Assembly: GCF_002953215.1 (NCBI RefSeq)
Contig: NZ_CP026378.1
Coordinates: 624,540-664,539, forward strand
Direction of reading: 5' to 3'
DNA: 40,000 bases
Origin: Mixta calida
Lineage (GTDB): Bacteria > Pseudomonadota > Gammaproteobacteria > Enterobacterales > Enterobacteriaceae
Position numbers and translations under genes: made by a program. This document shows, one piece after another, positions 1 to 40,000 of this stretch. The notes below the pieces were generated by a model. That model saw only the letters and a program-made list of their open reading frames with translations, made no database searches and had not been told where the DNA came from. The number at the start of each line of letters is the position of its first letter. Position 1 is the first letter of the stretch.

Positions 1-447
1 GAGCTGCTGGATAAAATGGTGCTGCTGATTAAAGAAGAGCTGCACCATTTCTATCAGGTTTGGGAAATCATGCAGGCACGCGGCATTCTCTATCAGAAAA
101 TCACTGCCAGCCGCTATGCCAAAGGGCTAATGCGCGAAATCACCACGCACGAGCCGGAAACGCTGGTGGATAAGCTGATCTGCGGCGCCTACATTGAAGC
201 GCGCTCCTGCGAACGTTTCGCCAGCCTGGCGCCGTTTCTTGATGAGGAACTGGCGAAGTTTTACGTCTCGCTGCTGCGTTCCGAAGCGCGTCACTATCAG
301 GACTATCTGGCGCTGGCGGCGCGCATCGCGCCCTTTGACATCAGCGAGCGCGTACAGCAAATCGGCGCGGCGGAAGCGCGCCTGATTCAGGCGCCGGACA
401 GCGAGCTGCGTTTTCACAGCGGCGTGCCGGACTGGACGAATCAGTAA
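1..447 (+). CDS. miaE: tRNA-(ms2io6A37) hydroxylase MiaE, C-terminal part (5' end lies outside the window)
   Basis: Frame 1 is open from base 1 (ELLDKMVLLIKEELHHF...) to TAA 445-447. The product is colinear with the C-terminal half of Salmonella-type MiaE as I remember it, including the diiron-type ExxH motif SEARHYQ. Confidence 0.8.
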   Translation, partial: ELLDKMVLLIKEELHHFYQVWEIMQARGILYQKITASRYAKGLMREITTHEPETLVDKLICGAYIEARSCERFASLAPFLDEELAKFYVSLLRSEARHYQDYLALAARIAPFDISERVQQIGAAEARLIQAPDSELRFHSGVPDWTNQ

Positions 448-451
448 ACCA

Positions 452-483
452 TTCGCTCCCGGAGGAAAACGGCTGGGAGCGAA
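452..483. terminator. Stem-loop between convergent miaE and the AT-rich bicistron
   Basis: Perfect 9-bp inverted repeat ttcgctccc (452-460) / gggagcgaa (475-483) with a 14-nt loop. There is no clear U-tract, so this is only a possible bidirectional terminator. Confidence 0.3.
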
Positions 484-490
484 GCCGCTA

Positions 491-802
491 TCAGCAGAAC
501 TGTAACCGACCGAAAAAACACCAGTACCAGAACGCCAGTAATAATATGGAGAGCAGCATCAGATAAAGTGCGCGATGTTTGCGGCACAGGCTGAACCAAA
601 GAAGCGGCAATATCATCAGTAGCGTCAAAGGCGCGGTAAAATCACGGCTGTCATCGACGACCAGATACTGCATAGCATCACATACCGTGTTTATTCCCTC
701 GTCGCCAATATATTGCTCTTCTTTGAAGTAAGAGAGATATGCGATGTTAAAAAAGCAAAAGCCGCTGTAAAGCAGGGCTAAGCAAAGTTTCTTCCAGTTC
801 AT
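491..802 (-). CDS. Small membrane protein with about 3 TM segments, unknown function
   Basis: 103-codon ORF with hydrophobic segments LCLALLYSGFCFFNIAYL, PLTLLMILPLLWF and LYLMLLSILLLAFWYWCFF. Its start overlaps the upstream ORF's stop (ATGA at 799-802). It is AT-rich relative to its neighbours. No family recognised. Confidence 0.45.
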   Translation of the reverse strand: MNWKKLCLALLYSGFCFFNIAYLSYFKEEQYIGDEGINTVCDAMQYLVVDDSRDFTAPLTLLMILPLLWFSLCRKHRALYLMLLSILLLAFWYWCFFGRLQFC

Positions 803-1095
803 TTTCCCTGCCCCAGTATTCTTTTTAGCGTTTCTTTTTTTCTACAATACGTCTGCCATAAGACTCCAACTTCAGCAATCGCTACGCCAGCTAATAATAT
901 GGCTGGAATTTTTTCCTCCTGCGCTATTTTTATTACCCTGCTTTTGTTATATACCAGCCAGGCGGCTTTATATGCCCACAAATAATTTTCCCCAGTAAGA
1001 AAACGTCGGTTATTAGGCAAAAACCAAAACCGCATGAAATCTACCCCGTTCCAGTGAGGGAAACCTTCCTCATCAACTTTACAAAACATATTCAT
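799..1095 (-). CDS. Hypothetical soluble protein, first gene of the AT-rich bicistron
   Basis: The ORF track gives 799-1134. I prefer Met14 (ATG at 1095) because a GGGAGG Shine-Dalgarno sequence (1100-1105) lies 4 nt upstream. The product MNMFCKVDEEGFPHWNG... is 98 aa. No family recognised. Confidence 0.4.
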   Translation of the reverse strand: MNMFCKVDEEGFPHWNGVDFMRFWFLPNNRRFLTGENYLWAYKAAWLVYNKSRVIKIAQEEKIPAILLAGVAIAEVGVLWQTYCRKKETLKRILGQGK

Positions 1096-1182
1096 AGCGC
1101 CTCCCTGGCATAATGCATACGTGCTAACTTTCACTGACTGTTTACTGTTAGGTCAATAATCGTTCTATCCACGCGCCGACAA

Positions 1183-1204
1183 TAAAAAAGGCGCTTACAG
1201 CGCC
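1183..1204 (-). terminator. Rho-independent terminator of yjgM
   Basis: Hairpin ggcgc (1190-1194) / gcgcc (1200-1204) overlaps the stop codon. On the minus strand it is followed by a U-run (A-run 1183-1189 on plus). Confidence 0.55.
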
Positions 1205-1698
1205 TTCAGCATTCTGACCTCGCAGTCGACGTGGCCGGTACAGCCCAGCGGCCCGTCGATATGTTCAAAGCCGAGCTTCTCATACAGCCGAATCGCCTGC
1301 GTCAGGCTGGCGGTGGTTTCCAGATAGCAGCGCTTAAAGCCGCGTTCGCGGGCGAAATCGAACGCCTGCTGCGCCAGCTGCCATGCCACGCCCCGGCCGC
1401 GCAGCTGCGGCAGAAAATACATCTTTTGCAGCTCACAAATATCCGGCGCGCTGCATTGCAACGGCGCAATTCCGCCGCCTCCTGCTACCTTGCCGTCCAG
1501 CTCGATAATCCAGTAGGCGCTGTTTGTTTCGCTGTAAAGCTCAAACAGATGATCCAGGTTCGGATCGGAAACGGTATAGCCTTTATCGGCGGTCAGGCCG
1601 AATTCCGCCGAAACGTGACGGATAACCTGGGCGATATGCGGATTATCCGCCAGCGTGATGGGGCGAATGCGTAGCGAAGTGTCGGAAGCGATAGTCAT
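1195..1698 (-). CDS. yjgM: GNAT family N-acetyltransferase (YjgM-like)
   Basis: 167 aa, the same length as E. coli YjgM, and in the same position next to valS. Carries the acetyl-CoA binding motif [11 protein letters not shown]. Confidence 0.75.
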
Positions 1699-1864
1699 CG
1701 TCTGGCTCGGAATAAGAAAATCAAAAAGAGTGTAATAACATCGCTCGCCGGGTGATGCAATGGCTGCGGCGTTGAGAAAATTTCAGTCTGGCGCAGGGAG
1801 AAAAGGGGATATCGCAAAAACCGTAGCATCCTGCTCACCCTGACGCCGGTAAAGCACGGCGCAT

Positions 1865-1899
1865 AAAAAAACACCCCGGCGGCGTAAGCCGTCAGGGTG
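1865..1899 (-). terminator. Rho-independent terminator downstream of valS
   Basis: The minus strand reads caccctgacggc-ttac-gccgccggggtg (12-bp stem; the 2 imperfect positions are G-U pairs) followed by ttttttt (A-run 1865-1871 on plus). It lies ~55 nt after the valS stop. Confidence 0.6.
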
Positions 1900-1954
1900 A
1901 GTAGAAAGGCGGAATAAACCGTAACGAAGCGCGACGCCACGGTTGCTTCCAGCC

Positions 1955-4810
1955 TTACAGCGCGGCGATCACGCCCTGCTGTTCGATCAGTTTGGCTTTG
2001 CCCTGTTCCAGCTCCGCCATACGGTCGCGTTCTTTTGCTACTACCGCTCCTGGCGCGCGCGCGACGAAGGATTCGTTGCCCAGACGAGACTGAATTTTCT
2101 CCATCTCGGCTTCGACTTTCGCCAGCTCTTTCGCCAGACGATCCAGCTCCGCCTCTTTATCCACCAGACCCGCCATCGGGATCAACAGCTCGGCGCCGTC
2201 CACCAGTTTGGTGACGGAAAGTGGGCCTTTATCGCCCTGCGGCAGCAGCGTGATATCGCTAAGACGCGCCATCGCCTGCAGGAAGGTGCGGTTATCGGTC
2301 ACGCGACGCTGGGCATCGGCGCTGGCGCCGCGCAGCAGCAGCTCCAGCGGTTTGCCCGGAGAGATGTTCATCTCGGCGCGAATATTACGCACCGCCACGA
2401 TCGCCTGCTTCAGCCATTCGGTATCGGCCAGTGCCGCATCGTCCGTTTTCGTCGCGTCATACGACGGGAACGGTTGCAGCATGATGGTATCGTCGCTGAT
2501 GTTTTTCAGCACTTTCACGCGCTGCCAGATGGTCTCGGTAATGAACGGAATGATCGGATGCGCCAGACGCAGCAGCGCCTCCAGCACCGTCACCAGCGTA
2601 TGGCGCGTGCCGCGCAGCTCCGCCTCGGAACCGTTGTGCATTACCGGCTTGGTCAGCTCCAGATACCAGTCGCAGAACTGATTCCAGGTGAACTCGTACA
2701 GAATGTTGGCGGCGATATCGAAGCGATAGCTGTCCAGCGCCTCGCGGTACGCCTTCACCGTGTTGTTGAACTCGGCCAGAATCCAGCGATCCGCCAGCGA
2801 CAGCGTCATTTCGCCGCCGTTCTGTCCGCAATCCTGATCTTCGGTGTTCATCAGCACAAAGCGGCTGGCGTTCCACAGCTTGTTGCAGAAGTTGCGGTAG
2901 CCTTCCAGACGCTTCATATCCCAGTTGATATCGCGGCCGGTAGAGGCGAGCGCCGCCAGGGTAAAGCGCAGCGCGTCGGTGCCCGCCGGCTCGATGCCGT
3001 TCGGGAACTGCTTCTCGGTGCGCTTGCGGATTTTCTCCGCCAGCTGCGGCTGCATCATGTTGCCGGTGCGTTTTTCCAGCAGCGCTTCAAGCGTAATGCC
3101 GTCCACCATATCCAGCGGATCGATGACGTTGCCTTTCGATTTCGACATCTTCTGGCCTTCTTCATCGCGGATCAAACCGGTCATATAGACGGTTTTAAAC
3201 GGCACCTGCGGCTTGCCGTTTTCATCCTTCATGAAGTGCATGGTCAGCATGATCATGCGCGCGATCCAGAAGAAGATGATGTCGAAGCCGCTTACCAGCA
3301 CGCTGGTCGGGTGGAAGGTGCGCAGCGCTTCGGTGTTTTCCGGCCAGCCCAGGGTAGAGAAGGTCCAGAGACCAGAGGAGAACCAGGTGTCCAGCACATC
3401 TTCATCCTGACGCAGCGCGATGCTGGCGTCGATCTGGTTTTCCGCGCGCACTTCTTCTTCGCTGCGGCCAACATAGACGTTGCCTTCTTCGTCATACCAG
3501 GCGGGAATGCGGTGACCCCACCACAGCTGACGGGAGATACACCAGTCCTGAATATCGCGCATCCAGGAGAAGTACATGTTTTCATACTGCTTCGGCACAA
3601 ACTGAATGTCGCCGTTTTCTACCGCTTCCACCGCAACTTTCGCCAGCGGCGCGGTGCGCACGTACCATTGGTCAGTCAGCATCGGCTCGATAACGACGCC
3701 GCCGCGATCGCCGTAAGGCACGGTCAGATCGTGGGCTTTCACTTCTTCCAGCAGGCCCAGCTCGTCCACGGCGGCGACGATCGCTTTACGCGCGGCGAAA
3801 CGTTCCATATTGCGGAACGCTTCCGGCAGCGTGGCGTCGTAGACGTCGGACGCTTCGCCGTTAGTGTCGTAAACCTGCGCGCTTTCACGGATATCGCCGT
3901 CAAAGGTCAGGATATTGATCATCGGCAGCTTATGACGACGACCAACTTCATAGTCGTTAAAGTCGTGCGCCGGGGTGATCTTCACACAGCCGGTACCTTT
4001 TTCCATATCGGCATGTTCGTCGCCCACGATCGGAATACGACGGTTCACCAGCGGCAGCATAACGAATTTGCCGATCAGATCTTTATAACGCGGATCTTCC
4101 GGGTTGACCGCCACACCGGTATCGCCCAGCAGGGTTTCCGGGCGAGTGGTGGCCACGACCAGGTAATCTTTGCCGTCAGCGGTTTTCGCGCCGTCGGCCA
4201 GCGGGTAGCGGATATGCCACATGGACCCTTTGGTTTCGCGGTTTTCCACTTCCAGATCGGAGATGGCGGTGCGCAGTTTCGGGTCCCAGTTGACCAGGCG
4301 TTTGCCGCGGTAGATCAGGTTTTCTTTATGCAGGCGAACAAAGACCTCTTTAACGGCGTTAGAGAGACCCTCATCCATGGTAAAGCGCTCGCGCTCCCAG
4401 TCGACGGAGTTGCCGAGACGGCGCATCTGGCGGGTAATGGTGCCACCAGACTCCGCTTTCCACTGCCACACTTTGTCGATAAAGGCGTCGCGACCATAAT
4501 CCTGGCGTGTTTTGCCTTCTTCAGCGGCGATCTTACGCTCTACGACCATCTGAGTCGCGATACCGGCGTGGTCGGTGCCCACCTGCCACAGCGTGTTCTT
4601 ACCCTGCATGCGCTGGTAACGCACCATGGTGTCCATAATGGTTTGCTGAAAGGCGTGACCCATATGCAAGCTACCGGTAACGTTCGGCGGCGGGATCATG
4701 ATGCAGAAGCTTTCCTGGCTGGCATCGCCATTCGGTTTGAAGTAGCCCTGCTTTTCCCAATGCTCGTAAAGCGGCTGTTCGATCTCTTGCGGATTATATG
4801 TCTTTTCCAT
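1955..4810 (-). CDS. valS: Valine--tRNA ligase
   Basis: 951 aa. Class I signatures HMGH (GSLHMGHAF) and KMSKS (QKMSKSKGN), with a C-terminal coiled coil. Full-length similarity to E. coli ValS. Confidence 0.98.
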
Positions 4811-4815
4811 TTCTG

Positions 4816-5277
4816 CTATGTCGTTTGCGGCTGTGGCGGGGTTGCCGTATTCAAGTGGAAGCCGACGCTGCGATACGCTTTATAACGGTCGCGCGCCTGC
4901 TGTTTCAAAGATTCTTCGTAAGGGACAAAGTCTATCACTTCATGGAAAGCGGTGGCAAAATCTGCAAACTGCGGCAGCAGGCTGATCAGCAGATCGCGCG
5001 GCGCGTTGCCGCGGCGCTGCGGCCAGGCGAGCTCTACCGGTGCGCCATATTTCGGCCCTTCGCCAGCCAGATTGTGCGGCACAAAGGCGTTGGCCGGACG
5101 CTGCCACAGGGCTTCATCCAGTCGGATGGCCTGCTGCTCATCTTCACAAGCGATCAGCACGCGCTTGCCTTCACGCCAGCGCATTTCCGCTAAATCGCAC
5201 ACCAGCGCCTCGACGGCGCTCAATCCTTCCGTCTGCGCATCGGTTTCCAGAAGATAGAAGGTGGCCTTTTTCATCAT
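4816..5277 (-). CDS. holC: DNA polymerase III subunit chi
   Basis: [15 protein letters not shown]...LSAVEALVC...[12 protein letters not shown] is colinear with E. coli HolC (MKNATFYLL...). The true start may be the second ATG (5274). The valS-holC-pepA synteny is conserved. Confidence 0.9.
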
Positions 5278-5400
5278 TTATGCCTGTCGGCGTCGGACGT
5301 TGATGTCAGACGCGGAGTTAATGCCTGATTCGTGTTCTAACGTTTGACGCGGCGTACCGGTAAAACGCGGCGGCCTGCGTCGTTTCCGAAAGCGCAAACC

Positions 5401-5432
5401 GGCTACGCCGCTTAAGTTTTGGCGGCGTAGCC
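5401..5432 (-). terminator. Stem-loop downstream of pepA
   Basis: Perfect 11-bp inverted repeat ggctacgccgc (5401-5411) / gcggcgtagcc (5422-5432). Only a weak T-rich tail follows on the minus strand. Confidence 0.4.
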
Positions 5433-5449
5433 GTCAGCGTTATAACAGC

Positions 5450-6976
<1,527 letters not shown>

Positions 6977-7225
6977 TTAAAGACAACGGCGCTGGCTGCG
7001 GCTAGAATGTACCGCTTCGTAACGCTTACGCCGTTGCGTACGACGTTTCTGATAAAAAAGGACGTCAGTTTGTGTTTCAGTGACATTGTTATTTTTTACG
7101 TCACCTGAACGCTTGTGTCATACACTAGATCTATGACAACGGCCATTGATGATGAAAAATGGCGAATAAGCGTTGAAACTATCGATTTTCCAGCAAAAAG
7201 ACAAGTTTTCACAGGCATACGAAGC

Positions 7226-8326
7226 GTGATTATCATTAGATATCTGGTTCGGGAAACGCTCAAAAGCCAGCTGGCAATACTCTTTATCCTGCTGTTGATC
7301 TTCTTCTGTCAGAAGCTAGTCAGGATCCTGGGCGCTGCCGTCGATGGTGAGATCCCGACAAACTTAGTTCTTACCCTGTTGGGGCTCGGCGTGCCGGAAA
7401 TGGCGCAGCTTATCCTGCCTCTCAGTCTGTTTCTGGCCATTTTGATGACGCTGGGGCGGCTCTACACCGAAAGTGAAATTACGGTGATGCACGCCTGCGG
7501 CCTCAGCAAGGCGGTGCTGGTCAAAGCGGCGATGTTCCTGATGCTGCTGACCGCGGCGGCGGCGGCGGTCAACGTCGTCTGGCTCAGCCCCTGGTCGTCG
7601 CGCTATCAAAGCGAAGTGACGCAGAACGCCAAGGCCAACCCCGGCGCCGCGGCGCTGGCGGCCGGGCAGTTCCAGCAGTCGAGCGACGGCAACAGCGTGC
7701 TGTTTATAGAAGACGTGAAGGGCAATCAGTTTGGCCACGTTTTCCTTGCGCAGCTGCGTCCGAAAGGCAACGCGCGTCCATCGGTGGTGATGGCGGACAG
7801 CGGCCATATGGAGCAGCGGCCGGACGGCTCGCAGGTGGTGACGCTGGACAAAGGCACGCGCTTTGAAGGCACCGCGCTGCTGCGCGACTTCCGCATTACC
7901 GACTTCACTAACTATCAGGCGATCGTCGGTTATAAATCCGCGACGCTCGATCCTGACGACGCGGAGCAGGCGGCGTTCGTTAACCTGTTCGGCAATCCGT
8001 CGCCGGGTTTCCGTTCTGAGCTGCACTGGCGCCTGACGCTGATCTTCTCGGTGCTGGTGATGGCGTTGATGGTGGTGCCGCTGAGCGTGGTGAACCCGCG
8101 CCAGGGCCGTGTGTTGTCGATGCTGCCGGCGATGCTGCTTTATCTCATCTTCTTCCTGTTGCAAAGCTCGCTGAAATCAAACGCCTCGAAAGGGCGGCTC
8201 GATCCGGCGATCTGGATGTGGGTGGTGAACCTGAGCTATCTGGCGCTGGCGATTGGGCTGAACCTGTGGGATACGGTGCCGATGCGGCGCCTGCGCGCCC
8301 GCTTTACGCGTGGAGGCTCAGTCTGA
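7226..8326 (+). CDS. lptF: LPS export ABC transporter permease LptF
   Basis: I chose GTG 7226 because the product then begins VIIIRYLVRETLKSQLAILF, matching E. coli LptF (MIIIRYLVRETLKSQ...). The ORF-track ATG at 7115 adds 37 residues that are not part of LptF. Confidence 0.9.
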   Translation: MIIIRYLVRETLKSQLAILFILLLIFFCQKLVRILGAAVDGEIPTNLVLTLLGLGVPEMAQLILPLSLFLAILMTLGRLYTESEITVMHACGLSKAVLVKAAMFLMLLTAAAAAVNVVWLSPWSSRYQSEVTQNAKANPGAAALAAGQFQQSSDGNSVLFIEDVKGNQFGHVFLAQLRPKGNARPSVVMADSGHMEQRPDGSQVVTLDKGTRFEGTALLRDFRITDFTNYQAIVGYKSATLDPDDAEQAAFVNLFGNPSPGFRSELHWRLTLIFSVLVMALMVVPLSVVNPRQGRVLSMLPAMLLYLIFFLLQSSLKSNASKGRLDPAIWMWVVNLSYLALAIGLNLWDTVPMRRLRARFTRGGSV

Positions 8327-9402
8327 TGTTTGGCGTACTCGACCGCTATATCGGTAAAACTATCTTTAATACCATCATGCTGACGCTGTTTATGCTGGTT
8401 TCCCTTTCCGGCATTATCAAGTTCGTCGATCAGCTGCGTAAAACCGGACAGGGCGCCTATACCGCGCTGGATGCAGGCTACTACACGCTGCTGAGCGTGC
8501 CGAAAGATATCGAAATCTTCTTCCCGATGGCGGCGCTGCTTGGCGCGCTGTTGGGGCTCGGCACGCTGGCGCAGCGCAGTGAACTGGTGGTGATGCAGGC
8601 GTCCGGCTTCACCCGCTTGCAGATTGCGCTCTCGGTGATGAAAACCGCGATTCCGCTGGTACTGCTGACCATGGCGATCGGCGAATTCGTCGCCCCGCAG
8701 GGCGAGCAGATGGCGCGTAACTTCCGCGCGCAGCAGCTACTCGGCGGTTCGCTGCTCTCCACGCAGACCGGCCTGTGGGCGAAAGACGGCAATAACTTCA
8801 TCTATATCGAACGCATCAAGGGCGACAACCAGCTGGACGGCGTCAGCATCTACAACTTCAACGATGAACGTCGTCTGAAGAGCGTACGCTACGCGGCCAC
8901 TGCGACGTGGGATAAAGAGACGCGTCGCTGGAAACTGGGGCAGGTGGATGAATCAGACCTCAATAATCCGCAGCAGATTAGCGGCAAGCAGAGCCTCAAC
9001 GGCGAATGGAAAACTACCCTGACGCCGGACAAGCTTGGCGTCGTGGCGCTCGATCCCGACGCGTTGTCGATTCGTGGTCTCTATAACTACGCCAAATATC
9101 TGACGCAGAGCGGCCAGGAAGCGGGACGCTACCGCCTCAATATGTGGGGCAAAATTTTTCAGCCATTATCGGTCGCCGTGATGATGCTGATGGCGCTCTC
9201 CTTTATCTTCGGTCCGCTGCGCAGCGTATCGATGGGCGTGCGCGTCGTTACCGGTATTAGCTTCGGCTTTCTGTTCTACGTGCTGGATCAGATCTTTGGC
9301 CCGCTCAGCCTGGTGTATGGATTGCCGCCGATAATGGGCGCCATTCTCCCCAGCGCGGCTTTCTTCGCCATCAGCGTCTGGATGCTGATGAAGCGTCGTT
9401 AA
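8326..9402 (+). CDS. lptG: LPS export ABC transporter permease LptG
   Basis: I chose ATG 8326, which overlaps the lptF TGA by 1 nt. The product begins MFGVLDRYIGKTIFNTIM..., matching E. coli LptG. The ORF-track start at 8218 lies inside lptF. Confidence 0.92.
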   Translation: MFGVLDRYIGKTIFNTIMLTLFMLVSLSGIIKFVDQLRKTGQGAYTALDAGYYTLLSVPKDIEIFFPMAALLGALLGLGTLAQRSELVVMQASGFTRLQIALSVMKTAIPLVLLTMAIGEFVAPQGEQMARNFRAQQLLGGSLLSTQTGLWAKDGNNFIYIERIKGDNQLDGVSIYNFNDERRLKSVRYAATATWDKETRRWKLGQVDESDLNNPQQISGKQSLNGEWKTTLTPDKLGVVALDPDALSIRGLYNYAKYLTQSGQEAGRYRLNMWGKIFQPLSVAVMMLMALSFIFGPLRSVSMGVRVVTGISFGFLFYVLDQIFGPLSLVYGLPPIMGAILPSAAFFAISVWMLMKRR

Positions 9403-9408
9403 TCCTCT

Positions 9409-9432
9409 GGCGCGGCACGCTGCTGCCGCGCC
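9409..9432 (+). terminator. Stem-loop after lptG
   Basis: 9-bp inverted repeat ggcgcggca (9409-9417) / tgccgcgcc (9424-9432) starting 7 nt after the stop codon. No U-tract. Confidence 0.3.
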
Positions 9433-9819
9433 AGCTTATCTTCCCCTTTATTTTTACCTTCCCGCGATAGCGAACGCCTTATGGCCCTGACAGGATAAAT
9501 GTAAATTTGGGCGCTTCACTGCCTTCTGCCGCTACGTTTATTAAATCCTGATTATTTAGAGTCAGTTATTACGCCGCGCGTTTTTATCCCAACCAGGATA
9601 CATATAGAAGTTAATTTTTTGTTAATGAAAATGGCAGCAAACAGGGCCATTTAATCATTCATTGTCAGGCCAATTTATATTTCTTAACAATTTGCCCTGG
9701 TCGATTATTTCATAATTCACCGTTTGGTCTATGCTTTATAACTATTACGGTAAGTTATCGGTAAACAACCAGATAATGAACGCAAACTCTGACACGGCGC
9801 TATTCGCGGAGGAAAAGTA

Positions 9820-10227
9820 ATGGATAAGAAAATTGCGCCGCAACAGGACGAAGCGGAACAGCATGAAATCATTCCGTTGGCAGAGGAGCAGGCGGAGGTT
9901 ACCACCACTCGCGTAGTGGACCGCCGCATCCGTATTCACCGCTCTACCACGACGGCTGAGAAGCTGCTGGAGACGGAACTCTGGCATGAAGAGGTAGAGA
10001 TAAAACATATCGAAAAAAATGAAACGCTTGAGGAAGGTTATTTTCCCCAGGTGCGACAGGAAGGCGATGTGTTAGTTGTGCCGGTAATTGAAGAGCAGGT
10101 AGAAATTATTCGGCGCCATATATTAAAGGAAGAAGTTCATATTCATAAGCTGAAAAAGAATGAGCAATTTCAGCAAAAAGTTACATTACGTAGCCAGGAG
10201 ATAGAGATCAGCAAGGAAGATAATTAA
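9820..10227 (+). CDS. DUF2382 / YsnF-AvaK-like stress-type protein
   Basis: 135 aa. Has the charged repeated pattern typical of DUF2382 (IPLAEEQAEVTTTRV...; VVPVIEEQVEIIRRHILKEEVHI), preceded by GGAGGA. Family assigned from memory. Confidence 0.6.
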   Translation: MDKKIAPQQDEAEQHEIIPLAEEQAEVTTTRVVDRRIRIHRSTTTAEKLLETELWHEEVEIKHIEKNETLEEGYFPQVRQEGDVLVVPVIEEQVEIIRRHILKEEVHIHKLKKNEQFQQKVTLRSQEIEISKEDN

Positions 10228-10255
10228 CCGTAAACCTAAGCACGAGGAGACTATT

Positions 10256-11488
10256 ATGGCACATGAAAAAATCGTTACTGCTTTTAATCAAATACAGCAG
10301 GCGGAAGTCGCTAAAGAGAAACTGATTGCCGAAGGTATCGCGGAAAATCATATTGATATTATTTCAGGTGAAAGATTACGCGTAGAAGGTAAAGAGATCC
10401 GTCACCCAAGCTTCTGGCAGCGCCTGTTCGGCGATGACGTAGATGACGACTACGCAACCGAGTACAACAAAGCCATTCAGGGCGGCGGCGTACTGCTGAC
10501 AGTCCGTGCGCGCAAAGAAGATGCGGATCGTATTGAAACGCTGTTGGATCAATACTCCACCGACTATACCGCTTCTTATAACCGCGGCGCCTCGACCACT
10601 GACCGTGAATTCCTGGGCGAAACCGATGATGTTTCTGGTCGCACCACTTCAGCTGGTTTCAACGCTGGCGCTAAAGGCGTAACAGGCGATACTGACCCGA
10701 CGGCGGGCGTACCGGGCACGCTGGATCACGACAGCGGTAAATCTACGGTGGGCAAAACAGGCGCAACCGATCTGCTGACCGGCAAGGATAGCACCACCGG
10801 CGTAACCGGTGCTTCAACCACCGGCGTAACTGGCACCACCGCAGCAGGCGTAACGGGCGCAGCCCTGACGGGCAGTGAAAACCATGAAGCGCTGAAGCTG
10901 GCGGAAGAACAGGTTGATATTGGCAAACGTCAGGTCAGCGATGGCGTGGTGCGTCTGCGTCGTTATACCGTTGAAGACGAAGTGGCTGAAGACGTTTCGC
11001 TGTTTGAACAGCATGCTGACGTATTCCGCACTGCGGTTGACGAGCCCGCTTATCTGAGCGACGTCGACTGGTCTGAAAAAACCATCGAAGTGGAAGAATC
11101 CCATGAAGTGCCGACGGTAAGCAAAACAGCGCGCATTAAAGAAGAGGTTGGCGTACGCAACGAAACGTCTGAGCGCGTAGAAACGGTGAAAGATACCGTA
11201 CGTCGTCAGGAAGTTGAAGTGGAACAGACCGGCGGCACCGGCCTTGAAAAAGATCGCCTGACCGGCGTCGGCTCAACTACCGGAACCACGGCTGGCACGA
11301 CCGGAACCACAGCAGGCACGACCGGAACCACAGCTGGCACGACCGGAACCACGCCTGGCGCGACCGGAACCACCACCGGCGTTACTGGCGCGACAGGCGT
11401 CACCGGCACTACGACCACCGGCTTTGAGAAAGACAGCCTGACCGGCAGCGACCTGGATAAAGATCCGCTGACCGGCGTTAAGAAGTAA
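10256..11488 (+). CDS. YsnF/AvaK (DUF2382) domain protein with Thr/Gly-rich repeat linkers
   Basis: 410 aa, with GAGGAG upstream. Central DUF2382-like block (LKLAEEQVDIGKRQVSDGVVRLRRY...VRRQEVEVEQ) flanked by the low-complexity tracts GVTGASTTGVTGTTAAGVTG and (TGTTAGT)n. Confidence 0.6.
   Translation: MAHEKIVTAFNQIQQAEVAKEKLIAEGIAENHIDIISGERLRVEGKEIRHPSFWQRLFGDDVDDDYATEYNKAIQGGGVLLTVRARKEDADRIETLLDQYSTDYTASYNRGASTTDREFLGETDDVSGRTTSAGFNAGAKGVTGDTDPTAGVPGTLDHDSGKSTVGKTGATDLLTGKDSTTGVTGASTTGVTGTTAAGVTGAALTGSENHEALKLAEEQVDIGKRQVSDGVVRLRRYTVEDEVAEDVSLFEQHADVFRTAVDEPAYLSDVDWSEKTIEVEESHEVPTVSKTARIKEEVGVRNETSERVETVKDTVRRQEVEVEQTGGTGLEKDRLTGVGSTTGTTAGTTGTTAGTTGTTAGTTGTTPGATGTTTGVTGATGVTGTTTTGFEKDSLTGSDLDKDPLTGVKK
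11279..11383 (+). repeat. In-frame 21-bp tandem repeat, about 5 copies (accggaaccacNgcNggcacg), encoding TGTTAGT heptads
   Basis: Unit starts at 11279, 11300, 11321, 11342 and 11363. The first three copies differ only at wobble positions; the last two are more diverged. Confidence 0.9.
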
Positions 11489-11496
11489 TCATGCCC

Positions 11497-12780
11497 TTAG
11501 CCCGCGCTGAGCCATTGCCACAGCGCGGGCAGCTGCGTTATTCCCCACAGCAGCAGTCCGATACAGCCTCCCACCAGCGTGCCGTTAATCCGTATAAACT
11601 GTAAATCTTTACCGATATTCAGCTCGATCTGCTGCGACATCTCGCGTGCGTCCCAGCTTTTCACCGTGTCGCTGATATGTCGGGTAAGAAAGGCGGCGAA
11701 CTCCGGCGCCACCGTCTGCGCCGCCTGTTCCATATGCTGATTCAGCGATGCGCGCAGCGCGCCGTCAGTTACCAGCGTTTCGCCCAGCCACAGGCCCGCT
11801 TCGGTAACACGCTGGCCGATGCGTGAATCTTCTGCGTTCAGATCGGCCTTCAGCCAGCTTCGCAGGTCGCCCCACAGCTCGCCGATATAGCGGTTAAGCG
11901 CCTCGTCTTCTTTCAAATAGCCTTTAATCGTTTCCGCGCGCTCCGCCATATCGGGATCGTTCTTCAGGCGCGTAATCAGTTTTTCCACGGCGCGGTTAAA
12001 GCCCAGACGAAGCTCATGGCCCTGATCCTGGCTGACATCGTCCAGCAGCGAATTTACCGCACTGGAGACCAGCTCGGCGCTGTGCTCGCCCAGCCATTCG
12101 GTCGGCAGCACCCTGGCCTTAATCGGATGTTCGCGTTTCAGCCAGCGCACAATCTGCATGGCGATAAACTCACGCGTGCTCTCCTTATTAAGCAGACGCA
12201 GCAGTTGTTCAATCGCCGCATCGAGCAGCGCCTGATGGCGATTATTTTTGGTCAGGCTTTCCAGCAGCAGGGCGCTGGACTGGGTTAAATCGACCTTATC
12301 GATCGCCTTATGCACCGCGCGGCGGATAAAACCCTGGATGCGCGCGTCGTCGGTAAAGTCGAGAAAGCCGCGCATCAGTTGCAGCAGATGTTGCCCTACC
12401 CGCTGTGCATTGTCCGGGGCGCTCAGCCAGTTACCGATCAGCTGCGCAGGATCGTGACGGCGTATCAGCGCCAGCAGTGACTCGGTGCCTAAAAACTTCT
12501 CCTGAACAAAACGGCCGAGATTTTCGCCGATGCGATCTTTATTGCGGGGAATAATGGCGGTATGGCGGGAAATAAAGGGCACCGGCACACGACGAAACAG
12601 GGCTACGACGGCAAACCAGTCGGCCAGCGCCCCCACCATGGCGGCTTCCGCGATCGCTTTTACGCCGCTGACCCAAAGCCGGGGTGGCAAAAACAGTGTG
12701 GTAATAAAGGTAGCTGCGGCAATCAGCAGCAGTGAAAGCGCCAGGCGCTTAGCTCGCTTGAGTTCGTTTATTTTCTCCAT
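11497..12780 (-). CDS. yjiN: DUF445 family inner-membrane protein (YjiN-like)
   Basis: 427 aa (E. coli YjiN is ~426 aa). N-terminal TM segment plus the [22 protein letters not shown] motif typical of DUF445. Confidence 0.7.
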
Positions 12781-12852
12781 GCTACCAGCATAGCGTAGCG
12801 CGTTAAGAAAATCGTGCGCCTTTCGTCGCGAGCATCGGCTTTGAAATCCGTT

Positions 12853-13335
12853 TCAGCCAAAGGCGATCCACAGCGCAAGTAAGGTAGCCAGCAGAAGCAG
12901 CCACAGCGCCAGCAACAGCCTGGTGCCGCCTTTCTTCCGCTGCGGCGCATTGGTTTTGTCTGTTGCCGTTGCATCCGACACTAACGCTATCAGCGCCTTA
13001 TCTTCGCTTTCTTCTACCCGCGCAGAAAGGGTAATGCCTTTTTTCGGTACGGTAATAATGATGTTTTCATCGATACCGGCGCGCTTTAAAGTTTTTCGTA
13101 AGATAGAGATGTTTTGATAAAGCGTATTAACTGTTACTTCCATCCCATGTTTCCGCCAAACCTCGTTCATAAACTCATCCTGCTTAATAATATCTCCTCT
13201 GCGCTCAATCAGTAATGCCAGACAGCGGCTTGCTGGCTGATTAATTTTCATATCTTTTTCCGGGTAAAATTTACTTGAGGTTAAAGTATGATTTACCGGA
13301 TCGAAGATAACATTATTATTAATGCAGTAGAACAT
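12853..13335 (-). CDS. ToxR/CadC/YqeI-like winged-helix transcriptional regulator with a C-terminal membrane anchor
   Basis: PASRCLALLIERRGDIIKQDEFMNEVW...VTVNTLYQNISILRKTLK...IIITVPKKGITL matches the OmpR/PhoB-type wHTH of E. coli YqeI-like proteins. The TM segment LLLALWLLLLATLLALWIAF sits at the extreme C-terminus. I prefer the start at Met14 (13335; GAGGA 7 nt upstream); the ORF track gives 13374. Confidence 0.65.
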   Translation of the reverse strand: MFYCINNNVIFDPVNHTLTSSKFYPEKDMKINQPASRCLALLIERRGDIIKQDEFMNEVWRKHGMEVTVNTLYQNISILRKTLKRAGIDENIIITVPKKGITLSARVEESEDKALIALVSDATATDKTNAPQRKKGGTRLLLALWLLLLATLLALWIAFG

Positions 13336-13478
13336 GATTAATTCCTCGGAGGTATTATCCATAAGTAACAACATGCAACTGGCGAATAGCGGCTCACGCT
13401 AGCATAACGACATTACCCATTCAAACGCTGCCAGGAAATAGATGTGTTAAAAAAGATACAAGATCTCAATTAGAATGC

Positions 13479-13533
13479 TTTTTGATTTTTTTGATTTTTA
13501 ATTATGTAATGTTTCACTTTTGATTTATTGATT
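13479..13533. promoter_or_regulatory. Cluster of TTTTGAT / TTGAT direct repeats in the regulator-fimbrial intergenic region
   Basis: TTTTGAT occurs at 13480, 13489 and 13518, with TTATTGAT at 13525. Further short direct repeats are nearby (TCACTTTT x3, TGAACTTTTA x2 up to 13640). Very AT-rich 565-bp divergent region. Confidence 0.3.
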
Positions 13534-13900
13534 TTAATCACTTTTAACGACTCCTGAGGCATGGAAATTAAATAATTTATTCTGATGTTATGAACTTTTA
13601 TTTTCTTTTTGTGAACTTTTAATTTTTCACTTTTACTTCCCCGGTTTTGTTGTCATTTTACTTTCGGCAAAGCGATTTTGGCGTGGTTATCAGCTGTCTC
13701 TATTATATAAGCGCCTGTATCTTACATAATCGAGTAATAACCTGACGTAATTATTCTTTGCTTCTGTTGCTCTGTGTAGTTTCCGTGCGATTGCGTCTTA
13801 ACACTTTTTAAAGACGTTTTTTACTGCCCGGGAATAGAGCCGTGTCCTTACCTTTTCAGGACATTGAAATATTAATCTGACACTTTATTAAGGGGTATAT

Positions 13901-14419
13901 ATGAAAGGCTTTAAACTAACTCTGGGTATGGCACTGCTATTTTCCTCCGCTGCGGCGATGGCCTTTGACGGCACCGTTAATTTCAACGGTGAGATCATTG
14001 ATAACACCTGTACCGTGGCGCTGGGAAATGGCAGCAATAGCCTGGTCGTGCCGATGGGCTCTGTTAACAAAAGCAGCTTTACCGGCAGAGGCTCTATCGC
14101 GTCTACCACGCAGTTTGTGCTGACCATGACCGAATGTCCGTCAGTCAATGCGCGCGTGAAATTTGATGGCCAGGCTTATGATGGTGATGATACCGTGCTG
14201 CAGCTGATGGGTGGCCCAGGCGTAGCGACCGGTGTCGGCATTCAGCTCTATGATCAGAATATGGAGGTGCTGCCGCTGTTCACGCCGTCTTCTGTCTATG
14301 CATTGCAAGAGGGTGAGCCTAACGATCTGAAATTCTATGCAAGCTATATCGCTATGTCTAACAGCGTAACGGCTGGTGCGGCGAATTCCGTAGCAAACTT
14401 TACCGTCACCTATAATTAA
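13901..14419 (+). CDS. Type 1-like fimbrial major subunit
   Basis: 172 aa with signal peptide ...SSAAAMA/FDGTVNFNGEIIDNTCTV. It has the Cys pair and a C-terminal ...NFTVTYN beta-strand, typical of FimA-family pilins. Confidence 0.85.
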   Translation: MKGFKLTLGMALLFSSAAAMAFDGTVNFNGEIIDNTCTVALGNGSNSLVVPMGSVNKSSFTGRGSIASTTQFVLTMTECPSVNARVKFDGQAYDGDDTVLQLMGGPGVATGVGIQLYDQNMEVLPLFTPSSVYALQEGEPNDLKFYASYIAMSNSVTAGAANSVANFTVTYN

Positions 14420-14472
14420 TTAACGTGGCAATGGGCCGGTTCGCTGGCCCATTGCTTTTTGAGATTGCGGCA

Positions 14473-15141
14473 ATGAATAAACGGACTTTTTCCTTTCTGT
14501 TGCTTTTTATGCTGCTGAATAATGCCGCGTCGGCAGGCGTTATTGTCGGCGGCACGCGTATTATTTTTAACGGCGCGGTAAAAGAGAACACGCTTAGCGT
14601 CACAAATCCCGATGAATCGCCATGGCTGATTCAGTCCTGGGTTGAAAGCGATGGCAAAAGCAAAGCGCCTTTTATTTTCTCGCCGCCGCTTTTCCGTCTT
14701 GATGCCAGGCAGAAAAATATATTGCGCATTATTCACACCGGCGGCGATTTACCCACGGATCGGGAGAGCCTTTTTTGGGCGAATATTAAATCTATTCCCA
14801 CCGCGCCCGATGTGGATAACGCACTGCAAATCGCTATTAAAACCCAGATTAAACTGATCTATCGCCCGGCGAGCCTGAAAAACGGCTTTTTACCGGAGCA
14901 GATGAAAAAGCTGCAATGGCGCTGGCAACAGGGGAAGCTTCAGGTTACTAACCCCACGCCTTTTTATATGAACTTTCAATCAATTGAAATTAATGGCAAA
15001 GCGGTTTCTGAACCGCAATGGGTTGCGCCGTTTGCCGAGAAGCAATATTTACTTCCCCAGCTCGCTGCGACCGGCACGGTGCGGTGGCGCCTGATTAATG
15101 ATTATGGCGCGCTGACTGAGACATTTCAGGCCAGCTATTAA
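14473..15141 (+). CDS. Fimbrial periplasmic chaperone (PapD-like)
   Basis: From Met17 of the ORF (MNKRTFSFLLLFMLLNNAASAGV...). GGTRIIFNG...SVTNPDESPWLIQSWVE and LFWANIKSIP are classical chaperone motifs. Confidence 0.85.
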   Translation: MNKRTFSFLLLFMLLNNAASAGVIVGGTRIIFNGAVKENTLSVTNPDESPWLIQSWVESDGKSKAPFIFSPPLFRLDARQKNILRIIHTGGDLPTDRESLFWANIKSIPTAPDVDNALQIAIKTQIKLIYRPASLKNGFLPEQMKKLQWRWQQGKLQVTNPTPFYMNFQSIEINGKAVSEPQWVAPFAEKQYLLPQLAATGTVRWRLINDYGALTETFQASY

Positions 15142-15190
15142 TTTATCTCTTAATAATAAAAACAGTAACGCTATTCGGAAAGGACAACAT

Positions 15191-17692
15191 ATGGCGGGCG
15201 CATGGATACGCCTTTTATTATTACTAACGATAACTTTCGCCATTATACAGCCCGCGATAAGCGATAGCAGTTTGCATTTTAATCCGGCGCTGCTGGAACA
15301 GCAGGGTGCTGAAAACGGCGCGGTGGACCTCTCCGCCTTTGAAAATATGCCGCAGCCGCCCGGCGTCTATCGGGTAGAAGTGGTGTTGAACAATGATATC
15401 CAGGAGACGCGCGACGTCGCTTTCTCTCTGCGTGATGGTCAGCTACAGCCCTGTTTGAGCGTGGAGACGCTGGCGCGCTACGGCATTAACGTGGCGCGTT
15501 ACCCGAAGCTGCAACAGGAAGAAGGCTGCGCCGATCTGAAGCAGATCGACGATGCCAGCGCGCGACTGGATGTTAGCGCGCAGCGGCTGCTGTTGAGCGT
15601 TCCGCAGGCGGCGCTAAGCAACGTTGCACGCGACGCGGTGCCGCCGACGCGCTGGGATAACGGCATCAACGCGCTGATGCTGAACTATCGCTTTAGCGGA
15701 GCGCAGAGCCAGGCACTGGAGGCGCATCGCAGCGGCAGCGATAGTCAGTTCCTGAGCCTGCGTCCCGGCGTCAACGTCGGTCCGTGGCGGCTGCGCAACT
15801 ACAGTACCTGGTCGCGCAGCCAGGACGGCACAACAAGCTGGGATCACCTTTACACCTGGCTGCAACGGGAGATTGTGCCGCTGCGTGCGCAGCTGACGCT
15901 TGGTGAGAGCAGCGCGCCTGGCGATATCTTTGACAGTATCCCTTTTCGCGGCCTGCAGCTCGCCTCGGATGAAGATATGCTGCCCGACAGCCTGAAGGGG
16001 TATGCGCCGGTTGTGCGCGGCATCGCCCGCAGCCATGCGCAGGTTAACGTCTGGCAGAACGGCCATGTTATCTATCAGACCTACGTCGCGCCTGGCGCTT
16101 TTGAAATCACGGATATCTATCCTACCGGCGGCAGCGGCGATCTTTATGTCACTATCAAAGAGGCGGACGGCAGCGAACAGCGGCTGGTCGTGCCCTTCGC
16201 CTCGGTGCCGGTGCTACAACGCGAAGGCCATCTTAAATACAGCCTGACCGGCGGTGAGTATCGCGGCTATGGCCATAACGCGGACGGCAAACGTTTTTTG
16301 CAGGGAACCGCGATTTATGGCCTGCCGCAGGCGTTTACGCTCTACGGCGGGCTACAGCAGGCGGAGAACTACCGCTCGCTGGCGGCGGGCGTCGGGAAAA
16401 ACTTCGGTTATCTGGGGGCGCTATCGCTGGATGTTACGCTGGCGCGCGCCAAACCGACGCATCAGGATTATGAGCAGGGGCACGCCTGGCGCATGCGCTA
16501 TGGCAAAAATTTTGTCGAGACCGGCACCAGCGTGGCGCTGGCAGGCTACCGCTATGCGACGGAAGGCTTTTACAGCCTGAGCGAGATGCTGGATCGCGAC
16601 GGCGACAGTCAGCGCTGGCCGTGGGATCGACGACGGCAGCGGGCCGAGATGACGCTCAATCAGAACTTATGGACAGGCGCCGGCGCGTTGACGCTGAGCG
16701 CCATCAATGAAGATTACTGGGACAGCGCTCGCCATGTGCGTTCGCTGAGCGTTGGCTACAACAACAGCTGGCGCAGCATTAGCCTCAGTCTGAACTACAG
16801 CTATAACCGCAACGTGCTGCGACAGGATGCGGGCGATACCATTGCGCAGGAAGATAAGGTGCTGGCGCTTTCGCTCAGCGTGCCGCTCGGCCGTGAAAGC
16901 GGGCGGACCTGGGCAAACTATCAGTTGAACAGCACTCGCCACGGCGGCGACAGCCAATCGCTGGGGCTGAGCGGCATGGCGCTGGCGGATAACAACCTGA
17001 GCTGGAGCGTGCGGCAGGGTTATGCCACGCGCAACGAAGGCAGCAGCGGCAGCGCAGAGCTGGACTATCGCGGCGGCTACGGCGAGGTGGATGCGGGCTA
17101 CGCCTGGGATCGCCACAGCCGACGCCTCAGCTATGGCCTCAGCGGCGCGCTGATGGCGCACCGGGACGGCATTACCCTCAGCCAGCCGCTGGGCGAGACG
17201 GCTGCACTGATAAAAGCGCCAGGTATCGCCGGCGCGTCGGTCGCCAACCAGACCGGCGTCCGCACCGACTTTCGTGGCTATACCCTGGTGCCCTATGTCA
17301 GGCCATTTCGGGTGAATGAGCTGTCGCTTGATCCGCTGTCGCTGGCGGATAACGTGGAGCTGGATCAGACCAGCGCCCAGGTCATTCCTACGCGCGGCGC
17401 CGTGGTGCGCGCTGATTTTAGCGGTCGTACCGGCCAGCGCGCCCTGATCAGGCTGACGCGCAGCAATGGCCAGCCGGTTCCCTTCGGCGCCACGGTCAGG
17501 CTGGCGGATGAGAACGCCGACTACAGCAGCATTGTCGGCAATGAAGGTGAAGTCTGGCTCAGCGGCCTGGGCCCACAGGGCACGCTGCTGGTGAGCTGGG
17601 GCAAAAACGCCGACAACCAGTGTCGCGCCAGCTTTGTCCTGCCGGAAGGAAAAAGTCAGCCAGTGAGCCAGCTTCAGGCGACCTGCCGTTAA
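15191..17692 (+). CDS. Fimbrial outer-membrane usher
   Basis: 833 aa. N-terminal FNPALLEQQG...VDLSAFE, central YRVEVVLNN and RGIARSHAQV... motifs of the PapC/FimD family. Confidence 0.9.
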   Translation: MAGAWIRLLLLLTITFAIIQPAISDSSLHFNPALLEQQGAENGAVDLSAFENMPQPPGVYRVEVVLNNDIQETRDVAFSLRDGQLQPCLSVETLARYGINVARYPKLQQEEGCADLKQIDDASARLDVSAQRLLLSVPQAALSNVARDAVPPTRWDNGINALMLNYRFSGAQSQALEAHRSGSDSQFLSLRPGVNVGPWRLRNYSTWSRSQDGTTSWDHLYTWLQREIVPLRAQLTLGESSAPGDIFDSIPFRGLQLASDEDMLPDSLKGYAPVVRGIARSHAQVNVWQNGHVIYQTYVAPGAFEITDIYPTGGSGDLYVTIKEADGSEQRLVVPFASVPVLQREGHLKYSLTGGEYRGYGHNADGKRFLQGTAIYGLPQAFTLYGGLQQAENYRSLAAGVGKNFGYLGALSLDVTLARAKPTHQDYEQGHAWRMRYGKNFVETGTSVALAGYRYATEGFYSLSEMLDRDGDSQRWPWDRRRQRAEMTLNQNLWTGAGALTLSAINEDYWDSARHVRSLSVGYNNSWRSISLSLNYSYNRNVLRQDAGDTIAQEDKVLALSLSVPLGRESGRTWANYQLNSTRHGGDSQSLGLSGMALADNNLSWSVRQGYATRNEGSSGSAELDYRGGYGEVDAGYAWDRHSRRLSYGLSGALMAHRDGITLSQPLGETAALIKAPGIAGASVANQTGVRTDFRGYTLVPYVRPFRVNELSLDPLSLADNVELDQTSAQVIPTRGAVVRADFSGRTGQRALIRLTRSNGQPVPFGATVRLADENADYSSIVGNEGEVWLSGLGPQGTLLVSWGKNADNQCRASFVLPEGKSQPVSQLQATCR

Positions 17693-17712
17693 ACGCACCA
17701 TAAGGAATGGAT

Positions 17713-18660
17713 ATGAAGAAGTTAACAGGAGCGGCGGGCGGGATGATGTTGGTAGCCATGCTGCCCGCCAGCGGCTGGGCCGCAGGCTGCGATATCGATG
17801 CGACCAGAACGCAGCGCGTCACGCTGCCGGATCTGCTGATCGATCCTAACCTGCCGCCGGGCAGCGTCATCGGCAGTAAAATCGTCAGCCTGGCGGGCGC
17901 GGCCGCGCAGCGCTGCTCCGGCAGCATTTCCTATCAGTCGATGATGACCGGCAGCTGGAGCCGACCGAGCGGCGTGTTGCCCGATGTTTATGAGACCGGC
18001 GTGCCGGGCGTGGGAGTAAAGATCTCTGATTATCTGTTCAGCGATCGGTCTGTTCCGGTTTCGGAGACGCTGACGCCCAACCCGAACGCGCCGCTGCCCG
18101 GTTTTGATATTCAACTGCTGTTTTACCGCATCGGCGACATCACGCCGGGCAGCTTCCCCGGCGGCGAAGTGGCGCGCTTTACGCTGCCCGACAGCAGCGG
18201 CAACGCCGCCGTCGCGCTTAGCTTACAGGCGGCCTCCGGCAGCGTGCGCATGAAAAGCTGTTATGCCAAATCTCCGAACCTGATTGTGCAGCTCGGCAGC
18301 GTTAACCGCCGCACCTTTGTCGGCATGGGCAGCACCGTGACGCCGACCGCTTTTAACGTGGAGCTGATTTGTCAGGGCGACCTGCCGGTCAATGTTTCTT
18401 TCTCGACAGCCAGCGGCGCGTCGTCGCCGGAGCCGGGCATCGTGCCGATTGAGAACGGAGAAGGATCTGCCAGCGGCGTGGCGGTAAAGGTTATGCATCG
18501 CGACGGATCGCCGCTGCGGTTTGATACGCCGCAGCCTTATCACCTTAATGGCGAACCGGAGATCAAGATTCCGCTGCTGGCGACCATGACGCCAGTCGGC
18601 AACCGTATCACGCCCGGCAAGGTACGCGCGACGATGACCTTTACCATTACGCAGAACTAG
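17713..18660 (+). CDS. Fimbrial tip adhesin / minor subunit (two-domain)
   Basis: Signal peptide MKKLTGAAGGMMLVAMLPASGWA. About 315 aa, consistent with lectin plus pilin domains. The C-terminal ...ATMTFTITQN strand is pilin-like. I prefer the start at 17713 (AGGA 7 nt upstream) over the ORF-track 17707. Confidence 0.7.
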   Translation: MKKLTGAAGGMMLVAMLPASGWAAGCDIDATRTQRVTLPDLLIDPNLPPGSVIGSKIVSLAGAAAQRCSGSISYQSMMTGSWSRPSGVLPDVYETGVPGVGVKISDYLFSDRSVPVSETLTPNPNAPLPGFDIQLLFYRIGDITPGSFPGGEVARFTLPDSSGNAAVALSLQAASGSVRMKSCYAKSPNLIVQLGSVNRRTFVGMGSTVTPTAFNVELICQGDLPVNVSFSTASGASSPEPGIVPIENGEGSASGVAVKVMHRDGSPLRFDTPQPYHLNGEPEIKIPLLATMTPVGNRITPGKVRATMTFTITQN

Positions 18661-18731
18661 AGGAAAAGGGAATGTCATGATGGAGACGCTCTGCGCCCGC
18701 AGAGAGCAGGGCGCAGAGCGGGAGGCGAGTA

Positions 18732-19253
18732 TCAGGAGATAAAGTTTTTACCCTGTTTCAACACCACATCACAGGCTTTGGTTTTCACCTTCTCACCGAG
18801 CGGGGTGTTGCTCAGGCTTTTCAGGTTTAGCTGCTGGCCGTTGCCAGTGTTCAACAGCCCCATCAGACCCTGTTGATAGTCAGGCTGCTGCGCCTGCGCG
18901 GTGCTGTTTTGCAGGCCGAGCTTGCTCAGCACCTGATCCTTGATGCTGGCGACATTGTTATCCACCACGTTATGCTTCACGCAGTATTCCATGATGCCGG
19001 CGGCGTTAGTCATGCTGTTGCTGCTTACCGCCTTATCGCCGCCGTTCAGCAGGCCGGCAAGGGAGGAGAGCGACAGGCCGTTCTGCGCATTTGCGCCGTT
19101 CTGAGTGTTGCTGGTGGTATTACTGTTTTGCTGGCTCAGCTGCGACGCCGCGCTGCTGAGCTGATCCTGCCAGCTTGCCGCCAGCGCCGTTCCCGCCACC
19201 ATAAAAGAGAGCATACCTGTCGTCAGCGTCACCCGCTGTAAGAGCCTTTTCAT
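18732..19253 (-). CDS. Secreted DUF2501-like protein (YjjA-like)
   Basis: From Met35 of the ORF: MKRLLQRVTLTTGMLSFMVAGTALA signal peptide, a Ser/Asn/Gln-rich linker and a conserved C-terminus (EYCVKHNVV...DYQQGLMGLLNTG...KTKACDVVLKQGK). Family recalled from memory. Confidence 0.55.
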   Translation of the reverse strand: MKRLLQRVTLTTGMLSFMVAGTALAASWQDQLSSAASQLSQQNSNTTSNTQNGANAQNGLSLSSLAGLLNGGDKAVSSNSMTNAAGIMEYCVKHNVVDNNVASIKDQVLSKLGLQNSTAQAQQPDYQQGLMGLLNTGNGQQLNLKSLSNTPLGEKVKTKACDVVLKQGKNFIS

Positions 19254-19440
19254 TTTTAACCCCATTTTTATATCCGGCGCGCCAACAACAGCGCGCCCGC
19301 TATCAGCTGGATAGGACTGCCGATGGGGCGGGGAGTTCCGGCTAATGCGCCGCAAAGCGGCGTCAGAGGCGGTGATTGAGAATAGTCTGTATGGTGAGGC
19401 GAAATTTTCGGCACTTAGCGCACACGACGGACAATTGAGG

Positions 19441-19468
19441 TTGCGCAGGTGGCCGGTAAGGGTATAAT
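19441..19468 (+). promoter_or_regulatory. Sigma70-type promoter of leuX
   Basis: TTGCGC (19441-19446), a 16-nt spacer, then a perfect TATAAT (19463-19468), ~28 nt upstream of the mature tRNA 5' end. Confidence 0.6.
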
Positions 19469-19496
19469 CCTCAACGTTTTCCGCATACCCTTCAGT

Positions 19497-19581
19497 GCCG
19501 AAGTGGCGAAATCGGTAGACGCAGTTGATTCAAAATCAACCGTAGAAATACGTGCCGGTTCGAGTCCGGCCTTCGGCACCA
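19497..19581 (+). tRNA. leuX: tRNA-Leu (anticodon CAA)
   Basis: 85 nt: GCCGAAGTGGCGAAATCGGTAGACGCAGTTGATTCAAAATCAACCGTAGAAATACGTGCCGGTTCGAGTCCGGCCTTCGGCACCA. Class II cloverleaf with a long variable arm, anticodon loop TTCAAAA and encoded CCA. Appears identical to E. coli leuX as I recall it. Confidence 0.97.
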
Positions 19582-19745
19582 AGACCTCTTCCAAGACCAT
19601 CCGAGAAAGTCCATCAAACCCTTTAAAATCAAGGCGTACAGCGGTTTTTGTATCCGGTGTTGTCCGAGTCCGTCCGTTGAAATCCAAGGGGCACTGGGGG
19701 CATAATTGGGGGCATCTTAACTTCGATTAGAAATGTGCCCCCAAA

Positions 19746-21014
19746 ATGAAGCTCAACGCCAGACAGGTAGAGACCGCAAAGCCTAAAGACAAAACCTACA
19801 AAATGGCCGATGGTGGCGGTTTGTATCTTGAGGTTTCGGCTAAGGGTTCTAAATACTGGCGCATGAAATACAGGCGCCCCTCTGACAAAAAAGAGGATCG
19901 CCTTGCTTTTGGTGTTTGGCCTACTGTTACGCTTGCTCAGGCTAGAACAAAGCGCGATGAAGCTAAAAAGCTGTTAGTGCAGGGCATAGACCCAAAAGCC
20001 GAACAGAAAGAAGCTCAGGCCGAGAATTCAGGGGCATATACTTTCGAAACCATTGCTCGTGAATGGCATGCCAGTAACAAGCGCTGGAGTGAAGACCACC
20101 GATCACGCGTCTTACGCTATCTTGAGCTTTATATCTTCCCTTATATCGGTTCATCCGACATTCGCCAGCTTAAAACTAGTCACCTGTTAGCCCCGATTAA
20201 AAAAGTTGATGCCAGTGGAAAGCATGACGTCGCTCAGCGCTTGCAACAGCGCGTCACGGCCATTATGCGTTATGCCGTACAGAACGATTACATCGACTCA
20301 AATCCAGCCAGTGATATGGCCGGTGCTCTATCGACAACCAAAGCGCGACATTACCCTGCTTTACCCTCAAGCCGATTCCCTGAGTTTCTTGCTCGTCTTG
20401 CTGCATATCGTGGCCGTGTAATGACGCGGATCGCGGTCGAGCTTTCATTACTCACTTTTGTGCGTTCCAGTGAGTTACGTTTCGCGCGTTGGGATGAGTT
20501 CGACTTCGATAAATCTCTCTGGCGTGTACCTGCAAAACGAGAAGAAATTAAGGGCGTGCGTTATTCGTACCGTGGCATGAAGATGAAAGAGGAGCATATT
20601 GTTCCACTTAGTCGACAAGCGGTGATTTTGTTAGAGCAGTTAAAGCAGATTAGCGGTGATAAGGAGCTGCTGTTTCCGGGGGATCACGACGCAACTAAGG
20701 TTATGAGTGAAAACACCGTAAATAGCGCACTACGTGCGATGGGATATGACACGAAAACTGAGGTCTGCGGGCATGGATTTAGGACGATGGCGCGGGGGGC
20801 GCTTGGTGAATCAGGATTATGGAGTGATGATGCGATAGAGCGCCAGTTGAGCCATTCAGAGCGTAATAATGTACGTGCAGCTTATATTCATACTTCTGAA
20901 CATCTAGATGAGAGGCGTCTTATGGTTCAATGGTGGGCGGATTATTTAGATATAAGTAAGCATTCTCAAGTCACGCCATATGAGTTTGGAAACACGCTTA
21001 AAGTTAAATATTAA
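19746..21014 (+). CDS. int: P4-family tyrosine integrase
   Basis: 422 aa. N-terminal DUF4102-type arm-binding region (GGGLYLEVSAKGSKYWRMKYR) and catalytic-domain motifs HGFRTMARG and VRAAYIH (the catalytic Tyr). Confidence 0.92.
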   Translation: MKLNARQVETAKPKDKTYKMADGGGLYLEVSAKGSKYWRMKYRRPSDKKEDRLAFGVWPTVTLAQARTKRDEAKKLLVQGIDPKAEQKEAQAENSGAYTFETIAREWHASNKRWSEDHRSRVLRYLELYIFPYIGSSDIRQLKTSHLLAPIKKVDASGKHDVAQRLQQRVTAIMRYAVQNDYIDSNPASDMAGALSTTKARHYPALPSSRFPEFLARLAAYRGRVMTRIAVELSLLTFVRSSELRFARWDEFDFDKSLWRVPAKREEIKGVRYSYRGMKMKEEHIVPLSRQAVILLEQLKQISGDKELLFPGDHDATKVMSENTVNSALRAMGYDTKTEVCGHGFRTMARGALGESGLWSDDAIERQLSHSERNNVRAAYIHTSEHLDERRLMVQWWADYLDISKHSQVTPYEFGNTLKVKY

Positions 21015-21036
21015 GAAATGCCGGTCAAAAGCTAAC

Positions 21037-21492
21037 TTATTTTTTCTGCATTTGACCAAGTGTAATTACAGTTATTAATATTATGTGAACAATATTAAGA
21101 ATGAGAATGTATAAACCACATTTCAAAATTGTTAATGCAACATTAAATGGCATTATGATAGCCACCATGCATAATAAAAATGTTACCAATAAAAAAATAA
21201 TGCTCTGCCCATATATATGGTAGAATATATTTATATATCCTTGCTGTCGCCACCTTAGAAAAGAAGTCTTATCAGATACCGATATAATGTAAGCGCCAAT
21301 TGCAGCAATGAATCCAGTCATTGTGAAACTGAAAGTCCCTAATAATGTAGCGATACCGATTATACCTTCAGGTTTTATCGCTATGTATTGGTTTTCACAA
21401 AACACCGCAATGAGAGAAAAAACAACAGCAGTAAGAATGCTTACACCCCACGTGGCTATATTAATTTTCATTATTGCTTGGTTAGTAAGCAT
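21037..21492 (-). CDS. Cargo protein B: small polytopic (about 4 TM) membrane protein, unknown family
   Basis: I prefer the start at Met19 (ATG 21492). GAGGA lies 6 nt upstream and overlaps the stop of the upstream gene. The 151-aa product has four long hydrophobic segments (ATWGVSILTAVVFSLIAVF; GIIGIATLLGTFSFTMTGFIAAIGAYIISV; IIFLLVTFLLCMVAIIM; LTILKCGLYILILNIVHIILITVITL). Very AT-rich. Confidence 0.6.
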   Translation of the reverse strand: MLTNQAIMKINIATWGVSILTAVVFSLIAVFCENQYIAIKPEGIIGIATLLGTFSFTMTGFIAAIGAYIISVSDKTSFLRWRQQGYINIFYHIYGQSIIFLLVTFLLCMVAIIMPFNVALTILKCGLYILILNIVHIILITVITLGQMQKK

Positions 21493-21500
21493 CGTTATCC

Positions 21501-22442
21501 TCAACTTTTTGTTTTGTGGTAACTTTCTGTTTTTAGAGCAGCCCACACCGGATCAATAATACCTGAATGTATGCGTCCAGTAAATTTTTGTGCATATGTA
21601 CTCACTTCACTTATAACAACTTGGTTTTTATATATTTTTTCAAGTATTTGCTCTTCAATCTTTGTTTTGAGATGAGGGTTTATTATATCAAAAATATTCT
21701 GATTTTGATCTAAAATAAACTCTTTCACATTTGATTGAAATTCATCCGCCTTAGCTCTGAAATAAATTTCTGCATACTCTTTGTCATTGGATGAAGATAA
21801 GCTTGAGAGTAATGGTTGTATATAATCCTTCACATTCTCTTTTCTATCTTTTCTTTTTACGATAATTTGTACTTCCATATTGTCTGATGGGTCCTTGCCA
21901 AACAATCCATTTATTACATCCCCAACAGAATCATTATTTAACTTCACTCGCGCTTCAGTGATGAGTTTGAATTTCGTAGCCGATGTGGATTTGATTTCTA
22001 TTTTTAGCGTGCAAAGCTCGAAGGTGTAAATATGCGATTGAAAATCTTGATTAATTATTTCGTTAATAAAGAATTGCAAATCATCAATGTCAGCATTACC
22101 TTTACCCTCGGTTACTCCGATTATTGAATGTTTAGGGTCAACAAAAAAGTAAGTGACTTTCTCTAGACTATCTTTACCAAGCACAGACGCCAAGTCATTT
22201 ACCACACCAGTTGCTCTATCTACAGCTTTAAATGCTGTAGTAATTGCTGGCGTGGTCAAATAGTATATGCCATCAAATGAGGTGGGCATGGCTAGGTACA
22301 GTCTTTTTAACCCTTTATTTTTCTCAAAAAGAGATTTTTTTCTATGCAAACAAAAATTTTTGATAATATCTGAAATGTTATCAAAATAAACTTGTTGATT
22401 TCTATTGTCGGTTATTCTGTAAGTGAAATAATTTAATTTCAT
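21501..22442 (-). CDS. Cargo protein A: 313-aa soluble protein, no recognisable family or catalytic motif
   Basis: Long uninterrupted ORF in DNA of roughly one-third G+C, where stops are frequent by chance. AAGAG lies upstream of the ATG. The product is Lys/Asn/Ile-rich, with an apparently alpha/beta N-terminal half and a helical C-terminal half. Translationally linked to cargo B. Confidence 0.7.
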   Translation of the reverse strand: MKLNYFTYRITDNRNQQVYFDNISDIIKNFCLHRKKSLFEKNKGLKRLYLAMPTSFDGIYYLTTPAITTAFKAVDRATGVVNDLASVLGKDSLEKVTYFFVDPKHSIIGVTEGKGNADIDDLQFFINEIINQDFQSHIYTFELCTLKIEIKSTSATKFKLITEARVKLNNDSVGDVINGLFGKDPSDNMEVQIIVKRKDRKENVKDYIQPLLSSLSSSNDKEYAEIYFRAKADEFQSNVKEFILDQNQNIFDIINPHLKTKIEEQILEKIYKNQVVISEVSTYAQKFTGRIHSGIIDPVWAALKTESYHKTKS

Positions 22443-22473
22443 GTTCTCTTTCGCCTAGAGTGTTGATTTTTTT

Positions 22474-22502
22474 ATCATTGATCAGAAATATACTTTTAAC
22501 AA
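22474..22502 (-). promoter_or_regulatory. Candidate sigma70 promoter of the cargo operon
   Basis: The minus strand reads TTGTTA (22502-22497), a 17-nt spacer, then AATGAT (22479-22474), ~30 nt upstream of the ATG at 22442. Sequence match only. Confidence 0.25.
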
Positions 22503-22685
22503 GTATGCCTGCTCATTTTTTTGGGGAGGTCAATATATTATGTATTGGTATTGTTCACCTGCGTGCCTCGTAAGAGCATCAAACCTACTTTATGCATTTG
22601 CCACTGACCCATAAACGTTTATCTGCATACATCTGCGATGTACACAGGGTACGAAAATAAATGTGCATCATTGCTATTGGCGCGC

Positions 22686-22712
22686 AATGCTCTCCCCACC
22701 CCGCCTGCCCGC
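22686..22712. other. P2/P4-type cos-like site
   Basis: aatgctctccccaccccgcctgcccgc. Its complement, GGGCAGGCGGGGTGGGGAGAGCAT, resembles the P2/186 cohesive end GGCGAGGCGGGGAAAGCAC (recalled from memory) with a small insertion. Its position between cargo and the late operon is as in the P4 prophage. Confidence 0.4.
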
Positions 22713-22865
22713 TTCATGTAGCGGTTTTCATGCAGGTGCATGAGCGTCCCGAAACCGCGCCGCCACTGGTCGGAACGGGAGAATTGCAGGTGCATTTATT
22801 CATGCGTTTTCATGCGGCATAGTCATGCACTGCCGCAACGGCGGGCCAGCCAGAGAAAAAGCCAC

Positions 22866-22889
22866 AAAAAACCCGGCGCGGTGGCCGGG
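22866..22889 (-). terminator. Rho-independent terminator of the sid-psu-ogr/delta operon
   Basis: The minus strand has stem cccggc / gccggg (22889-22884 and 22877-22872) with a 6-nt loop, followed by tttttt (A-run 22866-22871 on plus). It lies 21 nt after the delta stop. Confidence 0.6.
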
Positions 22890-22909
22890 GAAGGAATCAA
22901 GTCGAATGC

Positions 22910-23185
22910 TCAGGCGGGAGCGTGCTGCCGGTTCGACAGCCTGCTGGCTGCGCCGTAGCGGTTAAGCGTCTGCGGTGCCCGCTTCGGGGTTTCCGGCGCC
23001 GGTTCGGGTGTTTCTGCTGCCTTCTGCGGCTTCATAATGATGCTGTCCAGGCTTTCCAGCGTGGTGAAGGTGCAGGAGCAGTCAATATTACGGCACTGAT
23101 ACCAGGTCTTTTTCAGCGTGCCGGTCTGGTACTCACTGGTACGGGTGTGGGCGGTGGTGCCGCACTCCGGGCATTTCATGGCCAT
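22910..23185 (-). CDS. Ogr/Delta family zinc-finger late transcription activator (single-domain)
   Basis: MAMKCPECGTTAHTRTSEYQTGTLKKTWYQCRNIDCSCTFTTLESLDSIIMKP matches P2 Ogr (CPLCQHAAHARTSRY...YHQCQNVNCSATFITYES...IVKP). I prefer the start at 23185 (AGGAGG 9 nt upstream); the ORF track gives 23209. Confidence 0.85.
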   Translation of the reverse strand: MAMKCPECGTTAHTRTSEYQTGTLKKTWYQCRNIDCSCTFTTLESLDSIIMKPQKAAETPEPAPETPKRAPQTLNRYGAASRLSNRQHAPA

Positions 23186-23186
23186 C

Positions 23187-23744
23187 TTAGCGGCCCTCCT
23201 GCTGTGCATTCAGCTTTTCCAGCCGAAACCGGTAGCCTGCATCCCTGGCCGGGGTGCGGATGGCGGCAGCGTCATCGCGCACTGCGCTGTCAGGATACAG
23301 CCCTGTCTCATTGAGGATGGCCTGGTATTCTTCAGCCACCACGGGCGCGCTGATTTCAGCCTCGCGGACAACGGCGGCACGCAACGTTCGCATGGCGGTT
23401 TCCAGCCCGGCGGGGCCGTTCAGGTAAGGTGCCAGCGCACCGGTCAGCGCAGCGCCATGCGCATCCATAAAGGCGGTCAGCGCTTCACTCACACACGTAT
23501 CAATCACATAACGATGTGCCTGAAGCACGTCACCGGCGGCACAGATAATCTGCCAGGTCAGCACGTCCTGCCATTCACGCAGGTTATCCGCCTGCTCGGC
23601 GTAATCAGTGGGTTTGCCCTCACTACTGAACAGTGTTTCAAGCTGCTGCTGTTTGTTTTCACGGTCAGCGCGCAGGATGCGCCAGCTTTCACCGGCACTG
23701 CGGTACTGGCTCAGGGCATCCTGTGGGGTGATTGCGTTTATCAT
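23187..23744 (-). CDS. psu: Psu-like (polarity suppression / capsid decoration) protein
   Basis: 185 aa (P4 Psu is ~190 aa), with a block HGAALTGALAPYL similar to P4 Psu HGTALAAALAPEL. Its start overlaps the sid stop (ATGA). It is paralogous to the upstream Sid-like protein, sharing the ETGLYP motif. Confidence 0.6.
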   Translation of the reverse strand: MINAITPQDALSQYRSAGESWRILRADRENKQQQLETLFSSEGKPTDYAEQADNLREWQDVLTWQIICAAGDVLQAHRYVIDTCVSEALTAFMDAHGAALTGALAPYLNGPAGLETAMRTLRAAVVREAEISAPVVAEEYQAILNETGLYPDSAVRDDAAAIRTPARDAGYRFRLEKLNAQQEGR

Positions 23745-24481
23745 GCTTTATCTCCTGCGGCCTTCTGTTGCTTAACCCTCATTCTGTGGCGGGCTGCGGG
23801 AGTGGGGGCCAGGCGCGCATCGCTGTATGCCTGCGGGGCCGGATACAGCCCGGTTTCTTCAAGCAGCGCATCGCCCTCAGCCGACGGGTTGTGGTCCACT
23901 GCTTTCGTCATGATTTCTTCGTGGATGAACTGCCTGAACATCGTGGTGCTGTCATTCACCCCTTCAACCCCTCCGTCGTGTTCGTTCCGCATGGCAAGCC
24001 AGCGCAGGCTCAGGGCGTGTATCAGCGCCTGGCCGTGTTCTTTCATAAATTGCGCCCAGACGTGACGGGCATGGGCATTTATCAGGGACTGGTGCGCGCT
24101 GGTATAGGCCACAGCCCGGTCGCCGGTGGTCCAGGGCAGGGTTTCAGTTTCGGCCTGGTGCGCGGCCAGCAGGTCATCGAATTCGTCCAGCGTTTCGCGG
24201 CCCAGCGCAATTTCGGCGCGCAGCTTCTTCATGCGTGGCGTCATTGCGCCCTGGTTTTCACGGAACAGCTGGCGCCATTCTTCGTTCTGCGCTCTGGCTT
24301 CTGCCTCCGTTTCTCCACGGCGTTTGCGGATGGTCTCCGCCATGCCTGCGGCATCTGCCTGTTTCTGGCGTGCGGCAAGCCATGCGGATTTGCTGCTTTT
24401 TACGCGCTCCAGCGCCTGCTGTGTGGCGGCAGGCAGGGCGGCAATGGCATCAGTGGTCGGGGTCCGGGTGGTGTCGGTCAT
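23741..24481 (-). CDS. sid: Sid-like capsid size determination (external scaffold) protein
   Basis: I prefer the start at Met47 of the ORF (MTDTTRTPTTD...), giving 246 aa against ~244 aa for P4 Sid. It is a helical Ala/Glu/Arg-rich protein and the first gene downstream of paired TGT-N12-ACA boxes. Confidence 0.6.
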   Translation of the reverse strand: MTDTTRTPTTDAIAALPAATQQALERVKSSKSAWLAARQKQADAAGMAETIRKRRGETEAEARAQNEEWRQLFRENQGAMTPRMKKLRAEIALGRETLDEFDDLLAAHQAETETLPWTTGDRAVAYTSAHQSLINAHARHVWAQFMKEHGQALIHALSLRWLAMRNEHDGGVEGVNDSTTMFRQFIHEEIMTKAVDHNPSAEGDALLEETGLYPAPQAYSDARLAPTPAARHRMRVKQQKAAGDKA

Positions 24482-24515
24482 AAATGGCTCCGTTGCGGTG
24501 TTTTCGTTAACGCCA

Positions 24516-24572
24516 TTGTGCCGTTGCTGGCACAACCCGGCTAACGGACAGCGTTGTGTCAGCCACCAGACA
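24516..24572 (-). promoter_or_regulatory. Psid-like late promoter with two Ogr/Delta boxes (TGT-N12-ACA)
   Basis: Box 1 is TGTgtcagccaccagACA at 24555-24572. Box 2 is tTGTGCCgttgctGGCACAa at 24516-24535 (7-bp perfect arms). Their centres are 38 bp apart and lie 82 and 45 bp upstream of the sid ATG. Confidence 0.55.
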
Positions 24573-24645
24573 AAAAAGCCTTTCTTCTGGCGAGCCAGGG
24601 AAGGTTTCACGCAAGCCATTATTCAGCTTTTAGTTTTATATATAT

Positions 24646-24748
24646 CCTTCACCATTCTTCACCAGAAAGAAAAATAAAGGAAATACAGCTAATTAAGAGG
24701 TGAACAGTTTAGAAACAATCCTTCACCCTCTGTTCACCATTCTTCATC
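24646..24748. repeat. ori-like cluster of alpha-protein iterons (TGTTCACC family)
   Basis: CCTTCACC at 24646, TCTTCACC at 24656, GGTGAACA (inverted TGTTCACC) at 24699, CCTTCACC at 24720, TGTTCACC at 24731 and TCTTCATC at 24741. AT-rich surroundings. Confidence 0.5.
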
Positions 24749-24896
24749 CCTCAGAGGGCACTAATAAATTATTTCGCATGGTAATTCCTTTTAATTTAAC
24801 GGTTTTCATTGGCGGAAACTTACTCTTCGTTTTACTCCGTTTCTATTCGTTCATATTCGTTTTTATTTGTTAGTAATGAGCGAAAAACAACCGTTT

Positions 24897-24914
24897 TGTA
24901 GAGGCGCTGGCACA
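24897..24914 (+). promoter_or_regulatory. Third TGT-N12-ACA box (PLL-like late promoter facing the early/replication genes)
   Basis: TGTagaggcgctggcACA lies ~110 bp upstream of the alpA-like ATG. If it is centred at -55, an A/T-rich -10 candidate lies around 24945-24953. Confidence 0.35.
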
Positions 24915-25016
24915 ATCCGGGCTTGTTGCTTTGAGCGAAAATATGCTGAAAATAAAGAGCTACCCGACGCCGGACACGTTCGCCCGGCCCCGTATGGAAC
25001 AAACAAGAGGTAGCCC

Positions 25017-25283
25017 ATGCACAGCACGTTATCCGCACATTCTTCCGCTCCGGCGGCCCCGGTTATGCCTGCAACGATGCCGGTTCAGGAGCGCTTTATG
25101 CGCCTTCCGGAAGTCATCCACGTCTGCGGCCTGTCCCGCTCGACCATTTATGACCTTATCAGCCGCGACGCCTTTCCGGCCCAGATTTCCCTGGGCGGCA
25201 AGAACGTGGCATGGCTTGCCAGCGAGGTAAGCGCCTGGATGAACGAACGCATCGCCGCGCGCGGTCAGGAGCGTGCCGCATGA
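25017..25283 (+). CDS. alpA: AlpA/Vis family phage regulatory protein (excisionase-like HTH)
   Basis: RFMRLPEVIHVCGLSRSTIYDLISRDAFPAQISLGGKNVAWLASEVSAWMNER is the AlpA-family core. AAGAGG lies 6 nt upstream of ATG 25017. Confidence 0.8.
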   Translation: MHSTLSAHSSAPAAPVMPATMPVQERFMRLPEVIHVCGLSRSTIYDLISRDAFPAQISLGGKNVAWLASEVSAWMNERIAARGQERAA

Positions 25284-25498
25284 TTATGCTGACCATTGGC
25301 GGTAAAACGCATGACCTGTCCGTGGCCGACGCGAAGCAGCTGGCGCTGGCGATTGCCGCTGAGGTGGACGAGCCGGGGCAGGCACGACGTTTTCGCGGCA
25401 CTGATACCGCCTTTTGCGTGCAAAGCGCAGGCGCGGCCCCTGCAAAAACCGATATGCAGACGTTTTCCCGCGCCGGTATCACCCTCACTGACTGCTGA
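25280..25498 (+). CDS. Small hypothetical satellite protein
   Basis: 72 codons beginning MIMLTIGGKTHDLSVADAKQLALAIAAEV. The ATG overlaps the alpA stop (ATGA). No family recognised. Confidence 0.4.
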   Translation: MIMLTIGGKTHDLSVADAKQLALAIAAEVDEPGQARRFRGTDTAFCVQSAGAAPAKTDMQTFSRAGITLTDC

Positions 25499-25744
25499 GG
25501 CCCATATGCTGTTTTTTCCTGCTTTCCCCGGCTTGCACGCCGGGGCCTTTCCCTGGTACAGTATTTCCGCTGTCGCAAAATCGGCAGCCGGGATTGGCGT
25601 CCCGAATACAACATTGGCGACACCAGACGCGCCTTGCGTCTTTTTTTGTGTCTGTGCCCTGATGCACCCATTTTTCGCGCAATGGCTTGTAATCCCTTGT
25701 GCCTGTCGAGTAATGGTGGCTCAGGCGGGGGCTTCTCACGAAGC

Positions 25745-25825
25745 GCCGGTTTCCAATGTTGCCGGTTACGCCAACCCTGTCTGGGCTACCACCAGTGAAA
25801 TTGGCGTTTCCGGTGGTAGCAGCAA
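25745..25825 (+). ncRNA. Candidate P4 CI / C4-antisense-like immunity RNA (approximate bounds)
   Basis: Non-coding stretch with a perfect 9-bp stem gctaccacc (25785-25793) / ggtggtagc (25812-25820) and an 18-nt loop, plus repeated GTTTCC motifs (25749, 25806). It lies immediately upstream of an Icd-like mini-ORF, as c4 does in P1-type immunity loci. Confidence 0.35.
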
Positions 25826-25850
25826 GCTACTAACATTGGAGATTGCCCTT

Positions 25851-25934
25851 ATGGCTACGGTCCTTAACTCCCCACACCCTCAGTTCTCACTGATCTTCGC
25901 CGCCCGCCTGCCGGTCCGGGAGGGGCGCGCATGA
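25851..25934 (+). CDS. Icd-like mini-ORF (27 codons, possibly an internally deleted remnant)
   Basis: [27 protein letters not shown]. The N- and C-terminal motifs resemble the 'host cell division inhibitor Icd-like' proteins of P4-like prophages (...FAARLPV...) as I recall them, but the middle is missing. GGAG lies 9 nt upstream. The stop overlaps the next ATG. Confidence 0.35.
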   Translation: MATVLNSPHPQFSLIFAARLPVREGRA

Positions 25935-26155
25935 ACCACATCCTGATTTCGTATTCAGACCTGCTTCGTCTGGAGCATCTGCGCAATGCCGGGCGCTTCG
26001 TCAGTGACATGACGGCCCTTCAGGACTGCCACGAACAGCCGCAGCCGCTTCAGCACGCGCAGCTGGCCTCACTGGTGTTTCTCATCACTGAACAGCTCGA
26101 CGCCGTGGTGACACGCTGCCATGACGGCGTGATGAATGAAGAGGTGAAACCATGA
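25931..26155 (+). CDS. Small hypothetical satellite protein
   Basis: 74 aa. ATGA overlaps on both sides place it in the early operon upstream of alpha. No family recognised. Confidence 0.4.
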
Positions 26156-26475
26156 ATACCCATGCCCTTTCTCCTGACCTGCGCGCTGCGCTTTCCCGCC
26201 GGGCGGTGGCCTGTGCCTGGCTTTCCCTGTGCCGCAGACAGCAGCGCTACCCCATGCTGACGCTAACGCGTCTTGAGCAGGCGATTGAAAACGAGCTGGA
26301 AGGCTTTTACCTGCGCCAGCATGGCCGGGTGCGCGGGCAGGAGATTGCCTGCGCGCTGCTGGATGACCTGCTGGCCACCGGGCCGCTGAAGTCAGCCCCG
26401 TGCCTGAGCTTTCTGGGTCAGGTGGTGATGGACGAGCTGTGCGGACGTCTGGAAAGCACGCCGCTGCTGCACTGA
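26152..26475 (+). CDS. Hypothetical satellite protein upstream of alpha
   Basis: 107 aa, translationally coupled to the preceding ORF. It occupies the position of the P4 epsilon/orf151 region. No family recognised. Confidence 0.45.
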
Positions 26476-26489
26476 GGGAGAAAATCATA

Positions 26490-28823
26490 ATGAAAATGAC
26501 CGTATCAGACGCGGCAAAAGCCGCCCGGGGCCACTGGCCCCGCATTCTGCCCGCACTGGGCCTGAACGTGGTGAAGAACCGCCACATGCCGTGCCCGGTG
26601 TGCGGCGGCACCGACCGCTTCCGCTTTGACGACCAGGAGGGGCGCGGCACCTGGCTCTGCAACCAGTGCGGGGCCGGTGACGGCATGGACCTGGTGAAAA
26701 AGGCGCTGCGCATTAACCTGACCGAGGCCGCCGCGCGCGTGAACGGCCTGACCGGCAACCTGCCGCCGGTGGATGATACTGCCGTTGCCCCTGCAGACGC
26801 CGAAGATGATGAAGCGGCACGCGAAACTGCCGCCGCGCTGGCCCAGGAGCTGGTAAGCAGCGCCCGTGAAGCCGCCGGTAACGCCTACCTGTCTCACAAG
26901 GGCTGGCCTGAGCAGTCCTGTCTGACGCTGACGAAGCCGCAGAAGATAGCGATAACCATCTACCGTCCCGGCGACATGATGGTGCCGCTGCATGACATGA
27001 GCGGTCAGCTGGTTAACGTGCAGCTCATTAACGCGGAGGGCGTCAAGCGCACCCTGAAGGGCGGACAGGTTAAAGAGGCCTGCCACATTTTTGGCAGCGG
27101 AAAACCGGCAAAACGCATCTGGCTGACCGAGGGATACGCCACCGGCCTGACGGTGCATAACCTGAGCGGCGATGAGGTGTGGGTTGCCCTGTCGTCCTCT
27201 AATCTTCTTTCCCTGGCTGGCCTGGCGCGGGAGAAACACGCCACGCTGCCGCTGCTGATTGCCGCCGACCGGGACCTGAACGGCGACGGCCAGCGGAAGG
27301 CGCAGAAGGCCGCTGAAGCCTGCAACGCCACGGTGGCGCTGCCGCCGGTGTTTGGTGACTGGAACGATGCGTACACGCAGCAGGGCGAAGCAGTTACCCG
27401 GCAGGCCCTGCGTGAGGCCGCCGTACCGCCTGCGGCCAGTCCGTTTGACGTGATGAGCGAGGCGGAGTTTACCGCCATGAGCGCCAGCGAGAAGGCAGAG
27501 CGCGTGGCGGAGCATTACCGCAGCAATCTTGCCGTGGACGCCAGCGGGGAGATTCTCTGTCGCTACGAGGCAGGCGCCTGGAAGGTGATTTCCGGTAACC
27601 AGTTCGGGCGCGACGTGGCGCAGCTGTTCCAGCGCCTGCGCGCGCCGTTCTCAGCGGGCAAAATCGCGGGCGTGGTGGACACGCTGAAGCTGATGCTGCC
27701 GCAGCAGGCCGCACCACAGCGTCAGCTTATCGGCTTTCGCAACGGCGTACTCGATACGCGCACCGGCCTCTTCAGCCCGCACCGCCGGGAAAACTGGCTG
27801 CGCACCGTCAGCGACGTGGACTATACCCGCCCGGTAGAGGGCGAAACGCTGGAGCGCCACGCGCCGCACTTCTGGCAGTGGCTGGACCGTGCCGCCGGGC
27901 GTAACGCGGAGAAACGCGACATCATTCTGGCCGCGCTGTTTATGGTGCTGGCGAACCGCTACGACTGGCAGCTGTTTCTGGAGGTGACCGGTCCCGGCGG
28001 CAGCGGCAAAAGCATTATGTCAGATATCGCCACCATGCTGGCCGGTGCGGATAATGCCACCTCCGCGACCATCGAGACGCTGGAATCGTCGCGTGAGCGC
28101 GCGTCCGTTATCGGCTACTCACTGATTATTCTGCCGGACCAGGAGAAGTGGAGCGGCGACGGCGCGGGCCTCAAGGCGATTACCGGCGGTGATGCGGTGT
28201 CCGTGGACCCGAAGTACAAAGACGCCTACTCCACGCACATCCCGGCGGTGATTCTGGCCGTGAACAACAACCCGATGCGCTTTACCGACCGCAGCGGGGG
28301 CGTGTCGCGCCGCCGGGTGATCCTGCATTTCCCGGAAATCATCCCGGCAAACGAGCGCGACCCGCAGCTGAAGGAAAAGATACAGTCAGAGCTGGCCGTT
28401 ATCGTGCGCCAGCTGATGCAGCGCTTCAGGGACCCGCAGGACGCCCGCAGGCTGCTTCAGTCGCAGCAGAACTCCGGCGAGGCGATGCGCATCAAGCGCG
28501 ACGCTGACCCGATGGTGGACTTCTGCGGCTACCTGTTTGCCACCGCTGAGCCGACTGGCCTGCACATGGGCAACGCCAGCATCCGCCCGTTACAGCCCAG
28601 GCGCTACCTCTATCACGCCTATCTCGCGTATATGGAAGCCAACGGCTACCGCAACCCGCTCAGCATGAAATCATTCAGCCAGGCACTGGAAAGTATCCTG
28701 CGTGAGTACGGCCTGAACTACCTGAAGCGGCGCACGAAAACAGGAATACAGACCAACCTCGACCTGACGGATGAAAGCAGCACTGACTGGCTGCCGAAGT
28801 GTGACGATCCGGCAGCAGCCTGA
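26490..28823 (+). CDS. P4 alpha-type primase-helicase replication protein
   Basis: I prefer the start at Met31 of the ORF (GAGGGA upstream), giving 777 aa, the length I recall for P4 alpha. Zinc ribbon CPVCGGTDRFRFDD...CNQCG, a TOPRIM-like EGYATG...ADRDLNGDGQ and a D5-type helicase Walker A GPGGSGKS. Confidence 0.92.
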   Translation: MKMTVSDAAKAARGHWPRILPALGLNVVKNRHMPCPVCGGTDRFRFDDQEGRGTWLCNQCGAGDGMDLVKKALRINLTEAAARVNGLTGNLPPVDDTAVAPADAEDDEAARETAAALAQELVSSAREAAGNAYLSHKGWPEQSCLTLTKPQKIAITIYRPGDMMVPLHDMSGQLVNVQLINAEGVKRTLKGGQVKEACHIFGSGKPAKRIWLTEGYATGLTVHNLSGDEVWVALSSSNLLSLAGLAREKHATLPLLIAADRDLNGDGQRKAQKAAEACNATVALPPVFGDWNDAYTQQGEAVTRQALREAAVPPAASPFDVMSEAEFTAMSASEKAERVAEHYRSNLAVDASGEILCRYEAGAWKVISGNQFGRDVAQLFQRLRAPFSAGKIAGVVDTLKLMLPQQAAPQRQLIGFRNGVLDTRTGLFSPHRRENWLRTVSDVDYTRPVEGETLERHAPHFWQWLDRAAGRNAEKRDIILAALFMVLANRYDWQLFLEVTGPGGSGKSIMSDIATMLAGADNATSATIETLESSRERASVIGYSLIILPDQEKWSGDGAGLKAITGGDAVSVDPKYKDAYSTHIPAVILAVNNNPMRFTDRSGGVSRRRVILHFPEIIPANERDPQLKEKIQSELAVIVRQLMQRFRDPQDARRLLQSQQNSGEAMRIKRDADPMVDFCGYLFATAEPTGLHMGNASIRPLQPRRYLYHAYLAYMEANGYRNPLSMKSFSQALESILREYGLNYLKRRTKTGIQTNLDLTDESSTDWLPKCDDPAAA

Positions 28824-28830
28824 CTACCCG

Positions 28831-28853
28831 AACCGGCGAAAGCCGGTTTTTTT
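28831..28853 (+). terminator. Rho-independent terminator of alpha
   Basis: aaccggc-gaaa-gccggtt followed by tttttt, starting 8 nt after the stop codon. Confidence 0.8.
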
Positions 28854-28861
28854 ACGCCCAT

Positions 28862-28963
28862 CGTTCATCCGGGGTGAAGGGTATACGTCACCCTTCACTC
28901 ATGCATCACCAGATAACTTGCTGATATATAATAATAAATTTCATGGATGAACAGTGTGAAGGA
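28862..28963. repeat. crr-like second iteron cluster
   Basis: Degenerate TGTTCACC-family copies in both orientations: cgttcatc at 28862, ggtgaagg at 28873, ccttcac at 28892, gcatcacc at 28903, gatgaaca at 28947 and tgtgaagg at 28956. Includes the palindrome gtgaagggt-atacgtc-acccttcac. It lies ~4.2 kb from the ori-like cluster with alpha in between. Confidence 0.45.
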
Positions 28964-29100
28964 TTATTTATAAAATCTTTTTTTATGCTGCTTTTTCGAG
29001 CCAGCATTTCCAGGTGTAATTACACAATCTCAAATTTTGATTGTGGACGAATATTAATCCGGTAGATATGGTATTGATACAGCCATAAATGAGGTGCGAA

Positions 29101-29544
29101 ATGGATACAGTTGAAGAGCTAGGCGGCACATATTTTTACAAAGGAATGTTTAATCTCACCGCAGGGGAGCTTTTTTTCTTCGTGTTTTTGGATGAGGCTC
29201 AAAAACAACTTGGTGTAGAGGATATAGCTACATTAGCACTGATAATTTTAGGTCAGCCAACCCAAAGTACGCGAGCGAAACCAGCCGGGACGACGAAAGG
29301 AACGTCAATCTTGAGCGCAAATCTTCGCGTTTGGTTAAAAATCAGGGTACACCGCTGGCCTACCCTTACAACTGAGAGCATTAAACGGCTAAAGTTTACT
29401 TACGTTAATAATCTGGGTGCTTTTGCTGGACGCTGGATACCTATACTTGGGATAGGTTTTATAATGAATGATGTGACTCAAATCGCATGGAAAACGACCC
29501 ATAACTATAACCTGATTGCAAAGAAAGGTGACAAGCTATGGTAA
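29101..29544 (+). CDS. Hypothetical protein resembling the 'STM2901 family'
   Basis: I prefer the start at 29101 (GAGG 6 nt upstream), giving 147 aa. Two hydrophobic stretches (GELFFFVFL...TLALIILG; WIPILGIGFIM). Family name recalled from memory only. Confidence 0.45.
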   Translation: MDTVEELGGTYFYKGMFNLTAGELFFFVFLDEAQKQLGVEDIATLALIILGQPTQSTRAKPAGTTKGTSILSANLRVWLKIRVHRWPTLTTESIKRLKFTYVNNLGAFAGRWIPILGIGFIMNDVTQIAWKTTHNYNLIAKKGDKLW

Positions 29545-29888
29545 AAGACACGACAGAAAGCGCTGTTTTGGAATGGTATGACAATAACTATAATTCTAAA
29601 CCTCTTTTCTCAAGAGAGAAGCCTGAGTTAACGCTTGAAACCAGCCTATCGACAGGAAAATATCCCTGGGCCAGGGAAACAGGTGATGAAATTATGAAAG
29701 ATTATTTTGAACGTTTTAATGTTGATAATAGCGAATTCGACTTTATTGCATATTGGCCTTATGAAAAAGGTTTGCTGCCTAACTTCTTAAGACCTAAATC
29801 TCAAAAAATCCCCAATGTTGAACCAAAGCCTCTGACGCTTCGTATGCTCATTGAATCAGCAAAAGCTGGTCGTTGGCTTTTCAGCTAA
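29538..29888 (+). CDS. DUF1493-like protein
   Basis: 116 aa (the family is ~115 aa). Overlaps the upstream gene by 7 nt. Trp/Tyr/acidic-rich: LEWYDNNYN...DYFERFNVDNSEFDFIAYWPYE. Assignment from memory. Confidence 0.5.
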   Translation: MVKDTTESAVLEWYDNNYNSKPLFSREKPELTLETSLSTGKYPWARETGDEIMKDYFERFNVDNSEFDFIAYWPYEKGLLPNFLRPKSQKIPNVEPKPLTLRMLIESAKAGRWLFS

Positions 29889-30113
29889 TTGGCTTAACAA
29901 CATCTCCCTGTCGGGAAGTATATTCTGCGGTTAGGTTCCGTTCATCGGATCCTAACCCATAAGCCGGAAAAGTTTGCTAAAAGAGTATTTTTCAATCGCA
30001 TAGAGCATCTGGCAGCAGACGATCGCTTAAAAAAATCAGGGGGCACAAAAGGGGGCATTTAATAATTTGTTTTTTACAATTACATTATAAAACAAAAGCT
30101 TAAATGATTGTTT

Positions 30114-30132
30114 GAGTCCGGCCTTCGCACCA
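30114..30132 (+). repeat. attR of the P4-like satellite: direct repeat of the leuX 3' end
   Basis: gagtccggccttcgcacca against tRNA 19562-19581 gagtccggccttcggcacca, identical apart from one deleted G. Confidence 0.8.
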
Positions 30133-30145
30133 TCGGAACATCAAT

Positions 30146-30169
30146 AGACGTCAACGGACGTCTTTTTTT
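30146..30169 (+). terminator. Hairpin plus U-tract directly after the displaced tRNA 3'-end copy
   Basis: agacgtc-aacg-gacgtct followed by a T-run to 30169. It looks like a tRNA-gene terminator carried along with the repeat. Confidence 0.6.
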
Positions 30170-30330
30170 GTGCCTGAAATCCAGTATCCGCAAGGCTTTC
30201 CTCGCTTTTTCACTCAACCTAAGTCAACCTGATTCAATCTACATCAACTTACTGATGCGGGTACAACTGCGGGTATATCCCGGTTCGATAATGTTTGTAC
30301 CCACACAGAACCCTTGAAAGGATACTCATC

Positions 30331-31506
30331 ATGGCTCTGAGTGATGTGAAGGTTCGTTCGGCAAAGCCGGAAGCAAAAGCCTATAAGCTTACCGATGGTG
30401 ACGGCATGGTATTGTTGGTTCACCCGAATGGCTCGAAATACTGGCGGCTTCGTTATCGCTTTGGCGGTAAAGAGAAGATGCTGGCGTTGGGGAAATATCC
30501 TGAAGTTTCGCTGGCGGATGCCAGGGCACGCAGGGATGAGGCCCGTAAGCTATTAGCTAATGGTGTCGATCCCAGTGAGAATAAGAAAGCCGTTAAGGTA
30601 GAGCAGGAGCAAGAGGCGATAACGTTTGAAGTGGTCGCCAGAGGCTGGCATGCCAGCAATCAGAAGTGGTCTACATCGCACAGTGCCCGTGTTTTGAAAA
30701 GCCTTGAAGATAATCTCTTTGCTGCTATTGGTAAGCGGAACATTGCGGAGCTGAAGACACGAGATTTGCTTGTACCCATTAAGGCGGTGGAATCATCCGG
30801 ACGACTCGAAGTTGCCGCCCGTTTACAACAGCGTACTACCGCGATTATGCGCTTTGCTGTGCAGAGCGGCTTAATCGACTATAACCCCGCGCAAGAGATT
30901 GCCGGTGCGGTTGCTACGGCGAAAAGACAGCATCGTGCTGCATTGGAACTTAACCGCATTCCTGAATTACTTCACCGCATCGATCACTACTCTGGCAGAC
31001 CGTTAACCCGACTGGCTGTCGAACTCACGTTGTTAGTTTTCATCCGTTCAAGCGAACTGCGTTTTGCCCGCTGGTCAGAAGTGGATTTTGATACTGCCAT
31101 GTGGACGATTCCAGGGGAGCGTGAACCGCTGGAAGGCGTTAAACATTCTCAGCGTGGTTCAAAGATGCGGACTCCACATCTTGTTCCTTTGTCGCGGCAG
31201 GCTCTGGCTATTTTGGAAAAGATCAAAAGCATGAATGGGAACCGTGACCTGATCTTCGTAGGAGGTCACGATCCGCGTAAACCCATGAGTGAGAACACGG
31301 TGAACAAGGCTCTACGAGTGATGGGTTATGACACAAAAACAGAAGTATGTGGACATGGTTTCAGGACGATGGCTTGTAGCTCATTGATTGAGTCGGGGCT
31401 GTGGTCGAGGGATGCGGTGGAGCGGCAGATGAGTCACCAGGAGCGTAGCTCTGTTCGAGCAGCTTACATCCACAAGGCGGGTGATGCTGCCAACTTACTG
31501 ATTTAG
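30331..31506 (+). pseudogene. P4-family tyrosine integrase, C-terminally truncated by IS1
   Basis: MALSDVKVRSAKPEAKAYKLTDGDGM...GSKYWRLRYR...HGFRTMACS...VRAAYIHKA is native up to 31479. The last 9 codons (GDAANLLI*) are read from the IS1 left end. About 30 C-terminal residues are missing relative to the 422-aa paralog at 19746. Confidence 0.8.
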
Positions 31507-31534
31507 TGTATGATGGTGTTTTTGAGGTGCTCCA

Positions 31535-31810
31535 GTGGCTTCTGTTTCTATCACCTGTCCCTCCTGTTCAGCTACTGACGGGGTGGTGCGTAACGGCAAA
31601 AGCACTGCCGGACATCAGCGCTATCTCTGCTCTCACTGCCGTAAAACATGGCAACTGCAGTTCACTTACACCGCTTCTCAACCCGGTACGCACCAGAAAA
31701 TCATTGATATGGCCATGAATGGCGTTGGATGCCGGGCAACCGCCCGCATTATGGGCGTTGGCCTCAACACGATTTTACGTCACTTAAAAAACTCAGGCCG
31801 CAGTCGGTAA
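31535..31810 (+). CDS. insA: IS1 InsA
   Basis: 91 aa, [43 protein letters not shown]..., canonical InsA. Confidence 0.93.
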
Positions 31811-32232
31811 CCTCGCGCATACAGCCGGGCAGTGACGTCATCGTCTGCGCGGAAATGGACGAACAGTGGGGCTATGTCGGGGCTAAATCGCGCCAGCGCT
31901 GGCTGTTTTACGCGTATGACAGGCTCCGGAAGACGGTTGTTGCGCACGTATTCGGTGAACGCACTATGGCGACGCTGGGGCGTCTTATGAGCCTGCTGTC
32001 ACCCTTTGACGTGGTGATATGGATGACGGATGGCTGGCCGCTGTATGAATCCCGCCTGAAGGGAAAGCTGCACGTAATCAGCAAGCGATATACGCAGCGA
32101 ATTGAGCGGCATAACCTGAATCTGAGGCAGCACCTGGCACGGCTGGGACGGAAGTCGCTGTCGTTCTCAAAATCGGTGGAGCTGCATGACAAAGTCATCG
32201 GGCATTATCTGAACATAAAACACTATCAATAA
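31729..32232 (+). CDS. insB: IS1 InsB reading frame (expressed as the InsAB' transposase by -1 frameshift)
   Basis: Canonical InsB sequence ...[29 protein letters not shown]... The frame overlaps insA at the A6C motif. Confidence 0.88.
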
Positions 32233-32249
32233 GTTGGAGTCATTACCTG

Positions 32250-33044
32250 TCGCCTGTACAGCTGGCGGCCGTACTTTCAGACAAGACAGTAACGGAAGCC
32301 GAGACTATCAGTAACAGACTGCTTGGTGGATTAGGCGTTTTGCTTGGCGGCGTTGAAATGGCCGGAGCAGCAACGTTATGTATAGCGCCAGAGCCAACTG
32401 GTCTGACTAAAGCAGGATGTATGGTCGTTGGCGCTCATAGCCTGGATAGCGTACATGCCGCAGCTCAGCAGATGATATCCGGTAGGGATACGCGTTCAGC
32501 TACATATCAGTTAGCAGTGAGCGCAGCCCGACAGCTAGGGGCTGATGAAGATACAGCATTAAAAATAGGCATGACGGTTGATATTGCTGTTCCGATTGGA
32601 TTTGCAATAGTTATTGGCGCAGCAAGAGTCGCAGCTGTCAAAGCTGGCCGTGTCAGGCTGATCGAGCATGAATCCTTAACCGGATTAAAACCGGGCGGTC
32701 ATACTCTGGCAAATCATGTAGGCAAAACAGACAGTGAACTGTTGGCTCGATTTGAACAAAATAAGCGGCTCATGATGTCGTCAACATTTAAAAATCTGAA
32801 TGTTGCTGAGAGCGTTATTTCACGGGCGCTTTATATTAACCGGGATGGTATCAAATCTGCATTAGCTGGCGGTAAGCGAGGTGTACGTCTTACTATCAAC
32901 TATCCTGCCGGACGTGAAATAGGATATGGATATGCCCGTGGAAATACCCAGCGAATAAACATGTACGCTGTACGTATTGTTATTGATATTCAGGAATATA
33001 AAGGGAAACCTTATTATATTCTTACCGCCTTCCCGACCCCATAG
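32250..33044 (+). pseudogene. 3' fragment of a polymorphic toxin gene (CdiA/Rhs-type), C-terminal RNase-A-like (BECR-type) toxin domain
   Basis: The frame is open right up to the IS1 right end (SPVQLAAVLSDKTV...) with no credible start, so it is the C-terminus of a larger protein. A glycine-zipper/hydrophobic pre-toxin region is followed by GGHTLANHVGKTDSELLARF..., which resembles the bacterial CdiA-CT RNase A-like domain (from memory). Confidence 0.65.
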
Positions 33045-33051
33045 GTGAGTT

Positions 33052-33351
33052 ATGCAAAGTTTTTATCACCTTGATCAATTGATTCAGGGCTATTTTAATC
33101 AGGATCACGACATCATTAATGATGATAAGGACACGGTTGAAGGCATCATCGGATTGTTCATAAAAGCTGCGCCGGAATGGATGTTGAAAGAGCTGATAGA
33201 AGAAGTCGATGATTTTATAGACAGCTATAAAGGGCATCTGAATGAGGAGTTTAAAAACCGATATGGCTACGATTTTTCACCGGAGCTTTGGGAAACGACA
33301 GCTTATGACTTCTTGATAACGGTGCGCAGACTGGCGCTTAGCAGCATGTAA
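33052..33351 (+). CDS. Cognate immunity protein (CdiI-like)
   Basis: 99-aa acidic protein starting 8 nt after the toxin stop. The N-terminal pattern LDQLIQGYFNQDHD... and ...ELIEEVDDFI... resembles the 'contact-dependent growth inhibition system immunity protein' family. Confidence 0.65.
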   Translation: MQSFYHLDQLIQGYFNQDHDIINDDKDTVEGIIGLFIKAAPEWMLKELIEEVDDFIDSYKGHLNEEFKNRYGYDFSPELWETTAYDFLITVRRLALSSM

Positions 33352-33439
33352 GCGCCAGCCATTCTACGTGCTCTCATAAAAAATAGGGGAGCGCAAACGG
33401 GAGCATTGAAGGCTTTTTTATTAGCTTATATCGTGAGGC

Positions 33440-33459
33440 GAGTCCGACCTCCGCATCCA
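33440..33459 (+). repeat. Degenerate third copy of the leuX 3' end (outer island boundary)
   Basis: gagtccgacctccgcatcca against tRNA gagtccggccttcggcacca, 16/20 matches. It is preceded at 33379-33410 by aaaaaataggggagcgcaaacgggagcattg, which aligns with aaaaaatcagggggcacaaaagggggcattt at 30031-30060. Confidence 0.55.
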
Positions 33460-33573
33460 CAGAACGCCAACAGACCTTTCCCTCTTTATTTCCCACCCTC
33501 CTAAACTGGCCTTTCACCAAAAACTGGCGTATGAATAACGGCATTTCGAACAATAAATCAGCAAGGAATCGCT

Positions 33574-35292
33574 ATGTTGCAAAAAGAGATTTTCCCGGAG
33601 AGCACTAAGTGGACAATTATCGCTATCGGCATTCTCGCTGGACTGCTATGGGCGTTACCGGCCGGGCTCCATCTGCAAGACCGCTATGCGTTTTACCTGC
33701 CGCCGCTTGTGCTGTCTGCGGCCTGCGTGCTCGCTTTTACCCTTTATCGCCTCAACGCTGTTAAGCCCTGGCTTTGTGCGCTGCTGACGCTGCCGTTTAT
33801 CGCGCTGATGACAGGCTGGCGGCGCTGGAACTTCCCTGAGATGTCGACAGGCGAATTTCAATTCCAGAACAACTGCGCCGTCCTGTTTCTGCTCATTCTG
33901 GTGATGCCATTTTTGGCTGCCTTCTGCAATAAACCGACGCACAAGCAGGGTAAAGCGTCATTAAGCGCGTTCATCACCGGGGCGCTGTGGAGCCACACTT
34001 TTACCGTTGGCGTCACCGCCATTATGACCGGGCTGTTCTGGCTGGTGCTGATGTTGTGGAGCAAACTCTTCAGCATGATCGGCATTAAGCTGTTTGAGCA
34101 GCTCTTTTTTGATAATGCTTTTTTCCCGTCAATGGCGACCGGAGCGGCCATCGCCGCCGGTATTGTATTTTGTCGTCGTCTGCCGGGTGCCGCTGGCATG
34201 TACCGTCATGTGATCACGCTGGCGGTCAATGTACTGCTGCCGTTGCACGCCATCACCTCACTGCTGTTCCTGGCCTGTTTACCTTTTACCGGGCTGTCGA
34301 TTATCCCGAAGTATTTTTCAGCCGCGACGCTGCTGCTGTCCATGACGCTGCTGATGCTGGCATTCAGCGCGATAGTCGGCGAAAAAGCACCTGGGGAATC
34401 ACGCTGGCAGCGTGGAATAGCGCGTCTGGTGCTGGTTGCGCAATGTCTTACGCCGCTACTGGCTGCGCTGGCGGGGTGGGCGCTGTGGCTACGTATCGCC
34501 GAATATGGCTGGACGGAAGAGCGGGTTTATGGCGTTGCCAGCGCGCTTCTTGCCTTTAGCGGCTCGCTGCTGCTGTTAAGGGCTCAGCGACGCGCCTGGT
34601 CACAGGGCGCTGGCAACATGAACACCTTTATCGTTTTGATGTTGGTGTTGTCGGCCTGCGGCTGGTTTTTGCTGCATACGCCAGTGTTAGACCCGTTGCG
34701 CATTAGCGTGAAAAACCAGCTGGCGCGGTATGAGCAAGGCGAAGCAAAAGCGGACACGGCAGATCTTTATACCTTCAGCAACGCAGGACGTCGGGGTAAA
34801 GAGATGCTGAAAAGGCTCAAGGCGCATCCGCAGTGGCTTAAAGAGCCTGGTGAGCAACAAGCGATGCTGATGCAAATCCTGGCCGAAAAACAGACCGCCA
34901 GCACTAAGCCAGGCGTTAGCGATTTGCAGCGTAGCATCCCGCTGCGCGCAGGCAGCGAAGCGCCACCGGAAAGCTGGTGGCAGTCTCAGGCACAATATAT
35001 TGATAACTCGCTTAGCCTCTGCCTGATGGATGCGGGTTCCTGTCTGGTCTGGATGCAGGATCTCAATAATGATGGCGTGCCGGAAGTGCTGCTCTATAAC
35101 CGCAATCGCCCTGGGATTACGGTTTATACCCGGCGGGGTGAAGATTGGCGTTACGCGGGCAACGTGACGCTGTCGAAAAGTGCCGATAAAGCCATCCGCG
35201 AAGCGATGCCGAAAGCGGTCATCAAGCCCTGGCGAGATCTGGAGATTAACGGTCAGCGCTATCCGGTACAGTATTATGGTTTTGACGATTAA
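33574..35292 (+). CDS. Large polytopic inner-membrane protein with a soluble C-terminal domain (possibly DUF4153-like)
   Basis: 572 aa. About 10-11 hydrophobic segments in the first ~370 residues, then a ~200-aa hydrophilic domain. GC-rich, host-like composition. The family name is a guess. Confidence 0.65.
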   Translation: MLQKEIFPESTKWTIIAIGILAGLLWALPAGLHLQDRYAFYLPPLVLSAACVLAFTLYRLNAVKPWLCALLTLPFIALMTGWRRWNFPEMSTGEFQFQNNCAVLFLLILVMPFLAAFCNKPTHKQGKASLSAFITGALWSHTFTVGVTAIMTGLFWLVLMLWSKLFSMIGIKLFEQLFFDNAFFPSMATGAAIAAGIVFCRRLPGAAGMYRHVITLAVNVLLPLHAITSLLFLACLPFTGLSIIPKYFSAATLLLSMTLLMLAFSAIVGEKAPGESRWQRGIARLVLVAQCLTPLLAALAGWALWLRIAEYGWTEERVYGVASALLAFSGSLLLLRAQRRAWSQGAGNMNTFIVLMLVLSACGWFLLHTPVLDPLRISVKNQLARYEQGEAKADTADLYTFSNAGRRGKEMLKRLKAHPQWLKEPGEQQAMLMQILAEKQTASTKPGVSDLQRSIPLRAGSEAPPESWWQSQAQYIDNSLSLCLMDAGSCLVWMQDLNNDGVPEVLLYNRNRPGITVYTRRGEDWRYAGNVTLSKSADKAIREAMPKAVIKPWRDLEINGQRYPVQYYGFDD

Positions 35293-35349
35293 CAGGGCGT
35301 TCCTCGCTCAGCCAGCGCCTGTCACGTCAGCGCGCCGATAGAAAACAAA

Positions 35350-35373
35350 TAAAAAATGCGCCCGCAGGCGCAT
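35350..35373 (-). terminator. Rho-independent terminator of yecA
   Basis: Stem atgcgcc (35356-35362) / ggcgcat (35367-35373) with a 4-nt loop. On the minus strand it is followed by tttttt (A-run 35350-35355). It lies 6 nt after the stop. Confidence 0.7.
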
Positions 35374-35378
35374 CTCAT

Positions 35379-36047
35379 TTAGTGCAAACAGCACTGCTTA
35401 TACTTCTTACCGCTGCCGCAGAAGCAAGGGTCGTTCCGGCCCGGCTTCTGTTCAGCGACGATCGGCTGCTGCGGCTCGGGCACCGCTTCCGGCTGAGCAA
35501 TCCAGTAATCGTGCAGCGCCAGCGCGGCAGGGCGGATGGCGGCGAAACGCTCCTCCATTTCCTCCGGGGAAAGCGTCTCCAGCTGCGGGAAGTTCTCTTC
35601 CTTGCCGTGCAGGGCGATGGCGTCCAGCGCGGGATGCAACGCTTCCGGCAGCGCTGACCAGTCGCTCAGCGCCACGCCGCGCATATAACCGAAGCACCAC
35701 TCTTCCACCACGGTGAAATCTTCGCCTTCGGTCTCACGCACGCCAAACAGCGGATCGAACTGATCGGGAAACTCCGCAAGACGATCGGCGATGTCGTTCA
35801 TATGCTGGAAGCAGAGTTCCATAAAGCGGTTCATCTCGCGCTCGTTGCTCCATTTAGGGACACGGTTCTGCCCGCCCCAGAGCGCAACCAGCCACTCGCT
35901 CGGCTCGATGGTTCTCGGACCGGAAAGCACGGCGGTTAACAGGCCATCCAGTTCGGCGACATCCACAATCGACTCGTCGCTGCCATATTTCTCCAGTATT
36001 TCGTCAAGCCATTGCAGCTCTTTCTCGGTCAATGGGCCTTCTTTCAT
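35379..36047 (-). CDS. yecA: UPF0149 family protein YecA with a C-terminal SEC-C metal-binding motif
   Basis: 222 aa (E. coli YecA is 221 aa). Ends ...[20 protein letters not shown], the SEC-C motif. Confidence 0.85.
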
Positions 36048-36146
36048 ACTGTGCCTCCTGGGCGCTTAAGTTTAAAACCGCAGCAGTGTACACGCTTATT
36101 CACTGAGCTTAGCGATAAATCTGGCAACAGGCCTGACGGGGGCTTA

Positions 36147-36725
36147 TCACTTCCGCCTGACCAGCCCGTTTACCCACACTTCATGTCGTCCCGGACGCTT
36201 ATCCTCGCTCAGCCAGATATCCTGTAGCGTCACGCCATCCAGTTCTTCAATCAGCTCACGCAGTCGCGCCTCGGTAAGATCGGTAAAGCGTCGGCCACTC
36301 TGTTCGCGCTCGCCGCTGCCGCGCTTAAAAGACAGATACCAGACGCCGCCCGGCTTTAGCGCCTGCGCTAAGCGAGTAAACGTCTCCGGCAGTTCCGCTT
36401 CGGCGACATGCAGCAGCGAAGCGCAGCACCAGATGCCGCCGTAGCGCGCCGGGGCGCTGAACTCATCGAAGCGCAGCGTTTTTACCGGCAGACCGGTCAG
36501 CGCGCGGGCGCGTGCCGCCATCTCGCTGGCGGCGTCAAACGCGTCGACCAGATAGCCGCGTCTCAGGAAAGCCAGCGCGTCGCGCCCGGAGCCGCAGCCC
36601 GCGTCCAGAATAAGCGCCTCCGGCTCCAGGCAGGCGAGAAAGCGATCGTGCAGCGCGGACATATCCACCGTGACCGTCTCGTCGAAAAAGCGCTGCGCGT
36701 GCTGCTGGTAATAATCGATGCTCAT
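36147..36725 (-). CDS. Class I SAM-dependent methyltransferase (small-molecule type, no DNA-MTase motif IV)
   Basis: I prefer the start at Met13 of the ORF (MSIDYYQQHAQ...). Motif I is ILDAGCGSGRDALAFLRRG, followed by acidic post-I VDAFDAS. No (D/N/S)PP(Y/F/W) motif. The ATG shares 1 nt with the stop of the upstream HNH gene. Confidence 0.8.
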   Translation of the reverse strand: MSIDYYQQHAQRFFDETVTVDMSALHDRFLACLEPEALILDAGCGSGRDALAFLRRGYLVDAFDAASEMAARARALTGLPVKTLRFDEFSAPARYGGIWCCASLLHVAEAELPETFTRLAQALKPGGVWYLSFKRGSGEREQSGRRFTDLTEARLRELIEELDGVTLQDIWLSEDKRPGRHEVWVNGLVRRK

Positions 36726-37738
36726 CAGAATATCGCGTCTCCCTGCGCTGTGGGTTCCCATTGATGAATCAGCGTATCCAGACCGGTCTGCCAGGCGCGC
36801 TGCAAAAAGGCATGGCGCTGTTCCGGCTGCTTGCCGGTCTGCCGTAGCAGCGTCTCGCGCAGGGGCAGGTGGCTGTTAATAAAATACTCGTTGCGATGGT
36901 GCAGGCGCGCCAGCAGATAAAGCGAAGGAATGCGGGCGAACTTGCCGCTCTCGCCGCGGTTGCAGTTCTGGCAGGCCAATACCAGGTTCCAGACGCCGTT
37001 GATATTACTTACCTTATGTTGCAGGCTCCATGGCAGAAAATGGTCGACGTCCGCCAGGTTCTCATCGCCCGGCGTCAGGCTGATGGCGCGATAGCAATAA
37101 AAGCAGCGCCCCTTCTGGTAACCGTTCAGGCTGTTGCGGCAGCTGGTGATATTTACGCGCCGCTCGCGCTGACGGCTGAACAGCAGCTGCTGCTGGTCGT
37201 CATACTCCACCGCAATCAGGTTGCGCGACACGCCCATCTCCCAGGCCTGCTCCACCAGACGCCAGCGCGCGTCGGTCTCATGGATCAGGTTGTTAAACTG
37301 CTCGCTCTCCGTCAGGCGATAAAAGTTATCGGTCAGGCGAATGCCCTTTGCGGTTTTACGCTCATCGACAAAAAAGCGCTGCGCTATCTCGGCGTGGTTC
37401 ACGTTGTGAAACGCGTTGAGAACGTTATTAAAACCGCGCCTGATGGTGATCTCCGTCAGCTGCGCTTCGCTCAGCTCACCCTGATTAAACTGCGCGCAGG
37501 CGTCCAGAAACTGGCTGCGGTTAGCGGTAGTCTGCTTCGGCGCGTGCTGCAAATGTTGACACAGATGGCGGGCAAAAGGAGCGGCCAGCGCCTCAAGGGT
37601 GATCAGCTCGCTGGGCTGCGCATGCAGATCGTAAAGCGCGTGCGCCAGGGCGAACTTATAGGAGGCGGCGTTCTTGCCGAAAAGGATTACGCCGCGCCAG
37701 TAGTTCTCCAGCGTCGGGTCAGCCTGATAGAAGCGCAT
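36725..37738 (-). CDS. HNH (beta-beta-alpha-Me) endonuclease with a large uncharacterised N-terminal domain
   Basis: I prefer the start at Met27 of the ORF (AGGA 7 nt upstream), giving 337 aa. The C-terminal module is GRCFYCY...DVDHFLPW...NGVWNLVLACQNCNRGESGK, i.e. CxxC...DH...N...CxxC zinc-HNH. Confidence 0.8.
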   Translation of the reverse strand: MRFYQADPTLENYWRGVILFGKNAASYKFALAHALYDLHAQPSELITLEALAAPFARHLCQHLQHAPKQTTANRSQFLDACAQFNQGELSEAQLTEITIRRGFNNVLNAFHNVNHAEIAQRFFVDERKTAKGIRLTDNFYRLTESEQFNNLIHETDARWRLVEQAWEMGVSRNLIAVEYDDQQQLLFSRQRERRVNITSCRNSLNGYQKGRCFYCYRAISLTPGDENLADVDHFLPWSLQHKVSNINGVWNLVLACQNCNRGESGKFARIPSLYLLARLHHRNEYFINSHLPLRETLLRQTGKQPEQRHAFLQRAWQTGLDTLIHQWEPTAQGDAIF

Positions 37739-37988
37739 AGGGTTATCCTGATGATGCTGCCTGTGCAGGGCAGTAAGCGTTAACTTAACCTGTAACGGCA
37801 TCACATAATAAACCATCAGCGTTCGAATGATGAGCGAATCAACGATCTGTTATACGACTCTGCCAGCCATGACAGGATCCGATCTGGCGGAAAGCAGGGC
37901 CGGAGTTTCCCGGAAGAAAGGGTGTTGATATTATAAAAATGCGCCTTACGGCGACGATTCTATGGATGGATAAAAAAGGGCATTAAAT

Positions 37989-38411
37989 ATGCAATGGAAA
38001 ACGGTTATTAAGCGGCTGCACGGTGCGTTAACGGCAATATTATTGTTAATCGTCATCAGCTTTATCGCTTTAAATTCTTCTGACGAGCGCTCTGAAGAAC
38101 GACTTATCTCATCACGCCAGCTAAACGAAAATACATGGCTTTATGTCACTGGCTACAGTGGCGGCGGCGCGACTGTTGCGAACAGTTACCGCTATTACCT
38201 CTCAGGTAAAATTAAAGGCGATATCGGCGCCAGCCTCGCTAAACAGGTTCCTTTTCTTATTGCCGCCGGCAGCGGGGTGAACGTAACGATGGATGGCGAT
38301 GTTATCGATATCAAATATGGCGGCCGGGTATTTTCATTTAATAACTCAATTATTTATGAATATCGTGGGGAGACCTTCCGGCCGCATCTGAATTTTCAGG
38401 CAAGCAATTAA
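37989..38411 (+). CDS. Hypothetical membrane-anchored / exported protein
   Basis: 140 aa with an N-terminal signal-anchor ALTAILLLIVISFIAL. AT-richer than its neighbours. No family recognised. Confidence 0.4.
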   Translation: MQWKTVIKRLHGALTAILLLIVISFIALNSSDERSEERLISSRQLNENTWLYVTGYSGGGATVANSYRYYLSGKIKGDIGASLAKQVPFLIAAGSGVNVTMDGDVIDIKYGGRVFSFNNSIIYEYRGETFRPHLNFQASN

Positions 38412-38605
38412 CTTTTATACATCGTCTTTCCCGCACCTTGTCATATCAATCCTGTCGGCTGCCATTGCCCACAATCGCTATAGCCGTCCCGCGCCACGCT
38501 AAAACCTATATTGCCAGACCTTACCCTTTAATCCTCCGCTTCGTCTTATACTTCATCCTGATTAATCTTTACCGTGGGCGGATTGCCCCATTACCGGAGA
38601 AGCGA

Positions 38606-39160
38606 ATGACATTACGCGCGGCGATAGTGCTGTTAACCGGCGGGCTGCCTTTTTTCGCCTCGGCCCATAACTTTGTGGAAGGGGAGCGCGTGGCGCCGGT
38701 CGGCGTGGCGGAACGAGGCGAACTGCAATTACAGCAGGGCGAGCTGCGCTATCAGGCCTGGAACAGCGCGCGCCTCAGCGGAAAAGTGGGCGTGGTGCTG
38801 CATATGGCGGGACGGCTGTCGGCCAAAGATCAAAACGCCGCGCTGATCGACGCCATCGGCAAAGCGGGCTTTCCGGCGAACCGATTCGCGGTCACCACCA
38901 TCGTCAATACCGACGACGCCATTCCCGGCAGCGCGCTGTTCGTGCGGCGCAGTCTGGAAGAAAGCAAACGAGAAACCCCGGCCGCGCAGTTCGTGGTGGA
39001 CGATCGCGGCGCGACGCAGCGCGCCTGGCGGCTCCAGACGGGCGGTTCCGCCATCGTCGTGCTGGATAAAGGCGGACGGGTGCGCTTCGCCAAAGATGGC
39101 GCGCTGACTGCCGCCGAGGTGGATCAGGTGATGGTGCTGCTGCGTCAGCTACTGGCGTAG
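38606..39160 (+). CDS. ytfJ: YtfJ family periplasmic protein
   Basis: From Met57 of the ORF: MTLRAAIVLLTGGLPFFASAHNF... gives 184 aa, the same length as E. coli YtfJ, with similar blocks (GKVGVVLHMAGR...AIVVLDKGGRVRFAKDG). Confidence 0.8.
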   Translation: MTLRAAIVLLTGGLPFFASAHNFVEGERVAPVGVAERGELQLQQGELRYQAWNSARLSGKVGVVLHMAGRLSAKDQNAALIDAIGKAGFPANRFAVTTIVNTDDAIPGSALFVRRSLEESKRETPAAQFVVDDRGATQRAWRLQTGGSAIVVLDKGGRVRFAKDGALTAAEVDQVMVLLRQLLA

Positions 39161-39398
39161 CCGCACATTGTTAAATCCAGGTAAATAGTTGTGACGCCGC
39201 CGCTGCATAAAAGGAAATATCTGTAGATTGCGCTACGCTTTCCAGACACAGCAGGGGAGAAATAAGCGGGCAAGCGGCTGTTCATGCTGCAAAAGTTCTC
39301 TCCTGTCCCAGCGTACTGCAGGTCATTACGGCTTACTGGCAGCCGTTACATGCGCCATTCGTCTTACTCCGCCACGACGAGGAACCAGGACCGTAACG

Positions 39399-40000
39399 AT
39401 GAATGCCAACGCCGATAAATGCGTCAACCATGAAGATGAACTAAAGGCGCTGCGCGAGGCGCTGCAAACCCGCCTCGATCAGCTGCTGCCTGCGGGCGAG
39501 CAGCAGGATCTGGTTTATACGGCGATGCGCGAAGGCACGCTGGTGGCGGGCAAGCGGGTGCGTCCGCTGTTGCTGGTGCTGGCGGCGCGCGACCTTGGCT
39601 GCCGCGCCGATCAGCCCGGCCTGCTCGATCTCGCCTGTGCGGTGGAGATGGTTCATGCCGCTTCGCTGATGCTCGACGATATTCCCTGCATGGACAATGC
39701 GCTATTGCGTCGCGGCCGTCCCACCATTCACCGGCAGTATGGCGAAAACGTCGCTATCCTCGCCGCCGTAGCGCTGCTTAGTCGCGCCTTCGGCGTGGTG
39801 GCGGAGGCGCAGTCGCTGTCGCACGCCTGTAAAACCCAAGCGGTGGCGGAACTCTCCACCGCCGTCGGGCTGCAAGGACTGGTGCAGGGGCAGTATCTCG
39901 ATCTGTACGAGGGCGCCGAGACGCGCAGCGCCGAAGCGATCCTCCTTACTAATGAACTGAAAACCAGCCGCCTGTTCGACGCCACGCTGCAAATGGCGGC
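39399..40000 (+). CDS. crtE: Geranylgeranyl diphosphate synthase CrtE, N-terminal 200 codons (3' end outside the window)
   Basis: I translated this by hand; it is not in the ORF track because it runs off the window: MNANADKC...GKRVRPLLLVLAARDLGC...LDLACAVEMVHAASLMLDDIPCMDNALLRRGRPTIHRQYGE... It is colinear with Pantoea CrtE and contains the first Asp-rich motif DDxxxxD. Confidence 0.85.
   Translation, partial: MNANADKCVNHEDELKALREALQTRLDQLLPAGEQQDLVYTAMREGTLVAGKRVRPLLLVLAARDLGCRADQPGLLDLACAVEMVHAASLMLDDIPCMDNALLRRGRPTIHRQYGENVAILAAVALLSRAFGVVAEAQSLSHACKTQAVAELSTAVGLQGLVQGQYLDLYEGAETRSAEAILLTNELKTSRLFDATLQMA

Follow-up and report, generated by a model that had tools for sequence, protein, structure and literature searches.

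The closest described relative of the two-gene cargo studied here comes from the int-cos hotspot of P4, a site of exchanged and mostly defensive cargo (Rousset et al. 2022, PMC9122126). Kiwa is also found in P4 hotspots, in the clone pFR79 'WYL-Kiwa' (PMC9122126). System #22, 'RexA | RexB', was catalogued among 69 E. coli P4 hotspots, cloned from Escherichia marmotae E1118 with its native promoter as pFR86 'RexAB-like', and then tested (PMC9122126). The preprint of that study lists the pair as system 7, 'RexA-tm', which 'provides moderate protection against P1vir' (10.1101/2021.01.21.427644). In the final paper, pFR86 is placed among the 'additional tested systems', outside the seven robust ones; no 'robust and reproducible' protection was seen with eight coliphages, and none with five P2-like phages (PMC9122126). 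The phage panel contained T4 as the wild type only, with no rII mutants (PMC9122126). Rex goes unmentioned in the main text of a 2026 NAR study of P2/P4 hotspots.

The characterised Rex-like systems number only five (PMC12894663). In phage lambda, rexA is followed by rexB in one operon, which is tied to the cI repressor and PRM. Exclusion there takes both proteins: RexA activates RexB, the membrane loses its polarisation, ATP drops, and T4 rII mutants are shut out. Lambda RexA needs Arg219 and Lys221 both to bind DNA and to exclude T4rII, and there is no simple correlation of DNA binding with exclusion (PMC11077077). RexABpp from P. putida prophage P1 (PP_5643/PP_5644) is a distant pair of the same type, in which the A protein is recognised by profile and structure and the partner has four transmembrane segments. 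Over-expression of its A protein leads to a growth arrest and membrane permeabilisation that depend on its B protein (PMC12894663).

We analysed a 40,000-nucleotide stretch of the Mixta calida genome (the window; all positions are counted from its first letter). The features of the locus are as follows.

19497–19581, plus strand: tRNA-Leu(CAA), leuX-type, the attachment site of the satellite (ARAGORN).
19746–21014, plus strand: P4-type tyrosine integrase, 422 aa (Pfam Arm-DNA-bind_3, Phage_int_M, and Phage_integrase).
21037–21492, minus strand: gene B, a RexB-like inner-membrane protein of four helices and 151 aa, the proposed effector (ORF and junction).
21501–22442, minus strand: gene A, a soluble RexA-family protein of 313 aa, the proposed DNA-binding sensor and activator (ATG ORF).
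22443–22680, minus strand: AT-rich operon leader, the presumed native promoter (junction match to the pFR86 cargo).
22687–22705, minus strand: cos-like 19-mer GGCGGGGTGGGGAGAGCAT, identical at 15 of 19 positions to GGCGAGGCGGGGAAAGCAC of E. coli P4-like elements.
22872–22889, minus strand: terminator-like hairpin followed by a T-run, 3' of delta (consensus scan).
22910–24619, minus strand: satellite late operon with sid-like (23741–24619), psu (23187–23744), and delta (22910–23209) genes (Pfam Ogr_Delta and Psu; PHROGs phrog_603, phrog_6366, and phrog_6165).
25017–28823, plus strand: satellite early region with an AlpA-type regulator (25017–25283) and an alpha-like primase-helicase (26400–28823) (Pfam Phage_AlpA; Zn_Ribbon_Prim, Toprim_3, D5_N, DUF5906, and Pox_D5; phrog_2249).

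The pair lies between the P4-type integrase and the cos site and late operon of an element that carries psu, delta, sid-like, alpA, and alpha-primase genes. An initial annotation of this DNA had proposed that an AT-rich two-gene operon takes up the whole int-to-cos slot of a P4-like satellite, the documented hotspot for defence systems. The coordinates, the base composition, the integrase, the late and early satellite genes, and the presence of pFR86 in the same slot all agree with this placement. The G+C content is 0.333 over 21015–22680 in comparison with 0.545 for the whole window, and it is at least 0.6 in the flanks. On the cos side, the neighbouring late gene is delta and not psu, and the operon reads sid-like, psu, delta. 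The hairpin at 22872–22889 closes the late operon ahead of cos and the cargo. The cos-like site, also part of the initial annotation, is present, but it matches the P2/P4 cos sequence at 15 of 19 positions only. We found it by aligning the region with the cos-proximal part of the Rousset et al. clones; a search with the canonical P2/P4 cos 19-mer gave no match at up to 3 mismatches, and the site has 4. The tRNA-integrase layout is the same in an E. coli locus (L002).

The two cargo genes form a single operon that is convergent with the integrase gene, as proposed. The TGA stop of gene A (21503–21501) is overlapped by a GAGGA, and the ATG of gene B follows at 21492 after a gap of 8 nt. An alternative GTG start for gene B is located upstream at 21546. 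However, the homologues of B all begin with MLT; therefore, the ATG at 21492 is favoured. In the leader, the sequence after ...GCATTGCGCGC matches the first letters of the pFR86 cargo (CCAATAGCAATGATGCAC...), and the cos-proximal junction is identical to that of the pFR86 clone. Position 22680, the upstream end of the leader, is the cos-side limit of the variable cargo. A scan of 22443–22680 for the sigma-70 consensus revealed no strong or convincing promoter; therefore, the position of the promoter is only presumed.

Compared with the pFR86 system, the Mixta calida pair retains the same two proteins (A and B are 95.2% and 94.7% identical to pFR86 proteins 1 and 2), gene order, integrase-cos slot, and cos-side boundary sequence. 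The hosts differ, Escherichia for pFR86 and Mixta calida (Erwiniaceae) here, and so do the satellite backbones. The psu, sid, and delta products are 30–54% identical, the late genes are arranged here as sid-psu-delta, and the cos sequences have diverged. The same cargo occupies the int-cos slot in 21 of 5426 complete E. coli genomes, in Klebsiella, and at locus L007, and the integrases beside it in E. coli, Klebsiella, and L007 are 96–100% identical to the present one. The A–B module is mobile. It moved with the integrase and the cos-proximal DNA from satellites of the Enterobacteriaceae type onto an Erwiniaceae satellite backbone.

Protein A has no hydrophobic segment and is recognised by two family models. 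Pfam PF15969 covers residues 1–232 with 42.6 bits (gathering cut-off, 25), and the RexA model of PADLOC (E = 5.5e-12) aligns residues 1–278 with profile positions 1–264 of 267. PF15969 is present in all 22 of the homologue clusters of A. An hhalign comparison of a profile built from 17 sequences of A with lambda RexA gave a probability of 90% (E = 1.5e-6) over 183 columns. The AF2 model of A is of medium quality (pTM 0.68, pLDDT 67). Foldseek nevertheless placed the crystal structure of lambda RexA (8TWQ) at the top with an E-value of 1e-7 and a probability of 1.0, and the second match had an E-value of 2.5e-2. The model fits the two-domain fold of RexA, with a global TM-score to 8TWQ of only about 0.4–0.47.

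In the hhalign alignment, S214-D-I-S-L-R219-A-K221 of lambda RexA is placed on A224-E-I-Y-F-R229-A230-K231 of A. Among the 17 homologues, Arg229 is at least 90% conserved, and Ala230 and Lys231 are invariant. Protein A and lambda RexA therefore share the soluble RexA fold and the R-A-K DNA-binding motif. Their identity in the structural alignment is about 17%. Unlike the RexA profile, A has a C-terminal extension of about 35 residues with an invariant Trp300. In direct BLASTP comparisons with lambda RexA and RexB, neither A nor B reached significance. The homology to lambda Rex is visible only by profiles, intermediates, and structure. An Acinetobacter homologue serves as a bridge; BLASTP against the lambda proteins gave E-values of 4e-19 for its A-like protein with RexA and 2e-4 for its B-like protein with RexB. 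Searches of the PDB sequences with phmmer and hmmsearch missed 8TWQ although it was in the library, and NCBIfam and PHROGs gave no useful match for either protein. Taken by sequence profile, fold, and conserved DNA-binding motif, A is a member of the RexA family.

A weak PD-(D/E)xK-like string in A had been noted earlier as a possible catalytic site. Asp102 of this string is conserved, but Glu112 is replaced by Ser or Ala and Lys114 by Leu, Arg, or Ser in the homologues. A PD-(D/E)xK nuclease was therefore rejected, as the catalytic triad is not conserved, and no nuclease family in PADLOC, Pfam, NCBIfam, or PHROGs matched.

Protein B contains four long hydrophobic helices, as expected from the initial annotation and in agreement between a Kyte-Doolittle scan and the AF2 model (pLDDT 82). 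The arrangement proposed there, a soluble sensor paired with a small polytopic membrane effector as in abortive-infection systems, is supported at the level of architecture, with A lacking hydrophobic segments and B having four helices. The RexB model of PADLOC matches B modestly (E = 1.7e-5), and 6 of 10 family members match it, the best with an E-value of 7e-9. With the Pfam RexB model, the family remained below the threshold (best E = 0.13). A shallow hhalign profile of B gave nothing against lambda RexB, and a profile extended with marine and Acinetobacter sequences gave an E-value of 8.9e-4 with a probability of 23%. A Foldseek search of BFVD with the model of B gave nothing at E ≤ 1e-3. 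The two proteins have similar lengths (151 and 144 aa in B and lambda RexB, respectively, both about 150 aa), four transmembrane helices, and a loop motif R-x-x-G-Y in common. The core of B is strongly conserved across genera (TMTGFIAAIGAY; SF-x-x-W-x-x-x-GY). We thus describe B as a small four-helix membrane protein that matches a RexB model, and its putative kinship with RexB follows from this modest HMM match.

At each of the 15 loci examined, which range from E. coli to Colwellia, Idiomarina, Paraglaciecola, and Acinetobacter, A and B are neighbours in this same order, with B directly downstream of the RexA homologue. Both genes are under purifying selection (dN/dS of 0.04–0.14 in comparison with their orthologues from E. 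coli and Klebsiella). B diverges faster than A; its Klebsiella orthologue is 76% identical with a dN of 0.150, in comparison with 91% and 0.048 for A. The pair is also found outside satellites and phages, on Colwellia and Acinetobacter chromosomes and on an Idiomarina island that also encodes a methyltransferase, an HNH protein, a helicase, and a TniQ-like protein.

The pair had been put forward as an undescribed anti-phage system. A scores above the PF15969 cut-off and has a known fold, with lambda RexA as the top structural match in the AlphaFold and Foldseek check, B matches the RexB model of PADLOC, and pFR86 preceded this work. Novelty is refuted because both proteins match a named defence system by HMM or structure, the match of B being modest. 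The Mixta calida pair is an already catalogued, named, and tested system rather than a new one. Its discovery value is therefore small, since the family is in Pfam and PADLOC and a near-identical pair is in the key paper on P4 hotspots. This clade has had no robust phenotype so far; once characterised, it would be the sixth, satellite-borne example of a Rex system.

We consider it very probable that the pair is a two-gene abortive-infection module of the RexAB type, carried as the int-cos cargo of a P4-like satellite and the same as #22/pFR86. Its most likely function, by analogy with lambda RexAB and RexABpp (PMC11077077, PMC12894663), is abortive infection through a sensor that would bind DNA and switch on a membrane effector, and the individual steps below are drawn from the same two systems. 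RexABpp, which we liken to the present pair by its description, is the best experimental model for such distant pairs. The two differ in that RexABpp is prophage-borne near a CI-like repressor, whereas the present pair is satellite-borne, and in that the RexABpp partner has no detectable homology to RexB, whereas B matches the PADLOC model. In the resident satellite, the operon would be expressed constitutively from its own promoter. A dimer of A would bind DNA or phage protein-DNA intermediates that arise in infection. Once activated, A would engage B at the inner membrane, and B would then depolarise or permeabilise the membrane, with a drop in ATP and growth arrest. The cycle of the infecting phage would be left incomplete, and the clone that bears the satellite would be protected. 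P2-like helpers would escape the restriction.

It is conceivable, if rather unlikely, that the trigger or target range of this enterobacterial and marine clade differs from that of lambda RexAB, for example, through a narrow specificity that falls outside the eight-phage panel or one that excludes competitors of the helper. The clade is set apart from lambda by its identity of about 17% to lambda RexA, the additional conserved C-terminal tail, the presumed promoter of its own, and the lack of linkage to a repressor, and it is transferred as a block of int, cargo, and cos between satellites of different bacterial families. The lambda rexAB genes are tied to cI and PRM, whereas the present pair has its own leader and lies in a satellite hotspot. 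If the trigger or range is indeed distinct, the weak phenotype of pFR86 would mask a real and specific defence, and the pair would rank as the first Rex system borne by a satellite to have a defined activator.

The pair might instead serve mainly the satellite life cycle or host physiology, by tipping a repressor switch, in the way that lambda RexA acts on CI/Cro, or by inhibiting ClpXP/ClpAP in the manner of RexB. Lambda RexA modulates the bistable switch without RexB, and RexB inhibits the Clp proteolysis of lambda O and antitoxins (PMC11077077); the weak or irreproducible anti-phage activity of the pFR86 orthologue would also fit such a role. However, the pair sits in an exchanged, mostly defensive hotspot with no linked repressor, and it occurs on the Colwellia and Acinetobacter chromosomes and the Idiomarina island. 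Its occurrence outside satellites and phages, the lack of a repressor link, and the defence hotspot make a satellite-specific regulatory role unlikely, and we regard this explanation as improbable.

The roles of the two proteins could also be reversed, as in gp30/gp31 of mycobacteriophage Butters, with A as a toxic effector that B sequesters until infection frees it. According to the summary given in PMC12894663, it is the RexA-like protein of Butters that acts as effector, and defence does not need the RexB-like protein. The faster evolution of B is in line with this logic, and sequence data do not distinguish which partner is the effector. However, the membrane protein is the effector in four of the five described Rex-like systems (PMC12894663), and the conserved core of B is easier to reconcile with an active channel or effector than with a passive anchor. 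We therefore find the reversed arrangement quite improbable and retain B as the proposed effector.

Kinship with Kiwa, which had been named as the nearest known architecture with the gene order reversed, is hardly credible as an account of an undescribed system: the small four-transmembrane protein and the soluble protein of about 310 aa resemble Kiwa superficially, NCBIfam and PHROGs are silent, and the copies are mostly called 'hypothetical protein', but the genes run in the opposite order, A has a RexA/RdgC-like fold with lambda RexA as the top structure, the literature name is RexAB-like, and the Kiwa models of PADLOC (KwaA, KwaB) and DUF4868 of Pfam, although present in the libraries, gave no match at E ≤ 1, whereas the RexA and RexB models did match.

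Another clone of Rousset et al., pFR81 'RexA + 4TM', is a separate pair that is unrelated to the present one. The E. coli orthologue of A is named 'RexA family antiphage protein' by PGAP. Most other database copies of the pair carry the name 'hypothetical protein', and gene B is often left uncalled; given this annotation, the pair is easily overlooked.

The two-gene operon carried between integrase and cos site of the P4-like satellite is very probably a RexAB-type module, identical in kind to system #22 ("RexA | RexB") of Rousset et al. (PMC9122126). Both products, A (AUY23990.1) and B (AUY23989.1), are annotated as hypothetical proteins. The genes and the surrounding satellite features are located as follows.

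19497-19581, tRNA-Leu(CAA)
19746-21014, P4-type integrase
21037-21492, minus strand, gene B (151 aa), ATG at 21492 and stop at 21037
21501-22442, minus strand, gene A (313 aa), ATG open reading frame with TGA stop at 21503-21501
22687-22705, cos-like 19-mer GGCGGGGTGGGGAGAGCAT, counterpart of GGCGAGGCGGGGAAAGCAC (15 of 19 positions match)
22872-22889, terminator-like hairpin closing the late operon
22910-23209, minus strand, Ogr/Delta protein (99 aa), late operon
23187-23744, minus strand, psu, late operon
23741-24619, minus strand, sid-like gene (292 aa), late operon
25017-25283, AlpA
26400-28823, primase-helicase

The ORF list and the sequence bore out exactly the gene anatomy described in the initial annotation (ORFs, stop, ATGs and spacing). 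A GAGGA overlaps the stop of gene A and is followed by an 8-nt gap to the ATG of gene B. All B homologues have the N-terminus MLT; therefore, the ATG at 21492 is favoured over an upstream GTG at 21546. A hydropathy (Kyte-Doolittle) scan found four hydrophobic segments in protein B, and its AF2 model (pLDDT 82) consists of four long helices and a short connecting helix. Protein A has no hydrophobic segment. The G+C content is 0.30-0.37 over approximately 20900-22700 versus 0.5-0.68 in the flanks, and that of the cargo (21015-22680) is 0.333, compared with 0.545 for the whole window. A and B are real genes, and both are under purifying selection (dN/dS 0.04-0.14 relative to orthologues from E. 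coli and Klebsiella).

Protein A belongs to the RexA family. The PADLOC RexA model matched it over its whole length with an E-value of 5.5e-12 (residues 1-278 on positions 1-264 of the 267-position profile). Pfam PF15969 (RexA, "intracellular sensor of lambda phage, Abi component") scored 42.6 bits, with a curated cut-off of 25, and is carried by all 22 homologue clusters of A from a search of 5.8 billion proteins. Pairwise BLASTP between lambda RexA and protein A was not significant, and PDB sequence searches with A missed lambda RexA. Alignment of a 17-sequence profile of A with lambda RexA gave a probability of 90% over 183 columns (E 1.5e-6). An Acinetobacter tianfuensis homologue, 25% identical to A, matches lambda RexA by BLASTP (E 4e-19). 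Searching the PDB by Foldseek with an AF2 model of protein A (pLDDT 67, pTM 0.68) gave significant matches only to 8TWQ, the crystal structure of lambda RexA (E 1e-7 and 3e-7, both full-length); the following match had an E-value of 2.5e-2. In the profile alignment, R219-A220-K221 of lambda RexA fall on R229-A230-K231 of A, which are invariant or near-invariant in the family. In lambda RexA, the R219A/K221A substitutions abolish DNA binding as well as T4rII exclusion (PMC11077077). The exact protein is named 'SMEK domain-containing protein' in UniRef. It matched neither the SMEK model nor any other in NCBIfam, while the RexA models do match, and the label looks wrong.

The RexB evidence for B is weaker than the RexA evidence for A. 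PADLOC RexB matched protein B with an E-value of 1.7e-5 (residues 46-145 on profile positions 39-135 of 141) and 6 of 10 B-family members (best E 7e-9), while the family missed the Pfam RexB threshold (best E 0.13). Alignment of an extended B profile with lambda RexB by hhalign gave an E-value of 8.9e-4 with a probability of just 23%. The length and four-helix architecture of B agree with RexB, and the two proteins have a loop motif in common (FLRWRQQGY in B, LAKIREYGY in RexB). The Acinetobacter partner of the A homologue matches lambda RexB (E 2e-4). Its synteny with A is invariant, since each of the 15 inspected loci has B immediately after a RexA homologue. These loci are from E. coli, Klebsiella, L007-L009 and, more distantly, Colwellia, Idiomarina, Paraglaciecola and Acinetobacter. 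The Abi-like architecture proposed initially is upheld.

In six Klebsiella loci (L010-L015), tblastn located an intact, full-length gene B with 76% identity at about 6951-7403, which the source annotation left uncalled in every case. The system there therefore looks like a lone RexA gene, and such an annotation gap would conceal the pair from gene-based defence finders. Foldseek of the B model against viral models gave nothing significant. The best viral structural matches for A (E 4.9e-5) and B (E 0.066, TM 0.63) were both from Siphoviridae sp. ctylc9 (BFVD A0A8S5S8L2 and A0A8S5S8H0), and these model comparisons suggest that this uncultured phage carries a RexAB-like pair of the same subtype. 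Mycobacterium phage Sbash encodes a described Rex-like pair. A 165-aa Sbash protein was the rank 4 BFVD match for B.

The pair is already known, and the initial claim of an undescribed system was wrong. Representative sequences of system #22 are of the same family, and Table S2B lists plasmid pFR86 as "RexAB-like", cloned from the P4 locus of Escherichia marmotae E1118 with its native promoter (PMC9122126). Identity to the pFR86 proteins is 95.2% for A and 94.7% for B, without gaps. In Table S4 of the preprint, the pair is system 7, "RexA-tm" (10.1101/2021.01.21.427644), and the PGAP name of the E. coli orthologue WP_000775192 is now "RexA family antiphage protein". The system has therefore been both described and tested, and in essence the cloning and EOP assay proposed earlier already exists for a 95% orthologue. 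"Robust and reproducible resistance" was obtained from seven systems only, with pFR86 under "additional tested systems", and TIR-NLR alone among all 18 P4 systems restricted P2-like phages (PMC9122126). The panel comprised lambda, wild-type T4, P1, 186cIts, CLB_P2, LF82_P8, AL505_P2, T7, P2 and four P2-like isolates; rII mutants were absent (PMC9122126).

The element around the cargo is a P4-like satellite, and its int-cargo-cos hotspot slot had been correctly recognised. E. coli P4-like elements share a conserved stretch beside cos, seen in the clone sequences published by Rousset et al., and the cos-proximal DNA here aligns with it. The variable cargo starts directly past ...GCATTGCGCGC at 22680, and its opening bases, CCAATAGCAATGATGCAC..., are the same as in pFR86. 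The late operon (22910-24619, minus strand) has the order sid-like, psu, delta; an E. coli comparison locus (L002) has the canonical P4 order sid, delta, psu. Delta is a short Ogr-type protein of 99 aa whose gene shares 23 nt with the end of psu. The sid-like protein (292 aa) matches the Psu Pfam model (28.8 bits) and phrog_6165.

Of 5426 complete E. coli genomes, 21 carry the cargo at approximately 94% nucleotide identity, always on the chromosome. The one E. coli locus that was inspected has it at tRNA-Leu, again in the int-[B,A]-psu slot, and so do Klebsiella and one further enterobacterial assembly. Only across 19461-22740, which spans the tRNA, int, B, A and cos, do the window and L002 reach 92% identity; the remaining satellite (22741-28853) is 68-72% identical or unalignable. 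At the protein level, identity is 96-100% for the integrase, 65-68% for the primase and 30-54% for psu, sid-like and delta. This contrast points to int, cargo and cos-proximal DNA as a recently exchanged block. The satellite is mosaic, these parts having apparently moved as one block between bacterial families onto an Erwiniaceae-type backbone. The integrase gene has a G+C content of 0.477, well under that of the Mixta flanks.

Distant members of A and B (25-40% identity) lie outside P4 elements; therefore, the pair is an autonomous two-gene module. Their surroundings are as follows.

Colwellia: a TonB-dependent receptor on one side and lysS on the other
Idiomarina: island that also encodes a large helicase, a methyltransferase and both an HNH and a TniQ-like protein
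Paraglaciecola: adjacent to an integrase, on a 3-kb contig of high coverage
Acinetobacter: flanked by a TetR-family gene and katG

The Paraglaciecola algarum contig (NODE_23, 3026 bp, coverage 323) holds an integrase, the A and B homologues and nothing else. One possibility is a small mobile element, multicopy or excised, that bears just the Rex-like pair.

The module differs from lambda RexAB in several respects. Protein A is only approximately 17% identical to lambda RexA in the structural alignment and extends approximately 35 residues past the RexA profile at its C-terminus, including an invariant Trp300. The pair is satellite-borne, unlike lambda RexAB, which is borne by a temperate phage. 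It is unlinked to a cI-type repressor and has its own AT-rich leader, where a simple scan found no consensus promoter.

Family membership of A, the conserved DNA-binding motif, the four-helix membrane partner, operon linkage, purifying selection and hotspot location are established for the pair, and its mechanism can be modelled on two relatives. Lambda RexA interacts with RexB, which resides in the inner membrane and has four transmembrane helices, and co-expressing the two causes energetic defects (PMC11077077). The distant P. putida pair RexABpp was recognised via its RexA-like component alone, and over-expressing this RexA arrests growth and permeabilises the membrane in a RexB-dependent manner (PMC12894663). 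By analogy, a dimer of A would sense phage DNA or protein-DNA intermediates and activate B, which would depolarise or permeabilise the membrane; ATP would then drop and infection would abort. Within a RexAB-type reading, this lambda-type activation logic is reasonably likely. A mainly non-defensive role, in switch modulation or Clp inhibition (PMC11077077), is improbable, as are reversed roles of A and B of the type known from mycobacteriophage Butters (summarised in PMC12894663). The Kiwa-like or novel system initially proposed is refuted by the PADLOC and Pfam searches, the top fold match of A to 8TWQ and the family of system #22.

The RexAB-type cargo has several neighbours in the window, including a second island (30295-33044) directly past the satellite.

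29089-29888, plus strand, two overlapping small ORFs between primase and second integrase (a 151-aa protein without family match and a 116-aa DUF1493 protein)
30295-31506, second P4-type integrase, 79% identical to the second integrase past the satellite in L002
31729-32232, IS1 transposase fragment
32340-33044, ORF with a CdiA-CT RNase A-like toxin domain at its end
36147-37816, minus strand, two overlapping genes, for an HNH-domain protein (363 aa) and for a SAM-methyltransferase (204 aa)

The two small ORFs are possible additional accessory cargo of the satellite. The toxin-domain ORF has no CdiA body in view and may therefore be an orphan toxin module. In Klebsiella (L015, 9187-10847), a pair 63% and 58% identical to the HNH protein and methyltransferase directly adjoins the P4-like integrase of the same tRNA-Leu locus. 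The HNH-methyltransferase pair may represent a further small module of this region, mobile or defence-like.
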